A stretch of 64,000 bases of DNA from Bdellovibrionales bacterium (GTDB lineage Bacteria > Bdellovibrionota > Bdellovibrionia > Bdellovibrionales > UBA1609), in assembly GCA_027317865.1 (NCBI GenBank), contig DAHVQG010000001.1:64001-128000 (forward strand), written 5' to 3'. The stretch's first letter is position 1. Each line of letters starts with the position of its first letter. Position numbers and translations under genes: made by a program. The notes under the pieces are model-generated. The model was not told the DNA's origin. It did no database searches and was given only the letters and a program-made list of their open reading frames with translations. Positions 1 through 64,000 of this stretch are shown here, piece by piece.

Positions 1-651
1 AATAGAAAGACTTTTATGATCGTGATATTCCACTTCAGCTGCCGCCAAAGCGGTTTGCAAAGCCGGGCACCAATAAACCGGTTTGTTACCGCGAAAAACG
101 ACGCCATTTTTGTAAATACGCGCGAGCACACGAATTTCATTTGCTTCGTAGGAGGGTGACATCGTGAGATAAGGATTATCCCACTTTGCAAGTACGCCGA
201 GACGGACGAACTGTTCGCGCTGTTTATTGATCCACTTAGTTGCTTCTTCGCGGCACAAATCGCGGATTTGTTTTTTGGTTAAAGAGTTTTTTTTCTCACC
301 CAGTTGAGATGTGACTTTGAGCTCGATCGGTAGACCGTGGCAATCCCATCCCGGAATAAATTCGGCTTTGTACCCCTGCATGTTGCGAAATTTGATGACG
401 ATATCTTTGAGGACCTTATTCAGTGCCGTGCCGACGTGAACGTTACCATTGGCATAAGGAGGGCCATCCGGCATGACGAACGCGCGGCCGTTGGAATTCT
501 TAGACATGATTTTTTCGTACAGCTTTGACGATCGCCATTTTTCAATAGCAATAGGCTCGGTTTGCGGCAAATTTGCCTTCATCGGAAAGGCCGTTTTCGG
601 CAATATCACAGTATGTTTATAGCCTTCGCTTTTCTGCTCGCCCGAATTCAT
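1..651 (-). CDS. ileS: Isoleucine--tRNA ligase (type 1), N-terminal part; runs off the window edge
   Basis: Manual translation from ATG 651 gives MNSGEQKSEGYKHTVILPKTAFPMKANLP...DGPPYANGNVHVGTALNKVLKD...PGWDCHGLPIE, the IleRS N-terminal and HIGH-region motifs. Absent from the ORF track because it is truncated. Confidence 0.96.
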   Translation of the reverse strand, partial: MNSGEQKSEGYKHTVILPKTAFPMKANLPQTEPIAIEKWRSSKLYEKIMSKNSNGRAFVMPDGPPYANGNVHVGTALNKVLKDIVIKFRNMQGYKAEFIPGWDCHGLPIELKVTSQLGEKKNSLTKKQIRDLCREEATKWINKQREQFVRLGVLAKWDNPYLTMSPSYEANEIRVLARIYKNGVVFRGNKPVYWCPALQTALAAAEVEYHDHKSLSI

Positions 652-1172
652 TTTAACCTCTCGCCCATTTTTTCAATAAATTGCTGTCGCGAGTTTGTCT
701 GCGGGAACATTTCACACACCCGTTCATAGCCGACAGCCACAAGTAAGCGCAGGGCTTCGCGTTCTGAACCTAAATTACATAGCGCTTGAACTTTGCGCAG
801 AACCTCAATTGTACGTATGTCCAACGAATTAAAATTTTCTTGCGCGCTGCTTGGTACAAGCGGTTGTTGCAACGGCGGCGCGATGGGCATTGGTGCACGG
901 GCCATCGGAGCTGGCGCGGTGGGGCTTTCAAATTGCTTCATCCCTTCAGCTAAGGCGCGCAGGTCTTGTTTGAATGCTTCGGAACTTGTCTCGGTCATAG
1001 TTGGCATCGTGCCACCGTTACGGCGCCTTGCTTGCAAATAGAGGGCGACAAGGCTATCTGAATTCGTCGCTAATTCGCGCACGGATTGCGGTTGCGACCG
1101 CATCCACTCGTAGGCTGCGGCGAGCATGTCGCGAGTGTATGCTTGCGGAGGGGGTAGCGGTACTGTTGCCAT
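648..1172 (-). CDS. Hypothetical protein, translationally coupled to ileS
   Basis: 174-aa ORF whose TGA overlaps the ileS ATG (ATGA); helical ends with a Pro-rich linker. Confidence 0.7.
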   Translation of the reverse strand: MATVPLPPPQAYTRDMLAAAYEWMRSQPQSVRELATNSDSLVALYLQARRRNGGTMPTMTETSSEAFKQDLRALAEGMKQFESPTAPAPMARAPMPIAPPLQQPLVPSSAQENFNSLDIRTIEVLRKVQALCNLGSEREALRLLVAVGYERVCEMFPQTNSRQQFIEKMGERLK

Positions 1173-1232
1173 TGGCGAACTAAGCTAGGCTCTGTACAGT
1201 AAATAGGCAAGATTTTAATCGGCGCAAATAAA

Positions 1233-2720
1233 TTATTCGGCCGTTTCCGCGTAATCCTTCGCTACAATTCCATATTTTTCAATTTTTCTAAGCAGCGTTT
1301 TTTTCGGGATATTTGCGTGAAGCGCTGTCTGGTTGATGCGCCCCTTGAACATTTTCAAGGCTTTGATAATGAACTCGCGCTCAAACGCCTCCTTATGCTT
1401 GTTAAAATCTAAACTTTCACCTGAAATCGTCACAATTTCATCGCTGCGATTTTCGTTTGTTTCGTTTTCTTGCAGATCGTCCGCGTCTGGTTCGCCGGGT
1501 TCGTCAAAATTGTTGACATTCAGATTTGGCGCATTCAGCTCGACACCTGTTGCAAGCAAAAATGATTCCGGTAGCGATTGAACGGTCAAATGCGTGCCTT
1601 CTTCGAGAATAAATGCGTGTTCAATCACGTTTTCTAGCTCCCGAATGTTGCCCGGCCAGTCGTATTTTTTAAGTAGCGCCAGCGCTTCGGGGGTCGGCCC
1701 GATAATTTTTTTGCCCTGTTTTCTATTGAACTTTTGGATGAAATTTTTAACAAGCTGTTCGATGTCATCGCGCCGCTCAGAGAGTGAGGGTAAAAATATC
1801 GGCATGACATTGAGACGGTAATACAAATCTTCGCGAAACTTACCGTCTTTGTTCATCTGTTCGAGAGGCCGGTTGGTGGCGGCAATGATACGTACATTGG
1901 CTTCAATTTCGCGGTTTGACCCGACCGGGGTAAACACTTTTTCTTGAAGAACGCGCAAAAGTTTAACTTGCATCATAAGCGGCAAGTCACCAACTTCGTC
2001 TAAGAACAAAGTACCGCCTTCGGCATATTGAAATTTTCCGATTTTACGCTGATCAGCTCCCGTGAACGCGCCTTTTTCGTGGCCGAAAAGTTCTGATTCA
2101 AAAAGATTTTCTGGTATCGCCGAGCAGTTCAGTGCCACAAAGGGGCCCTCTTTCTGCGCGGAATTGACGTGAATGGCGCGGGCGACGAGTTCTTTACCGG
2201 TACCCGAAGCGCCTCGAATAAGAACGGGTGTGTCCACTTTCGAAAGCCGATGGATGACGTTAAACACTTTGCGCATTTGTGTATTGGAGCCGATGATTTT
2301 TCGGCCTTGTTCAGCCGAAAGTTGCGGCGCCGAGGCGACAACTTCTGAAACTAAATTGTACGCGGCAAGTGACTTGTTCACGAGATCGACGAGCTCTTCG
2401 CTTTTCACCGGCTTTGAAATGTAATTGTAGGCTCCTTCTTTGACTGCGCAAACCGCATCATTGATATTTGCGTACGCGGTCATGATGAGCACGATCATGG
2501 AGGGGTCAATTTCTTTAATTGCGCTAAGGGTTTTGAGGCCGTTGAGCCGCGGCATATCGACGTCTAAAATCACAAGATTATATGAGCCGGCTTTAATTTT
2601 ATCGAGAGCGTTAATGCCGTCAAACGCCTCGTCGGCGAGAAATTTACCGGTCGACTCCAACGTGTTTTTCACCGAGAGTCTTAAGCCTTGGTCGTCGTCG
2701 CAAACAAGAACTTTGATCAT
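1233..2720 (-). CDS. Sigma54-dependent response regulator (NtrC/AtoC family: REC + AAA+ + Fis HTH)
   Basis: REC domain (CDDD...LDVDMP...KP), Walker [15 protein letters not shown] loop, [17 protein letters not shown]-terminal HTH. Confidence 0.96.
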
Positions 2721-2738
2721 GTTTCAGCTCCTTTAAAT

Positions 2739-4583
2739 TTACAAATCCATCGGGAGTTCGACGGTAAACGTCGAACCCTTCGTCGGTTCACTTTCAACCG
2801 AAATTTGACCGTGATGCAGCTGCACGAAGTAGCGCGCAAGATAAAGGCCGAGACCGTTACCTTTAATCGCGCCGTCGCGAACCGAGCGGCTGCGGTAAAA
2901 TTTCGTAAATAAATTTTCGAGTTCATCGTTGGGAATACCCATCCCCTGATCCGCCACTTGTACCATGAGACGCCCTTCGGTTTCTTCGGTTGTCACAAGT
3001 ACCGAGCTGCCTTCCGGACTGTATTTCACAGCGTTTTCAATAAGATTTGAAAACACTTGGCGCATCAAATCTTCGTCGATTTTAACGCTAAATAACGGTT
3101 CAAATTCGGTGACGATACGAATGCTTTTCTGTTTAGCGTAGTAATCCAGTTTTTGGATGGTTTCGGTGAGCAGCGCGTTTACGTCGCGGGACTTGAGCTG
3201 CAATTTAATATCCTTACTTTCGATACGGCCAAGATTGAGGATCGAGCCGACAAATTGGGTGAGCTCTTGCGACGATTCGCTAATCGTTTTTATGGCGTCT
3301 TGCTGTTGTGCGGTTAGGTGTGATGAATCGCGAAGTGCGATTTCGGTCATGCCTTGAATCCTCGCTAGAGGAGTTTTCAGGTCATGAGACATCAGTCGTA
3401 AAAAATTAGATTTGAGTTCCTCAACTTGTACAAGAAGGTTGTTGCGCTGAAAATATTCCCACGAACGGCGATTTTCGACAATCAACCGGTAAGGGATAAA
3501 AAAGTAATAACAAATAAAAACTGTAAGAAGCGGGTGTGAAACATCGATCCAAATGCCGGCGGCGGCGAACAATAACCAAGCGACAAAGAGAAACCCCGTC
3601 AAAGTAAGAACTAAAATATAAAGTCCGCGCACCGGTCGCAACGCAAGAACGATAAACACGGTGATAATGGCGATGAGGCACGTGATCATGAGATTAAGCC
3701 ATTTCGGAACTTGCACAGGAGCGTCGTTTAAAATTAGCGTATCAATCATGTTGGCTTGCAGTTCAGCTGTCGACATGGCCAGCTGATCGCGCGAATATGG
3801 GGTCATCGCGTAATCGTTTTCATTGGCCTTGTTGTCGATGCCGACGATGACAATTTTACCGCGAAATTTTTTAGGTGAAATATAACCTTGTTCGACGTCA
3901 ACAAAACTGTAATTCGGGTAGGTGCCGGTCGGTCGAAAGTTAATGTATGCTTGCTGAGTTCGTTTAAACGTGAAAACTCCACGATAATCTTTGACGCTCT
4001 TTTTGCCATTGATTTCGTCGGCAAGTTGCATCTGCGCAAGCGGCTTACCTTCGAAAGTTAAAATTACCCGCCGAGAAACGCCGTCTCGGGCAAAATTATA
4101 AACGTCAGCAGTTGTGGGGCCCGATTTGACGTCGAGATCTTGCAGCGGCGGGAGCAAACGAAATTCATCTTCGACGCCTTTGTCGGGGAGCGCGTTAGTT
4201 TTAAGAATGAGCAGATTGGCCCGTTTGGCCGCGCTCGCGAGCCTTTGAAGTTGCCCGTAAGATCCCATGATGTTGTTGAAATTATTCGTGTATAGAACGC
4301 GACGGGGCTTCGTTTGCGCAAGCCAGTTAAACAGTTTAACAAAATCATTCGCGTCGGGGAGCCGTTGCAACTCCTCTTGAGTTTTTTGATCGACGGTAAC
4401 CAACACGATGTTACCGGATGTGGCCGGGGCCGGCCGCGTTCTCACGCGCATGTCGTAAAAGAAACCTTCGAAATAGCTCAATCGAAACTGAAAAATAAGT
4501 ACGGCAAGGGCAATCGCCAGCCCGACTCTCAGGGCGGCAAATAGCCAACGCCGTTTTGATTTTTTATTTTTCTCAGTTTTCAT
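2739..4583 (-). CDS. CHASE2-domain membrane sensor histidine kinase
   Basis: N-terminal TM, extracytoplasmic CHASE2-like domain (IVLVTVD, DGVSRR, GKIVIVG, ELQANMIDTL), three TMs, H-box SHDLKTPL, N-box NLIENAVKYS, DQGMGI, GNGLGL. Confidence 0.92.
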   Translation of the reverse strand: MKTEKNKKSKRRWLFAALRVGLAIALAVLIFQFRLSYFEGFFYDMRVRTRPAPATSGNIVLVTVDQKTQEELQRLPDANDFVKLFNWLAQTKPRRVLYTNNFNNIMGSYGQLQRLASAAKRANLLILKTNALPDKGVEDEFRLLPPLQDLDVKSGPTTADVYNFARDGVSRRVILTFEGKPLAQMQLADEINGKKSVKDYRGVFTFKRTQQAYINFRPTGTYPNYSFVDVEQGYISPKKFRGKIVIVGIDNKANENDYAMTPYSRDQLAMSTAELQANMIDTLILNDAPVQVPKWLNLMITCLIAIITVFIVLALRPVRGLYILVLTLTGFLFVAWLLFAAAGIWIDVSHPLLTVFICYYFFIPYRLIVENRRSWEYFQRNNLLVQVEELKSNFLRLMSHDLKTPLARIQGMTEIALRDSSHLTAQQQDAIKTISESSQELTQFVGSILNLGRIESKDIKLQLKSRDVNALLTETIQKLDYYAKQKSIRIVTEFEPLFSVKIDEDLMRQVFSNLIENAVKYSPEGSSVLVTTEETEGRLMVQVADQGMGIPNDELENLFTKFYRSRSVRDGAIKGNGLGLYLARYFVQLHHGQISVESEPTKGSTFTVELPMDL

Positions 4584-4616
4584 GAGTCGAAATCTTTCGC
4601 GTTATTTGCAGTCGTA

Positions 4617-4736
4617 TTAAACCCAACTGCGTTCGGGGCAACCATTGGCGGCGCTTTTGCCTTCACGGGCAAGAGTCTCGCGTGTTTTATTGCCCGAAAC
4701 ATTCTTTGGTTTGCGGACTTTTTTAATGTGTTTCAT
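4617..4736 (-). CDS. Putative RiPP precursor peptide, 39 aa (MKHIKKVRKPKNVSGNKTRETLAREGKSAANGCPERSWV)
   Basis: ATG at 4736 is preceded by AAAAGGAG-TTTAC and overlaps the radical SAM 3' end. Basic leader and single-Cys core; the MKHIK start resembles SCIFF/ranthipeptide leaders. Confidence 0.7.
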   Translation of the reverse strand: MKHIKKVRKPKNVSGNKTRETLAREGKSAANGCPERSWV

Positions 4737-6057
4737 GTAAACTCCTTTTGTAGTACCAAATCGCGAGCGCCGCGATCTGGCGGGTTCGATGACAAAAATT
4801 TGGATCTTTTTCGTGACGGTTACCTGAAAATGATTTGTGTACAGCCATGCAACCCCCGCCGCATAAATGGCGTGCCCAGCAAGTTTGGCAGTGATTGAGT
4901 TCGATGAGCGTTGAGCCATAATGTTCAAGGTGCGGTTTTGACAAATCGGTGAGATGGCCGATTTTTTCGGTTTCGTCGTTCATAAACCAATTGCAAACAT
5001 AAAGGTCAGCGCGAGTATCGGATTGAATAAGCGATTTGCCCGCTCCGCAGTAATTATGCTGGCGCGTTTGACTCTCCAATCTCGTCAGCGGCCGTCTAAA
5101 CTGTTTGATTTTTACAAGCCCTGATAGCCCGTCGCGCGCGTAGAGCTTCGCGGCCGTTTTTTTCAATTCTTCAAGATAGCGGTTCGAAATTTCAAAGGCT
5201 GTTTCGGAGCGGTCGTTGTTTGAAAAGTTAAAATTATAGCGGTCAAAATCAAGATGAAGCGATTCGAGATAATCAAACGCCCGCTCGACTCGCGTATTGT
5301 GGGCGCCAAAAACGCAATTGACCGCGAGCGTACCAAGTTGATTCCGTACGGCACGTAGTTGTTCGAGTCCGCGAACGGTGAGCTCAGTTGAGCCATAACC
5401 GTTTTTTGCCTTTACCGGGCGGGTGAAGTCGTTTACTTCAGGTTCACCGTCAATGCTAACTGTGACGTGAAATCGATACCGCGCTAACATCTCCGCCGAT
5501 TCGCGTGTAATGAGGGTCCCATTGGTATTAATGGCAAAATGCAAATCAATGTCTCTTCCGCTTACCATCAATTGAGCGTAGCGGCACAGCGACTCAATGA
5601 CGTGCGGATAGAGCAGAGGTTCGCCTCCACAAAACTCAATTTCAAACGATTTGCTATCTTTGAGATTGGACAAAAAATACGAGATTTGTTGTTCGGCCTT
5701 ATGCGTGTCGATCTTTGTGATTTTAGAACCGTAAGTTCCGGCAGTTTCGTTCTTGCCATCAAAGTCGACGGCTGCGCAATAGGTACATTTTAAATTGCAT
5801 ATTTGCGCCACGTTAAGAAGCAGCGTACTTATTTCTCGCGACGAAGCGATGTCGGTTGTATCCGGAGAATTTTCTTTGTGCCACACCTCGAGTTCAGCCC
5901 TGATTTCGCTGTCTTTTTGAAGCGTGATTTCGTTTTCAAGCGCCTGCCAAACTTTTTCACTCAGTTCGGCAACTTCTAAGTTGCGCGCATGAAAACCCAA
6001 TACTTCGCCGTTTTCAGCGCGTGTTGCGAGAATGTCTTTGTAGCGGCGAAATTGCAT
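4723..6057 (-). CDS. Radical SAM/SPASM peptide maturase (SCIFF/QhpD/anSME-like) with probable N-terminal RRE
   Basis: CNLKCTYC motif, FCGGEPLL, TNGTL, VSIDG; SPASM CGAG...LYVC and CQTCWARHLCGGGC...C. Start moved to ATG 6057 (GAGGG RBS). Confidence 0.93.
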   Translation of the reverse strand: MQFRRYKDILATRAENGEVLGFHARNLEVAELSEKVWQALENEITLQKDSEIRAELEVWHKENSPDTTDIASSREISTLLLNVAQICNLKCTYCAAVDFDGKNETAGTYGSKITKIDTHKAEQQISYFLSNLKDSKSFEIEFCGGEPLLYPHVIESLCRYAQLMVSGRDIDLHFAINTNGTLITRESAEMLARYRFHVTVSIDGEPEVNDFTRPVKAKNGYGSTELTVRGLEQLRAVRNQLGTLAVNCVFGAHNTRVERAFDYLESLHLDFDRYNFNFSNNDRSETAFEISNRYLEELKKTAAKLYARDGLSGLVKIKQFRRPLTRLESQTRQHNYCGAGKSLIQSDTRADLYVCNWFMNDETEKIGHLTDLSKPHLEHYGSTLIELNHCQTCWARHLCGGGCMAVHKSFSGNRHEKDPNFCHRTRQIAALAIWYYKRSLHETH

Positions 6058-6236
6058 TTTCTTACCCTCTACGTGCAAAAAACAGCGTTGAAAATTCAAG
6101 GTGGTGTCAAACCCGTGTATCTAAGAGCAAATCACTTGCCAGGCTTAAACCCGCAAAATAAGGGGCTTAGGCGACAATAAGTGTCACTTTGACACCAGAT
6201 TGTCAATCCACAGGAGTAACTGCAGAGCACAGGCCT

Positions 6237-7130
6237 TTAAAGTTTTTGATAAATGAGTACGAATTCAGATGTCGTGGTAGGAGCGTCAACCGGCACTGTT
6301 TTGATGTCAAAGGTCAACGTGTCGTTGTTGGGTTGCCGCGCAGTTAGCGTTGTATTTTCAAGTGTTGTACCGTTTAGCCAAACGAAATGGAGGTGACTGT
6401 TTTGGTTGGCCGGAGGTTTCGCAACAGGCGCAGTGGTTTGCGGCATTGGCCCCACAAAATCGGCGCTGGCGGCTGAAATTTGAGGCTGTGGTTTTTGAGC
6501 TTTCGGTTTCGACATGAGCCACGCGAGTGGGTTAAATGCCGTTGGCGTTACCGTTGAAAGATCGTACTCACCCTCAGGAGTTCGAAAATCAGACATGGGT
6601 ATAAGACGGTCGGGTTTGAGATAAAAGTTATAAACGACTTGTGCATCGGGTATGGCGGCGTTTTTAATAAATCCTTTGTTACCTTCAAACAGTCGCGGAA
6701 TAACAAGGCTTGAAGTCATGTTTTCTTCGGCAATATTGATGGGACTCGTATACTCAGTCACGACACTTTCGGGTTCACTGATTTCGGGGAGTGTATCTGT
6801 AAAGAGCACCTCAACGCTGTCGGTAATGTCTGTGACATGAGTCAAAATTTTAGTGAGCGCATATTTGCCGCTACCAAATGTTTTTTTAAAATTGAGATTT
6901 TTCCAAGCAAGCGCCGGCGAGTTGCCCGCCGCTTTTTTAATTTCGCGCTGAATGTCTTTGTGGCTCGCAAAACCACTGTTATCTACATTGCCGATGAGAG
7001 AGAGATCTTCAACATTGATATCGTCGGCTTTAGCCTTGGCGGTCAATAAAATGTTGGTTGCGCCAATAATGGCCAGCGCTGTAATAGCCGTGGCAATCAG
7101 ATTCGAATTTCGTTGTGTAAATCGCTTCAT
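6237..7130 (-). CDS. Secreted hypothetical protein
   Basis: Signal peptide ending AKA-DD; 297 aa; no family recognised. Confidence 0.75.
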   Translation of the reverse strand: MKRFTQRNSNLIATAITALAIIGATNILLTAKAKADDINVEDLSLIGNVDNSGFASHKDIQREIKKAAGNSPALAWKNLNFKKTFGSGKYALTKILTHVTDITDSVEVLFTDTLPEISEPESVVTEYTSPINIAEENMTSSLVIPRLFEGNKGFIKNAAIPDAQVVYNFYLKPDRLIPMSDFRTPEGEYDLSTVTPTAFNPLAWLMSKPKAQKPQPQISAASADFVGPMPQTTAPVAKPPANQNSHLHFVWLNGTTLENTTLTARQPNNDTLTFDIKTVPVDAPTTTSEFVLIYQKL

Positions 7131-7145
7131 AACCTTTTGAAATGT

Positions 7146-7162
7146 ATCAAGAGCCGTGCCAA
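7146..7162 (-). promoter_or_regulatory. Putative sigma54 (-24/-12) promoter for 6237..7130
   Basis: TTGGCACGGCTCTTGAT on the minus strand; one mismatch to TGGCAC-N5-TTGC. Confidence 0.6.
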
Positions 7163-7309
7163 CTCTTGCCGCACAAGTTTTTGAAAATCCAACAAGGTTC
7201 GAATAGTTAGAACAGTGTCGCGGGCTAAAATGATGAAAGTTGAACAGGGTTTTGAAATCACTTCAGAGCCAAAAAACGACGCCGTTGCGCCGCATTTCAG
7301 CGCTATTGG

Positions 7310-9667
7310 CTACTTTATCCGAATAAGTGTTGTGTTTTGGGCGGTTTCAAACGGGTAAGCGGTCGGAACTTGTTTTCTAAGTTGCGCAGCCGTGTAAGTG
7401 AACTTTTCGACTCCTTTGGGCCACGCAAAATCGTCTTTCGGAAAGCGCTTGCAGTAGTCGCGCATGAAACTGAGCCACAATGGCAAGGCTCCGCTTGCTC
7501 CGGTAAGCATTGAAGGAGTGTTATCGTCGTAGCCTGTCCACGTAACAGTGAGCACGTGTGGAGTAAACCCAACGAACCACGCGTCGCGCGTGTCGCTTGT
7601 TGTTCCGGTTTTACCGGCCGCTGGCCAATCGAAACCTTCGAGGGTCGCGCGCCTGGCCGTTCCGGTCAACAAAGTTTGTTTCATCATGCCGATTAAAACA
7701 GCCACTGTTTGCGGCGAAAACGCACGCACGTCTTTGGGGTGAGCCACATAAATTTCTTGCCCGTCCGGGTCCGTCACGCGCAGGACATACTGCAGCGGCC
7801 GCATGAGTCCGAAGCGGGCAACGGTAAGCGCGCCAGTTGCGACTTCCCACGGGTAAAGCTCAAATGCTCCAAGAGTGAGAGACGGTAGGGGTTCTATATT
7901 TGACTGCGTAATGCCGGCGCGACGGGCGACGTCGACAATGTTGGTTAACCCAACCTGTATGCCCATCCTTGCCGTTGCATCGTTGAGGGAATCTTTGAGC
8001 GCATAAAAAAGCGGCACCTCGCCATGATAAGTTCGCGTATAGTCGCGTGGCGACCACTCTTGACCTTGATAATGGTAAACAAACGGTTCGTCTTTTATAA
8101 GTGAAGTTGCTGTATAAGGTTTGCCGTTGGGTTGATTGCCTTCGAGCGCGGCTAAATAGTCAAATATCTTCATGACGGAGCCGACTTGCCTATGGGCATC
8201 GAGCACGCGGTTATATTGCGTATTTTCAAAATGGCGGCCACCGACCAGCGCTAAAACATCGCCGGTGTCGACATCGACTGAAATTAACGAAGCTTCTAAT
8301 TTTTCGCCTTTGGCCTTGAGTTTTGTAATGTACGGGTCATCCTGCTCAAGTTTGCGCACGTGCTCGAGCACCTTTTTTTCGGCGCTTTCTTGGGCGCCCA
8401 CGTCGAGTGAAGTGTAAACGTTAAGTCCGTTTTCAGTGCTGATATTCAGTCGTTTTAGCTCGCGAAAAATCGCCTGCGTATAGTAGGGTGCCGGGTCATG
8501 AAGCGATTCTTCGGACTGCGTTGGGAGCGGGGTCGAGTTCGCCCAATCCGCATCTTGCTGCGAAATCATTTTGTCAGATACCATAGCCTTGAGAACAAGC
8601 GACCGCCGCTCGCGCGCATGATTAGGGTGCGTGAACGGATCAAAGTAACCTGGGTTATTAATGATTGCCGCAAGCAGGGCACATTTTGGCAAATCGATCG
8701 AGTTCAATTTTTCGTTGAAATAGTGGCGGCTGGCCGCGCCGAATCCGATCACTTGAAACGGTCCGCTTTGGCCCATGTAAATGACGTTGAGATAATTTTC
8801 GAGGATTTGATCTTTGCGTAAACTCGCGTCGAGTAGCATCGCCATAACGACTTCAGTGATTTTACGGCGCAGGGTTTTTTGCGGAGTTAAAAAATAATTT
8901 TTCACAAGTTGTTGGGTAATGGTGCTGCCGCCTTCCGCATAGCGACCTTTTAAAACGTCGTTTACCAATGCACGAAGAATGCCCTTAAAGCTGATCCCCG
9001 GGTTTTCAAGAAAAGTACGGTCTTCTATCGCTGTGACGGCCTCCGAGCAATCGAGCGGGACATCGCCCATATCTATGATTTGCCGCAAAATAGGTTTGCC
9101 GTTGTAGAACTGCGCAAAAAGTTCCGGTTCCAGTTGAACCGATTTGACTTCCGTAAATGGTTCACCGCCGAAAATGTGTGAGATTGTCCAACTCCCGTCG
9201 CCTTGCTGGCCCTGAATCGGCGCAGACGGCGCTTCTCCGTGAGAAAACGCAATCAAAACGGGCGTGCCGGCTTCTGACGGTTTAATTGTGTCGTCGCCTT
9301 CGCGAAATTCCACGCATGCATCCAGACCGCTCATAAAATCGTCGTTTAAAATTTTGGCGCATTGATCGTGGTTGAGCATGATGAAATCTTTCGGGTAAAG
9401 CGACTCCGAACCAAACCGTTCACGGTAGTGCCGTTGCAGAAGGGATTTTCGAACCGTGCTTGCTGAAATGATTTCGTGAGTAAATAAAACTTCGCCGCGC
9501 GCGTAGAGGTTGACCGGCGGGCGAAACCAACCGTGGGCGATTCGTTTTTTCATTTCGATGTCGAGGCGCCACGCCCAAATCGCGACGGCAACAGCGCCAA
9601 GAAAAGTAAAAACAAATATTCGGCCGAGCCACTTTCGCCATTTATGCGACTTCATCTTGCTTGACAT
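7310..9667 (-). CDS. mrcB: Class A penicillin-binding protein 1B (transglycosylase/transpeptidase)
   Basis: EDRTF, GGSTITQQLVKN, RKITE, YLN glycosyltransferase motifs; SVMK, SLN, KTGT transpeptidase motifs; UB2H-like insert. Confidence 0.92.
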   Translation of the reverse strand: MSSKMKSHKWRKWLGRIFVFTFLGAVAVAIWAWRLDIEMKKRIAHGWFRPPVNLYARGEVLFTHEIISASTVRKSLLQRHYRERFGSESLYPKDFIMLNHDQCAKILNDDFMSGLDACVEFREGDDTIKPSEAGTPVLIAFSHGEAPSAPIQGQQGDGSWTISHIFGGEPFTEVKSVQLEPELFAQFYNGKPILRQIIDMGDVPLDCSEAVTAIEDRTFLENPGISFKGILRALVNDVLKGRYAEGGSTITQQLVKNYFLTPQKTLRRKITEVVMAMLLDASLRKDQILENYLNVIYMGQSGPFQVIGFGAASRHYFNEKLNSIDLPKCALLAAIINNPGYFDPFTHPNHARERRSLVLKAMVSDKMISQQDADWANSTPLPTQSEESLHDPAPYYTQAIFRELKRLNISTENGLNVYTSLDVGAQESAEKKVLEHVRKLEQDDPYITKLKAKGEKLEASLISVDVDTGDVLALVGGRHFENTQYNRVLDAHRQVGSVMKIFDYLAALEGNQPNGKPYTATSLIKDEPFVYHYQGQEWSPRDYTRTYHGEVPLFYALKDSLNDATARMGIQVGLTNIVDVARRAGITQSNIEPLPSLTLGAFELYPWEVATGALTVARFGLMRPLQYVLRVTDPDGQEIYVAHPKDVRAFSPQTVAVLIGMMKQTLLTGTARRATLEGFDWPAAGKTGTTSDTRDAWFVGFTPHVLTVTWTGYDDNTPSMLTGASGALPLWLSFMRDYCKRFPKDDFAWPKGVEKFTYTAAQLRKQVPTAYPFETAQNTTLIRIK

Positions 9668-9695
9668 TATGGGGCATCGGGAATTTAGTCAAAGA

Positions 9696-9974
9696 ATGAA
9701 GGTCAGCGAAAAATTCATCGAGCGCCTCGTACATCAAGTGTTTAAAGACCTTAAAGCGCAGGACATTATTACGTTTAAAGATAAGGAAGACCGCGTGTTT
9801 CGTCGCGCGTGCGACATTCTTGTTCAAGAGTATCAACGCGAATCCGATCTTGACCATGAGGTCAACCGCATGATGGATGATCTCGAACGTCAAAACCCGG
9901 GCCAATTTCAACGCTACAAAATGTTCCCGCTCCTGAAGAAAAAGTTAGCTAAAGAAAAGGGAATTGTTCTGTGA
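9696..9974 (+). CDS. DUF507-like protein
   Basis: MKVSEKFIERLVHQV...KKKLAKEKGIVL; start moved to ATG 9696. Confidence 0.75.
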   Translation: MKVSEKFIERLVHQVFKDLKAQDIITFKDKEDRVFRRACDILVQEYQRESDLDHEVNRMMDDLERQNPGQFQRYKMFPLLKKKLAKEKGIVL

Positions 9975-10243
9975 CTTTGTCCGAAGAACGGCAAACTCAT
10001 TTTGCACACCTCATCATCGACGGCATCTGGAATGACGATTTAGTTGATTACAGCGATGATGATGTGGCAATTAAAGTGGCCAAGCGCGCGATCGCAAAAT
10101 TTGTCGCTGAAATGGAAGAAATTGACAAAAAAGCGAAAGCCATGGTGGCCTCACTTAAGCGTGGAGTTCCCGAGGGTTCACCGGAATGGGACGTTCTCTA
10201 CGCAAAATATTTAGAGGAAGAACTTCGCCGTCGCGGCAACTAA
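9971..10243 (+). CDS. DUF507-like protein
   Basis: SLKRGVPEGSPEWDVLYAKYLEEEL motif; overlaps the upstream paralog. Confidence 0.8.
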   Translation: MTLSEERQTHFAHLIIDGIWNDDLVDYSDDDVAIKVAKRAIAKFVAEMEEIDKKAKAMVASLKRGVPEGSPEWDVLYAKYLEEELRRRGN

Positions 10244-10255
10244 TTGAGGATTGTT

Positions 10256-11764
10256 ATGAGTGTGAAACTGAAATCTTTGGTGCGGTTTTTTGCGGTAGTT
10301 TTCGTAATCGTCGGCGCGAGCGCAATTTCCAAGGCCGCGTACGCGGGTATTGAATGGCACGGACTTTATCGCGTTGAAGGGTACGCCATCAACGACCCGG
10401 AACTCGATACCTCGGTAGCAAGGGGTAAAGATTACGGCGTGCAAACGCTTATTTTGCGGCCCGAGTTTGTCGCAGCTGACGGGGTCTATATTTTTTCGCA
10501 GTTTAACGTGATGAACAGCAATGCGGGCGGTAACAATTTGGGCGCTGTTTTTGGCGACGGAGTAGGGGCCAACGGTAGTCAGCCGGGTACAGGTACTTCA
10601 AATAGTTCCGCAATATCAACCTATGAAAAATCAGAAGATTTTGTTGTAACCGAATTTTATTTGGAATTGAAGCAGGAGTTCGGCGAACTGTTTGCCGGCC
10701 GCATGCCGATTAATTTCGGTCTTGGCATGAGTTACAGCGATGGGGACGGATTATTCGATCACTATGTTGATACCCGAGACATGGTGGCGTATAAAATTCA
10801 CATCGGCAATTTTTATGTCATGCCGATGTTTGGCAAAGTGGCTGACACCGATTTCTCCGGCGCCGACGGCGTCAATGAATGGGACTTAGAGGCGCAGTAC
10901 AACAACCCGGATTCGAATTCGCAAATCGGCATTTTTTATCAAAACCGCATGGCTTCGCCAGCGGGCAATGATACCCCACAGTACGCCGTGAGTACGACGG
11001 CTCAACCCAACACCGTGCAAGCTGACCGGTTGGATATTAAGAACATCAGCGTATTTTTTAAGAAGACTGAAAAAAACTACAACGTCGGATTTGAAGCCTG
11101 CCAGCAAAGTGGAAATTTCGGCGTTGACAACTCCGCCGGTGCAAATGTGAAACTTGGCGGATTCGGCGCGGTTTTACAATACAACTATGCGCCGACGACA
11201 AGTCTGTGGGGTTTTGGTTTAAAATCGGGTTATGCGACCGGTAACGATCCTAAAACCGACAATGAATATGACGGCTTTTTCTTCAACCGCAATTATCACG
11301 TCGCGATGTTACTGTTTAGTCAACCGCTGGGCCGGGCAGACCTATTGCACACGGCTTTGTACGGCCGCCAAGATGCTTTGGGTAACCAAGGTAGTGGGCC
11401 CTCCAACACACCGTCGACTGAAGATTCGGCTGATACCGAAGCCCTTTCGAACGCCTATTTTGTTTCTCCAAGTGTTTCAAGAAAATTTGGCGAACGGTGG
11501 AAGGGCATCGCGACTCTTACGGGCGCATGGCTGAACAATACAACCGTGGTTGACGGGACCCCCGGGACGAGTTTGAATTATTATACAGTGAATAGTGATT
11601 TAGGCTACGAAGTTGACCTAACAGCAGATTATCAAATTAGTAAAAATATCATGTGGCAGAATGAAGTGGGGGTCATGTTACCGGGCAAAGCCTGGACCGT
11701 GGATGGACAGTTTAAAAACAGTATGACTTATGGTTTGTTATCGAGAGCAGCCGTCAGCTTCTAA
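10256..11764 (+). CDS. Outer-membrane beta-barrel (porin-like) protein
   Basis: Signal peptide, GRMPINFGLG, amphipathic strands, DLGYEVD, C-terminal Phe. Confidence 0.8.
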   Translation: MSVKLKSLVRFFAVVFVIVGASAISKAAYAGIEWHGLYRVEGYAINDPELDTSVARGKDYGVQTLILRPEFVAADGVYIFSQFNVMNSNAGGNNLGAVFGDGVGANGSQPGTGTSNSSAISTYEKSEDFVVTEFYLELKQEFGELFAGRMPINFGLGMSYSDGDGLFDHYVDTRDMVAYKIHIGNFYVMPMFGKVADTDFSGADGVNEWDLEAQYNNPDSNSQIGIFYQNRMASPAGNDTPQYAVSTTAQPNTVQADRLDIKNISVFFKKTEKNYNVGFEACQQSGNFGVDNSAGANVKLGGFGAVLQYNYAPTTSLWGFGLKSGYATGNDPKTDNEYDGFFFNRNYHVAMLLFSQPLGRADLLHTALYGRQDALGNQGSGPSNTPSTEDSADTEALSNAYFVSPSVSRKFGERWKGIATLTGAWLNNTTVVDGTPGTSLNYYTVNSDLGYEVDLTADYQISKNIMWQNEVGVMLPGKAWTVDGQFKNSMTYGLLSRAAVSF

Positions 11765-11799
11765 GTATCAACTTATGCGCGCAACATTGTTTTTACATC

Positions 11800-11915
11800 T
11801 GAGCAGTGGCGACTAAAGACTGACAACTGGCAATGGCGGCTGCGAGCCCGAGGACGCTCCCGAACAGGGAAGTCGTGAGGGCACCCAGGGGGGATTTTTC
11901 TCCCCTGGGCTTTTT
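11800..11915 (+). ncRNA. Candidate structured RNA or attenuator leader ending in an intrinsic terminator
   Basis: Bulged hairpin GCCC-GAG-GAC-GC-TCCC-GAACA-GGGA-A-GTC-GTGA-GGGC followed by a terminator; 5' boundary approximate. Confidence 0.4.
11884..11915 (+). terminator. Rho-independent terminator
   Basis: CCCAGGGGGGA-TTTTTC-TCCCCTGGG-CTTTTT. Confidence 0.8.
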
Positions 11916-11947
11916 AAAAATAAAACATCAACATGCGGAGGATTTCA

Positions 11948-12427
11948 ATGCGTAAGATTGTGACATTTATGGTTTGCACGTTAGCGTTAACCTTTTCTAG
12001 CTTGGCATGGGCAAGGCTTCTTCATCCTTTGGGAGTTGGGGTCGTCATCGGTACAACTACAGGGTTCACTGCCAAATACATTCAAGATCGCAAGATCGCC
12101 TATGACGGCACTCTCGGTTGGGGTGACGGCGATAATTTTCGCCTAAGCGGCGATATGCTTTGGCAAAAGCCGCGACTCTTTGTTGCGAATGAGCAGCCGT
12201 TTGACGGTTACTTAGGGGTTGGAGCCCGACTTCGTGATCGCGGGCAAAATAGCAGCAACAGTAACAACAACGGTGCGGAATTTGGCCCGGAAGGCATCGG
12301 CGGAATTAGCTATATGTTTCACAAACCGCGGGTCGAAGTATTTGGTCAACTCGGGCTCGTGATGGATATTATTCCCTCCACAGACGCGGATGTCGAAGTT
12401 GGCATTGGCGGCCGTTATTACTTCTAG
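11948..12427 (+). CDS. Small outer-membrane beta-barrel protein (DUF3996-like)
   Basis: GGAGG RBS, signal peptide, LGVGVVIGTTTGFTAK, ends GIGGRYYF. Confidence 0.75.
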   Translation: MRKIVTFMVCTLALTFSSLAWARLLHPLGVGVVIGTTTGFTAKYIQDRKIAYDGTLGWGDGDNFRLSGDMLWQKPRLFVANEQPFDGYLGVGARLRDRGQNSSNSNNNGAEFGPEGIGGISYMFHKPRVEVFGQLGLVMDIIPSTDADVEVGIGGRYYF

Positions 12428-12462
12428 CCACTCGACATCTTCATTGTAACGGCAGCGAAAAT

Positions 12463-12496
12463 AAAAAACCGTGGCTGCATTTTAATACAGCCACGG
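12463..12496 (-). terminator. Rho-independent terminator downstream of 12570..14375
   Basis: CCGTGGCTG-TATTAAAATG-CAGCCACGG-TTTTTT on the minus strand. Confidence 0.85.
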
Positions 12497-12569
12497 CCGA
12501 AGGAGGGGGTTCAGCCGACCCTACTACCGCAAGGTCGCCTGTTTGTTGTTGGGTAAGTATCAAATTAAA

Positions 12570-14375
12570 TTAGCTGCCAATTCCACTGCGGCAATAACCT
12601 GGGCCTATACCGTGCGTGCACTGCCATGGATCATTCACTGCAAATGGTGTTGGTATTTCGGGGTTCGCAAATTGCGGACGAAATTGTGCTCGAATCGAAT
12701 TCGGCGCGCTGTTAAACGTTGACGATGGAGCAAATGTTGATCCTCCAAAGGTGGTGTTCATAGGCCCAGCGAAATTATTCGGCACAAATGGCCGGTTAAT
12801 TTGCGCGAACTGATTAACTGGTGGCGCGAACTGATTCGGCATCATTGGCGCGTTCGGCATCACCGGACGATTTGCTGCGAACTGGTTCGGAGCGAATTGA
12901 TTGGGCGCAAACTGGCCGTTGAACGGCATGCGGCCGTTCATATTCATGTTCATATTGTTCATGTTGTTGTAACCACCGTTAAATTGCGACAAAAGAGCGC
13001 GAGCGCTGGTTCGACCGCTGGCGCCACGATTCATGCTGATTCCATTCATGTTATTGACGCCAGGTATGCCTTGGTTTGCTGGCGCCGGGTTTTGACTGGT
13101 TTGTTCTTCTTCTTGCGCAAGTTTTAAAATTACTGGCGAAAGGCGATTGTATTCGTTGGCCACCGACGATGAGCAGGCGAAATCCGTGTTCGCTAAGTTT
13201 GCACAAGTGCGGCTACCGCCGTTTTTCCATTTTTCCACGATTGCAATGATGGGATCGTGAAAATTCGCTTGGATTCTATTAAATGCCGCTTGAGCTTGAT
13301 ATTGACCCATTGGCCCCATCGCCATGTAGTTCGGCAAATTCGCTTGGTATTGTTTGAGGTTTGCGACGTATTGTGGGCCAAGCGTTTTTATTTTATTCGC
13401 GTCGCGAGCAAAATCTTTGAGAACACTAAGATAATTTTCAAGTTGACTGCCATTAACGGCATCAGCCAACGCATTTAGGCTGTGTCGAGCCTTGCTGCGT
13501 GTACTCGAATCGTTACTAATGAGGTCCCGGCCGATATATTGTTTAAGGACTTTTTGGAGGGCCGTCAGCCGCTCTTTTCGAGGTAATGCTGAAATTCTTC
13601 GGCCAAAGCACGCCATGCGATCGGACCCATGTAACTTGTTACCGTACGCATCGACTTGGCATGAGACGCGTTCTTTCACTGCTGTTCTGATATCTGCACT
13701 TTCGTTTTTGAGAGATTTAAGTTCGATTGCGAGGGATTGAGTGCTGTCGCATCCAAAATCACTGCATCCTGAGTAGGTCACATTAACCTTATAATCTGTT
13801 TTCGCTAATGTCATTGGCGTACAGTTTGTGCCGTTGCTATCGCACTCTTCGCCAGCTTCGGTTCTTGTTACAGCTTGCGGTTTACCCCACTTATAGTAGG
13901 TGCTTGAAATGCCATTGCTATATACGTGTGGTTTGCGTTCACCGCTGTTAAATGGAATAAAAATTTTGCCGGCATTTTTGCTGCTTGCGGCTTGGTTCGC
14001 AGCATTACCGTTACTACTGCCCGGTGCTCTAATGTGCGGGGCAGTCCTTGAATTTTTATTCGTGGTTTTTGCCATTTTTTTCTTGTGCGGTGGAACTTGT
14101 TTGCCGGGGCACAGACCATGGCACATGTGTTGAGTATTTTTGACTGCACCTATCATATGGGTGATCTGTTGGGGCGACGGTGAACAAGTCAGGTATGCAT
14201 TCACACGTTGTGCACCCCGTTTACCGGCTGGCCTCATTTTCATGAGATGTATTGCGTGCGCGACCTGAACATTGGTACACGGATTAAGTGCCCACGCCGC
14301 TTGGCCCACAATCATGAGGGCAACGATCAAAATTCCATAAATTATGGAGTGATCGTTTAAGTTAAACTTTTTCAT
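12570..14375 (-). CDS. Secreted Cys-containing protein with a C-terminal N/M/Q/F/P low-complexity region
   Basis: AGGAGG RBS, signal peptide ending AWA, many Cys, NQFAP repeats and NMNMNMN. Confidence 0.8.
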   Translation of the reverse strand: MKKFNLNDHSIIYGILIVALMIVGQAAWALNPCTNVQVAHAIHLMKMRPAGKRGAQRVNAYLTCSPSPQQITHMIGAVKNTQHMCHGLCPGKQVPPHKKKMAKTTNKNSRTAPHIRAPGSSNGNAANQAASSKNAGKIFIPFNSGERKPHVYSNGISSTYYKWGKPQAVTRTEAGEECDSNGTNCTPMTLAKTDYKVNVTYSGCSDFGCDSTQSLAIELKSLKNESADIRTAVKERVSCQVDAYGNKLHGSDRMACFGRRISALPRKERLTALQKVLKQYIGRDLISNDSSTRSKARHSLNALADAVNGSQLENYLSVLKDFARDANKIKTLGPQYVANLKQYQANLPNYMAMGPMGQYQAQAAFNRIQANFHDPIIAIVEKWKNGGSRTCANLANTDFACSSSVANEYNRLSPVILKLAQEEEQTSQNPAPANQGIPGVNNMNGISMNRGASGRTSARALLSQFNGGYNNMNNMNMNMNGRMPFNGQFAPNQFAPNQFAANRPVMPNAPMMPNQFAPPVNQFAQINRPFVPNNFAGPMNTTFGGSTFAPSSTFNSAPNSIRAQFRPQFANPEIPTPFAVNDPWQCTHGIGPGYCRSGIGS

Positions 14376-14712
14376 CTTGTCCTCCTTCTGGACATGCTTC
14401 CCTAACCTTCAATAAAACAAAAATCGCTCCGAAATCGGCATGTCGATGCCAGGCAGATAACTGATCGAATTTACTGCGAGAAATTAAATGCTGTAGCATT
14501 GTCAAAAAGATGAACACGTGCCGAACTTTTAAGTGCCGGGGCGTTTTTGAAAGTCGGCTTTCAAGGAATTCAAATAGTTACACGCTGTCGTCATGTGAGA
14601 TCAGAAAGTGCCGAAACATGGCGCCGCAACTAGTCTGGTTGCCGAAAATTGACACTGATTTTTGTAAATGAGACATCTAAAGCCGCAAAATGCGATTACG
14701 TGACTCCTCAAT

Positions 14713-14729
14713 TCGGCATCCGAATTGCT
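14713..14729 (+). promoter_or_regulatory. Putative sigma54 promoter for 14781..16286
   Basis: TCGGCATCCGAATTGCT with exact GG-N10-GC spacing. Confidence 0.65.
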
Positions 14730-14780
14730 GTTTTTTGACCCGTAGCTTAGTGCCATAGCTTTATTTAAAGGAGCCGATCC

Positions 14781-16286
14781 ATGTTTTTACGCAAAAACCA
14801 TTCGTCAACTGTGTTGTCTAATCTGACTTTTTTTGGGGCTGCCCTAATGGCTCTTGCGGTGTTACCTGGCTGCGGTGGTGGTCATTCTGCGAACGAAGTA
14901 CAGCTTTGGAAGACCCGTTTGCAAAAAGTTTGTTCATCGACAAATGCGCTCAATATAAATAAGGACATGCAAGATACTCTTCAAAAGCTGAGTAATATTG
15001 GGCCCTCCTGGGTTGTGCGCACGGTTTTGGTATCGGATAGCGCCGAAAGTCTCACCGCTAAAAATTTAACACCGCCCGATATCACGATTTACAGCCAACT
15101 CCCGGTACAAAATACGGCCACGCAGTTGAATCAAGCAAATGCAATGCAAGTCAATTCTCCCGACCTTATGCACGTCACGTTGAACTGCAACACGCTTATG
15201 GCGACTTATTTTGGCCCTGGCGTGAATTCGCAAAGCGGAGTGACCGGTTTAATTAAAGAACCAACTAATAAGTGGACCGACAACGTTGGGGACCTCACCA
15301 AAACCGACCTCTATATCAGTGATGCAACGGATGAAATCGTCAATCCAACTACAAATAAGCCAACGCCGGTTAAAGTTGATATCCACATTCAAAAAGTTGT
15401 TCCCGATTATACTGACCCGACACAGGGCGAGCGTCAATGGGCCGAAGAAAAACAAAACGCCAACACTTACGGAATTCGCACTTATACAATTACAATCACA
15501 CAAAAACTCCCGTGGACTCAACCGCGCAAGCTTGTCATTATGCAAACGGTAGAACCGAATCCGAACGCCACAGTGAAAGTTTCTGCTGATGTTTTGGCAA
15601 TGTATCTCGGTACTCTTCCGCCGACTTATGTCGCTCAAATGCTTAAGTCGACCAATCGCGAAATACGTAGACTCGGTAAGGCGGCAAGTGGTGGTGAAAA
15701 AGGACTCATCGCTTTTGTCCGCTCGGCGGGGAATAAGAAATTGTCGGTCGACATTAATATTTTAGAAGAAGCGCGAGCTGCGTTTGCGGCAGCGCATGCC
15801 TCCTTGCAAAAACAAAGAAGTACAAGCCGTGGCGCCAAAGCAAAACATCAGCCGCCCGCGACGTTGCAACCGGTTACAGTTGTGGCTCCGAATCAATCCG
15901 TTCTAAACAAGATCAAGTCTCAATCACAGGCGTTTATTCAATCGCTCAAACCGAAAACACTTAGTGCAAATGTGCAGATGATATCTGTGAAGAAGTTTTC
16001 GCCGAAAGAGCTTTTGCAGATTGATCATAGCGTTCTGACTGCAAATCTCAGCAGCCCGGCTAATGAGCAAGCTAAAGCTCCGGCGGCCGCAAAGGCGATT
16101 TCAACTGCAAACAATGCAATTTTGACTCAATCGCTTGCTGACGTGGCAAAAAAAGCGCAAACGCGCGAATCGAAGTTCGCGTCTAAAATTGCTAAGCAAC
16201 TCAGCTCGCAAATTCAATCGGCGAATTCGGCACAACCGGTAACTGTTTTGAATAAAGTAGTGATTACCGGAAACGAAGCTTATTAA
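14781..16286 (+). CDS. Hypothetical lipoprotein
   Basis: AAGGAG RBS, lipobox-like LPG-C, Ala/Lys/Gln-rich C-terminus. Confidence 0.75.
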   Translation: MFLRKNHSSTVLSNLTFFGAALMALAVLPGCGGGHSANEVQLWKTRLQKVCSSTNALNINKDMQDTLQKLSNIGPSWVVRTVLVSDSAESLTAKNLTPPDITIYSQLPVQNTATQLNQANAMQVNSPDLMHVTLNCNTLMATYFGPGVNSQSGVTGLIKEPTNKWTDNVGDLTKTDLYISDATDEIVNPTTNKPTPVKVDIHIQKVVPDYTDPTQGERQWAEEKQNANTYGIRTYTITITQKLPWTQPRKLVIMQTVEPNPNATVKVSADVLAMYLGTLPPTYVAQMLKSTNREIRRLGKAASGGEKGLIAFVRSAGNKKLSVDINILEEARAAFAAAHASLQKQRSTSRGAKAKHQPPATLQPVTVVAPNQSVLNKIKSQSQAFIQSLKPKTLSANVQMISVKKFSPKELLQIDHSVLTANLSSPANEQAKAPAAAKAISTANNAILTQSLADVAKKAQTRESKFASKIAKQLSSQIQSANSAQPVTVLNKVVITGNEAY

Positions 16287-16300
16287 TCGACCACGCCAAG

Positions 16301-18586
16301 TTAAACAATTTCAAGGCGCGCGTGTTTAGCCATAAATTTCTTTAGCGATTTATCGGCAAACAGTACTGACACTTTGGTCTGATCGCCACTGCCTTCTACT
16401 TGAAAAATTGAACCTACGCCAAAAACGGGGTGGCGTACGCGCTGTCCGCGTTTGAATGTCCCGCGCGCCGGCGACAACTCTTCAAAACTATCGTTGGTAA
16501 ACTCGTCGCGGGTGAATTCGTCGGCCTGCCAATGTGACGGCTCGGCAAGGGTCGTTTGCGCGGTACTGCCGTTACCGAATTTATCGATAAATCGCTTTAA
16601 AAACGCCGGCTGTTTCAATTTTGCGTTTGTCGTTAGATACTCGTCAGGGATTTCGCTTAAAAAACGGCTGTGCGGGCGTATTTCTTCTTCACCCCAGACG
16701 CGGCGTGAACGCGCATAACTCAAAAATAGGTTTTCGCGCGCACGAGTCATCCCGACGTAACAAAGCCGCCGTTCTTCTTCGAGGCGATCCGGTTCAGATT
16801 CATTAAGACTTTGCTCTGACGGGAAGAGCCCCTCCTCAAGGCCTACAATAAAAACATTTTTGAACTCGAGACCTTTTGATAAATGTAGCGTCATGAGCGT
16901 CACGGCATCTTGTTCGGGGTTGTCGCGATCCGCGTCTGAAACTAGCGCCATTTCTTCGAGAAATGCCGCAAGCGTTGCTTCGCTTTCGTCGCGTTCATTC
17001 TCAAATTGCAAAAGCGCATTTTGAAATTCTTCAAGGTTTTCAAGCCGTGCTTGCGCTTCGGGAGTGTTCTCTTCTTTAAGTTTCATTGCGTACTGGGTTT
17101 CGTCCAATATGCGCAGGTAAACTTCAGAAGGCGTGAGATTCGTCAGTTCAGCGCGCAGTTTATCCGTCATATGTCTGAAGTTTTGCAATTTATTGCAGGC
17201 GCCGGAGTGAACTAAGCGTTTGACGGCGACCTCTTGAGCTGCGTCGTAAGCAGAGATTTTATTTTGCGTGGCGAATTTCAAAACTTCATCAAGAGTCGTG
17301 CGGCCTATCCCGCGCGCGGGCGTGTTCACAATTCGAAAAAATGCGACATCGTCGGTCGGGTTGAGCAAGAGCCGCATGTAACAAATGACGTCTTTGATTT
17401 CTTTGCGCTCATAAAATTTGACCGTGCCAATCACGCGATAGGGGAGTGACTCGCTCCGCAACTGCTCTTCAAGCACGCGCGACTGAGCATTGGTGCGATA
17501 AAACACGGCTATGTCGTTGAGCTGATATTGGCGTGCCAAAATAAAATCACGAATTTTGCGCACGACAAATCGCGCTTCGTCGTATTCGTTATTTTCAGCT
17601 TGCACGGCGATTTTTGATCCGTGCGTATTTCGAGTGAAAAGAGTTTTGCTTTTGCGTTGCGTGTTTTTTGCGATCACATGCGATGCTGCTTCAACAATAT
17701 TTTTCGTTGAGCGGTAATTCTCTTCGAGTTTGACGATCTTCGTTTCAGGAAAATCTTTTTCAAAATCGAGAATGTTGCGGATATCCGCGCCGCGCCAGCT
17801 GTATATTGACTGATCTTCATCGCCAACCACACAAATGTTGCGATGTTTTTGGGCGAGCAATTTCACAATTAAATACTGTATGTGATTCGTGTCCTGATAT
17901 TCGTCGACGAGCACGTAATGAAATTGATTTTGGTAGGATTCGAGCACTTCTGGATACTTTTGTAAAATGGCGTGTGTTTTCAAAAGTAAATCGTCAAAAT
18001 CTACGGCATTGGCTCGCTTCATTTCGTCTTCGTAGATGCGATAGATTTCAAGAGTTGTTTCATCTAGCCGGAAGAAAGCGCTTGCCGACACTTTTTCGGG
18101 GGTAAGACCCAGCATTTTTGCCTGGCCGATCGAGTGGCGGATGGATTTTGGCACATAAACTTTGTCGTTTAGATTTAAATCTTCGCAAATACGTTTGATG
18201 AGGCTCAGTTGGTCGCTGTCATCATATATGACAAAAAAGGGTTGGTACCCCAGTCGGTGAATCTCTTCACGCAAAAAGCGGGCACAAAAGGAGTGAAAAG
18301 TCGATATCCACATCTCTTCGTGGATGGGTACGCCAGCTTGATGTAAAAGAGACTCTATGCGGGAACCCATTTCGCGCGCGGCTTTGTTGGTGAACGTAAC
18401 AGCCAAAACTTGCCCGGGAGTGGCTTCGCCTTGCAAAATTAGGTTTGCTACACGGTAAGTTAGAACCCGGGTCTTACCCGACCCAGCTCCCGCCAATATC
18501 AATAACGGGCCAGAAAGTGTCTGAACCGCCTCTAACTGTGCTGGATTGAGGTCATTTTGTAGTTGCTCTTGTTTCATTTGGCCCAT
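16301..18586 (-). CDS. uvrD: ATP-dependent DNA helicase UvrD/PcrA
   Basis: AGAGSGKT, VDEYQD, VGDEDQSIY, ENYRST, KGLEF, EEERRLCYVGMTRA, C-terminal Tudor domain (VRHPVFGVG). Confidence 0.96.
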   Translation of the reverse strand: MGQMKQEQLQNDLNPAQLEAVQTLSGPLLILAGAGSGKTRVLTYRVANLILQGEATPGQVLAVTFTNKAAREMGSRIESLLHQAGVPIHEEMWISTFHSFCARFLREEIHRLGYQPFFVIYDDSDQLSLIKRICEDLNLNDKVYVPKSIRHSIGQAKMLGLTPEKVSASAFFRLDETTLEIYRIYEDEMKRANAVDFDDLLLKTHAILQKYPEVLESYQNQFHYVLVDEYQDTNHIQYLIVKLLAQKHRNICVVGDEDQSIYSWRGADIRNILDFEKDFPETKIVKLEENYRSTKNIVEAASHVIAKNTQRKSKTLFTRNTHGSKIAVQAENNEYDEARFVVRKIRDFILARQYQLNDIAVFYRTNAQSRVLEEQLRSESLPYRVIGTVKFYERKEIKDVICYMRLLLNPTDDVAFFRIVNTPARGIGRTTLDEVLKFATQNKISAYDAAQEVAVKRLVHSGACNKLQNFRHMTDKLRAELTNLTPSEVYLRILDETQYAMKLKEENTPEAQARLENLEEFQNALLQFENERDESEATLAAFLEEMALVSDADRDNPEQDAVTLMTLHLSKGLEFKNVFIVGLEEGLFPSEQSLNESEPDRLEEERRLCYVGMTRARENLFLSYARSRRVWGEEEIRPHSRFLSEIPDEYLTTNAKLKQPAFLKRFIDKFGNGSTAQTTLAEPSHWQADEFTRDEFTNDSFEELSPARGTFKRGQRVRHPVFGVGSIFQVEGSGDQTKVSVLFADKSLKKFMAKHARLEIV

Positions 18587-18676
18587 GTTTTAGCATGCGG
18601 ACCCGCCCAAGCCCAGTTTCGACTTGATTTTTAGTGCGATTTCTAAGACAACCAAAGGCTCTATTAGGAGTTATGG

Positions 18677-18982
18677 ATGGCAAAACTCAGTTCGATTAAT
18701 AAAAACAACCGTCGACGTGAAAAGGCAACGAAGCACTGGAAGGCCCGCCGCGAATTGCGCGCGAAATCACTCGATTTGAAGCTTTCGGATGTAGAACGCG
18801 AGGCCGCGTTTTTAAAATTACAGAAAATGCCAAGAAATGGTTCGCCAATTCGCGTTGTTAACCGTTGTGCCATCACCGGCCGTCCGCGCGGCAATCTGAC
18901 CAAATTTGGCCTTTCACGGATTAAATTTCGCGAGTTGGCATTGCGTGGAAAGATCCCCGGCGTTACCAAGGCATCTTGGTAA
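18677..18982 (+). CDS. rpsN: 30S ribosomal protein S14 (long, Zn-independent type)
   Basis: [11 protein letters not shown]...[12 protein letters not shown]...IPGVTKASW; 101 aa. Confidence 0.97.
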
Positions 18983-18983
18983 C

Positions 18984-19769
18984 TTACCTTACAATTTTTT
19001 GAACGATTGCAGCGCTTACCGCTTTTGTGGCTAGAAGTTCGGTGCGGTAATCCATCGCGCCTTTTTGGCTCGCGAATAAACCTATGCTCACGCGAAACCA
19101 TTTTCTACCGCGTACCACGGCCGGTACATAAAATGCACTATACCCTTGTTTTTTAAGCTTTGCCGCTCGCGCGCGTGCCTGCCGTTGGTTGGCGTACGAG
19201 GCAATTTGCACGGTGTACTTACCAATCGCGGTTGTCGCAACGGGAGGCAATTGCATCGAAACATGGCGTTTCAGAAGTTTGCGAGCTTTTGCGGGGCTTA
19301 AATTATTTGCCACGCGATCGGCGGCATTGGCTTCAGAATTCGGACTTATTGAAGCAATGTTGCGGCTGTTTTGTAAGTTACTTTCGCTCGAGTTGAAATG
19401 CGTACGTTTTGTGTAGCCACTCAAGTGATTTGTAGAACCGTTCTGTGCAGTTGTTTGGTCTGCAGTCTGACTTGAAGCTTGAGCGTTTGCGCTCGCCGGC
19501 TCGCGTGCCGCATTGATAAATTCTTGAGCAAGACTCTTAGTTTGTTGATCGTTAATCGGCTTCGTTGCCGGATTGCTTGCTGTATTGTTCGCGTCGGCGA
19601 CCTGCGAATTACCATTAAACTGTAATTCGAGAGCCGCCTGGCGGTAGTTGCTGTCGCTTACTTGCTTACCGACATACGTTCCAACAGAAAAAGAAAGAAG
19701 AGAAATGAAGAATATGAGCACCAATTTAAATACGGTGTCGGCTTTCGAACCGCCGCCAGGATTAGACAT
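18984..19769 (-). CDS. SPOR-domain membrane protein
   Basis: N-terminal TM, low-complexity linker, YTVQIASY...WFRVSIGLF. Confidence 0.88.
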   Translation of the reverse strand: MSNPGGGSKADTVFKLVLIFFISLLSFSVGTYVGKQVSDSNYRQAALELQFNGNSQVADANNTASNPATKPINDQQTKSLAQEFINAAREPASANAQASSQTADQTTAQNGSTNHLSGYTKRTHFNSSESNLQNSRNIASISPNSEANAADRVANNLSPAKARKLLKRHVSMQLPPVATTAIGKYTVQIASYANQRQARARAAKLKKQGYSAFYVPAVVRGRKWFRVSIGLFASQKGAMDYRTELLATKAVSAAIVQKIVR

Positions 19770-19892
19770 AAAGACCCCCCAAACAATATAAAAGCTTTTT
19801 TACTCTCTATATTATATCGTACCGTTGCTAGGCAAGTTGGGTCAAATCTTTGCACACTTGACAAAAGACCTTCAACCATCAACCCTGCCGTC

Positions 19893-20705
19893 ATGATTGA
19901 GATCGATAAAGCCCTACAATCCGCTAAAGAAGCTGCAAAAATTGGCCGCCAAGTGATTATGTCTTACTATGGTCGAATACGCCATGTTGAAGAAAAAAAT
20001 CAGGCAGGTCTTGTTTCTGAAGCCGATCGCGAAAGCGAACTTGCCATCACTCAATTTTTAAGACGTGCTCATCCCGAATATTGGGTACTCGGTGAAGAGG
20101 AGAGTTTTGCAAAACAGGGCTTTGGCCCAGTCGAAATTTTACGTCAGTCGGGTGTCTGGCTTGTGGACCCGCTCGACGGCACGACAAACTACGTTCATCG
20201 TTTGCCTTTTTTTTGTGTCAGCATCGGCCTTGTATTTCAAAACGAATTGCAGGTGGGTGTCGTTGACGTGCCGATTTTAGAGAAAGTTTATTGGGCGGCG
20301 AAAGGGCGCGGTGCTTTCGTGAACGACGTGCCGCTAAAAGTAAGTGAACGTGATCGAGTACAAGACGCGCTTCTTGCCACTGGATTTTCTATGTACGACA
20401 AAACAGTATTGAAAAAGCAATTGGGAATTTTTGGCGATTTAGTGAGCCAGGCGCGCGGAGTTCGCCGAGCTGGCTCGGCGGCGATGGATCTTTGCTGGGT
20501 TGCTGAAGGCGTATTCGACGGCTATTGGGAGAGTAATTTAAAACCGTGGGATACGGCGGCTGGAGCGTTGCTTGTGAAAGAGGCCGGCGGAGTTGTCACA
20601 ACATACGACGGAAAACCGTACGATCCGTTTGACGCGACCATCGTGTCGGGCAACCCGCAACTTCAGCCGGTATTGAGAAATCGAATTTATGAATACTGGC
20701 GCTAA
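19893..20705 (+). CDS. suhB: Inositol monophosphatase family protein
   Basis: LGEE, WLVDPLDGTTNY, RRAGSAAMD, KPWDTAAG; start moved to ATG 19893. Confidence 0.92.
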   Translation: MIEIDKALQSAKEAAKIGRQVIMSYYGRIRHVEEKNQAGLVSEADRESELAITQFLRRAHPEYWVLGEEESFAKQGFGPVEILRQSGVWLVDPLDGTTNYVHRLPFFCVSIGLVFQNELQVGVVDVPILEKVYWAAKGRGAFVNDVPLKVSERDRVQDALLATGFSMYDKTVLKKQLGIFGDLVSQARGVRRAGSAAMDLCWVAEGVFDGYWESNLKPWDTAAGALLVKEAGGVVTTYDGKPYDPFDATIVSGNPQLQPVLRNRIYEYWR

Positions 20706-20840
20706 TTATTAGAACTAGCCGGCAGTCCTGTCAAAAATCAGCGACATTAAGCTCGCGCAACGACAAATTTCTTTTAGGCAATAATTGCCTATTTTCAAAA
20801 AACCGTAATGGTTTTGCGCTCGACCTCAAACAAAGTCCTG

Positions 20841-20857
20841 TTGGCATTTGAGTTGCT
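20841..20857 (+). promoter_or_regulatory. Putative sigma54 promoter of the flagellar operon
   Basis: TTGGCATTTGAGTTGCT. Confidence 0.75.
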
Positions 20858-20926
20858 CCTGAAATGGTCAGGGGAGTGTGTGAGTTGTTTAACCGACTCC
20901 ACGGCTACTCAAAAAGGGGGCGAATC

Positions 20927-21457
20927 GTGGCAGAACAAAAAGCACCGGAACCGGCACCAGCGGCGGCACCAGCACCATCCGGTGGAAAGCCAACCTTATT
21001 TATCATTTTGGCCGTTGTGAACATGTTAGTTGTGGCCGCCGTCGGAGCAATGATTTTTCTCAACCGAAAACGGCAAGCCTCGCAAACTACAATTCAGCAG
21101 GTAATAAACGCTGAAGCCACGCAAGAAAAGAAAGAACAAGAAAATCCCGAATTCATCGGTAAACTTGTTCCCCTTGATACATTCCTCGTTAATCTCGCCG
21201 GTAGTCGAGGACAAAAGCTTGTAAAAGTTGATATGGAGCTTGAAGTCAGCAATACCGCCGTTGAAAAAGAAATCAACACGATCATGCCGAAAATTCGCGA
21301 CATTATAATCATAATTCTGTCTTCTAAAACGTATGCGCAAATTGCCACAGCTCAAGGCAAAGACGAACTGCGCAACGAAATTCGCGATAAAGTGAATTTG
21401 TTTTTAACAAAGGGCCGAATCAAACGCGTATATTTTACGGAATTTATTTATAACTAA
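20927..21457 (+). CDS. fliL: Flagellar basal body protein FliL
   Basis: TM, FLVNLAG, IRDIIIIILSSK, VYFTEF; GTG start with AGGGGG RBS. Confidence 0.93.
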   Translation: MAEQKAPEPAPAAAPAPSGGKPTLFIILAVVNMLVVAAVGAMIFLNRKRQASQTTIQQVINAEATQEKKEQENPEFIGKLVPLDTFLVNLAGSRGQKLVKVDMELEVSNTAVEKEINTIMPKIRDIIIIILSSKTYAQIATAQGKDELRNEIRDKVNLFLTKGRIKRVYFTEFIYN

Positions 21458-21477
21458 AAGAAGGGTTAAGAGACGGT

Positions 21478-22488
21478 ATGAGCCAAGTTCTGTCACAAAG
21501 TGAAGTCGACGCGCTCCTCGCCGCAGTATCAGAGGGTGAAATCGCCGGGCAAGACGCAAACGGTGACGCCGGTGGAGCAGGCGCGGTTGAAAAAAAAGAC
21601 GATCGCATCGTCGTTTCGTATGATTTAACGAGCCAAGATCGGATTATTCGCGGTCGGTTGCCGCAACTTGAAGTTATATACGAAAAGTTTATGCGGTCGT
21701 TCCGCGTCTCGCTCTCGTCAGCTTTAAGAAAAATTGCGACGCTCAACCACGCGAGCACCGATTTTTTGAAATTCGGCGAGTTCATCAACACTCAACCGAT
21801 GCCGACCTGCATGAGCGTGTTGCGTTTCAATGCCCTACGCGGTTCGGTTTTGTTCGTTGTTGAATCAAAACTTGCGTACGCTCTTGTTGACAATTTTTTC
21901 GGCGGTGCCGACCGACCTTACACAAAAACTGAAGGCAAAGACTTTACTGCCATCGAGCTACAAATTATTCGAAAAGTCGTGGATTTGGCTATTGGCGATC
22001 TCGAAGAAGCATGGGCATCAGTCGAAAAAATCGATTGCTCGTTTTTGCGTACCGAAATTAACCCGCAGTTTGTCGGGATTGTTCCCCCGACAGATATAGT
22101 TATCGCTTCGACTTTCGACGTCGAACTTGAAAACGCGAACGGGATTATCACGCTCGTCATCCCCTATTCGACTATTGAGCCGATCAAACAGAAATTGCAG
22201 TCGGGATTTCAAGTTGAATCTGATCAAACAGATAAAAAACTTTGGTCATCCACCTTTATCGAGCAACTTTTAGGAACTGAAGTCGAGGTAAAAGTCGATC
22301 TCGGCGAGACCGAAGTGTCACTCGGGGATCTTTTGGAACTTAAAGCAGGCGATGTGGTTTCGCTCAATCAAGACGCCACGGGCGAGTTCGATGTACAAAT
22401 TGAAGGAGTTCGAAAGTTTAAATCATACTATGGCATTCATCACGGTTCGGTCGCGGTTCAAATCACGCGGCCGGTTGAAAAGGGATGA
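21478..22488 (+). CDS. fliM: Flagellar motor switch protein FliM
   Basis: LSQSEVDALL, EINPQF. Confidence 0.97.
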   Translation: MSQVLSQSEVDALLAAVSEGEIAGQDANGDAGGAGAVEKKDDRIVVSYDLTSQDRIIRGRLPQLEVIYEKFMRSFRVSLSSALRKIATLNHASTDFLKFGEFINTQPMPTCMSVLRFNALRGSVLFVVESKLAYALVDNFFGGADRPYTKTEGKDFTAIELQIIRKVVDLAIGDLEEAWASVEKIDCSFLRTEINPQFVGIVPPTDIVIASTFDVELENANGIITLVIPYSTIEPIKQKLQSGFQVESDQTDKKLWSSTFIEQLLGTEVEVKVDLGETEVSLGDLLELKAGDVVSLNQDATGEFDVQIEGVRKFKSYYGIHHGSVAVQITRPVEKG

Positions 22489-22514
22489 ATTCACGGGAGT
22501 GAAGGGGAAAAATT

Positions 22515-22883
22515 ATGGCAGATGATCAAACCGCAAAAAAACTGGAAGAACCCGCTGAGACGGAAGCGGGGCCTGAAAGCCAACCGATCGAACAGGCGGT
22601 ATCAAACGGCGAGGCAAAGCCCGAGCGAAATCTCGATCTCATTCTTGATATTCCGCTTAAGGTGACGGTCGAGCTCGGGCGAACCAAAATGGTTGTGAAT
22701 GAACTTCTCAATCTCGGGCAAGGCAGCGTCATTGAATTGCAAAAGCTCGCCGGTGAGCCGCTTGAAGTTTTAGTCAACAACAAACTGGTCGCCCGGGGCG
22801 AAGCCGTCGTTGTAAACGAAAAATTCGGCGTTCGATTGACCGACATCATCTCGCAAACAGAGCGAGTGGAGCAATTGGGATGA
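22515..22883 (+). CDS. fliN: Flagellar motor switch protein FliN
   Basis: LDIPLKVTVELGR...GEAVVVNEKFGVR. Confidence 0.97.
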   Translation: MADDQTAKKLEEPAETEAGPESQPIEQAVSNGEAKPERNLDLILDIPLKVTVELGRTKMVVNELLNLGQGSVIELQKLAGEPLEVLVNNKLVARGEAVVVNEKFGVRLTDIISQTERVEQLG

Positions 22884-23509
22884 AATTTCGATGGGGTTTT
22901 GTCGTTTGCGCAATTGTGTTGGGGGTGATTTTAACATTCGCCTTTTCGCCGATTTCGTTGGCCGATACTTCGACAGTTAAATCGACGCCGTTGACAGCAA
23001 CCCCCGTAAAAGTGAAAAAAAATTTACCCGAATCGCAAATTCCAGTTTTCTTATCTAAATCGAATCCGCTGCAAACATCGATTAATCCGTGGGGGCGGTT
23101 ACTTCTTAGTTTTTTGATCATCGGCATTGTCGGCGGTGGAATGATGTTTTTTGCTCGATGGTATTCGGGCAAACACCGTAAAAACGGCGACCCGAATAAA
23201 ATCAGGGTCCTCACGCAACATCATTTGGGCCCCAAAAAAACTTTGGCGATTGTGCGCGTGGCCGGAGAATCCATTTTGATCGGTATAACCGACCACAATA
23301 TATCAATGTTAAAATCGCTGTCGCTTCTTGACGACGAAATACCTAATAATGAAGCGGCAAATAATTTTCAACAGACGCTTGATCACGCGGATGAAAGGCA
23401 AACAGCGGCGACTTTCGACACCCTAAAGGCGCCTGTCGACGATGAACTTCAGCTTTCGCGAATCAAAGATCGTATTTCGACAAAACTTAAAAACTTGAGG
23501 CCGCTGTGA
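22880..23509 (+). CDS. fliO: Flagellar biosynthesis protein FliO
   Basis: [22 protein letters not shown]; lies between fliN and fliP. Confidence 0.9.
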
Positions 23510-24252
23510 AGCGAATCGGTGCGTACTTTATTTTTATTTTCGTGCTCACCTGGTCGCATCATGCCTTTGCTCAATTAACGCTGCCGACTTTCAGTTTAGG
23601 GTACAAAAGCATCCACCAGCCGCAAGATTTTGTGAACAGTATTAAAATTTTATTGGGCCTCACTGTTCTCGCATTGGCGCCGGCCATTCTGATCATGATG
23701 ACGGCATTCACACGTGTCGTCATTGTACTTTCGTTTGTACGGCAGGCGCTCGGTACACAAAATATGCCGCCGAATCAAGTCATTGTGGGGCTTGCGCTTT
23801 TCATCACCTTTTTCATCATGTCGCCCTTCTTACAAAATATAAATACAAGCGCCGTGCAACCCTATTTGAACAAACAGATTACTCAAGAGGTCGCACTTGA
23901 TCGCGCTTTAGTTCCGATTAGACGATTTATGTTTAATGAGACGCGCGATTCCGATCTGGCGCTGTTCGTGCATTTATCCAAAATGCCTCAGCCCAAAACA
24001 AGGGCGGACGTGCCGACGACGGTACTTATACCCGCTTTTATTACCTCCGAACTGAAGACGGCGTTTGAAATCGGATTCATTATTTACCTGCCGTTTCTCA
24101 TTATCGACATGATTGTGGCGAGTGTTCTCATGGCTATGGGGATGATGATGTTGCCGCCGGTGATTATTTCGCTTCCGTTTAAAATCATGCTTTTTGTTTT
24201 GGTTAATGGTTGGGCGTTGATTATCGGTTCTCTGGTGAAAAGTTTTGGATAA
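23506..24252 (+). CDS. fliP: Flagellar export protein FliP
   Basis: [25 protein letters not shown]. Confidence 0.97.
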
Positions 24253-24278
24253 TGGACGTTTGAAAGGAGCTTTTCAGC

Positions 24279-24551
24279 GTGACTCAAGAACTTGTTTTAA
24301 ACCTTGGGCAAGATGCGATTCGGACAACGGCGTTGATTTCGGCTCCCATGCTGATTGCCTCGCTGGTTATCGGCTTGATCATCAGCGTTTTACAAGCGGT
24401 TACGCAAATTAACGAATCGACGCTGACGTTTGTACCAAAAATGGTTGTGATTTTTTTAGTTCTTGTAGTGGCCGGTCCCTGGATGTTGGCTGTGATGTCG
24501 CACTACACGACCGTGCTTTATCACAACATTGCATTTTTCGTGAGGGGTTAA
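24279..24551 (+). CDS. fliQ: Flagellar export protein FliQ
   Basis: QAVTQINESTLTFVPK. Confidence 0.97.
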   Translation: MTQELVLNLGQDAIRTTALISAPMLIASLVIGLIISVLQAVTQINESTLTFVPKMVVIFLVLVVAGPWMLAVMSHYTTVLYHNIAFFVRG

Positions 24552-25331
24552 GTGCCGAACATATATACGTTTAGTATGACTGAAATTTTAGCTTTTGCGC
24601 TTGTTCTTTTGCGCATGGCGGGTTTTGTTTTCGCGATGCCGATTTTTGGCAGCAACATGGTCCCAGCCCCGGTGAAGATTTTGTTCGCTTTGGCATTAAC
24701 GTTTGTGCTGTTTCCACAAATCGGATGGAGAAAACTCAGTTTTGATGTCGATTCAGTTATGATTATTACGCTTGCGGTAAAAGAGCTTTTTGTAGGGCTT
24801 GTCCTCGGGTTTTTGGCACGTATCTTTTTCTTTGCCGTCTCCATGGCGGGTGAAATTATGAGCGTGTCGCTTGGGTTGTCAGAAGCTCAATTGTTTGACA
24901 CAACAATGGGCGGAAGCATGAGTTCTTTTGATCAGTTTTTCGTGATTCTTGCGTCGATTTTTTTCTTGGCGATTAACGGACATGAGCTTTTGATTGCCGG
25001 AATATTTCAATCGTATTCAATTGTGCCGTTAAGCAAAGTCGGCCTCGCACTGACGCCGTTTGGCAGTTTTGGCATCATTATCGAAACCGTGATGTTAATC
25101 GCGGTCAAAATGAGTGCGCCGATTTTGGTGTCGATTTTGTTTTTAAATCTCGCCGTTGCCGTTGTGGGCCGTGCGGTTCCCCAAATCAATATTCTAATTA
25201 CAAGCTTACCGTTGAACATTTTGGCTGGGTTTATTGTTTTGTTTGTGACATTGCCGTTACTTTTGTGGGAGATGCACGGACTTTCGAACCTAACGGCAAT
25301 TGAACTTATTCGCTTTGTGAAGGCGCTTTAA
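24552..25331 (+). CDS. fliR: Flagellar export protein FliR
   Basis: Polytopic membrane protein, GRAVPQINI; operon position. Confidence 0.95.
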   Translation: MPNIYTFSMTEILAFALVLLRMAGFVFAMPIFGSNMVPAPVKILFALALTFVLFPQIGWRKLSFDVDSVMIITLAVKELFVGLVLGFLARIFFFAVSMAGEIMSVSLGLSEAQLFDTTMGGSMSSFDQFFVILASIFFLAINGHELLIAGIFQSYSIVPLSKVGLALTPFGSFGIIIETVMLIAVKMSAPILVSILFLNLAVAVVGRAVPQINILITSLPLNILAGFIVLFVTLPLLLWEMHGLSNLTAIELIRFVKAL

Positions 25332-26398
25332 TGGCTGATTCAGACGATTCTGAAAAGACAGAAGAACCTACGCCGCAGCGGCGCGAAGATTTTAGAAATC
25401 GCGGCCAAGTTGCGCAAACACGCGAACTGGGTTCCGTTTTCGTGCTTTTGTTTTCAACGATCGCATTCTGGCTTCTTGGACGCTATTTTTTGCTGCAAAT
25501 GTATGAAATATACAGACATTCATTTACAGACTTTCTTGTTCAAACCAGCCGTACCGGCGATTGGTACATGGCCGTGCGCTTTGCGGCGATTCACGCCGCG
25601 CTTATAGTAGCGCCACTCACGGGTCTTCTTTGGATCATCAACATCATGGCTTCGGTTATTCAAGTGGGTTTAATCAATAGCGAAGAGGCAATGAAATTTG
25701 ATTTGAACCGGATCGACCCCGTGCAGGGGTTCAAGCGCATTTTCACATTGCGATCACTCGTCGAGGGCGGCAAAGCGATCATTAAAGTTACACTGGTAAG
25801 CGGCATTGTTTACATAATTTTAAAAAACGAGATTAAAACCCTCCCGCGGCTGTCGCTTTTCGGCACATCGCAGTTGCTTGTTTATTGCGGCGAACTGACG
25901 CTGAAACTTTGCGGATGGGTCGGAGTTTTAATGGCGGTACTTGCCGGCCTTGATTACCTATTTCAGCGCTGGGAATTAGAACGTGAAATGCGCATGACCA
26001 AGCAAGAGGTCAAAGAAGAACTCAAATCCCGTGAAGGAGACCCGCTGGTACGCGCACGTGTTCGCAAGCTTCAACGTGAGATCGCTAACCGCCGGATGAT
26101 GGACGCAGTTAAAAAAGCTGATGTCGTTATCACAAACCCGACGCACTTGGCGTGCGCACTTCAGTATTCGAAAGAAATGATCGCGCCCAGGTTAGTTGCT
26201 AAAGGTGCCGATTTTATGGCGGAAAAAATCAAGGCCATTGCAAAAGAAAACAACGTTCCTATTGTAGAAAACAAGCCGCTTGCGCGAACGATCTTTAAAA
26301 CTTTGAAAATCGGTCAGGTTATACCACGGGAGCTTTACGCGGCCGTCGCTGAAGTCCTGTCGTATATTTACCGGCTTAAACGGCAGAGGTTTAGCTAA
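25331..26398 (+). CDS. flhB: Flagellar export protein FlhB
   Basis: EKTEEPT, EGDP, NPTH autocleavage motif. Confidence 0.97.
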   Translation: MADSDDSEKTEEPTPQRREDFRNRGQVAQTRELGSVFVLLFSTIAFWLLGRYFLLQMYEIYRHSFTDFLVQTSRTGDWYMAVRFAAIHAALIVAPLTGLLWIINIMASVIQVGLINSEEAMKFDLNRIDPVQGFKRIFTLRSLVEGGKAIIKVTLVSGIVYIILKNEIKTLPRLSLFGTSQLLVYCGELTLKLCGWVGVLMAVLAGLDYLFQRWELEREMRMTKQEVKEELKSREGDPLVRARVRKLQREIANRRMMDAVKKADVVITNPTHLACALQYSKEMIAPRLVAKGADFMAEKIKAIAKENNVPIVENKPLARTIFKTLKIGQVIPRELYAAVAEVLSYIYRLKRQRFS

Positions 26399-28512
26399 TG
26401 TCTGATGCCCTCTATCTGTTTTTGCGAAAATTCGAACGGATAACCAAAAATACCGATCTGTTCATGGCCGTCGGTCTTGTCGCCATTATGGGCGTCATGC
26501 TAATCCCGATACCGCCGTTTGTGCTCGACATTCTTTTGACAATGTCAATAACCCTTTCAATGCTTATTTTGCTCGTCGCCCTGTATACGCAAAAACCATT
26601 GGATTTTAGCGTGTTCCCGAGTTTACTTTTGGTTGCCACCCTTTTTCGTTTATCATTGAATATCGCTTCGACACGTCTGATTTTGACCGTGGGCAATAAC
26701 GGCCCGCAGGCTGTTGGGCGAGTGATTTCGTCGTTTGGCCAGTTTGTCGTCGGGGATAACTATGTAATCGGATTTGTCGTATTTATAATTCTTGTTGTAA
26801 TTAACTTTGTCGTCATCACCAAAGGTTCGGGACGCGTTGCCGAGGTTGCGGCGCGGTTTACGTTAGATGCCATGCCCGGCAAACAAATGTCGATTGACGC
26901 CGACTTAAACGCGGGCCTCATCAATGAAAAAGAAGCGCGCGCCAGACGCCGCGAAATTGAAATGGAAGCCGACTTTTACGGCTCCATGGATGGTGCCAGC
27001 AAATTTGTTCGTGGCGACGCCATCGCCGGTATTATCATCACTATAATTAATATCATCGGCGGCTTGTGCATCGGCATGTTTCAAAAAGATTTGTCACTGT
27101 CGACGGCTGCCCATTATTACACCACCATGACGATCGGGGATGGTCTTGTGTCGCAGATTCCGGCGCTGATTGTTTCAACGGCTGCCGGTATAGTCGTCAC
27201 GCGAAATTCCAGCGAAAACGACATGAGCCAGGATCTCGCCCGTCAATTGTTTACTCGTTGGAAGGCCGTCGCCATCGCCGCAGGCGTACTTGTCGTTTTG
27301 GGTCTTGTACCGGGTCTACCGACGTTGCCGTTTTTCTTTATAGCGGCGGTTCTTGGAGTGGTGGCATGGGTGGTTCACCGTTATGAGCAAGATGAAGAAG
27401 CAAACAAGAAAAAGGCCGCTGATGCCGAATCGGCCAAGCCGAAAAAAGAAAACATCGAAAGTCTTTTGCCTCTTGATTTGATTGAGCTTGAAGTGGGTTA
27501 CGCTTTGATCAACGTTGTGGAATCTAACCAATCCGGCGATCTTCTCGAGCGGATTGTGAGTATACGAAAACAATTTGCACTTGAGTTCGGAATCGTTGTG
27601 CCGAGCATTCATATACGCGACAATTTGCAGCTCAATCCGGGCGAATATCGCCTACTAATTAAAGGCAATAAAGTCGCGGGCGGCATGCTTCGCGCCGATT
27701 GTCTTCTGGCCATGGACCCTGGCAGTGTGACGTCACATATCGACGGCATTCCAACCAAAGAACCGGCGTTTGGTCTCGACGCCATTTGGATTGGTAAAGC
27801 GATGAAAGAAGAAGCGGAACTTGCCGGTTACACCGTGGTTGACTTGCCGACGGTGATGGCGACGCACATTACAGAAGTTATTCGGACCCACGCCGCTGAG
27901 TTGTTCGGCCGTCAAGAGGCTGATGCTTTAGTTGAAAATTTGAAAAAGCAATATCCGAAAATTGTTGAAGATCTCATCCCCAATATTTTGCCTTTGGGGA
28001 CGGTCGTGCGTGTGCTGCAAAGTTTGCTTCGTGAGCAAGTTTCGATACGCGATTTACGAACCATATTTGAAACTCTGTCGGATGAAGGAGCAAAATCGAA
28101 AGACCCCGAAATTTTGACCGAGCAAGTACGTAGGTCATTGGCGCGGGCGATTACTAGAAAGTACATTTCAGATGACGGCCAAATTCAGGTGATCACCTTG
28201 GGTCGGCATCTTGAAGAGCTGGTTGCCAATTCGCTTTTGCAAACGGAACAGGGTGTGCAGCTTGTTATGGATCCCCATAGTGCGCAGGAAATGATTGAGC
28301 GTATTGCGCAAACAATCGAGTCACATCCTGAAATTGCCGGTCAACCGATCTTACTTACGAGCCCGACGGCGAGACGGCATATTTACAAGCTGACGTCCCG
28401 ATTTATACCCCAGTTGATTGTGCTTGCGCATACGGAATTGACACCCGACGTACACATATCTTCGGTCGGTCAAGTGGATTTGCGGCAAGGTCAAGCTGAG
28501 GTGAGCGCTTAA
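26398..28512 (+). CDS. flhA: Flagellar export protein FlhA
   Basis: RVAEVAARFTLDAMPGKQMSIDAD, MDGASKFVRGDAIAG. Confidence 0.98.
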   Translation: MSDALYLFLRKFERITKNTDLFMAVGLVAIMGVMLIPIPPFVLDILLTMSITLSMLILLVALYTQKPLDFSVFPSLLLVATLFRLSLNIASTRLILTVGNNGPQAVGRVISSFGQFVVGDNYVIGFVVFIILVVINFVVITKGSGRVAEVAARFTLDAMPGKQMSIDADLNAGLINEKEARARRREIEMEADFYGSMDGASKFVRGDAIAGIIITIINIIGGLCIGMFQKDLSLSTAAHYYTTMTIGDGLVSQIPALIVSTAAGIVVTRNSSENDMSQDLARQLFTRWKAVAIAAGVLVVLGLVPGLPTLPFFFIAAVLGVVAWVVHRYEQDEEANKKKAADAESAKPKKENIESLLPLDLIELEVGYALINVVESNQSGDLLERIVSIRKQFALEFGIVVPSIHIRDNLQLNPGEYRLLIKGNKVAGGMLRADCLLAMDPGSVTSHIDGIPTKEPAFGLDAIWIGKAMKEEAELAGYTVVDLPTVMATHITEVIRTHAAELFGRQEADALVENLKKQYPKIVEDLIPNILPLGTVVRVLQSLLREQVSIRDLRTIFETLSDEGAKSKDPEILTEQVRRSLARAITRKYISDDGQIQVITLGRHLEELVANSLLQTEQGVQLVMDPHSAQEMIERIAQTIESHPEIAGQPILLTSPTARRHIYKLTSRFIPQLIVLAHTELTPDVHISSVGQVDLRQGQAEVSA

Positions 28513-28530
28513 AAGTGCGAGGTAAAGACG

Positions 28531-30006
28531 ATGGTAGTTAAAAAATTTGAAGCGAAGTCAATCAAAGAGGCGATTCATCTTGTGAAGTTTCACATGGGGC
28601 CCGAGGCAATAATTTTATCGGCAAAAGAAAATGTAAAACGGTTCGGTCTTATGGGCGAAACAAGCGTTGAGGTGACCGCGGCTGTTTCAGAAAATAAATT
28701 GCAAAGCAAAAAGCAAGCCGAGCGAAAACTCGGAGCCCGTGATCGTGAGCGATTTAACAAAGCAAGCGCTCACAAGCAGCGGGAGTTTATCAAAAAATCA
28801 ACCGAAGCTATGATCGACGAGGTGTTCAGCCGCAATTCTGAAAGCGAATCGGAGTGGGTGGACGAAAACGCTGTTGACGATGAAATCAAAGCTCAGTCCG
28901 AGCCGGAACCGGAAGTCATTCGGCAACCGCAAATACCACGCCAAAATGGAATTACGTCTGTTCGTTATGCCGATATCGATACTCCGGCCGGTGCCGTCTT
29001 AGCGCCAACAATTTCTGCTGCGCAACCCCCCGTTGTCGCGCCGTCGACTGTCATAGCGGCGCCATCGACTCTGCCAGATGCCAAAGCGCTATCGCTTCAA
29101 CAAGAGGTTCAATATTTGCGCGGTCTAGTGTCCAATTTTCAAAAAATGCCTGCAGGTTTTGTTTCGCTTCATCCAGGCGCTGACGAGGGGTTGCCCTACG
29201 AACTCAGTTTTGCATTTAAACGCCTGGCCGACGCCGGCATCGCGCACGACAATATTGTTAAGATACTCAAAGTTGCCAACGAAAAACTCCCAAAGGAGCA
29301 AAAGCAGAAAAAAGCTTTCGTAGACGGGTGGGTCATTCGCTATTTACTTGATGAACTGCAAATTGCCGACAAACCCATGCGCGCTAAATTTCACGCATTT
29401 TTGGGCCCGACTGGTCAGGGTAAAACTTCAACTGTAATAAAGCTCGCGTGTCACTTGATTATGAATGAAAAGAAACGAGTCGCGCTTGTCACCGGCGACG
29501 TCGTGAAAGTGGGCGCAACCGATCAATTTAAAATTTACGCGCAAATTCTCAATGCTCCTTATGCGGTGGTGACTAAAACTAGTGATTGGAACACGCTCGC
29601 TCCACAATTGGCCGCAATTGATTATGTATTGTTTGATACGCCCGGGCTCAACTTAAAAGCGGGTAACGATCTCGAAGTGTTGAGGCAGATTTTACCGCCT
29701 GGACTTACGAAAAATCCTGAGGATTTTCAAACTCATTTTGTTCAATCGATCATGGCGCGTGACACGGATGCATTCGAGATCGCCGAACGATTTAAGTTTG
29801 TCGGATTTCAAGATGTAATTTTCACGCGTCTTGATGAGGCCGTGCAGTTCGGTCTGATCTACAATTTTCAAAAGAAATTCGGATCACCGCTTCATTCATT
29901 TGGTATCGGCAACAATGTACCCGAAGATTTTGAATTCGCATCGAAAGAACGGGTTATCGATTTGTTATTTAAATTAAGTCAATTTGCAGAGAGGGGTCAG
30001 TCATGA
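28531..30006 (+). CDS. flhF: Flagellar SRP-family GTPase FlhF
   Basis: GPTGQGKT, DTPG, TRLDE, GNNVPED. Confidence 0.94.
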   Translation: MVVKKFEAKSIKEAIHLVKFHMGPEAIILSAKENVKRFGLMGETSVEVTAAVSENKLQSKKQAERKLGARDRERFNKASAHKQREFIKKSTEAMIDEVFSRNSESESEWVDENAVDDEIKAQSEPEPEVIRQPQIPRQNGITSVRYADIDTPAGAVLAPTISAAQPPVVAPSTVIAAPSTLPDAKALSLQQEVQYLRGLVSNFQKMPAGFVSLHPGADEGLPYELSFAFKRLADAGIAHDNIVKILKVANEKLPKEQKQKKAFVDGWVIRYLLDELQIADKPMRAKFHAFLGPTGQGKTSTVIKLACHLIMNEKKRVALVTGDVVKVGATDQFKIYAQILNAPYAVVTKTSDWNTLAPQLAAIDYVLFDTPGLNLKAGNDLEVLRQILPPGLTKNPEDFQTHFVQSIMARDTDAFEIAERFKFVGFQDVIFTRLDEAVQFGLIYNFQKKFGSPLHSFGIGNNVPEDFEFASKERVIDLLFKLSQFAERGQS

Positions 30007-30839
30007 GTGCAACGGCGGCAAACGAACCGGTCCGGACAAAAACAAAAACCATCAGCGTAACGTCCGGTAAAGGCGGCGTGGGTAAAACAACTTTAATTTC
30101 AAATTTGGCGCTGCTATTGGCAAGACAGGGCTACCGGGTGTTGGTTTTGGATGGCGATCTTGGGATGGCAAACGTCGACGTAATGTTCGGTATTCGCGTC
30201 ACTCGAACGCTCGAATCGGTTCTCAATGGTGAATGCCCTTTGCGCGACGTTATTGTCGAGGCGATTCCCAACGTTTCGCTCATCCCGGGCGGCAGTGGTG
30301 TTTACGGATTACAAAATTTGTCGGTGTTTCAGAAAAAATTGCTCCTCGATCAGGTGAATGAATTGAATGATCGATACGATTATATGTTGATCGATACGGC
30401 ACCAGGCATCGACGATAACGTTTTATATCTGAACTCGGCCGCGCAAGAGACGCTCGTTGTAGTGACCGGTGACCCGTCGAGTCTCACCGACGCTTACGCA
30501 CTGATCAAGGTGCTGAACAAAAGGCTGAACGAGCAAAAGTTTTCAATCGTTGCCAATATGGTGCAGGACGAAAGTGAAGCGCTCTCGATTTACCGACGAC
30601 TGAGCGATGTGGCCAATCGGTTTTTGTGTGTCAGTCTTGACTATAAGGGGTTTATACCAAGCGATGCGAATCTAAGAGTCGCGACAAAAACGCAACAGTT
30701 GGTGGTTCGGGCCGCGCCTCGCTCTCCGTCCAGTTACGCGATTCAAATGTTATGTGAAAACTTGAGTCATTCTAAAAGTCTATCGGCTGTTAAGGGTGGT
30801 ATGCAGTTTTTTTGGGAGCAGATCATTGGTGTAGCCTGA
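30003..30839 (+). CDS. flhG: MinD-like flagellar number regulator FlhG/FleN
   Basis: SGKGGVGKT, DLGMANVD, TDAYALIK. Confidence 0.94.
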   Translation: MSATAANEPVRTKTKTISVTSGKGGVGKTTLISNLALLLARQGYRVLVLDGDLGMANVDVMFGIRVTRTLESVLNGECPLRDVIVEAIPNVSLIPGGSGVYGLQNLSVFQKKLLLDQVNELNDRYDYMLIDTAPGIDDNVLYLNSAAQETLVVVTGDPSSLTDAYALIKVLNKRLNEQKFSIVANMVQDESEALSIYRRLSDVANRFLCVSLDYKGFIPSDANLRVATKTQQLVVRAAPRSPSSYAIQMLCENLSHSKSLSAVKGGMQFFWEQIIGVA

Positions 30840-30904
30840 CAAGAATAGGACTTTTGGCGTCGACCACGGTTTGTTAGAATTTATCGTAAGGGGAAAAATC
30901 GGCA

Positions 30905-31705
30905 ATGGCCAAAAATGCATCTGCGAATGCCAGCGCGCTTTTACAAAAGTATAAAGAAAATCCGCAAAAGATTACGGCGAAGCAAAAAGATACGCTCATT
31001 ATGGAGTATGCGCCGCTCATCAAATTTATAGCACAAAAAATTGCCGTGCGTTTACCCGCCCACATTGAACTCGACGATCTTATTTCAAGTGGTGTAATCG
31101 GCCTCATGGACGCCATTGAAAAATACGATCCCAGACGGGACAATAAATTTAAAACGTATGCCGAATTTCGAATTCGAGGAGCGATACTTGACGAACTTCG
31201 TGCGCAAGACTGGGTCCCGCGATCGGTGCGCGATAAAGCCAAGATGCTCGATAAGGCAATTGTCGAGCTTGAATCACAACTCGGCCGTTCGGCTTCGGAC
31301 GACGAAGTCGCCGAGAAGCTCAACATCTCGATTGATGAATTTTATGATCTTGTGAATCAAGTACGTCCGGTAAGCGTTTTGTCGATCGACGAAGCCAATA
31401 CGTTTTCGAACGTCGATAAAATGTCGATTCTCAATTTGCTCGAAAGCTGTAAGTTGAACAATCCGCTCAATCAGCTCAAACTCAAATCGATTAAGCAAAT
31501 CGTGACGAAAGCCATTGAGGACTTACCCGAGCGGCAACGGCTAGTGTTGTCTCTGTATTATTATGAAGACATGAATCTCAAAGAAATCGGCAAGATTTTG
31601 CGAGTGACCGAAAGCCGCGTTTCACAGCTTCACGCGCAGGCCATCACCCGTCTACGCGCCAAACTCACTCAACATTTTCAAGATCAAGAATTAGAAGCGG
31701 TTTAG
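30905..31705 (+). CDS. fliA: RNA polymerase sigma-28 factor
   Basis: RIRGAILDELRAQDWVPRS, ESRVSQLH. Confidence 0.97.
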   Translation: MAKNASANASALLQKYKENPQKITAKQKDTLIMEYAPLIKFIAQKIAVRLPAHIELDDLISSGVIGLMDAIEKYDPRRDNKFKTYAEFRIRGAILDELRAQDWVPRSVRDKAKMLDKAIVELESQLGRSASDDEVAEKLNISIDEFYDLVNQVRPVSVLSIDEANTFSNVDKMSILNLLESCKLNNPLNQLKLKSIKQIVTKAIEDLPERQRLVLSLYYYEDMNLKEIGKILRVTESRVSQLHAQAITRLRAKLTQHFQDQELEAV

Positions 31706-32724
31706 CGGTCGTCTTGCCGCGCGCCCATTTCACCGCGAATTTTTTGAATCAGACGGGCTTCAAGTTGACGGGCCGCTTCGCGTGTGATGCCGTATTTGTC
31801 GCCGATTTGTTGAAGTGTAAGCGGCTCATCGGCGAGTAATCGATTCTCTAAAATAAATACTTCGCGGGCATTGAGTGTCGGGCGGATTTTTTCAATTTGC
31901 TCCTGAAGAAGTGAAAGCTGCTCTTGATGGCTAATGATTTCGTCTGCGGGGGCCGCACTTTCGCGCACTGTTAAATCTGCAACCGTCGTACGGCCGTCGT
32001 CGCCTACCGGCTTGTCGAGGCTTACATCACGCTGTAATACACGCCCGCTCATCTCTTTCACTTCATCTTCGGAAATGCCAAGGCGCCCGCTGATTTGCAT
32101 AAGACCGGCTTCCATCCCCATGCGTTCGAGTTGGTCGCGGCTTCGTTGCAGTTCGTAGAACAGCTTTCGCTGATTGTGAGTCGTGCCGATTCGAACCATA
32201 GAATAATGCCGCATGAGAAACTCTTGAATATGGCCTCGAATCCACCACACGGCGTAGGTGATAAGCCTAACGCCTTTGTACGGGTTGAATTCTTTCACGG
32301 CCTGCATCAGCCCGACGTTACCTTCTTGGATGAGATCGATCAGGCGCGCGCCGAACTTTGAATACTCCATGGCGATTTTGACGACAAAGCGGAGATTCGA
32401 TGTCACAAGTTTTTGCGCCGCCTCGCGATCGCCGGTTTCGCGATAGCGAACAGCTAATTTGTACTCTTCGTCGCGAGTGAGAAGCGGGTATTTACGAATC
32501 TCAGCCAAATACCGTGAAACAGGGTCTGCGCCGACAAGCGCGCCATCTTCTTTGATAGCGAGCGCCGTTTCGTCTTTTGTTAAGTCGATGTTATCCCGCT
32601 CGTCGTTTTCTGGAGCAATACTCTCCAGGTTTTCTGGAGCGATAATTTCTGGCGTGACAACGCGAGTGGATGTTTTTTTAGCGCGTGTTTTTTTTGCGGG
32701 GGTTTTCGGTTTCTTTCGAACCAT
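31702..32724 (-). CDS. rpoH: RpoH (sigma32)-like sigma factor
   Basis: DLIQEGNVGL, YAVWWIR, RpoH-box-like QRKLFYEL. Confidence 0.88.
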   Translation of the reverse strand: MVRKKPKTPAKKTRAKKTSTRVVTPEIIAPENLESIAPENDERDNIDLTKDETALAIKEDGALVGADPVSRYLAEIRKYPLLTRDEEYKLAVRYRETGDREAAQKLVTSNLRFVVKIAMEYSKFGARLIDLIQEGNVGLMQAVKEFNPYKGVRLITYAVWWIRGHIQEFLMRHYSMVRIGTTHNQRKLFYELQRSRDQLERMGMEAGLMQISGRLGISEDEVKEMSGRVLQRDVSLDKPVGDDGRTTVADLTVRESAAPADEIISHQEQLSLLQEQIEKIRPTLNAREVFILENRLLADEPLTLQQIGDKYGITREAARQLEARLIQKIRGEMGARQDDR

Positions 32725-32742
32725 CGAGCTTCCGTATTCGTA

Positions 32743-33045
32743 TCAGACTATTTGTTCGAGCTTTTTGTTGAGGGTACTCTCGACGACACCCTTAACTAGA
32801 ACCAAAGCCAGAGGCAAATCGACGACAATTTCTATCTCAGACCCCGAGCCTGCATTTTTGACATTCATGTGGGCTTTGAACATCTTGCCGTTAGCTTCAC
32901 CGGTTAGCCCTTTTTCATCAAAGGTCGTTTTATAGGCAGCATCGAGCTTTTTTAGATCGTGGTCATTTTCAAGCAGGGTTTTAACCTTCTGAAAAGCTTC
33001 GTTTGCGGATAATTTAGTCTTTTTTTGTATTGTAACCTTTGGCAT
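32743..33045 (-). CDS. Polyhydroxyalkanoic-acid-system (PHA_gran_rgn)-like small protein
   Basis: 100 aa; MPKVTI...VDLPLAL...KGVVE pattern. Confidence 0.6.
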   Translation of the reverse strand: MPKVTIQKKTKLSANEAFQKVKTLLENDHDLKKLDAAYKTTFDEKGLTGEANGKMFKAHMNVKNAGSGSEIEIVVDLPLALVLVKGVVESTLNKKLEQIV

Positions 33046-33191
33046 AGAATAAAATTATGCTTTTTGGCGGGGGCTGTCTAGCAGGATGGCGCTGCCGCAC
33101 GTTTTTCATAGTTGATCTCGCGGTGCCGAAATGCGAAATTGTTGTGCGAGGAGGCGTGAGGCTGAACTGAACTAATGCTGACGCGTAAACC

Positions 33192-34967
33192 ATGAAATTT
33201 ATTTCTCAACTTAAACGCAGTCATTACTGTGGCGAAATCGACCGCCGTAACGAAAATCAAAACGTCGTTCTTATGGGATGGGTTAATACCCGGCGCGACC
33301 ATGGCGGTCTTGTATTTATCGATTTGCGTGACCGCAGCGGGCTTGTGCAGGTTGTACTTAATCCAAATCAAGAGGCTTGTAAGGCTGCCAAAGACATTCG
33401 CGGCGAATTTGTTGTTGCGATTGAAGGCAAAGTTCGCGTTCGCCCTGAAGGGATGCGCAATCCCAATTTAAAAACGGGTGAGATCGAGATTGTCGGCGAG
33501 CGAATTGAAATGCTCTCGGAGGCGCGAACCGTTCCGTTTGAGCCAGGCGATGAAAAAGTCTCAGAAACTTTGCGGCTCAAATATCGTTATCTCGATTTGC
33601 GTTCGCCGCGCTTGCAAGCTCATCTCATGAAACGTCACGAGGTCATGATGGCCGTGCGTGAAGGGTTGCATTCTAAAGGTTTTATAGAAATTGAAACTCC
33701 GATATTGTACAAGAGCACTCCTGAAGGCGCGCGTGATTATCTTGTGCCGTCTCGGGTGAATCCGGGGATGTTTTATGCACTCCCGCAGAGCCCACAAACG
33801 CTCAAACAACTTTTGATGATTGGTGGCATTGACAAGTATTTTCAAATCGCGCGGTGTTTTCGAGATGAAGATTTACGCGCGGACCGTCAACCTGAATTTA
33901 GTCAAATTGACGTTGAAATGAGTTTTGTCGATCGCGACGATGTGATGAAAGTTGCCGAAGATCTCATGCGCTACGTCTGGCAGAAAATAAAAGGCGTTGA
34001 TATCGGCGATTTGCCAGTAATGACCTACACCGAAGCGATGAACCGCTTCGGTTGTGACAAACCGGATCTTCGTATCGCTTGGGAGCTTAAAGATTTGACT
34101 GAAAAGCTTCGCGATTCTTCTTTCAAAACGTTTTCGGATGTCGCCGGGCGCGGCGGTTCGATCAAAGGCTTATTCGTTCCGGCACAATTTTCGCGCGGCC
34201 AAATTGATAAACTGACCGAAAAGGCGAAGCAAATGGGTGCCAAAGGTCTTGCTTACATTAAAGTCGACGAAAAAAATCAGATCTCAAGCCCGATCGCAAA
34301 ATTTTTTGACGAAAACGAACTGCGAGAGATTTACACCGCCTGCGGCGGGGCAAAATCAGGTTCGGTATTTATAGTGGCTGACGATTTCGCGGCAACCTGT
34401 GCTGCGTTGTCTACTTTGCGTTTGCATTTAGCCCATGAGCTAGGCGCGGTCGATACAAGTCGCGATCGATTTTTGTGGGTGGTGGATTTTCCGCTTCTTG
34501 AATATTCGCCCGAAGAAAAAAGGTGGGTCGCTTGTCACCATCCATTCACTGCACCGAAAGATGAAAATTTGGCGGCATTAGTTCAGAAGGACGAATCGGA
34601 ATTTCCACGTTTGAAAGCTAAAGCCTACGATTTAGTTTGCAACGGGCACGAGATTGCCGGCGGCAGTATACGGATACATCGCGGTGAGACTCAAAAGGCC
34701 ATGTTCGATGCACTCGGCCTGACTGAAGACGAAATTCAACTGAAGTTCGGGTTTTTCATCGAAGCTTTGACCTACGGAACTCCACCGCACGGTGGAATCG
34801 CATGGGGACTCGATCGACTCGTGATGATTCTTTGCGGTACTGATGCCATTCGCGAAGTCATTGCATTCCCGAAAACGGCTAAAGCGACGGATTTAATGGC
34901 CGATGCGCCGAGCCCGGTTTCGCGCGAACAGCTCATTGAACTTGGTATCCGTTTAATTGAGCGGTAA
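33192..34967 (+). CDS. aspS: Aspartate--tRNA ligase (probably non-discriminating)
   Basis: RRDHGGL, FRDEDLRADRQPEF, PPHGGIAWGLDR, FPKT. Confidence 0.97.
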   Translation: MKFISQLKRSHYCGEIDRRNENQNVVLMGWVNTRRDHGGLVFIDLRDRSGLVQVVLNPNQEACKAAKDIRGEFVVAIEGKVRVRPEGMRNPNLKTGEIEIVGERIEMLSEARTVPFEPGDEKVSETLRLKYRYLDLRSPRLQAHLMKRHEVMMAVREGLHSKGFIEIETPILYKSTPEGARDYLVPSRVNPGMFYALPQSPQTLKQLLMIGGIDKYFQIARCFRDEDLRADRQPEFSQIDVEMSFVDRDDVMKVAEDLMRYVWQKIKGVDIGDLPVMTYTEAMNRFGCDKPDLRIAWELKDLTEKLRDSSFKTFSDVAGRGGSIKGLFVPAQFSRGQIDKLTEKAKQMGAKGLAYIKVDEKNQISSPIAKFFDENELREIYTACGGAKSGSVFIVADDFAATCAALSTLRLHLAHELGAVDTSRDRFLWVVDFPLLEYSPEEKRWVACHHPFTAPKDENLAALVQKDESEFPRLKAKAYDLVCNGHEIAGGSIRIHRGETQKAMFDALGLTEDEIQLKFGFFIEALTYGTPPHGGIAWGLDRLVMILCGTDAIREVIAFPKTAKATDLMADAPSPVSREQLIELGIRLIER

Positions 34968-35119
34968 CAATTGTAATAGAGCCGTCAAATCCAAGCCAAA
35001 CGACCAGTTCGTCTCAGAATTAGACGTAGGGCCGTCAATCAACGTTGATCCACCACCGATGTCTAAGATTGAGACGATCTGACAAGGATGTCGAGCGTGA
35101 CAGCACAAGGAGGTGCTTC

Positions 35120-35647
35120 GTGAAGAAAATAAGTGGAATTTTACCTGCCGATAAGCGAATTACGACGGTGGATCTTCGCAGCGGCGGCACGGCGCGCCCC
35201 GGGATGCCAAGTTTTGGACGCCCTGTTGGACCATCCCCAGAGGCGCGGACAGCATTTTTCGCAAACCAAGCGGCGATGCAAAGGTTACAAGATCAACGAG
35301 AACTCGCGTCGAAACGAGATCAACAAGCGGCCATTGTAAAACGTATGGCTGATCAATTTTTTGTGCAAGAGTCTCACACCGACAGCGTGCGGTCCTATCG
35401 ATCGCCGGTCGAGCAGCCGATGCTTTCACAAACTGATATTATTTCTCCGATGGTTCGTTCATCACGCGAAAATTTGCCGCTTCAAATGGGTGAGCCTTCA
35501 ACAATCGGGTCGGCAATGACCGAAATGCCCAGTGCTGTTGGAACAAACGGAAATTCGGCGAGTGGCAATTCATCCGGGGCAAACGACAAATCAGTTGATC
35601 CGCGGGATCAATTGGTTGCGGGGCAACATCTTGACGTGCGGGCTTAG
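35120..35647 (+). CDS. Hypothetical protein
   Basis: AAGGAGG RBS before GTG 35120; ends GQHLDVRA. Confidence 0.7.
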   Translation: MKKISGILPADKRITTVDLRSGGTARPGMPSFGRPVGPSPEARTAFFANQAAMQRLQDQRELASKRDQQAAIVKRMADQFFVQESHTDSVRSYRSPVEQPMLSQTDIISPMVRSSRENLPLQMGEPSTIGSAMTEMPSAVGTNGNSASGNSSGANDKSVDPRDQLVAGQHLDVRA

Positions 35648-35661
35648 CACGATTCATGACC

Positions 35662-35871
35662 TTATCGGTCTTGCCATCGTTTCGCTCTCAAAATTGCTCC
35701 TGCGCCAAACGTTGAAAGCCCAAGTAGAATAAACTCCATCACGTGGATATGCATGGCGCTGCCGCTTTCTCGTCCTTCGAAAATGCATGCGATGGGCCCG
35801 AAGACGATCAGAAGAGTTCCCGCTTCGCATAGACCCTCTGAGATCATTTCGCGATACGTCTTCTTGTTCAT
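35662..35871 (-). CDS. Small two-TM membrane protein downstream of cpaF
   Basis: GGAG RBS at the cpaF stop; two hydrophobic segments. Confidence 0.55.
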   Translation of the reverse strand: MNKKTYREMISEGLCEAGTLLIVFGPIACIFEGRESGSAMHIHVMEFILLGLSTFGAGAILRAKRWQDR

Positions 35872-35872
35872 A

Positions 35873-37030
35873 TTAATCTCCGTGCCCACTCACTTGTTCG
35901 CCCGTATATTCGTACGCCGGCTCCAAACAAAATCCATTTTCTTCAAGGGACGTGACGCGAGAAATACTTTTCAACCGTCGAGCGCCGTTGATTTTAGTAA
36001 CCGAGACGACGTATTGAATGCCAAAAAAAATGAGGTGACGAATTGCACGCAATGACCATTGGGGCGCGCCCATTTGCACGAGCATTTCAAGTCGCAACAG
36101 AGCTTGACGGGGATTTTCGGCATGAAGTGTCCCGAGTCCGCCGCGGTGACCGGTTGAAAGCGCCATGAGTAGATCCTTGGCTTCTTGCCCCCGTACTTCA
36201 CCGACGACGATTCGATCAGGGCGCATACGAAGCGCTTGTCGCAAAAGCTCCGCTTGATCCACATCTTGCAATACTCCGGAAGGATCTTGTCGCGACAGAA
36301 GTTTCACTGACGCTGTGTTGGGGAGTTGTATCTCATTTGTGTCTTCAATTGTGACCACTCGTTCGTTGGGGTCGATTTCCTGCAAACACGCGTTTAACAC
36401 CGACGTTTTTCCGCTGCCGGTACCGCCGATAATCAAAAATGATTGATGTTCTCTAACCAGTTGCCGCAGACGATCGAGCGCTTGTTCTGTGGCCCAACCT
36501 GTTTCTGCAAGAGCTTTGAACGTCCACGGATTTTCGGGGTGCCGGCGAAGTGATACGTGAATGTCACTTTGCGCGAGTGGTGGTAAAATAATATGGAGCC
36601 GGAATTTTCGCCAATATCCGTCAGCGAAGGGGCGCTCCAGGTTTGCTTGCACTCGGGCTTCGCTCATCACACGGTGCAAAAAATTGTTCAGGCTTGCAGA
36701 GGACAAAAATTTGTCGTCGTGCTGGTGGAGCTTTCCGCTTTTTTCAAACCAAATCGAGCCGAACCCGTTGACTAGAATTTCGGTAATCAGCGGGTCGTTT
36801 ATTAGAAGCTCAAGCGGCCCGCAACCAAACATTTCTTGCTCGACGCGCATGCGGCATTCATTTGTACAGTCTGAAAATTTCTTCGTGAGAAGTTCAACCG
36901 CGCGTTCACGTAAACTCGCCATTTCGCGAACCGAGGGCCGGGTTGTTACATCGATAACTGACTCGGACTGCAATTCTGTCAAGAGCCGGTCATAAGTTGC
37001 GCGTGCGGTGGCCATATTTTCGAAGCTCAT
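35873..37030 (-). CDS. cpaF: Tad/Flp pilus ATPase CpaF/TadA
   Basis: GGTGSGKT, TIEDTNEI, LRMRPDRIVVGEVRG, TGHRG...TLHA. Confidence 0.93.
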   Translation of the reverse strand: MSFENMATARATYDRLLTELQSESVIDVTTRPSVREMASLRERAVELLTKKFSDCTNECRMRVEQEMFGCGPLELLINDPLITEILVNGFGSIWFEKSGKLHQHDDKFLSSASLNNFLHRVMSEARVQANLERPFADGYWRKFRLHIILPPLAQSDIHVSLRRHPENPWTFKALAETGWATEQALDRLRQLVREHQSFLIIGGTGSGKTSVLNACLQEIDPNERVVTIEDTNEIQLPNTASVKLLSRQDPSGVLQDVDQAELLRQALRMRPDRIVVGEVRGQEAKDLLMALSTGHRGGLGTLHAENPRQALLRLEMLVQMGAPQWSLRAIRHLIFFGIQYVVSVTKINGARRLKSISRVTSLEENGFCLEPAYEYTGEQVSGHGD

Positions 37031-37045
37031 GTCTGAAGCGCTCCC

Positions 37046-38428
37046 CTAGCTGTCCCAATTTTTCAGTTGTGGGATTTGAATTTTTTGATTCTCGTCTTGT
37101 ACGTTGACGATCGAGGGAGTGACGAAGATGAGAAGTTCGGAGCGTTGTTTTCTAAAATCTTCCGAGCCGAACAGGCGCCCAAGAATCGGCAAGTGTGACA
37201 GCAGCGGAAGATCGTTAGTATCTTTCGACCACTCGTTGTCGATGAGCCCGCTTAAAATTATTGTTCTTGGTTCGGGTAGGTCAAAATGCGTAGTCATTTG
37301 ATCGGTCTTAAATGCGGGGATTTGATCCACAGAATTTGAATTGGCGCGATCAAGTTGCGAAATTTCAGTGGTGAGGTCGATGCTGAGCCGGCCTGAATAA
37401 TCTGCAATCGGTTTAATTTTTAACGAGATGCCGTAGGTTTTGTACGACACTTGCTGATAGTACTGCGTCGCCGCGCGAACGGGGACTTCACCGCCGGCTA
37501 AAAAACTAGCTTGAGATCCGCTCCGAGCAAGTAGTGTGGGTGAGGCGAGAATTTGCGCGAGCCCTCGAGCTTCTAGCGCGTGCAACTTTACATCGAGCGT
37601 GGGCGTTATCATCTGCGGGAGCAATTGCTGTTGTACCGAATCGGGCCAGTCCACTCCCAATTTTCGTTCGGCGGATTTATTTACCTCGGCAATCGTGATT
37701 TTTACGCGCACAAGCGGTTTAAGCGACATGGCCGATTTTTCATAAACGCGCGCAATTCCGAACGGCGCGAGGACTTCGTCCCATAGGTTTTTTAGGTTTT
37801 CATCGCTTTGTGCGATAATCGCGTGAGCCATTGGTGACCAAATCAAATTGGGCATGGGCAGATTTCGCGACAGCAGTTGATTGCGAAAGTAAGTGAGCGC
37901 CCGGGCTTTTACATCGTTATCTATTCGCGCGCGAAAGGTATAAGGGCTGTCGAAATTTGCGGCGATGCGGCTGATCGCAATCCAATCCTGAAGGCGATGG
38001 AGCTGCCCGGTGACCGTCACCCTCCCGTCGAGCATTTCTATTTTTAGCCCGAGCATTGTTCGTACCGCGTCTCGAAGCGCCGTAAATAAATTTTGATTTT
38101 TTCGGCCGGTCACAAAAATATTGTAGTCGCGTGAACCGATTATAATCTGCGCTTCGCCGGGCGCCCGCCCGGTAGCGACGATTTTGATTTTGTCGTCACG
38201 AACCGAGATAAAATGCGATCCTTTTACGCGTACGATTTCATTCGGGGCCGCCGGCAACGCACGACTTTGCCCCACAAGGAGGGTTAGATCGTCGGCATAG
38301 GCTTGAGATGCATTCACTGACAGAGCGCATGCGAAGAGTAAGATGAGTATGGTCAACTCTTTTATGGCGCACATGGCCGCCTTTGCCGAGAAAACGGGAT
38401 TAGCCCCAAGTTTTGTTTTCAACTTCAT
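37046..38428 (-). CDS. cpaC: Tad/Flp pilus secretin CpaC/RcpA
   Basis: ASFLAGGEVP, LPLLSHLPILGRLFGS, ELLIFVTP; start moved to ATG 38428 (GGAG RBS). Confidence 0.9.
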   Translation of the reverse strand: MKLKTKLGANPVFSAKAAMCAIKELTILILLFACALSVNASQAYADDLTLLVGQSRALPAAPNEIVRVKGSHFISVRDDKIKIVATGRAPGEAQIIIGSRDYNIFVTGRKNQNLFTALRDAVRTMLGLKIEMLDGRVTVTGQLHRLQDWIAISRIAANFDSPYTFRARIDNDVKARALTYFRNQLLSRNLPMPNLIWSPMAHAIIAQSDENLKNLWDEVLAPFGIARVYEKSAMSLKPLVRVKITIAEVNKSAERKLGVDWPDSVQQQLLPQMITPTLDVKLHALEARGLAQILASPTLLARSGSQASFLAGGEVPVRAATQYYQQVSYKTYGISLKIKPIADYSGRLSIDLTTEISQLDRANSNSVDQIPAFKTDQMTTHFDLPEPRTIILSGLIDNEWSKDTNDLPLLSHLPILGRLFGSEDFRKQRSELLIFVTPSIVNVQDENQKIQIPQLKNWDS

Positions 38429-38494
38429 TTTGACTCCCATGCCGATATTGGCCCGCCGTCCATCGTGAATCGTCGAATGACTGAGTTCGAGCCT

Positions 38495-38510
38495 TGCAAT
38501 CAGCGTGCCC
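38495..38510 (-). promoter_or_regulatory. Putative sigma54 promoter for cpaC-cpaF
   Basis: GGGCACGCTGATTGCA on the minus strand. Confidence 0.7.
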
Positions 38511-38737
38511 CGATTGAAATGGACCGACAAAATCACGCGTTTGGTTTTATTAAACGAATCACTATTTTTACGGCTAAAAACGTATCCGAATTGGTCCGAA
38601 CGTCGGAAGTAAGTTGGACTTTGGTCGGCATTTTTCATTGAGATCAATGAAGTCGTTACCCAATAATGAGCTCCGTTTATACAATGATAAATGAACGGCA
38701 ATTTCATGTCGGGTATTCGTCGGGAGGGATCAATTCG

Positions 38738-41224
38738 ATGTCTGCCAAAGCTATAAAATTCATTCCACTGGCGTTACTCGCGACGGTTCTGCTTTTGCCG
38801 GCGCAAACAAGCTTGGCATACAGCCGTTACGTCAGGCATCGGCGCTTTGAACAGCGCGCAGGCGTCGGGCAATTGCACCTGTTGACATTCGATCAGGCTG
38901 CGGAGTTGGCGCCGCGTGAACGCGTACGTTACGTCCGCCTTTTACGCAGAGCCGTTGTGCAAGCCGAGCGTGAACAAATTGCGTTTCACAGTGAACAGGC
39001 GACGGCGATGAACGGCGTGCAGCCCGGTAAAAATGTGTTTGGTGGCGGGCAAAATTTATTTGCCATTCTTTTTATGCCCCATACTTTGCGGGCCAATGCC
39101 GCCAGCAATTCGTGCTACGCGGGTAGTGATCTTGCCGGGCGCGGAATTCTACCGACTGATAAGTGTATATACGCCGGGAACGTAAGTAGTTACCCCACAT
39201 CCGGTTATCAACAGCCGTTTCAATGCAAAATCGTGCGACGTTGCCATAACGGTGGAGTCGTTTGTAATCCGGTCGTGTTCGGTATTCCAAGCTATAACCA
39301 AGCATCGTGTATTCCGATCGACGAGCGACACGTGGCGACCCAGCAGTGCAATCTTCGACGGCAGAAGCTCGCAGCGGAAAACAGAAAAAATTCCGAGATC
39401 GCGGTTCAAGATGCGCAAGGGTTCTTTCAGTTGGATCAGTGCCGGATTTCGCCCCAAGCCGCAGGATGTCGCGGTAAGAATTGGGCCGTCACACAAAATG
39501 GTGCGCAAGGCCCAGTGGCCAAAACGATCATTAGAAATCTAATTGACCACGCGTACTCAAACGATGCCTACGCCGAATTGATAGCCGTCATGGAGTTATA
39601 TAAATCTCACCACTGGCAGATGCCACAATTCAATGCCGGCAAACACGAATTATCGGGATTCGCGTCTTCGTTACGCGCCTCTGTTTTTACCAATCCAAAT
39701 CAATTCGCAAATTCGTTCAACTCGGTCGTATCCGGTGTTCAAGAGATTTTTTCAAGCTACGAAGCCCACTGCGATCAGCATCTTTGTCAAACTGTCTGTA
39801 ATACCATTCAAAAATATAGACCGGGTGACTACGGAGTTCATAAGTCGTTTTTGATTGCTCGCGAGCTTCATCGAAAACAACTGTTATCGGGCCGATCCTG
39901 CGGGCCAAATGGCAACGCGACCGTGCGCAACGTTCTTGAACACCAAGAGTGCATCAGTATCGACAAATCCGAACAACGTCTTAGCTTAAGTGCCACCAAA
40001 ATTTTAAGTACGTTACCAGTTACACCTCCGACGATAAAACCAAAGCAGCCTCACGAAGTTGATCAGTCTTTCGGCTGCCGAAGTGTGTATCGTGACGATG
40101 CTGGTTTGTTTCAGCGAGCCGCTCAATGCACGGTTTGCATGTCTGAGTCTGCCGCGTATAACTATGCAAAAACACATCCTGGTTCAGGGCTTTCGAATTA
40201 TCGCGATTCCACACGTTGGAAGGCCTTACTCTCCGCAATGGCGCTTGTGTGCGGCGACTCGTTCAATGGCGCCACCGAAGTCAGTTCTGAAACAATGGCC
40301 CACTATGTTGAGACATTTGGGCAATGCGATCGAAGCACCTACAATTGGCCTGATAATCCCGTCTATGACCAACATCTCTTACAAAAAATCCGCGCGATTA
40401 CGAGCAAAAGTTTCGTCGACCACAAGCCGAAATCAGAAGAATGGCGAAAGCTATTTAAAAAAATCAATCCGCAATTTAAGCAAGTGTTTGGCGCAAGAGT
40501 GACACAGTTAATTCCGGTATTTTGCAAAAATAACAGGTTTGATAAACGGTTTTGGCTCTTCCATCCGTTTCACCCATATAAAGTAAATCTGTACAGCAAT
40601 TGGCAGGGATCGGGTGTTAACTGGAGTCCGAGCCACATTGCGCAATTCAAAGCGGAGGGGCGCGGTCAATTTAAACACTTTGTCAAAAAACTTGATCGCG
40701 GAGACGTAAATATCGACCCGTCATTGAAAACGTGTATGAATCAAGCGCTGAGCAACGCAAAAAAATTGTACCCATCGAACAAGATATGCCTAGATACTGT
40801 CCACCCGTCATCGCCGACTGATTTTGTTAATGCTCCGGGCTTGCAAAATGCGCTCAACAATTTTAGCCCCGCCGTTATTGCGCGCACCGGAGATTGCTTT
40901 GTTTCACATTCGTATTCCACTTACGGCCATCAGCAAGGGTGGGAATATGTCGCGCCGACGGATATTAGTCGCCCGACATATCAAGCCGACCCGTCTACCG
41001 GTATGAGCATATTTCAAAGCAAAATTCAAAGCTCCAATGAAATGCCGGCAATGGGCACATTCGTTTGTCATCAATCAGGCTCCGCGCAGTGCAACCCGAC
41101 GAAATATCAGTTAATAAACGACCAAACTATTCCCGATTATACGATTATTTACGAAAACCAAAGTTGTAACGAAACGTCGGCAAGCTCAGCTCCTGCGCAA
41201 AATTCACAGGGGAGCGCGAAGTAG
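38738..41224 (+). CDS. Large secreted Cys-rich hypothetical protein
   Basis: GGAGGG RBS, signal peptide, CIYAGNVS...CNPVVFG...C and many further Cys. Confidence 0.8.
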   Translation: MSAKAIKFIPLALLATVLLLPAQTSLAYSRYVRHRRFEQRAGVGQLHLLTFDQAAELAPRERVRYVRLLRRAVVQAEREQIAFHSEQATAMNGVQPGKNVFGGGQNLFAILFMPHTLRANAASNSCYAGSDLAGRGILPTDKCIYAGNVSSYPTSGYQQPFQCKIVRRCHNGGVVCNPVVFGIPSYNQASCIPIDERHVATQQCNLRRQKLAAENRKNSEIAVQDAQGFFQLDQCRISPQAAGCRGKNWAVTQNGAQGPVAKTIIRNLIDHAYSNDAYAELIAVMELYKSHHWQMPQFNAGKHELSGFASSLRASVFTNPNQFANSFNSVVSGVQEIFSSYEAHCDQHLCQTVCNTIQKYRPGDYGVHKSFLIARELHRKQLLSGRSCGPNGNATVRNVLEHQECISIDKSEQRLSLSATKILSTLPVTPPTIKPKQPHEVDQSFGCRSVYRDDAGLFQRAAQCTVCMSESAAYNYAKTHPGSGLSNYRDSTRWKALLSAMALVCGDSFNGATEVSSETMAHYVETFGQCDRSTYNWPDNPVYDQHLLQKIRAITSKSFVDHKPKSEEWRKLFKKINPQFKQVFGARVTQLIPVFCKNNRFDKRFWLFHPFHPYKVNLYSNWQGSGVNWSPSHIAQFKAEGRGQFKHFVKKLDRGDVNIDPSLKTCMNQALSNAKKLYPSNKICLDTVHPSSPTDFVNAPGLQNALNNFSPAVIARTGDCFVSHSYSTYGHQQGWEYVAPTDISRPTYQADPSTGMSIFQSKIQSSNEMPAMGTFVCHQSGSAQCNPTKYQLINDQTIPDYTIIYENQSCNETSASSAPAQNSQGSAK

Positions 41225-41260
41225 GCAATTGTTCTGGCAGCATTCGGCTTCGGGCCGAGG

Positions 41261-42364
41261 CTAAGCTCGCTCCACCCGAAACGAGGCGTGCACGCGATTG
41301 CGCGCCGTATGAATTTGCAGTTGCGAACCATGACGTTTTAAAAGCGCTTGCGCAAGACTTAACCCCAGCCCCAAACCTTGCGAGTGTTTCAAGATATCTT
41401 CGTCAAGCGCAAACGGTTGCATAATTTTCTGAATTACTTTTTCTGACAACGGTTTGCCCGCGTTTGAAACGGTAATTTCGATATTTTCGTCGTCGGTGGG
41501 TTCAGTTGCGATTTCGATTTCGCTGTTTTCATCACCGAATTTAACCGCGTTATCGAGAAGCCGTTCGAGCGCTTGATTTACGATCTGGGCGTCGGCTTTG
41601 ATTGTAAAATCGTGTTTCGGCAAAGCGATTTTTTGTTTTTTTGCCGTGGCCGCGTCTGAAAACCTCAACGCCAACTCTTTAATCAATTCTTGCGTCGACG
41701 TTTTTTTCTTTGTGATTTTCATGATGCCGGTTTCGGCAGAAACAAACGCGAGAACGTCATTCACAATACGGTGAAGTTTTGTTGTCCCTTGCTCGATGCG
41801 GTTCACATATTTTTTTTGCTCCGCCGTTAATTCGTCTTCACGCAACAATTCCAAAAAACTAATCATTGAAGTCAGCGGTGTTTTGAGTTCGTGATTAACT
41901 AAGATCATAAAATGATTTTTAGCTTCGTCGAGCGTTTTGAGTTCGGCGAGAGCCTTTTCGAGAGCCGCATTTTTTACTTTGAGCTCGGCGCTCAACTCGT
42001 AGCGTTCGATCGCTTTATCGACGGTGTTTGAAAGGTCAACGGGATCCCAAGGCTTTGTGATGTAACGATAAACTTCGCCCGAATTTATCGCGTCAATGAC
42101 AGAGTCAATATCCGTGTAACCGGTTAGCAAAATTCGAATCGCGTCGGGGCAGTACTCAATGGAGTCTTTCAAAAACTCGACGCCGGTTTTCTTCGGCATA
42201 CGCTGATCGCAAATGATCAGTGAGACAGGATTTTTTTTGACTAGAGCTAGACCTTCGGCGGCCGAGGTCGCCTTTAGTACAGAGTATTTTTTGCGAAAAA
42301 GACGCTCCAGCGCCTCGACGCTATCAATTTCATCATCCACGCAAAGAATTGTGTGTTTCATCAT
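41261..42364 (-). CDS. Cytoplasmic hybrid receiver-histidine kinase
   Basis: REC domain (CVDDE, CDQRMP, KPW), NHELKTPL, DNAVKF, GLGLGL. Confidence 0.92.
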   Translation of the reverse strand: MMKHTILCVDDEIDSVEALERLFRKKYSVLKATSAAEGLALVKKNPVSLIICDQRMPKKTGVEFLKDSIEYCPDAIRILLTGYTDIDSVIDAINSGEVYRYITKPWDPVDLSNTVDKAIERYELSAELKVKNAALEKALAELKTLDEAKNHFMILVNHELKTPLTSMISFLELLREDELTAEQKKYVNRIEQGTTKLHRIVNDVLAFVSAETGIMKITKKKTSTQELIKELALRFSDAATAKKQKIALPKHDFTIKADAQIVNQALERLLDNAVKFGDENSEIEIATEPTDDENIEITVSNAGKPLSEKVIQKIMQPFALDEDILKHSQGLGLGLSLAQALLKRHGSQLQIHTARNRVHASFRVERA

Positions 42365-42413
42365 CGAATTCTCAGTATAGAATATTAGTGTGACTCGGGT
42401 TAGGGGAAAAGTC

Positions 42414-44389
42414 ATGAAACTATTGAGGAACATTCGTTTCGACGCCATTTCACTTGGTTTTGTTTTCTTTTTCTTCGCATTTGCTCCAGTCGCTCAAGCG
42501 CAGTTCTATGCGGGAGCCGGCGCGGGCGCGGGTGTTTACATGGGTGGTGGCGGCTACTTCGGGCAAAATTCATGTTCGACGCAAGTTCAATTGCCGCCCA
42601 GTCTTTATCGAAAAAATAACCGAATGAAACGGGATCAAAGGGCGATTACGGGTATTCAACGAGAAATCGACCGCTTGAAATCTAAATTAGGCAAAGACAA
42701 GCAAAGGCTGCAAAACGACAAACGTTTACTTGCGAGTGGTTTCGGCATTCCGCAGATTATGACGTATGCGACGCGGTCATAAAATGGGCAGAAAATGGTG
42801 ATCGAGGTGGAAATATCGCCTGCCCCTCAAAGGGACAGCATCCTTGGAATAATTATTGTACGAACTGGAATTCAGGTGGCCGAGAAAGCCAAGCAATTGA
42901 AGCGTGGAAGAATTTAAACGCCAGTAATGGTTCCGATAATGTTCCTGATCCGCAGGTAACTTGTGGCAATCAGGGTCTCGTTCAGCAACGCAACTGGCAA
43001 TACATAAATCAATCAAACGACGTATCGAGTAGCGATAAATACAGCCGGTATCTCAATGGTGGCGGCGCGGTCAACGGCGGAACCTGCAACAGTGTACTTG
43101 GATCGTTTAGAAAAGATTTTAATAATTATAATTATGAAAATTCGAAGATGGTAAAATTGAAGCAAGAGCTCGCTGGCGCCAAAGCGGCTTACCGTCGACA
43201 TAGACGACAACGCAACGACGCCGTTGACGCCTACGTTCAAAGTCTGCAAGACGGAAGTACCTCCGGGCAAATTTGCTATCATTGTTTGTTTTCAAATGGC
43301 GGCGGCCAAAGCGAATCGACGTTCGATAAAATTCGTAGCATCGCGATGCCTTTGGTTGGCATGGGCGCAATGTATGCGATGGTCCATTATGGTGTTCAAG
43401 AAAATGCAAAACTGGGTTACCCAACAAATCCGTGGATGCTCTATGGCATGGCGTACCCGTTTGTAATGAATTCTATTTATGGTGCCCAAAGCTCGGGTGG
43501 TTGCAGTGGCGCTGGACCCGGTGGAGCATTTGGTTACCCCGCTGGATATTACAGTCCTTATGAAGGCGGAATGTTCGGCGGTCCCTATGGGATGATGGGC
43601 CCATACGGAATGCCCGGCATGATGGGCCCTGGAATGGGTATGGGTATGGGCATGGGCATGGGAATGATGAGCCCTTATGGCATGGGAATGATGAGCCCAT
43701 ACGGTATGGGAATGAGTCCATACGGCATGATGGGGCCAGGTGGAATGATGAGTCCGTACGGTATGGGGATGATGAGCCCATATGGAATGATGGGACCCGG
43801 TATGATGGGCCCTGGAATGGGAATGGGTTTGGGCCTCGGCATGGGAATGATGAGCCCGTACGGCATGGGGATGAGTCCATACGGTATGATGGGACCAGGT
43901 GGAATGATGAGTCCGTACGGTATGGGGATGAGCCCCTTCGGTATCATGGGACCCGGCGGTTTGCCAGGTATGGGGATGAGCCCGTACGGTATGATGCCTG
44001 GTGGGATGCCGGGCATGGGCATGATCAATCCGATGGCGCTACAGTATCAACAGCAAATGTTGGCGTATCAAATGCAACAAATGCAAGATTATCAAAATCG
44101 AGAAATGCTAGTCGGGCAACTCAGTCAACAACTCTACCAACTTGAAATGCAAATCGAAGAGGTCTCGATGGGCGGTGGTGTTGGCGGTCTAAGCGGAGTT
44201 GGTGGACCTGGTTTTGGCGTCGGCGTCGGCGTTGGGGTAGGACTTGGCGGTGGCTTTAATACGTTCGGAGCCCCGGGCACATTTGGCCCTGGGCCTGTTC
44301 CGACCGGTTACACTTGTACGCCTGGAACGCCGGGGTGTACCTCGACGCCTGGAGGCTATACCGGCCCTGCGCGTGGCGCCCCATACTGA
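42414..44389 (+). CDS. Secreted protein with Gly/Met/Pro/Tyr repeats, split by a one-base frameshift near 42740 (pseudogene or assembly error)
   Basis: First frame has a signal peptide and coiled coil and stops at 42782. The 43148 frame is open without stops from 42686, so one added base joins them into about 658 aa. Confidence 0.75.
43590..44030 (+). repeat. Imperfect coding tandem repeats (GMGMMSPY / GMMGPG)
   Basis: Repeated ATGAGCCC(N)TA(Y)GG(N)ATG-like units. Confidence 0.85.
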
Positions 44390-44430
44390 TTCTTTACTCG
44401 TCGTACGCGCAGGTTTAGAACTGCGCGTGA

Positions 44431-45795
44431 ATGGACGAAAAAAATTTAGAACTCAATTCAAAATTTTCGGGCACTTTGACGAACTGTTATGACAGTCACG
44501 TGCATTGGCAAGCCACGGGAACCTACCATCGCCGTTTGCCGCAGTATACGCATCAAGGCGAGTGGATCACGGGTTTTGGTTGGGATCAGCCGACTGTAAA
44601 TGAAATATCGTCACGCGAAGTTGGTGCAACTCCACCCGACAAGACACCGCACGAAATTCTCGATCGTGAGTTTGGCGACCACCCCGTTTTTTTTGTTCGT
44701 ATTGATGGTCATGCAGCATGGGTGAATCAAGCGGCACTCGCACGTGCGGGGCTTTGGCAGAAAAATCCCGTTGCACCATTAGGCGGTGAGATTCAACTCA
44801 AATCGGATGGGTACCCGACTGGAATCCTTCTTGATCAGGCCATGCAAATCGTTCAACGTTTGCTACCGCCGCGTACTGAGTCGCAAATTCGCGATGACCT
44901 TTTGCTTGCGCAGGAGATTTTTCACAAATCTGGATTTACGCACATTCGGGACTTAAGCGGCGACGAAGTTCAATGGCAGGTTATCAATGGTCTTCTTCGT
45001 GAAAACAAAATTAAACTTGCTGTTGAACAGTTTTTTGAAGCCGAAGATCCCAATTTGTTTGACCGCCAACTTGATTTAGCGACTCGCCTGCAGCGCGATT
45101 TTGCCGATTTCGCTGATTCGCGTACTCAGCTTGTTCGCCCTCGCGGAGTCAAAATTTATCTGGACGGGGCGCTCGGTTCTGAGGGGGCGCTATTGAGTTG
45201 CGACTATTGCAACGGCCGGCCGGGCGCGCGTGGTTTGCAAATGCTAAACGAATCAACGCTTCGTGATTTCATATCGCGCGCGTGGAGCGCACGTTTGCCA
45301 ATTGCGGTTCACGCAATAGGCGATGCGGCCAACCATCTTCTTGCCCAAACCGCATTTGCCATTGAATCGAGCGGGTTAAAGGGCGAGCTAAATATCGAGC
45401 ACGCCGAACTTCTGCGATACGATACGATTTTGCTACTTTCAAAATTGTCGAATGTTAAATGTTATATGCAACCCTGTCAGTGGCTCACTGACAAAAAGTG
45501 GTTAGAGACAAAAATCGGGCCACTTGTTCAGCGTGTTTTTCGATGGCGCGAACTTGAAGAGCACAATATCCCCATTTGGTTTGGTAGCGATACGCCAATC
45601 GAAGAGCCATCGTTTATTGCAAATCTTGCCGCAATAGAAGATGGCGCACGAAACGGTGATATTCCGCGTCCGAAACGGAATGTGTCGTTTTACCAAATGC
45701 ATCCCGATTCCGGTTGGGTTCGAAATACATCAACCGTTTTTACTAACGGCCATGTGAGCGCAGTTCATTTTTGCGGGCATGAAATTTTACTTTAA
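44431..45795 (+). CDS. Amidohydrolase 3 (YtcJ-like) metal-dependent hydrolase
   Basis: DSHVH, DGHAAWVN, KIYLDGALGS, HAIGDAA, IEHAE, FGSDTP. Confidence 0.9.
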   Translation: MDEKNLELNSKFSGTLTNCYDSHVHWQATGTYHRRLPQYTHQGEWITGFGWDQPTVNEISSREVGATPPDKTPHEILDREFGDHPVFFVRIDGHAAWVNQAALARAGLWQKNPVAPLGGEIQLKSDGYPTGILLDQAMQIVQRLLPPRTESQIRDDLLLAQEIFHKSGFTHIRDLSGDEVQWQVINGLLRENKIKLAVEQFFEAEDPNLFDRQLDLATRLQRDFADFADSRTQLVRPRGVKIYLDGALGSEGALLSCDYCNGRPGARGLQMLNESTLRDFISRAWSARLPIAVHAIGDAANHLLAQTAFAIESSGLKGELNIEHAELLRYDTILLLSKLSNVKCYMQPCQWLTDKKWLETKIGPLVQRVFRWRELEEHNIPIWFGSDTPIEEPSFIANLAAIEDGARNGDIPRPKRNVSFYQMHPDSGWVRNTSTVFTNGHVSAVHFCGHEILL

Positions 45796-46859
45796 AATCC
45801 ACTGGTGTGAGTTGTCGTCGGGGGTCCACTGTTAGCAATTGAGGTTTGATATCGTGAGTAAACAATTGCTCCTGCGACGGCGCCGGCGGCGATCCAAAAC
45901 CATCCGCGCTTGTAAAATGGTACCGAATTCGATGATAGCTTTGGAATTTCTGAAGTAATAGACGGTGCTCCCCAATTTGAAGCGAGACTGGAGCTCGGCG
46001 AATCAGTTAGTGCGACTTTTGCCTTCGGTGAACCTAAGGGATAAATTGGATAAGTTTGCCCTCGCACAGCAACACAGGAATCAGCAAACAGTGCAGCAAG
46101 TTTTACGTGGCTTGAAGTCGGATACGAAGACCAGAGCGGTGATTTACAGGTGCCCGATACCCACGGAACTCGCTGCGGGCTAAAACGAAGTGCTACTCGC
46201 GCTGGTAGCACACGGGTTACCGGCCGATAGCGCGACGAAATAAAAGTCAACCGCACGGTTTGATCGGGTATATTTATGCTTGTTTTATCTGCTAGGCGAA
46301 TGGGTGTGCCATTGACAAACACCCATTGAAATCCGTGAAAATGTTTTGTGGGCAATCGCAATTTCGCGCTCTCGGCGCGAATTTGCTCAAATTGGGCAAC
46401 CAGCGGCGGGGGGAACAAATTATGATCGGGTTTGTATTGACCGTCGTAGTTCGCCGCCAATGAAAGCCACCTTTCAGTCTCGGTTGTGGAAATACTGGAT
46501 TGGGCGAGTCGCATGAAGCCAATACTGATCATTTTACGGTAGGGTTTGGGCCAATCGGCTTTGTAGGCAAATGATACGAGATCAAGCCAGGCTGCGTGCA
46601 TTTGTGGATCTTGCGCATGCAAATATCGAAGTTGGGCTCGTTCAAATTGCCGGCGCAAGCATTGAAGCGCGTGTGCGTCGACCGGGTGGTTTTGAAATCC
46701 TCTTGCAATCGCCATAGATGCCGGGTCGGTTGCTAAATAGGCATTGTATCGCCGCCTTGAAACGTTAGGTGAACGCACTAAATATCGAAGAGTGTCGCAC
46801 TGTCCGTAACTTGAATTCCATATTAGTAGCAGCGAAAAAAGCAAATTTAATCTTCTCAT
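45792..46859 (-). CDS. Secreted or membrane-anchored hypothetical protein in the flp operon
   Basis: Signal peptide; C-terminal PFYKRGWFWIAAGAVAGAI segment. Confidence 0.7.
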   Translation of the reverse strand: MRRLNLLFSLLLIWNSSYGQCDTLRYLVRSPNVSRRRYNAYLATDPASMAIARGFQNHPVDAHALQCLRRQFERAQLRYLHAQDPQMHAAWLDLVSFAYKADWPKPYRKMISIGFMRLAQSSISTTETERWLSLAANYDGQYKPDHNLFPPPLVAQFEQIRAESAKLRLPTKHFHGFQWVFVNGTPIRLADKTSINIPDQTVRLTFISSRYRPVTRVLPARVALRFSPQRVPWVSGTCKSPLWSSYPTSSHVKLAALFADSCVAVRGQTYPIYPLGSPKAKVALTDSPSSSLASNWGAPSITSEIPKLSSNSVPFYKRGWFWIAAGAVAGAIVYSRYQTSIANSGPPTTTHTSGF

Positions 46860-46873
46860 TTTTCAATCTCCCG

Positions 46874-47395
46874 TTAATTTTCGATTACAATTCGACTCGG
46901 CTTGGGCGCGACAGGAATTTTTTGTTCGGCGCGTGAAGGGTTCTGCACTACAACCAGAAAGGGTTTTGTCTCCGCAGAAATAATCGTCGAAGATTCAGTT
47001 TCCGGAACTAAAACCGAAAACTCGGACGGGTCTTTCGGGCTTCGTATAATTTTTAAACCCTTGGCAATCGCCACCGGGTTACCGGGTTGATACAAGTCGA
47101 CAACACCATATTGTCCAATTAATGAGTCCAACGATTCAAGATTTTGGACTTCAACCGGCAACAGTACGTCACCGTCCGGTATAAACGTGTCGATCCCCGC
47201 ATAGGGGGAGCTTGGTCTAGCTGCGGCGGTAATAGTGGCGGTTTTCCCGCGGGTATCGACGAGAATTGAAACAATGAGACAAATGCCGATTACCAGCGTT
47301 GGGAGAAACCAAGCACGGTCTTGATATGTGGTCCATAATTCGCCGATCTTCGTATCTTTTAACTTCTGGATCGTAGCGATAGCGCGCGCTGACAT
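46874..47395 (-). CDS. CpaB/RcpC-like Flp pilus assembly protein (divergent)
   Basis: TM then IPDGDVLLPVEV...LIGQYGVVDLY, resembling the RcpC C-terminal domain; start uncertain. Confidence 0.6.
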   Translation of the reverse strand: MSARAIATIQKLKDTKIGELWTTYQDRAWFLPTLVIGICLIVSILVDTRGKTATITAAARPSSPYAGIDTFIPDGDVLLPVEVQNLESLDSLIGQYGVVDLYQPGNPVAIAKGLKIIRSPKDPSEFSVLVPETESSTIISAETKPFLVVVQNPSRAEQKIPVAPKPSRIVIEN

Positions 47396-47501
47396 TAATG
47401 CCCTCCTTGCAGATGTAGATCGAAATCAAAATGAATAGCAAAAACATTGCCACTGTAATGAGCCCTTCAAAAATCACCTGACCTCTGCGGTGTTTGTTCA
47501 T
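47217..47501 (-). CDS. TadE-like pseudopilin
   Basis: RRG/QVIFEG prepilin motif plus hydrophobic helix; ATGA overlap with the upstream gene. Confidence 0.65.
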   Translation of the reverse strand: MNKHRRGQVIFEGLITVAMFLLFILISIYICKEGINVSARYRYDPEVKRYEDRRIMDHISRPCLVSPNAGNRHLSHCFNSRRYPRENRHYYRRS

Positions 47502-48259
47502 TGATGTGCCCACCAAAGCCGTGCGTAAAAATGACTGCCGCGTTGAGCAACTGTTGCCGCACAAGATTCTTTAACAATTCCGGAGATGGGATTGCCGGTA
47601 ACGGCCAAAAGAGACGAGATTATATTTCCGTTGAGGTGACCGCTTGTGGTGCCGTCAAGAAGCTGCGCCATCGTCATTTGATATTGCGCGCGTATGGCCT
47701 GCTTATTAGAAAAATTGGCAACGGGCTCATATTCAGGTGCAATTTGACCTCGGGGAGTTGCTACAACTTGCAAATTACGCTGTGCGATCAAAGGCGACAT
47801 TCCGCGAAGTGCGTATCGCCATTGATCGGCGTCAGATTCGATATGGGAATTAGCCGCCATAATGATCGCGCGCTGCTCGGCATTGAGCGCGAATTGTTCG
47901 GCGCTAACATTTCGAATCTGATTTTGAAGAGCGATCGCGATTGCTTCTTGCCCAGCAGAAATAGCGGCTGCGTATTGCGTTTTCAATCGGTTTAATTTTC
48001 TACGAAGAGATCGCGCGCGTGGATTCAACTGCAGAAGGGACTCAAGATGTTGCGTCAAATCGTTTTGTAATATCATCGCATGTCTTTCGCAAAGCGAGCG
48101 GCTACGTGAGTCGCCTTTTACAATCATTGCCATCGCCGCAAGACACGCCAGCACAATAAGCGCAACCGGCAAAAATATCATCAGTGCCATAAGTGCGAAT
48201 CCTTGATTTGTGATTCGCGAATTTTGAGATTGAACTTGAGAATTTGACTCTTCGGGCAT
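47498..48259 (-). CDS. TadG-like minor pilin
   Basis: NQG/FALMALMIFLPVALIVL prepilin-like N-terminus; start moved to ATG 48259. Confidence 0.65.
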   Translation of the reverse strand: MPEESNSQVQSQNSRITNQGFALMALMIFLPVALIVLACLAAMAMIVKGDSRSRSLCERHAMILQNDLTQHLESLLQLNPRARSLRRKLNRLKTQYAAAISAGQEAIAIALQNQIRNVSAEQFALNAEQRAIIMAANSHIESDADQWRYALRGMSPLIAQRNLQVVATPRGQIAPEYEPVANFSNKQAIRAQYQMTMAQLLDGTTSGHLNGNIISSLLAVTGNPISGIVKESCAATVAQRGSHFYARLWWAHQ

Positions 48260-48654
48260 GAGGTTTTCTCCATTGCATAGTAATTTAATTTCGTTGTCTG
48301 ACCGCGAAACATCATTGTTGCCGGCGAAGAATTGCACCAAATGGCGTTGAGTGTCGCGACACGGCCGAAGCGCAATGTCTGGACATTCGATTTATTTTGG
48401 ATAAAGTGCCCCCACCAGATCGGACGTACTTGTTTCAACATTTTTTGATTGCACTGACTTTTCTCGGCGTCTGAATCTTGCGCAAGTTCGCAGCGCAACC
48501 GGTCGTACAGTACGTTAGTCAGCCAAAGTCGTGCCGATATAAGTCCCAAAGTTGGAGTCGTAATCGCCGTCATGAGCGCCACAACTGCAAGTACCGCGCA
48601 TGCTTCGACGAGGCTTTGTCCACTCAAATTATTTAATTTGCCGGCATTTACCAT
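48181..48654 (-). CDS. TadE-like pseudopilin
   Basis: SG/QSLVEACAVLAVVALM. Confidence 0.7.
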   Translation of the reverse strand: MVNAGKLNNLSGQSLVEACAVLAVVALMTAITTPTLGLISARLWLTNVLYDRLRCELAQDSDAEKSQCNQKMLKQVRPIWWGHFIQNKSNVQTLRFGRVATLNAIWCNSSPATMMFRGQTTKLNYYAMEKTSCPKSQILKFNLKIRESQIKDSHLWH

Positions 48655-48667
48655 TAGCTTCTACTTT

Positions 48668-48919
48668 TTACTGATGACCGTTGGTTGCGTTTTTCATAAA
48701 GTCGCTCATATCGCGTTCTTGGTAGAGATCGCGCGAGACGCCGCTAACTTTGACGCTGGTAGGATTCCGGCCTTGAATCACATCTGTAATTTGGGCAAAT
48801 TTACCGGAAATTGTATCGCCCATGAGACGTACAACACCCATTGTGGCAACACCCAAAAGTGCCGTTAGCAGTAGATACTCCACAAGGCTCTGACCAGTTT
48901 TATTTTTAAGTCGCTTCAT
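48668..48919 (-). CDS. flp: Flp (type IVb/Tad) major pilin
   Basis: KTG/QSLVEYLLLTALLGVA with the EY motif; GGAGGG RBS. Confidence 0.9.
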   Translation of the reverse strand: MKRLKNKTGQSLVEYLLLTALLGVATMGVVRLMGDTISGKFAQITDVIQGRNPTSVKVSGVSRDLYQERDMSDFMKNATNGHQ

Positions 48920-48979
48920 AAAGTCACCCTCCATTTTGCCGTTTGTCCGCGATTCAAGCGGATTCAGGAGCGTGACGTT

Positions 48980-48995
48980 TGCAACTGTTATACCG
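48980..48995 (-). promoter_or_regulatory. Putative sigma54 promoter for the flp operon
   Basis: CGGTATAACAGTTGCA on the minus strand. Confidence 0.6.
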
Positions 48996-49113
48996 TCTTG
49001 GAATTCTGCGTTTTGCTAGGGGAGGGCAAAAAACACCGGGCAAAGTTTGTTCGAAAATGTCCGAGCTGTTCGAGAACTCGGACTAATGCGGATTTTCCGG
49101 TGCAGGAGCGATA

Positions 49114-50004
49114 CTAATGCTTTTTCTTATTTTTTGATTTTACCGCGCGTTTACCCTGAGATTTCGAATGCGATGCGCTTTTTGTTTTTGCTGCTTTCGA
49201 TTTAGCCAACGATTTCACTTTCTTCAATTTGGCCAATGCTTTCGCTTTCTGTAAAGCCTTCGCCTTTTCGGCTTTTGCTTTTTGCGCGGCTTTCTTGGCT
49301 TCGATTGCCGCTTTTTTCTTCGCGGCGAGTTTGGCTTTCATCTCGGCTTGTTTTCGCTTTTGCGCGGCCTTTTTGGCGATCATCAATTCTTTTTTCTTGC
49401 GAGCCAGCTCGCGGGTCTTTTCGGCTTTTGCCTTTTGCGCGGCCTTTTTGGCTTCGAGCATTGCCTTTTTCTTGGCAAGCATCGCGGCTTTTTTCTCTGC
49501 GAGAATTCTCTTTTGTTCCGCCTTTTTGGCCAGCATCTTTTCTCGCTTTATGTGCGCCAATTCTTTGGCCTTTGCTTTTGCGGCAGCGATTTTGGCCTTT
49601 TGTTTTTCGCGTTCAAGACGAGCGGCTTCACGGGCTTTTTTACGTTCTTCAGCGGCTTTGAGTTTAGCTTCGCGGGCGGCGGCTCGCGCTGCTTCGCGCG
49701 CTGCTTGACGAGCGGCTTTGGCTTCGGCTTTGGCCTGTGCTTTGGCTTCGGCTCGGGCACGGGCTTCAGCTTGGGCTTGAGCCTGAGCTGCGGCGATTTC
49801 GGCCGCTCGCTGCGCCTTTCGTCGTTGCATAATGCGCGTTAGAATCTCGTATGCTTCGCGTTGCAGACCATTGTCGAAGATAAAACTGTAAAATCCTTGT
49901 ATTTCAGGACTCTGGCGAAATTTTTTTGCGGTTGTCGGTAGACTTTCAGATGCTTTAAAATCAATCGAACTGCCATCTTTGGATAAATTTGGTTTGTTCG
50001 CCAT
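49114..50004 (-). CDS. Lys/Ala-rich, histone H1-like basic protein with a small N-terminal globular domain
   Basis: GAGGAG RBS; FRQSPEIQGFYSFIFDNGLQREA domain followed by a long AKK/KAA-rich tail; no TM. Confidence 0.8.
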   Translation of the reverse strand: MANKPNLSKDGSSIDFKASESLPTTAKKFRQSPEIQGFYSFIFDNGLQREAYEILTRIMQRRKAQRAAEIAAAQAQAQAEARARAEAKAQAKAEAKAARQAAREAARAAAREAKLKAAEERKKAREAARLEREKQKAKIAAAKAKAKELAHIKREKMLAKKAEQKRILAEKKAAMLAKKKAMLEAKKAAQKAKAEKTRELARKKKELMIAKKAAQKRKQAEMKAKLAAKKKAAIEAKKAAQKAKAEKAKALQKAKALAKLKKVKSLAKSKAAKTKSASHSKSQGKRAVKSKNKKKH

Positions 50005-50053
50005 GCAACTCCTCGAGAATTATGGGTAATTTGGGGACAAGCGTCGGCTCAAC

Positions 50054-50082
50054 AAACTAGAGGAGTGGTCTTGCCAAGTCAA
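50054..50082 (-). promoter_or_regulatory. Putative sigma70 promoter for 49114..50004
   Basis: TTGACT-17 bp-TAGTTT. Confidence 0.6.
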
Positions 50083-50135
50083 GAAATCCGGTCAAGATTT
50101 CCGGTCAAGGTACACGGTCAAGGTACACGGTCAAG
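50078..50135. repeat. 13-bp-period tandem repeat with GTCAAG core (5 copies)
   Basis: GTCAAG starts at 50078, 50091, 50104, 50117 and 50130. Confidence 0.9.
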
Positions 50136-50163
50136 GTGCGTTCATTATAAACCCGGAGGATGA

Positions 50164-51009
50164 ATGATCGAACTTTCTGGTAAAGCGGTGTCAGGTAAAA
50201 TTCGTAAACAACTCGCGCAAGATTCGGCCGAGTTTAAGCGTCAACAGGGCCGATCTCCGGGACTTGCCGTGGTTATTGTGGGGGATGATCCCGCCAGCCA
50301 TATTTATGTCAAAAACAAAATTAAGGCTTGTGACGAGGTCGGATTTCGCTCGTTTCATCACCATTTACCCGAAAATGTAAGCGAAGCGGACGTTCTCGCC
50401 TGCGTTCAGCGCCTGACTGAAAATAACGAAGTCGATGGAATGCTAGTGCAATTGCCGCTGCCCAAACATCTCTCACGTGAGAAAATTTTAAATGCGATTT
50501 CTCCGTTAAAAGACGCTGATGCGCTTACAATCGAAAATCAAGGTTTGCTTTTTGCCGGGCGGCCAAGGGTTAAACCTTGCACTCCTGCGGGAGTGATTGA
50601 AATACTCAAACACTACGATATACCGATTGCCGGCCAACACGCTGTTGTTGTGGGGCGAAGTGCGATCGTAGGTAAGCCGATGGCGCAGTTGTTACTTTTA
50701 GAAGATGCGACGGTGACGATGGCCCATTCAAAAACTAGAAATTTACGAGAATTTACAAGCCACGCCGATATTGTTGTAGTCGCCGCGGGTAAACCTAGAT
50801 TTTTAGGCGCTGACGATTTCAAAAAAAACTCGGTCATTATCGACGTTGGGATGCATCGCCTATTTGATGGTTTATGCGGAGATGTCCGATTTGAAGAACT
50901 TCGCGCGGTGGCTCGGGCGGTTACGCCTGTTCCCGGTGGAGTGGGCCCTATGACCATTACTATGCTGTTAAAAAATACGCTGGATCTTGCGAAATTGCGC
51001 GTGCAATAA
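50164..51009 (+). CDS. folD: Bifunctional methylene-THF dehydrogenase/cyclohydrolase
   Basis: YVKNK, QLPLP, PCTPAG, GRSAIVGKP, TPVPGGVGPMT. Confidence 0.97.
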   Translation: MIELSGKAVSGKIRKQLAQDSAEFKRQQGRSPGLAVVIVGDDPASHIYVKNKIKACDEVGFRSFHHHLPENVSEADVLACVQRLTENNEVDGMLVQLPLPKHLSREKILNAISPLKDADALTIENQGLLFAGRPRVKPCTPAGVIEILKHYDIPIAGQHAVVVGRSAIVGKPMAQLLLLEDATVTMAHSKTRNLREFTSHADIVVVAAGKPRFLGADDFKKNSVIIDVGMHRLFDGLCGDVRFEELRAVARAVTPVPGGVGPMTITMLLKNTLDLAKLRVQ

Positions 51010-51032
51010 AATTGTATATTTTCCCGATGACA

Positions 51033-53069
51033 CTAAATCGACTGCAATTTGGGGAGACTGGCGCGTACATTTGGCGGCAATTTGCTGTACGGATTTTTCA
51101 AACTATACTTAAAAGCTTTGGTTTGCGCGGGGGCGATATGAAGGTTGTATTTGCCAGGGTGCTGGCCAATGGCTCGAAGGGCGAGAAATTCCGACGCGTA
51201 GGCGATGCTGGGGCAATATTTTTTTGTCCGAATTCGGTAGCGTAAAATTTCTCCCAACGAAGTATCGATATTTTGGTAGGGATCTACAGATCCCTGCGCT
51301 TTGTTCACCGTGCCGCCCCCGGCATTATATGCCATGATGGCGAGAGCGGGATCGCGCAACTTATATTGTTTAATTAGGAACTTTATATAATAGCTTGCCA
51401 TGGCTGTCGAATTGAGAAGATACGTGCGATCGTCGCGCGGACTTGGTTTGCGAACGCCGTGGTAATAGACGGCGTTTAGAAATTTGAATCCGCCAAATGC
51501 GCCGTCGAGATCAATTGCGGCCTGTTTTGAGGCATCTTCTGCTGCGCCATTTTCGATTTGCCATGGGCCCGTGGCACTCGACCAATTATTGATAAACGAA
51601 CCTTTGTATTGCGGATTTGATCCGTAGCTGCCTTCGAGTGCAAGCAAGTAGCCGATGTCTGGGCTGACTCCCACGGCATTTGTCACGGCCTCAATATAGT
51701 GGACTATAACGGGCGCGTACGTCATGAAATCGAGAAGTTTTTGAAAACCTCCGTCAGGTTGGCACGATGGCATTTGACCGTGACCAAGCCATGCGGCCAT
51801 AACACGCCGGACATACCAGTTGCTCTGATATCGTGCAAAACCTAACGTCATTTGATACCCGTTCGGATTTTGTTGAGGGTCGGGCGTTAAAAAAAGACCG
51901 TCGCGAGATAATTGAGGCGCTGAATTCCCGGAAGATGCTGCCGGTGTCGATGGCGGCTGAGCTGCACCCGAATTATTGGGATTTGTATTGGCCGGTCCCG
52001 GCGGTGGAGTTTGTAAATGTGCGCCCGGTAAAACTTGCGATACCGCTGCCGAAGTTTCGGGATGCTTCGGCTCGTTGATATAGATGAACAACTGCTGGCT
52101 GCTTTTTGGCATAGAACAGTCGAAGATGAGAGACCCAGTTGAGGGGTCGTTACCGTACAGACTACAAGTTAAGCCTGATGCCACAGACGATTTGACCTTT
52201 GAAACTTGAGGGCTTACCTCTTGGGTGTCGAGTTCATCGGTGCTGACTGCGAGCACGTTTTCTTTTGTCGGGTTTTGAATTTCAATATCCGAATAAGAAA
52301 TTCCTGGATAAACGGTAACTGAAACGCGCGTCGCTGTGAGCCGTTTTGACTGCGAATCTAAATTGTTCATAGCGGCGCTACTGTAAGATTTAACTTCGGG
52401 ATCTTTTCTGAAAAGTACTGATGGTGTCGACGTTCGATAAATAATCCCCGCTTTTGTTGTCGCATTTTTTGCCAGCACCATCACAATTTCAGAACAGCTT
52501 AAAGTCGAACATGCTAAATTCAGCGACATGGGATTCGTCGCGGTTTTTGACTGTACGACGTCGAGCGCGACAAGCTGCCGCCCACTTTTTGTAAGCTGAG
52601 TTTGAAACTGAGCAGGGGCAGATACGCCCTTTAGGGTGATGCTCACATATGCATACGACGGCAGTTGATTATTTTTAACAACGATTTTTTTTGACGAATC
52701 GAGCAGCGTGACGTCGACTTTCTTGATCATTTCGCCAAATTGTTCACTGGCGGTTTCGCCAAGCGCGCTTTTAAGGTTATCGAGTGTCGATACGTTACCG
52801 GCTGTTACGTACGGAACGGCAATCGGATTAGCATTGCCTCCGTTCGATATCTCTCGCGATATACCTGTTTCGTAGTTGGGGCTTTCATTTTCAAGCGCCG
52901 GATACTCCGACTGAGAGATCGCTTTTAGCACTTCTTGATTGCTCATCATGCGCCGTTGTGCAATGGGCTGAAATCCTGGCCCGCAGCCTGAAAGTAGCAG
53001 CAAGGCAAACGACGTTGCCAAAACGCTTGCAAGTGGGCAAAAGAAAAGGGAATTGTTTGGACGGTCCAC
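51033..53069 (-). CDS. Lipoprotein with a C-terminal SLT/MltD-like lytic transglycosylase domain
   Basis: Lipobox LSG-C; LEGS...SATGPWQI...DDR...ALAIMAYNAG; start uncertain. Confidence 0.8.
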   Translation of the reverse strand: MDRPNNSLFFCPLASVLATSFALLLLSGCGPGFQPIAQRRMMSNQEVLKAISQSEYPALENESPNYETGISREISNGGNANPIAVPYVTAGNVSTLDNLKSALGETASEQFGEMIKKVDVTLLDSSKKIVVKNNQLPSYAYVSITLKGVSAPAQFQTQLTKSGRQLVALDVVQSKTATNPMSLNLACSTLSCSEIVMVLAKNATTKAGIIYRTSTPSVLFRKDPEVKSYSSAAMNNLDSQSKRLTATRVSVTVYPGISYSDIEIQNPTKENVLAVSTDELDTQEVSPQVSKVKSSVASGLTCSLYGNDPSTGSLIFDCSMPKSSQQLFIYINEPKHPETSAAVSQVLPGAHLQTPPPGPANTNPNNSGAAQPPSTPAASSGNSAPQLSRDGLFLTPDPQQNPNGYQMTLGFARYQSNWYVRRVMAAWLGHGQMPSCQPDGGFQKLLDFMTYAPVIVHYIEAVTNAVGVSPDIGYLLALEGSYGSNPQYKGSFINNWSSATGPWQIENGAAEDASKQAAIDLDGAFGGFKFLNAVYYHGVRKPSPRDDRTYLLNSTAMASYYIKFLIKQYKLRDPALAIMAYNAGGGTVNKAQGSVDPYQNIDTSLGEILRYRIRTKKYCPSIAYASEFLALRAIGQHPGKYNLHIAPAQTKAFKYSLKNPYSKLPPNVRASLPKLQSI

Positions 53070-53082
53070 GTGGGTCTAAACT

Positions 53083-53098
53083 AGCAAAACAAGGGCCA
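53083..53098 (-). promoter_or_regulatory. Putative sigma54 promoter for the SLT lipoprotein
   Basis: TGGCCCTTGTTTTGCT on the minus strand. Confidence 0.65.
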
Positions 53099-53251
53099 GA
53101 AACGGCCGTACTGTTACCTCCTTAAACAATAGCACCCCATAATTATTCGAGATGGGTCGACCATTTTTGTCGTACCAGGCGTTTTTTGTCACTCGGCGCT
53201 CGAAGTCGTGAGGGTGCCTTTCGAAAAATTTCATGTTAGCCTTCTTTGACT

Positions 53252-54379
53252 ATGAAATCGACACCTTTAAAAGCTGAACATGAAGCGGCTCACGCGAAAA
53301 TGGTGGAGTTTGCCGGTTGGTACATGCCGGTTGAATATTTGTCGGCTGAAACGGGTTCCGCAGGCGGGATTCGATCCGAACATATGCACGTGCGCGAAAA
53401 AGTCGGCCTTTTTGATGTTTCGCATATGGGCGAAATTCGCGTGCGCGGTGAACGCGCCCTTGAAACTTTGCAGTGGCTCACAACCAACGACGTGACGAAA
53501 TTATCGAATGGCTGCGCGCAGTACTCGCTGCTCCCGAATGAAAAAGGCGGCGTTGTCGACGACATTATTGTTTATTGCGTTGAAAGCGGTCGCGATTATC
53601 TAGTTTGTGTCAATGCGGCGAACGCCGAAAAAGATTGGGCATGGTTTCAATCTCACAATCGTGGAGCGGACCTTAAAAACGAAAGCGCCGACTGGGGCCA
53701 AGTTGCCGTGCAGGGGCCGCGCGCAGTTGAACTTGTAAATCGCATTTTTACGGGAGTCGCCGCGGTGGCGCCTTTTCATTTTATGCCCGTGCATTTTGAT
53801 AGGGCGCTTTGTTTTGCCGCTCGCACGGGTTATACCGGCGAAGATGGTTTTGAGATTTTTGTTCCCTCAGCTCAGGTGACGAAGTTGTGGCGTGAGTTGT
53901 TATCGCGCGGAAGCGATCTCGAAGCCCGCCCGATTGGCCTTGGCGCACGCGATACGCTTCGCACGGAAATGAAATACAGTCTGTATGGACATGAAATTGA
54001 CGACACGACAAACCCGTACGCGGCGGGGCTTGGCTGGGTGGTTAAACCGGATGCCAAAGACTTTATCGGCAAAGACGTGATGTTGGCGCAGAAGGCGGCC
54101 GGGCTTAAAGAAAAACTAGTTGGTTTTTGTATGGTTGATAAAGGTATCCCGCGAAACGGATATCGCGTGCTAGGCATTGACAATCGCGAGATTGGCCGAG
54201 TAACAAGTGGCACGGTTTCGCCGACGCTCAATAAGAGCATCGGCATAGCCTACGTGCACAGCGATTTTTCACCCGTCGGATCTGAAATTCTAATCGATAT
54301 TCGGGGCCGTGGAGCAAAAGCGCGAGTGACCGCGACACCTTTTGTGCAGACAGCTTTAACGAAGAAAAAGGAGAATTAG
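53252..54379 (+). CDS. gcvT: Glycine cleavage system aminomethyltransferase T
   Basis: FDVSHMGE, RTGYTGEDGFEI, GLGARDTLRTE. Confidence 0.97.
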   Translation: MKSTPLKAEHEAAHAKMVEFAGWYMPVEYLSAETGSAGGIRSEHMHVREKVGLFDVSHMGEIRVRGERALETLQWLTTNDVTKLSNGCAQYSLLPNEKGGVVDDIIVYCVESGRDYLVCVNAANAEKDWAWFQSHNRGADLKNESADWGQVAVQGPRAVELVNRIFTGVAAVAPFHFMPVHFDRALCFAARTGYTGEDGFEIFVPSAQVTKLWRELLSRGSDLEARPIGLGARDTLRTEMKYSLYGHEIDDTTNPYAAGLGWVVKPDAKDFIGKDVMLAQKAAGLKEKLVGFCMVDKGIPRNGYRVLGIDNREIGRVTSGTVSPTLNKSIGIAYVHSDFSPVGSEILIDIRGRGAKARVTATPFVQTALTKKKEN

Positions 54380-54382
54380 AAA

Positions 54383-54775
54383 ATGGCGAACTTTACTGTC
54401 CCTGAAGAGAATTATTATACTAAAGATCACGAGTGGGCGTCGGTTGACGAAAATATGTGCACGGTTGGCGTGACCGAATACGCTCAAGATTCGCTCGGCG
54501 AAGTGGTTTACGTAGAACTTCCAGAGACGGGACAAAAAGTGACACAAGGTGAACCCTTTGGCGTGGTTGAAAGCGTGAAGGCCGTCAGCGATCTCGTGTC
54601 GCCGGTTTCGGGTACAGTGGTCGAAGTAAACGACAGCGTGATGGAGAACCCCGGTATTATTAACGACGATGCGATGAACGACGGTTGGCTTGTGCGCATT
54701 GAAATGGATTCCGAAAAGGAACTCGCCAATCTTATGCGCGCGCCTGATTATCGTAAAATGATTGGGAACAAATAA
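54383..54775 (+). CDS. gcvH: Glycine cleavage system H protein
   Basis: YTKDHEW, VESVKAVSD lipoyl-Lys motif. Confidence 0.97.
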   Translation: MANFTVPEENYYTKDHEWASVDENMCTVGVTEYAQDSLGEVVYVELPETGQKVTQGEPFGVVESVKAVSDLVSPVSGTVVEVNDSVMENPGIINDDAMNDGWLVRIEMDSEKELANLMRAPDYRKMIGNK

Positions 54776-54835
54776 CGCTTTTTTTGCCGACGCGTTTAGG
54801 TTCGCGGTCTTAAACAAAATTGAACTAAAAATTGG

Positions 54836-54920
54836 GCCCGGGTGGTGGAATTGGCAGACACGCTAGACTTAGGATCTAGTGCCGAAAGGCTTGCAGGTTC
54901 AAGTCCTGTCCCGGGTACCA
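54836..54920 (+). tRNA. tRNA-Leu (anticodon TAG)
   Basis: GCCCGGG acceptor stem, CTAGA-CT-TAG-GA-TCTAG anticodon arm, long variable arm, GGTTCAAGTCC, 3' CCA. Confidence 0.96.
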
Positions 54921-55053
54921 TATCTCACATTACAAGAACCTCTATTCAAAATTTAAGCAATTCGGCGCACGTTGAGTCTAATAGGCGCCTCCCGGCTGTC
55001 GAAATTCCTGACAGTTTCGGCAATTTGATTTAACTGGTATATTAATCGCGCAA

Positions 55054-56037
55054 ATGAAGACATCTCTGCTCATCGTTTTACTGTTATGTGCGCAAATATG
55101 CCGGGCAACGATTCCGCATGCGGATCAAACTGCGAATGCTGCCAACGGTTGTGACAAGATTTTAAGCGAAAATGCGAGGGAGATTTGGACGCTACCCAAC
55201 GCTTTCGACGAAACAGTACGAAAGGTTGGCGTGATCGTATCGACGCCAGATGCGTCAACTTTTGTGATAGATCAAAACGCACCCGGATTCTATCGTGGGA
55301 GCATCCGGCGCATTCTTAAGAAATTTCCTTTCACCATGGCCAAGCTGGGATTTGAACGGGTTGGATCGGATTCAATTCGCGTTCTTAGCGATAAACAAAT
55401 AAATGAAAATATAAATCATTTTTCACATAAAAACTTACTTTCGGGTTTGCATGTTGTTTCGGTTGTTGGCGGAGAAATCCCCGGGGTACTCTATGCGCGG
55501 TACATCGCACGGGGGCTTTTTCCGATTGCTACGAATTTTGATACGAGAACTCATGACATATCCGTGCATTTAATTGGAGCGTTGCTGATGCCGAGAAATA
55601 TTACCGAGGATATTCAATCCCGGTTTGCTTTTTTATTGCGCCTCTTGGACGACCCAGTTTTGTCGAAGTCCAAAATTTTTCGGGATCGAGTTACAAAATT
55701 AATAAATCACGAAGTTGATTTTTACGATAGCTTTACGTCTGATTTTGCCGCGTTTTTGGTTGAGTCGCCGGCCGAACTGAACCTTCGAAAGGCAATCGGG
55801 ATTTATAACGAATTTCAAATTGCGAACTTAAAGTCGTTGTTTAAAATGGAGCCACATACCATTAGGTCTCTTGTACAACGGCAAGAAACCTGGTCATGGG
55901 GGAGTGAGTTAAGTTGGCGGCAACGGAGACGGCTTAACGCGATACTCGAAACTTCGCTTGTCGCGAAACTAAACATGAAAACTGTTTTTGATGAACTTGA
56001 ACAGAGAAGCGAAGTGGTATCGAAATTGTTTAATTAA
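55054..56037 (+). CDS. Secreted hypothetical protein with an HDxxxH motif
   Basis: Signal peptide, GCDKIL tag, THDISVH. Confidence 0.7.
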   Translation: MKTSLLIVLLLCAQICRATIPHADQTANAANGCDKILSENAREIWTLPNAFDETVRKVGVIVSTPDASTFVIDQNAPGFYRGSIRRILKKFPFTMAKLGFERVGSDSIRVLSDKQINENINHFSHKNLLSGLHVVSVVGGEIPGVLYARYIARGLFPIATNFDTRTHDISVHLIGALLMPRNITEDIQSRFAFLLRLLDDPVLSKSKIFRDRVTKLINHEVDFYDSFTSDFAAFLVESPAELNLRKAIGIYNEFQIANLKSLFKMEPHTIRSLVQRQETWSWGSELSWRQRRRLNAILETSLVAKLNMKTVFDELEQRSEVVSKLFN

Positions 56038-56047
56038 AGAGTCGGCG

Positions 56048-57589
56048 TTAAAGCCCTTGCGCCTCGGCTACATTTTCAATCGAAAGCACTTCTCGAAACG
56101 GAAACCTGGCTGGCAGAGCAGGGTGATTTTTCGTATGAGAAAAGAGAGGCCGATCAGGTTCGGTCAATTCGAGGTTTCGCGCGTAGGCGTACCACTCCCT
56201 TAGATACTGTCTGAGTTTAATTATTTGTTCGTTATTCAGACTCTTCAGTGACTCAATAATTTGCCGAAGTTTAGGGTTATTGCCTGCGTCTATTTTTTTA
56301 AACCGTAAAACGTCGTAATAAATATGTTCGGCATTGGCGAGTTCATCGACTTTTTCGCCTCGAATCTGTAGCTCAACGGGAATGCCGCGATTAACCGCGC
56401 CGTCTGATTTCACAACCCCGTGCGGAAAAATCAAAAATTTAAGATTCAAACTTGTGTATCCCGACGGTTGAGGTTTTTCTTTTATGTGCACCTGGCCGCT
56501 GATCACGCCGCCAGTGCGATTAGCAGCTTGCTTTGCCGCCTGAATTGCCGCGAGTTTAAGTTCACTAAATTGTTCAGAAGTTAAATATGAAGCCAAATTC
56601 TCGTCGTGATAATTGTGAATCTCGGTTATTAGTGCGGAACCATCATTAAGTGCCGCCAAAATATGCGAAAAAGTGTCATCCATAATTTGCGGACTGTTTA
56701 AAACGAGACGAACGCCGATTCCGTCACCAATTGCGCGCTTCGAGGTCTCTAAATCCGGCACATCTAAATTTTCATTGAGTGCTCGCCGGCCAAGTTTAGC
56801 TTTGATACTTGCTTCACCCTTTGCGCGGGCCGCAACTGAGGTATGGGGCTGAGTCCCGATGCCGGCAGTAGGTTCAGTTTTAACCTGAAATTCAAATTCG
56901 CCGGAATTGGCTGACAGGATCTTTTCAATGTAGCTCACAGCTAAAGGTAGATCTTCGCGAAATTTCGGGGCAAGCGCGCTTGCGTGCTGTGATAGTTGAT
57001 CGGTAATTGTAGCCGTGCGCATGAGAAGTCCAAACGACAAACCTTTCGGCATACCCGGAAACTGCTCCTTCGAAAAACGCTCTTCTGCTACAGTGGAAAT
57101 CGGATGGACGTCGATATCGAGCGCCCGGTGGAGTGCAACTAAAACATCCCGACATTCCGGAGTTGATCGGCATTCGGGAGTCGAATAAAAAGAAACATTC
57201 TCGAGCGGGATCGACCTCGCCGCTAGATTTGAAAGCGCGATTTTGAGTTGACTCGCAATACTTGGGGATTCGTCAAAATCCGGATCATTTGCTTCAGATA
57301 GGTCGGCACGAATGAGCTCGCCGTATTGATCGCTCACTTTTTTCAGCGCCAGCACATGAATTATTTGCGGCTCGACAACTACAACGCCGACCGACTGTTG
57401 AGGTGTTGAAAATTGCGCGCTTTCACTGTTGGCAACAACCGCAGAGTCAGCGGCAAATTCAAGAATTGAATTGCACTCTAGAGATTCAGCGGTCGCCATC
57501 GGGTTGGCAAATATCAACAGAGTCGCAAAGCCGAGCGACGCAGCCAAAAAGCTCTTTTTTATGCAGTTTTTATATCGGACACTATTCAT
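56048..57589 (-). CDS. Signal-peptide-bearing RelA/SpoT-family (small alarmone synthetase-like) nucleotidyltransferase
   Basis: RAKGEASIKAK, DGIGVRLV, SGYTSLN, VELQIRG and AEHIYY match SAS SYNTH motifs 1-4; N-terminal signal peptide. Confidence 0.85.
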   Translation of the reverse strand: MNSVRYKNCIKKSFLAASLGFATLLIFANPMATAESLECNSILEFAADSAVVANSESAQFSTPQQSVGVVVVEPQIIHVLALKKVSDQYGELIRADLSEANDPDFDESPSIASQLKIALSNLAARSIPLENVSFYSTPECRSTPECRDVLVALHRALDIDVHPISTVAEERFSKEQFPGMPKGLSFGLLMRTATITDQLSQHASALAPKFREDLPLAVSYIEKILSANSGEFEFQVKTEPTAGIGTQPHTSVAARAKGEASIKAKLGRRALNENLDVPDLETSKRAIGDGIGVRLVLNSPQIMDDTFSHILAALNDGSALITEIHNYHDENLASYLTSEQFSELKLAAIQAAKQAANRTGGVISGQVHIKEKPQPSGYTSLNLKFLIFPHGVVKSDGAVNRGIPVELQIRGEKVDELANAEHIYYDVLRFKKIDAGNNPKLRQIIESLKSLNNEQIIKLRQYLREWYAYARNLELTEPDRPLFSHTKNHPALPARFPFREVLSIENVAEAQGL

Positions 57590-57635
57590 TCGCTATTCCG
57601 GCAAGAATTTAAATTCTCGTTCAAAAATCTTGAAG

Positions 57636-57651
57636 TGCAGGCAACGTGCCA
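57636..57651 (-). promoter_or_regulatory. Putative sigma54 promoter for the secreted SAS
   Basis: TGGCACGTTGCCTGCA on the minus strand. Confidence 0.7.
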
Positions 57652-57875
57652 AAAGACTGTGCGAATTTATATAATTTAATTGTCAAACCATTAGACAACG
57701 AGACGAAAAACGTCAATTCAAGTGGGTGCAACATTCGACATACATTGTGAATTCTTCAAGGTAATTGCTGCCGATTTCGGTTTAAGAGACAAATTGTATT
57801 ATGGCATTTATAAGAATTAAGCATGATGCGCTTTGGCGCCGTTGACATAGTTCGCGATTGATGAAGAATTAAATT

Positions 57876-58787
57876 ATGGCGTCGCGCGCTTTATTTCTAT
57901 TTCTCTTTATTTTTGTTTTTGCCGGTTGCGCATCGCCGTCGGCACATACTCGAAAATCCGGTCGAAACTTGCGTTCAAAGAACCCGACCTTATTTGTGCA
58001 GGTCGACGGTCACAAATCGAGTTGGACCAGGTCGGAACTTTTGCATCTACCGGGCGTCGAAAGGGTGAAATTGCCTAAGGACCCGACCTACGGGGCGCGC
58101 GTGAAATCATTTGTTGCCATTCGCGCGGCAAATTTAATTAAAAAAGTTGTCGCAGCAAAGACGCTTGCGCAACTAGTTCGTGATAACGCGCAACTTGAGT
58201 TTAAATGCCTCGACGGTTTTTCTGCCAATTTATCTTTGAAGCGCATTTTGAATGAAAATCAACGGCGCGCGATTGCGTACATCGCCATCGAACTGCCAAA
58301 TAAAAAATGGCCAAAACTGAAGACGGGCCGGACAGCGGGTCCATATTATTTGATCTGGCAGCACGCGGATCGATCGCACATCGGCCCCGAGGAGTGGCCC
58401 TATCAGCTCCGAGGCTTTGTCGTAAAAACGCCGGTGAATTTGCGCTTTCCGAAAATTGTGCCGGGTACCAAAAACAAAAAAGTGCTGGTTGGCTTTCGCT
58501 TGTTCAAACAAAATTGCTTTATGTGCCACACAATGAATGGCGAAGGTGAATCACGTTTGGGGCCCGATCTAAATTTGCCGCTTAATCCGACTCAGTATTT
58601 TCGTGCCGGAATGATTCGGCGGCTTATTCGAGATCCGCAAAATTTGCGTCACTGGCCTGAATCAAAGATGTCGTCGTTCCCACCGAGTGTTTTGAGCGAT
58701 GAACAAATCACCGACATTATTGATTATTTGCGGTTTATGGCGCGACACAAGAGCAATTGGCCCGTGAGGGGCCATAAATCGAAATAA
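57876..58787 (+). CDS. Lipoprotein with a molybdopterin-oxidoreductase-like domain and a C-terminal class I cytochrome c
   Basis: Lipobox FAG-C; CLDGF...GPYYLIW...WPYQ; CFMCH heme motif, GPDL, distal Met. Confidence 0.82.
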   Translation: MASRALFLFLFIFVFAGCASPSAHTRKSGRNLRSKNPTLFVQVDGHKSSWTRSELLHLPGVERVKLPKDPTYGARVKSFVAIRAANLIKKVVAAKTLAQLVRDNAQLEFKCLDGFSANLSLKRILNENQRRAIAYIAIELPNKKWPKLKTGRTAGPYYLIWQHADRSHIGPEEWPYQLRGFVVKTPVNLRFPKIVPGTKNKKVLVGFRLFKQNCFMCHTMNGEGESRLGPDLNLPLNPTQYFRAGMIRRLIRDPQNLRHWPESKMSSFPPSVLSDEQITDIIDYLRFMARHKSNWPVRGHKSK

Positions 58788-58788
58788 T

Positions 58789-60651
58789 TTATCGGTTGAG
58801 AATTGTCGCACAGGCGACAGGTGTTGCCGGCCATTGGGCCCACGAGGTTTTGGTGTGGCCATTGGCGAGTTCTTCTTTTTCTAAAGCGAGTCTATGGCGG
58901 ATCTCTTGGAGAACGGTAACAGCCTGATGGCGGTCTTGTATGGAGTGGTAAAGTTCGGCCAGACTCCAAAGTAAATTAGGCAATGCCGTTGGTGAGCCGT
59001 CGTATTTAGAATATTGTTCGTTAATTTCGAGCTTGCCTGTAAATGTTTGAGTTTTTTGGTCGAAGTTTATTCCTATGAGATTAGCCAAGTTGGTAATCGT
59101 GGTATTTCCGTTTTCGACTAATTTACTCGCAATTATCACGAATTGGTCCGATGCCGCATTAATTGTCATGCCGTCATGTAAACCAATCGAATTTGCCCCT
59201 AAAAGCCGCTGCAAAATTTCAAGGTTTTCGGGCATAACTTTTAAATGACCGATGCGGCTTGCGTCGACAACGGTTTCATAATCGTACCGTGCGGAAGCGA
59301 ATGTGGCGATGGGCCAAACATTACCTTTGAAGTATTTGTCGTTAGGATATCGGCCAAGAAAGGTTGAACCGCGACCTTGGTGATTGATCGGAAAATGTTG
59401 TTCAAATTCACCGGTTGTCGCGTTTACTTCGCCTGACGTAAACCACTGCCTGAAATCATCGACTGTTTTCATCATAAGCGGGTCAGAAGCTGTCACTTGA
59501 AAATTATGAAACTGGTGGGCCAGGTCTAATACGGCCATGTACTCAACGGCATCGAAGCCATTGCGGCCGTTGTTGTAGGGTTTACTGTCGTGGTCGAGTG
59601 TTGCGACTATTTTGCGCATTTGAACGGGCTTGAGGTCGCCATTTTGTTCTTTTACGTCGCGAAAATCTTCTATCCACGGGTCAATTTCAGAAATTGCGAC
59701 TTTCCACTCCAGCGGGATTGGCATGCCGAGTTGTTGGGCTAAATGAGCACCTCTGACGAGCGCATCGTCAATCGCAACTAAGGTGGCAAAGTGAAAACCG
59801 TACTGTTCCTCCCATATGTCGTAGCTTCGCGCATTGTATTGTGGAGCAACTTTGTAATTCTTCTTGCCATCTTGAAATGTCAGACCTTCACCGGCCAGAT
59901 AATTTAAGTCGTTTGAAATTAAGGTTTTATAGAGGTTGTACGCAGTAGTATAGTCGCCTTCAGCAATCAGCTCTTCAGCAAAAATAGATAGAGTTTTCGC
60001 GCAATAGGCGGGGCCGTCATTTTGTGGCCTACCCCAAATGTCTTTAACAAGCTTTCCGTCTATATACCTTTTTGCTTCGCCATTTCTAGGTTTGATAACT
60101 ACGACTTTGCCATCAGACCACATGGGCGCTTCGTGAGATTCTAAATCCTTAAGGAATTGACTTTCAGACCTTACATATTTGGCTAATATTTCTCGAATTT
60201 GTGCTTTGCGCTCTGGATCTTTGATATGCGGGTAGGCGCGAACGAGAACTCGAGCGATTATGGCGGCATCTCTTCGCCAAATAAATAAATTATATTGTTG
60301 TTTTTCGCCGTTGACTGGGTCGACGGCTTCACCCGTCGCCGCAGGTATTGACCCTGGGACGGCGTTGAACAGTTTTTCGGCCTCGTTGATGCTGGCAATA
60401 ATCGATTGTAAAGCCGCGTTTGCCAGTTCGTTATACTGATTTTCTGTCCAATGTTCGGATTGCAAGATATTTTGGTAAGGCGTGGGGGTAACAGTCGGCG
60501 TGTCGCTAAAGGCCATTGAAGGTCCGAATAGCAACAACGCAATTACCAACCAGTTTATCCGTCGGTTACGTAATATAATATTACGCAATCCCGCCTCCTT
60601 CCGTAAACCACGCTTAAACAATGATGTAAATGCTTTAACCCTTACGCTCAC
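58789..60651 (-). CDS. Secreted glucoamylase (GH15, fungal-like)
   Basis: WRRDAA, WGRPQNDGPA, DIWEE (acid), GRYPNDKY..GNVW, NEQY (base), LLWS; start uncertain. Confidence 0.9.
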   Translation of the reverse strand: MSVRVKAFTSLFKRGLRKEAGLRNIILRNRRINWLVIALLLFGPSMAFSDTPTVTPTPYQNILQSEHWTENQYNELANAALQSIIASINEAEKLFNAVPGSIPAATGEAVDPVNGEKQQYNLFIWRRDAAIIARVLVRAYPHIKDPERKAQIREILAKYVRSESQFLKDLESHEAPMWSDGKVVVIKPRNGEAKRYIDGKLVKDIWGRPQNDGPAYCAKTLSIFAEELIAEGDYTTAYNLYKTLISNDLNYLAGEGLTFQDGKKNYKVAPQYNARSYDIWEEQYGFHFATLVAIDDALVRGAHLAQQLGMPIPLEWKVAISEIDPWIEDFRDVKEQNGDLKPVQMRKIVATLDHDSKPYNNGRNGFDAVEYMAVLDLAHQFHNFQVTASDPLMMKTVDDFRQWFTSGEVNATTGEFEQHFPINHQGRGSTFLGRYPNDKYFKGNVWPIATFASARYDYETVVDASRIGHLKVMPENLEILQRLLGANSIGLHDGMTINAASDQFVIIASKLVENGNTTITNLANLIGINFDQKTQTFTGKLEINEQYSKYDGSPTALPNLLWSLAELYHSIQDRHQAVTVLQEIRHRLALEKEELANGHTKTSWAQWPATPVACATILNR

Positions 60652-60833
60652 TCTACTTTAATAGAGTGGCGCAACCGTAATTCATCATTTGGGATTTTAC
60701 AACTTTCGAATAGGGTTTGGGCTGCGTAAGTTTTACAATTGCGCCAAACGCTGAATTGTTGAACACTTATCGCGCATAAATTTTCTGTGAGCGGCTTCGT
60801 ACTGTTCAACATTTGGACGTATTATTTAGATTT

Positions 60834-61301
60834 TCAGTTGCTGAAAAAAGCGACGACGTTATGTGAAGTCGTGCTCAACTGAAACGACCGGGTTGTAAAC
60901 TCGTAGTCCATCACGGGTTCAAAATTAAAATAGCGATTGGGCTGGCAAATCGAAGGCGTGGTAATAACCGTACCGATGTTTACCACATTATTCGCACCCC
61001 AAACTACCGTCGCATTATATTGGGCCGTTCCGAGGTAGGTGTTGCCGCTATAGCACGCAAAGGTACCGCTGATTTGTGTGCTGCTTGAAATCGTAACAGT
61101 CATTTGCCCGCCCGGTATCGGTTGTTTACTGGGCCACGTCGGCGAACCTTCAACTCGCGTGAGGGTGTACGTGTTACCGATTAAACTTTGAACGAGTACT
61201 GGATTGCCAATGGAACCTAGTGGCGCGGGAGGGGCCTTTCCACAGCTCGTTAGCGTGACGGTTAGGGCAAGAACTGAAATGAACGCTAAAGATTTAGCCA
61301 T
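60834..61301 (-). CDS. Hypothetical lipoprotein (possibly META/lipocalin-like)
   Basis: Lipobox LTS-C, beta-rich, Cys pair. Confidence 0.65.
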   Translation of the reverse strand: MAKSLAFISVLALTVTLTSCGKAPPAPLGSIGNPVLVQSLIGNTYTLTRVEGSPTWPSKQPIPGGQMTVTISSSTQISGTFACYSGNTYLGTAQYNATVVWGANNVVNIGTVITTPSICQPNRYFNFEPVMDYEFTTRSFQLSTTSHNVVAFFSN

Positions 61302-61396
61302 TGGTGTATTCAATGACATCGACTGAAAGCGTGACACGCAATAAAAGGTTGCGCAACAAAAAGATCCCGGGATATGAATTGTCTGTCATCGTATTA

Positions 61397-61483
61397 GCCC
61401 TCATGGCGGAACTGGCAGACGCGCTACATTCAGGGTGTAGTAGGAGCAATCCTGTGAGTGTTCAAATCACTCTGAGGGCACCA
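61397..61483 (+). tRNA. tRNA-Leu (anticodon CAG)
   Basis: GCCCTCA...TGAGGGC-A-CCA acceptor, CTACA-TT-CAG-GG-TGTAG anticodon arm, long variable arm. Confidence 0.95.
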
Positions 61484-62149
61484 ATCAGATTCTATATAAT
61501 CAAAAATGGCCTTGCGCACAGCTTCGGCGAAATGGTTCAAACGATTGCGGTTAAACAATAACTCGTGACGAAGGCGCGATGAGATCTCTATTTGAACGCC
61601 CTTTTCCCCCGCGCGATTCACGATATTTGAGCTGTGTACGCCTTTAAAGCGTTGAGCAGGGTACTCGACGGCTAAACCACTTTTTTTAAACGCTTGCGCT
61701 AATTCGGCGGTGAGCGGTCTATTTAACCCTCCCAAAATAACTAACGAATTCTGCTCGTCATTATATCCGTGAATGGAGATGGCAATTCGTGAGCGAGTCA
61801 CTAGTGCTACAGCTTGTGGCTCGTCAAAGTTCGCACTGGTGATATGCATGCCGAAATTTTCGCCGTCCTTTATCCCTTCGAAAAGATAGAGGTTGAAGTC
61901 GGTTTTGGCGATGGCGCGAGCAATTTCACTGGTGCCAAATTCTATTTTGCCGGCATGTGGCCCAATTATTGTGACGGGGCTCTCATTCCGTCTGATCTCG
62001 ATTTTGAAATCGGCCCCTTCTTTCTCGTGCCTTTTGAGATCGGCGAAATTTCGGTACTCATCATGGTTTGCCGCGAGATCTTTCGCGCAATTGTCGGCGT
62101 GGGCGCATAGGCCAAAAAATAAAATAATAAAAATCGAAAACTTTATCAC
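61430..62149 (-). CDS. Secreted poly-gamma-glutamate hydrolase (PghP/YjqB family)
   Basis: YRNFADL, PHAGKIEFGTSEIA, YLFEG, HITSANFDEP, ISIHG, NIVNR, GVQIEIS; signal peptide. Confidence 0.88.
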   Translation of the reverse strand: MIKFSIFIILFFGLCAHADNCAKDLAANHDEYRNFADLKRHEKEGADFKIEIRRNESPVTIIGPHAGKIEFGTSEIARAIAKTDFNLYLFEGIKDGENFGMHITSANFDEPQAVALVTRSRIAISIHGYNDEQNSLVILGGLNRPLTAELAQAFKKSGLAVEYPAQRFKGVHSSNIVNRAGEKGVQIEISSRLRHELLFNRNRLNHFAEAVRKAIFDYIESDWCPQSDLNTHRIAPTTP

Positions 62150-62171
62150 GCGGAGTGAATACCACGCCGGT

Positions 62172-62618
62172 TTATTGATTGTTTACATAATAAAGTTTGC
62201 GGCCGTTTATGATGTAAACATTATTGGGCGAACGCTTGTACAACTTGCCATCGATGTAGACAAACGCGCTTTTGCCAGTTGGCTTTGGTGTTGCCGCCGA
62301 AGTCGACGCGGTAAACCTGCCTGGCGCTTGCATCGGGCTAACGGTTTGACTGTATTGGCGGTGATTATTGTTCAATATTCGCTCAACGGCAGCGCGGGCC
62401 TTGGGCGGCAGCTTTTGCGCGAGCGAGGCCATGGCTTGTCGCGGATTCTGACTCAACGAAAGCTTGATGAAGCCAAAAAGGGCAGCGCCGCCAATGAGGA
62501 GTATTACAAGGCCTTTTGGGAAGCGCGACTTCGATCGCCGCGTGATCGGATGAAAACCGGTCGGCGAGGGCTTGACCTTGGCCAGGTCCGAAAAATAGTC
62601 TTCTGGTTTTTTCTCCAT
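62172..62618 (-). CDS. Single-TM hypothetical protein
   Basis: TM segment; C-terminal tandem beta-hairpins VYIDGKLY / VYIINGRKLY. Confidence 0.65.
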   Translation of the reverse strand: MEKKPEDYFSDLAKVKPSPTGFHPITRRSKSRFPKGLVILLIGGAALFGFIKLSLSQNPRQAMASLAQKLPPKARAAVERILNNNHRQYSQTVSPMQAPGRFTASTSAATPKPTGKSAFVYIDGKLYKRSPNNVYIINGRKLYYVNNQ

Positions 62619-62816
62619 TGCAAGCCTATCGGCTGCCAACTTATTTAGTTTAACTAGGCGAAAGGCGCGGCGATTTCGCAAGACTCAATCCGGCGAGTTG
62701 GAGCGCTGCAGACTGTAAAACGACCCATTAATTTCAGTCAAATTAAGCCTATGGCTATCGTATTAGGCCGGATCCGGCTTTCATCGATGCAATTTTGATA
62801 CATTGAATTTTGCCGC

Positions 62817-63845
62817 TTGCAAAGCGCGGCGAAGCTTACTAGTTTCTCCCCCATCGATTCATTTCCGGGGGAACAATTGAAATCACTAATTTCTATGGCG
62901 ATTTTTATCTTTGCCTTACTGTTCGCGATGGGGCCGCGTGCTTTTGCTGAGAGTTCCAGCATTTCGGCCCCCAGTATAACCTTTAAATTGACTCGAAAAG
63001 CGAAGCGTAAAATTCGCGCGAAAGTGCGAGCGGCGCAAGGCAAGGGTTTTGACCATGAAGTGACGGATATTCAAATGCGGGCTGCTTCGGGGGCGCAAAC
63101 GAAGTTCAGTTCAAGTTACATGATTCACTATTGGGGGCCGGCGATTAACGATCTTGGCAGCGGTAACCGTCCATTGATTGGCGGCATACGACAACAAAGC
63201 CCGGTCAGCGTCGACGGAGATATCGGACTTCGTTACCGATTTAATGAAAACGATAGTTTATTTTTAGCCGTCGGCTTGTATAAATCCGACCCGCTTCATA
63301 CAAGCGAAGCGTCTAAACCTATGACGGTTAACACGCCACAAATTAATTTCAATTCAACTCGTCGGGTGGCTGGCGTCGAAGTCGCCAGCGATACGGTCGC
63401 CTATATAACAACAATCCCTTGGCAGTTGAAGTATAACCAAATCGGCAAACTTGCCGAATATGTCACGTTTTTGAAATCAATCGGTCTTTCAAGGTTCGAC
63501 ACCGGAGCATGGGTGAACGTTTCGTATACGGCTTACGGGAATGAGCGTGTTTCGAATCTCGTTGCAAGTAAGCAAAACGATTTTGACTTAGTTGTGGCAC
63601 CAACATTGGATTTTCGTCCAACGCGAAACACAAAACTCTGGTCGTCAATCGGGTTGGTCAATTTGATGCATTACCGATCCAATCCAGGGTTTTCCGGTTT
63701 TACTCCCCAAGCTTTAACGGGCTATTTCGGATTGGGCGTTGCAATCGTTCGTAACCTTTATGTGGATCCATACGTCCAGTTTGAGCCTACTCAAATGGCG
63801 CTAAACAAAACTATTTTCAATCTTTCATCGGACATGAATTTTTAG
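62817..63845 (+). CDS. Outer-membrane beta-barrel, possibly related to the Bdellovibrio major OMP (PopA) family
   Basis: Signal peptide; DHEVTDIQMRAASGAQTKFS segment resembles my recollection of that family; amphipathic strands; terminal Phe; true start likely downstream. Confidence 0.65.
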   Translation: MQSAAKLTSFSPIDSFPGEQLKSLISMAIFIFALLFAMGPRAFAESSSISAPSITFKLTRKAKRKIRAKVRAAQGKGFDHEVTDIQMRAASGAQTKFSSSYMIHYWGPAINDLGSGNRPLIGGIRQQSPVSVDGDIGLRYRFNENDSLFLAVGLYKSDPLHTSEASKPMTVNTPQINFNSTRRVAGVEVASDTVAYITTIPWQLKYNQIGKLAEYVTFLKSIGLSRFDTGAWVNVSYTAYGNERVSNLVASKQNDFDLVVAPTLDFRPTRNTKLWSSIGLVNLMHYRSNPGFSGFTPQALTGYFGLGVAIVRNLYVDPYVQFEPTQMALNKTIFNLSSDMNF

Positions 63846-64000
63846 GCTGGACTTGTCGTCATATCTGTTTGTGCCTAGACTAGTAAATTGCGCAGTTGAA
63901 GTGAAAATTGATGTTGGGGTGAAGCGGCATGTTCAGTGGGGATGCGCGATTTCTAGTAGTTGATGACACCGTCGCAGCACGTGACGGAATTCGTAAAACA

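Follow-up and report, generated by a model that had tools for sequence, protein, structure and literature searches.

The window, that is the whole 64,000-nucleotide stretch of DNA that was analysed, carries on its minus strand a very short open reading frame (ORF) placed between a radical SAM (rSAM) gene and the genes of a two-component system. In the order in which they are read, the features of the locus are the following.

6181 to 6195, minus strand: perfect palindrome GTGTCAAAGTGACAC, with the sigma-54 promoter about 40 nt further downstream
6126 to 6141, minus strand: sigma-54 (-24/-12) promoter TGGCAAGTGATTTGCT, an exact match, located about 70 nt 5' of the rSAM start codon
4723 to 6057, minus strand: radical SAM/SPASM peptide maturase of an unnamed Bdellovibrionales clade, 444 aa (PF04055 match, CxxxCxxC, seven SPASM Cys)
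4742 to 4747, minus strand: Shine-Dalgarno (SD) motif AAGGAG of the peptide gene, read from the sequence
4617 to 4736, minus strand: precursor peptide gene, 39 aa, leader MKHIKKV..., core ...NGCPERSWV, lone Cys33 (sequence reading and ortholog conservation)
2739 to 4583, minus strand: CHASE2-domain sensor histidine kinase, 614 aa (CHASE2 at 24-306, HisKA, HATPase_c)
1233 to 2720, minus strand: sigma-54-dependent response regulator, 495 aa (receiver, AAA+ Sigma54_activat and HTH_8)

The rSAM gene extends from an ATG at 6057 to a TAA stop codon at 4725-4723; an alternative TTG at 6099 would give a 458-residue protein, and the orthologs begin at the ATG. On the same strand, the start codon of the peptide gene (ATG, 4736-4734) is separated from AAGGAG (4747-4742) by a 5-nt spacer, overlaps the 3' end of the rSAM gene by 14 nt in another frame, and leads to a TAA stop codon at 4619-4617. 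The first-pass annotation had placed this SD motif and this ATG within the final rSAM codons, with the same 39-residue product, and the sequence confirms it. The longer ORF that was said to hide the peptide is a 103-residue ORF starting with TTG (4617-4928), which corresponds to the peptide frame prolonged upstream into rSAM coding sequence. The peptide had also been called unannotated, which holds in part only: the exact 39-residue sequence is present, without a name, in the public protein collection, and the B. bacteriovorus orthologs (Bdt_3279, CAE78161.1 and Bb109J_c3116) are deposited as "hypothetical protein". At E<=10, neither the window peptide nor 18 members of its family match any NCBIfam family. 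An ORF of 39 codons preceded by an SD motif is in itself within chance, so that the evidence for a gene has to be sought in its conservation.

At every locus with downstream DNA, the rSAM ortholog is immediately followed by a like ORF: 11/11 among relatives, 9/9 among named Bdellovibrionales records and 30/30 in a phylum-wide scan, some genomes being common to more than one set. The coupling of a conserved small ORF to an rSAM/SPASM enzyme, put forward from the single sequence, is thereby borne out. In most orthologous loci, the peptide start is preceded by a purine-rich GGAG/GAGG site. Moreover, when 1.84 billion proteins were searched exhaustively with a profile, 23 matched at E<=0.001, all of 31-47 residues; the 20 that were read are all built alike, with a (K)HIKK[VI] leader and, near the C-terminus, a single Cys followed by a Pro at position +1 or +2 (P0121 and P0142 were inspected separately). 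The small ORF could nevertheless be a chance reading frame, the rSAM enzyme having another substrate, since it is short, overlaps the end of the rSAM gene and has no family-model match. Such an explanation is hardly credible in view of the presence of the ORF at all orthologous loci examined. Where the rSAM gene is missing the ORF is not seen either: in 18 rSAM-less relatives, the 510 nt that precede the orthologous kinase gene showed no like ORF. The leader and the Cys-Pro core are retained among enzymes that are 37-68% divergent, and the DNA changes mainly at the third codon position. Variable columns at codon positions 1/2/3 number 1/0/7 in 14 DNA versions of the leader motif and 3/1/7 in 10 versions of the core, a statistic that is partly circular because the rows were chosen by motif. 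The 39-codon ORF is thus confirmed as a real gene, the conserved partner of the adjoining rSAM enzyme.

Within the core, the Cys and the adjacent Pro are the only residues retained family-wide. Most members have C-x-P-[LVI] (for example CIPVR); in the window's clade, the Pro is at +1. Many end with C-[IV]-P-[VI]-R, a match to the C-x-P-x-R formylglycine motif, and other variants have no Arg (CIPLG, CIPSG, CIPTN, CPEL). In the shortest cores, four residues follow the Cys. The first-pass annotation had envisaged a Cys-Glu, a Cys-Ser or a Trp crosslink. Glu after Cys-Pro is confined to the window's genus and the closest relatives of that genus, and neither Ser nor Trp is conserved, so that these links are rejected as the chemistry of the family. 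More generally, with only Cys and Pro conserved and no conserved acceptor, a fixed Cys-to-X ring cannot be named.

All 18 loci of one set and all 30 of another show the order rSAM, peptide, kinase, with the three genes adjacent and co-oriented. In the window, the kinase start is 33 nt past the peptide stop; no terminator-like site was found in this gap, and no protease or exporter gene in the operon. The regulator gene comes after the kinase gene in all 8 loci with enough flanking DNA, L023 being the one exception, with the regulator upstream and inverted. The window contains 3 matches of the TGGCAAGTGATTTGCT type versus 1.35 expected; it is therefore the position of the element, not the count, that supports the assignment as a sigma-54 promoter. 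An equivalent element precedes the rSAM start by 28-84 nt in 16/17 and in 30/30 loci. The genome has an rpoN gene, interrupted by a contig end. From this layout, the rSAM enzyme, the peptide, the CHASE2 kinase and the regulator would be co-transcribed from the sigma-54 promoter, and the regulator, itself sigma-54-dependent, probably activates the promoter of its own operon. The palindrome GTGTCAAAGTGACAC is a candidate binding site for this activator. Within the window's genus and family, the promoter is preceded by palindromes of the TGTCA-N3-TGACA type at loci with the rSAM-peptide cassette (L001-L005) as well as at loci without it (G002, G018, G016, G014 and G020). Among 30 loci, no common palindrome was found upstream of the promoter outside the window's family, and none was found at the Bdellovibrio-type loci. 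On the opposite strand, a Trp_leader candidate obtained with Rfam at a relaxed threshold (27.6 bits versus 41) is below threshold and was taken as a chance match.

The first-pass annotation overlooked both the sigma-54 promoter, which is conserved, and the kinase/regulator pair. The pair is kept in 18 of 29 cassette-less relatives, including G002 of the window's genus; it thus persists independently of the peptide. For the CHASE2 kinase, the ratio of sensor-domain to kinase-domain identity is 0.68 in 7 cassette-positive and 0.61 in 17 cassette-negative relatives, values that are confounded by distance; because the ratio does not differ at matched distance, this comparison is uninformative on ligand coupling.

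The enzyme has the CxxxCxxC motif and the SPASM Cys set recognised at first reading: C87/C91/C94 form the former, and seven further Cys (C337, C355, C390, C393, C399, C403 and C422) are invariant in 17 orthologs. By alignment, C337, C355 and C403 correspond to the ligands C344, C362 and C413 of auxiliary cluster I (AC1) of CteB, and C390, C393, C399 and C422 to its AC2 ligands C400, C403, C409 and C432. Passages of PMC10177961 list three AC1 and four AC2 Cys for CteB, and describe binding of the substrate Cys/Sec to the AC1 iron in PapB and Tte1186. At the level of the alignment, the window enzyme therefore displays the ligand pattern of ranthipeptide maturases, with an open iron site. It reaches no NCBIfam family cut-off. 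The best scores are obtained with PapB (NF047865, 176.4 bits versus a cut-off of 340) and nif11 (170 bits), ahead of QhpD (TIGR03906, 143.9 versus 453), the SCIFF maturase (TIGR03974, 129.1 versus 425) and the anaerobic sulfatase-maturing enzyme (anSME; TIGR03942, 98.2 versus 349). The best PDB match, by profile, is CteB (5WGG, E 6e-47). With PapB, SCIFF/CteB and QhpD as best family matches, the likeness to thioether-forming maturases, already perceived in the first pass, is upheld. In the enzyme tree, the orthologs form a separate Bdellovibrionales-only clade, apart from the Bacillota SCIFF maturases; the QhpD homologs form a large clade of their own. The long branch that bears the window's clade (stem 1.54) means that its chemistry may differ.

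An N-terminus resembling a RiPP recognition element (RRE) had also been claimed. It was not detected by sequence: PqqD (PF05402) gave no match at E<=10 in 17 ortholog N-termini, a profile of the region gave no match in the PDB, and hhalign against the N-termini of SCIFF maturases returned a probability of 1.3%. Positions 13-61 align with the RRE region of TigE (8VPO) in the full-length profile alignment only; passages of PMC10878394 place the TigE RRE at residues 3-85. Compared with CteB and TigE, the stretch that precedes the radical-SAM cysteines is shorter by about 17 and 32 residues, respectively. With residues 1-80, an Atlas feature search gave unnamed clusters and one, at 0.88, in which 11% of the members have PqqD, a weak lead.

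With moderate confidence, we propose that the precursor and the rSAM maturase yield a one-cysteine modified peptide by thioether formation, within a single sigma-54 operon that also encodes the CHASE2 kinase and its regulator. The (K)HIKK[VI] leader, common to SCIFF precursors, would be recognised by the enzyme. Then, the thiolate of the lone Cys would occupy the open iron site of AC1, and the 5'-deoxyadenosyl radical would take a hydrogen from a nearby residue in the short C-P or C-x-P core. The outcome would be one intramolecular thioether (-2 Da), in the ranthipeptide fashion. Judged from sequence, the product is most likely a single-thioether ranthipeptide-like peptide under two-component control.

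The closest parallel is with the SCIFF systems (CteA/CteB, Tte1186a/Tte1186). As stated in the first-pass annotation, SCIFF precursors start with MKHIK and carry GC-x-EC, which is seen in four precursors (MKHIK[TI]) found by regular expression beside Bacillota homologs among 70 loci scanned. The window peptide starts with MKHIKKV and its core GCPE resembles the SCIFF motif GCGE. CteB, the best solved-structure match of the window enzyme, has the same 3+4 auxiliary-cluster Cys ligands, and both systems consist of two genes with neither protease nor exporter. For SCIFF, a table in PMC8326336 gives quorum sensing as a proposed role. However, the SCIFF precursor (TIGR03973) has about 45 residues and six Cys, whereas the window peptide has one Cys and does not match this model, and the cores of its family are of 4-12 residues, unlike those of SCIFF. 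Moreover, the precursor gene is downstream of the maturase gene in the window and upstream in the four SCIFF loci seen (4/4), the SCIFF hosts are Clostridia whereas those of the window family are aerobic predatory Bdellovibrionales, and the window pair, unlike SCIFF, is set inside a sigma-54/two-component operon.

Other thioether systems differ by their substrates. PapB, which modifies PapA (freyrasin), is the top NCBIfam match, yet under its cut-off. PapB needs C-x3-D and NxxcB needs N-x-x-C; in the window family, neither an Asp at +4 nor an Asn at -3 is conserved. QhpD, the quinohemoprotein amine dehydrogenase maturase, matched at 144 bits, is an rSAM/SPASM enzyme that makes Cys-Asp/Glu thioethers; it acts on a protein subunit rather than on a peptide with a leader. 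A ranthipeptide with a single thioether is possible, as exemplified by NxxcA in passages of PMC8326336.

The absence of a conserved thioether acceptor would also fit an anSME-like reaction. Oxidation of the lone Cys would then produce C-alpha-formylglycine, and the product would be a short aldehyde-bearing peptide (about -18 Da) with no cross-link. Most Bdellovibrio-type precursors indeed end with C-I-P-V-R, C-I-P-I-R or C-V-P-V-R, that is the C-x-P-x-R on which anSME, also an rSAM/SPASM enzyme, acts, and the window enzyme aligns with anSME over the whole core (98 bits with TIGR03942; PDB 4K37, E 2e-20). We nevertheless regard this reaction as decidedly improbable. The anSME score is lower than those of PapB, QhpD and SCIFF as well as below its own cut-off, the many members without Arg depart from the motif, and in the window's clade the Pro is at +1, not +2. 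Cluster ligation also differs. anSME has eight auxiliary-cluster Cys, with the Asp of "PCDF" as base; here, seven are kept, as in CteB, not eight, and N, A, P or Q follows C355 in place of this Asp. The N-terminal extension of the enzyme and its leader-bearing substrate are likewise unlike anSME, and C/S-x-P/A-x-R was not found at the active-site position of the three PF00884 proteins of the genome, which thus offers no matching sulfatase.

Alternatively, the pair may be real but perform another chemistry: a C-C or C-O cross-link, an epimerisation, or conversion of Cys-Pro to a cofactor-like or signal molecule freed by proteolysis. The distinct, long-branched enzyme clade, the restriction of the conserved core residues to Cys and Pro, and the example of TigE (PDB 8VPO), an rSAM/SPASM enzyme with the same 7-Cys layout that is a methylcyclopropylglycine synthase, all speak in its favour. 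We find it unlikely, given that the Cys is the invariant residue and that the Cys thiol is the cross-link donor in all the closest-scoring families; in TigE, according to passages of PMC10878394, the open AC1 site is filled by the Tyr of the GYW motif. Single-thioether formation remains the preferred reading.

The peptide is possibly the signal of the two-component system. The window operon shares with agrBDCA-type operons the succession of genes for a maturase, a precursor, a sensor histidine kinase and a response regulator, and is preceded by a promoter of the sigma-factor type of its regulator. However, its proteins have no sequence relation to AgrB, AgrD, AgrC and AgrA; the window operon combines a radical SAM maturase with a CHASE2 sensor and a sigma-54-dependent regulator. 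It is rather doubtful, in our estimation, that the mature peptide is exported and acts as cognate signal for the CHASE2 kinase, by which the four genes would form a self-activating autoinducer loop of agr type in predatory bacteria.

The cassette occurs in 52 of 53 genomes sampled of the Bdellovibrio family, with 26 of 26 in the largest genus, and laboratory strains of B. bacteriovorus have it. We found no description of this Bdellovibrio rSAM-peptide system in the literature, although supplements of antiSMASH "ranthipeptide" metagenome surveys may list such loci; the product of the pair seems previously undescribed. Near-universal in the family and present in B. bacteriovorus, the cassette offers a minimal, genetically tractable radical-SAM peptide system in a model predator. 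With as few as four residues after the Cys, its core is a simple substrate for studying the choice of the acceptor carbon by CteB/PapB-type enzymes. Its fixed site, with a sigma-54 promoter on one side and the CHASE2 kinase and its regulator on the other, would make the peptide either an output or an input of the signalling pair. To our knowledge, no ligand is known for the CHASE2 sensor domain. If the autoinducer reading were true, the peptide would be the first defined CHASE2 ligand and a cell-cell signal in Bdellovibrio.

The small ORF and the radical SAM/SPASM enzyme gene form a conserved precursor-maturase pair. In the window, the two genes are read as follows:

6057-4723 (-): radical SAM/SPASM gene, 444 aa, from ATG 6057 to TAA 4723 (ORF read)
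4736-4617 (-): 39-codon peptide frame, ATG at 4736 and end at 4617, with AAGGAG at 4747-4742

The peptide frame begins within the enzyme gene and overlaps its last 14 nt, and the listed 103-aa ORF is this same frame extended back into the enzyme gene. The first-pass annotation had seen this, and its description of the frame, ribosome binding site, CxxxCxxC motif and SPASM cysteines is right as stated, since the coordinates and the Cys set agree. Opposite the peptide gene, on the plus strand (4640-4727), a sub-threshold match to Rfam Trp_leader (27.6 bits, gathering 41, E 0.006) is probably due to chance.

A small ORF conserved beside orthologous enzymes had been expected, and a frame of the same design is indeed found directly downstream in 11/11 loci from the 11 enzyme-bearing relatives (out of 41 searched), in 9/9 named Bdellovibrionales, Bdellovibrio or Pseudobdellovibrio records and in 30/30 loci from a 401-genome sample of the phylum; these sets partly overlap in genomes, and two fragments (L012 and L013) whose downstream DNA is missing were left out. 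No such ORF was seen in the 510 nt upstream of the orthologous kinase in 18 relatives without the enzyme. The peptides (28-50 aa) start with (M)KHIKK[VI], at times with a few extra residues ahead of it and often with KP behind it, and carry one Cys located 3-11 residues from the C-terminus. An uncultured Bdellovibrionales record (L015:5290-5560, +) has two tandem precursor genes, with cores GCVPVGIR and ECAPLGAS, and the precursor of a Bdellovibrio MAG (L023:5297-5401, +) has a second Cys. In the window's genus and its nearest kin, the core reads C-P-E-[R/I/L]; outside them it is C-x-P-[L/V/I/T/S], Bdellovibrio cores being mostly G-C-I-P-V-R or C-I-P-V-K at the extreme C-terminus. The features shared by the whole family are just the Cys and a Pro at +1 or +2. 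Columns varying at codon positions 1, 2 and 3 number 1, 0 and 7 for the leader motif (14 distinct DNA strings) and 3, 1 and 7 for the Bdellovibrio-type end (10 distinct strings), a comparison that is supportive and partly circular because the rows were picked by motif. A profile of 26 peptides searched against 1.84 billion representative proteins gave 23 matches at E<=0.001, all of 31-47 aa; the 20 that were read have the same design, and the proteins P0121 and P0142 were also read. The peptides matched no NCBIfam or Pfam model, and the B. bacteriovorus orthologs are labelled 'hypothetical protein' in public records.

The enzyme has a PF04055 match (Pfam), the C87-x3-C91-x2-C94 motif and seven further cysteines invariant across 17 orthologs (C337, C355, C390, C393, C399, C403, C422). 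No NCBIfam family gives it a score above the curated cut-off, the values being 176 bits with the PapB ranthipeptide maturase (cut-off 340), 170 with nif11-type, 144 with QhpD (cut-off 453), 129 with the SCIFF maturase (cut-off 425) and 98 with anSME (cut-off 349). Homologs with at least 37% identity come from Bdellovibrionales only, the next best having ~27%. A quick maximum-likelihood tree of 80 homologs places the Bdellovibrionota rows in a single long-stemmed clade (SH-aLRT 99), with the SCIFF maturases of Bacillota and a large QhpD-like clade lying elsewhere. The nearest solved structure is CteB (5WGG), matched at E 3e-25 by the sequence alone and at 6e-47 by a profile. C337, C355 and C403 align with the ligands C344, C362 and C413 of its auxiliary cluster AC1, and C390, C393, C399 and C422 with the AC2 ligands C400, C403, C409 and C432, as listed in PMC10177961. 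The same paper reports that, in PapB and Tte1186, an AC1 iron is bound by the Cys or Sec of the substrate. This seven-Cys match in the alignment is the strongest hint of thioether chemistry, and it can be proposed that a leader-guided maturase would make one thioether from the single Cys. TigE (8VPO) shows the same cluster layout, and its product is a cyclopropane. Four points speak against a simple picture: no acceptor residue is conserved, Cys and Pro are variably spaced, the enzyme belongs to a separate clade and the operon lacks an exporter or a cleaving enzyme for the peptide.

The main chemical rival, rated lower, is oxidation of the Cys to formylglycine. The anSME enzymes performing this reaction have eight cluster Cys and an Asp at the position after the equivalent of C355; the window enzyme has seven and no such Asp, and its anSME score is lower than its own scores for thioether formers. 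Many Bdellovibrio peptides do end in C-x-P-x-R, as formylglycine formation would favor, but neither the Arg nor the Pro position is kept family-wide, the substrate carries a leader, and no sulfatase with the motif is found in the window's genome.

The leader points to SCIFF systems. A regex scan of 70 loci, the only screen applied to nine other Bacillota loci, found four SCIFF precursors adjoining Bacillota homologs; these start with MKHIK[T/I] and run on to GC[G/K]EC, which bears out the MKHIK start and GC-x-E-type motif given at first pass. The MKHIK N-terminus is thus common to SCIFF precursors and to the peptides studied here, whereas the precursor lies upstream of the maturase in the 4/4 SCIFF loci seen and downstream in the window's family. 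Together with CteB as nearest structure, the common N-terminus suggests that the pair descends from, or is kin to, SCIFF systems. In CteB, the leader forms a strand against the RRE domain (PMC8326336). An RRE-like N-terminus had been proposed for the window enzyme, which has ~75 residues ahead of the radical SAM core. No RRE was detected there by Pfam on 17 N-termini, by a PDB search with their profile or by hhalign against 11 SCIFF-maturase N-termini (probability 1.3%). With the full-length profile, positions 13-61 do match the opening strands and helix of the TigE RRE (residues 3-85 in PMC10878394), a 29-residue TigE stretch being absent here.

A CHASE2 histidine kinase begins 33 nt past the peptide and is followed by a sigma-54-dependent response regulator, with no terminator-like site between the four genes. 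The rSAM, peptide and kinase genes come in this order in 18/18 and 30/30 loci, and the regulator follows the kinase wherever the flank suffices, with one exception (inverted, upstream). Two elements precede the operon:

6141-6126 (-): sigma-54 (-24/-12) element TGGCAAGTGATTTGCT, ~70 nt upstream of the rSAM start
6181-6195 (-): perfect palindrome GTGTCAAAGTGACAC, upstream of the sigma-54 promoter

The exact sigma-54 pattern occurs three times in the window for 1.35 expected, not rare enough to count alone. An equivalent element is found 28-84 nt upstream of the rSAM start in 16/17 and 30/30 loci, the looser pattern giving ~0.03 chance matches per locus (estimated with equal base frequencies; kin are not independent). 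The window's genome encodes 15 sigma-54 activators. Its rpoN is truncated by a contig end (contig C22:3-878 of G000, -; locus L158) and the DNA-binding domain is not assembled, so that searching for PF04552 alone misses sigma-54 in this genome. Elsewhere in the window, a second exact element, TGGCATTTGAGTTGCT (20842-20857, +), lies 7 nt upstream of a flagellar operon (20864-31705, +; FliL, FliM, FliO, FliP, FliR-type, FlhB, FlhA, FlhF-type SRP GTPase, MinD/ParA-type ATPase, FliA-type sigma factor), whose export genes may be sigma-54-dependent. ORFs 9510-9974 (+) and 9971-10243 (+) overlap by 4 nt and match DUF507 positions 1-93 and 95-181, respectively, the two halves of this Pfam family; they represent a split gene or else a two-gene form that occurs naturally.

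The GTGTCAAAGTGACAC-type palindrome precedes the kinase operon in the window's genus and family, with or without the rSAM-peptide module, and was not seen in Bdellovibrio-type loci; it is a probable binding site of the activator. In relatives without the cassette, including a congener (G002), the kinase is immediately preceded by the palindrome and a promoter of similar type, and the enzyme-peptide pair thus forms an accessory module between promoter and kinase. Between PBP1 and the cassette, a 297-aa protein (6237-7130, -; N-terminus hydrophobic by eye) has no Pfam or NCBIfam match and occupies this position only in the window's genus (L002-L004). A 174-aa protein after the regulator (648-1172, -), with no family match, may be the fifth gene of the operon; in five loci (L016, L017, L018, L020, L023), its N-terminal 50-80 residues have conserved counterparts behind the regulator. 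The peptide may be the signal of the kinase or a mere output: the gene order resembles that of agrBDCA, but the kinase pair is kept without the peptide in 18/29 relatives, and comparing sensor and kinase divergence favored neither reading.

At E<=1e-60, the enzyme occurs in 62/401 sampled phylum genomes: 52/53 in the Bdellovibrio family (f10; genera 26/26 and 14/14), 5/26 in the window's own family, 2/2 in f12, 1/1 in f4 and 1/14 in f23 (an incomplete match where a contig ends); it is absent from all other families tallied. The cassette is patchy in the window's own family and cleanly absent from one congener.

We found no paper on this system in literature searches; surveys of data sets that include Bdellovibrionota tally antiSMASH 'ranthipeptide' clusters, and their supplements may contain loci of this type. 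Judged from sequence, the pair is a new putative variant of the SCIFF/ranthipeptide kind, set within a sigma-54 two-component operon. The best-supported reading is that of a leader-guided, single-thioether maturase, whose modified peptide would be made under the control of the operon's own sigma-54 regulator.
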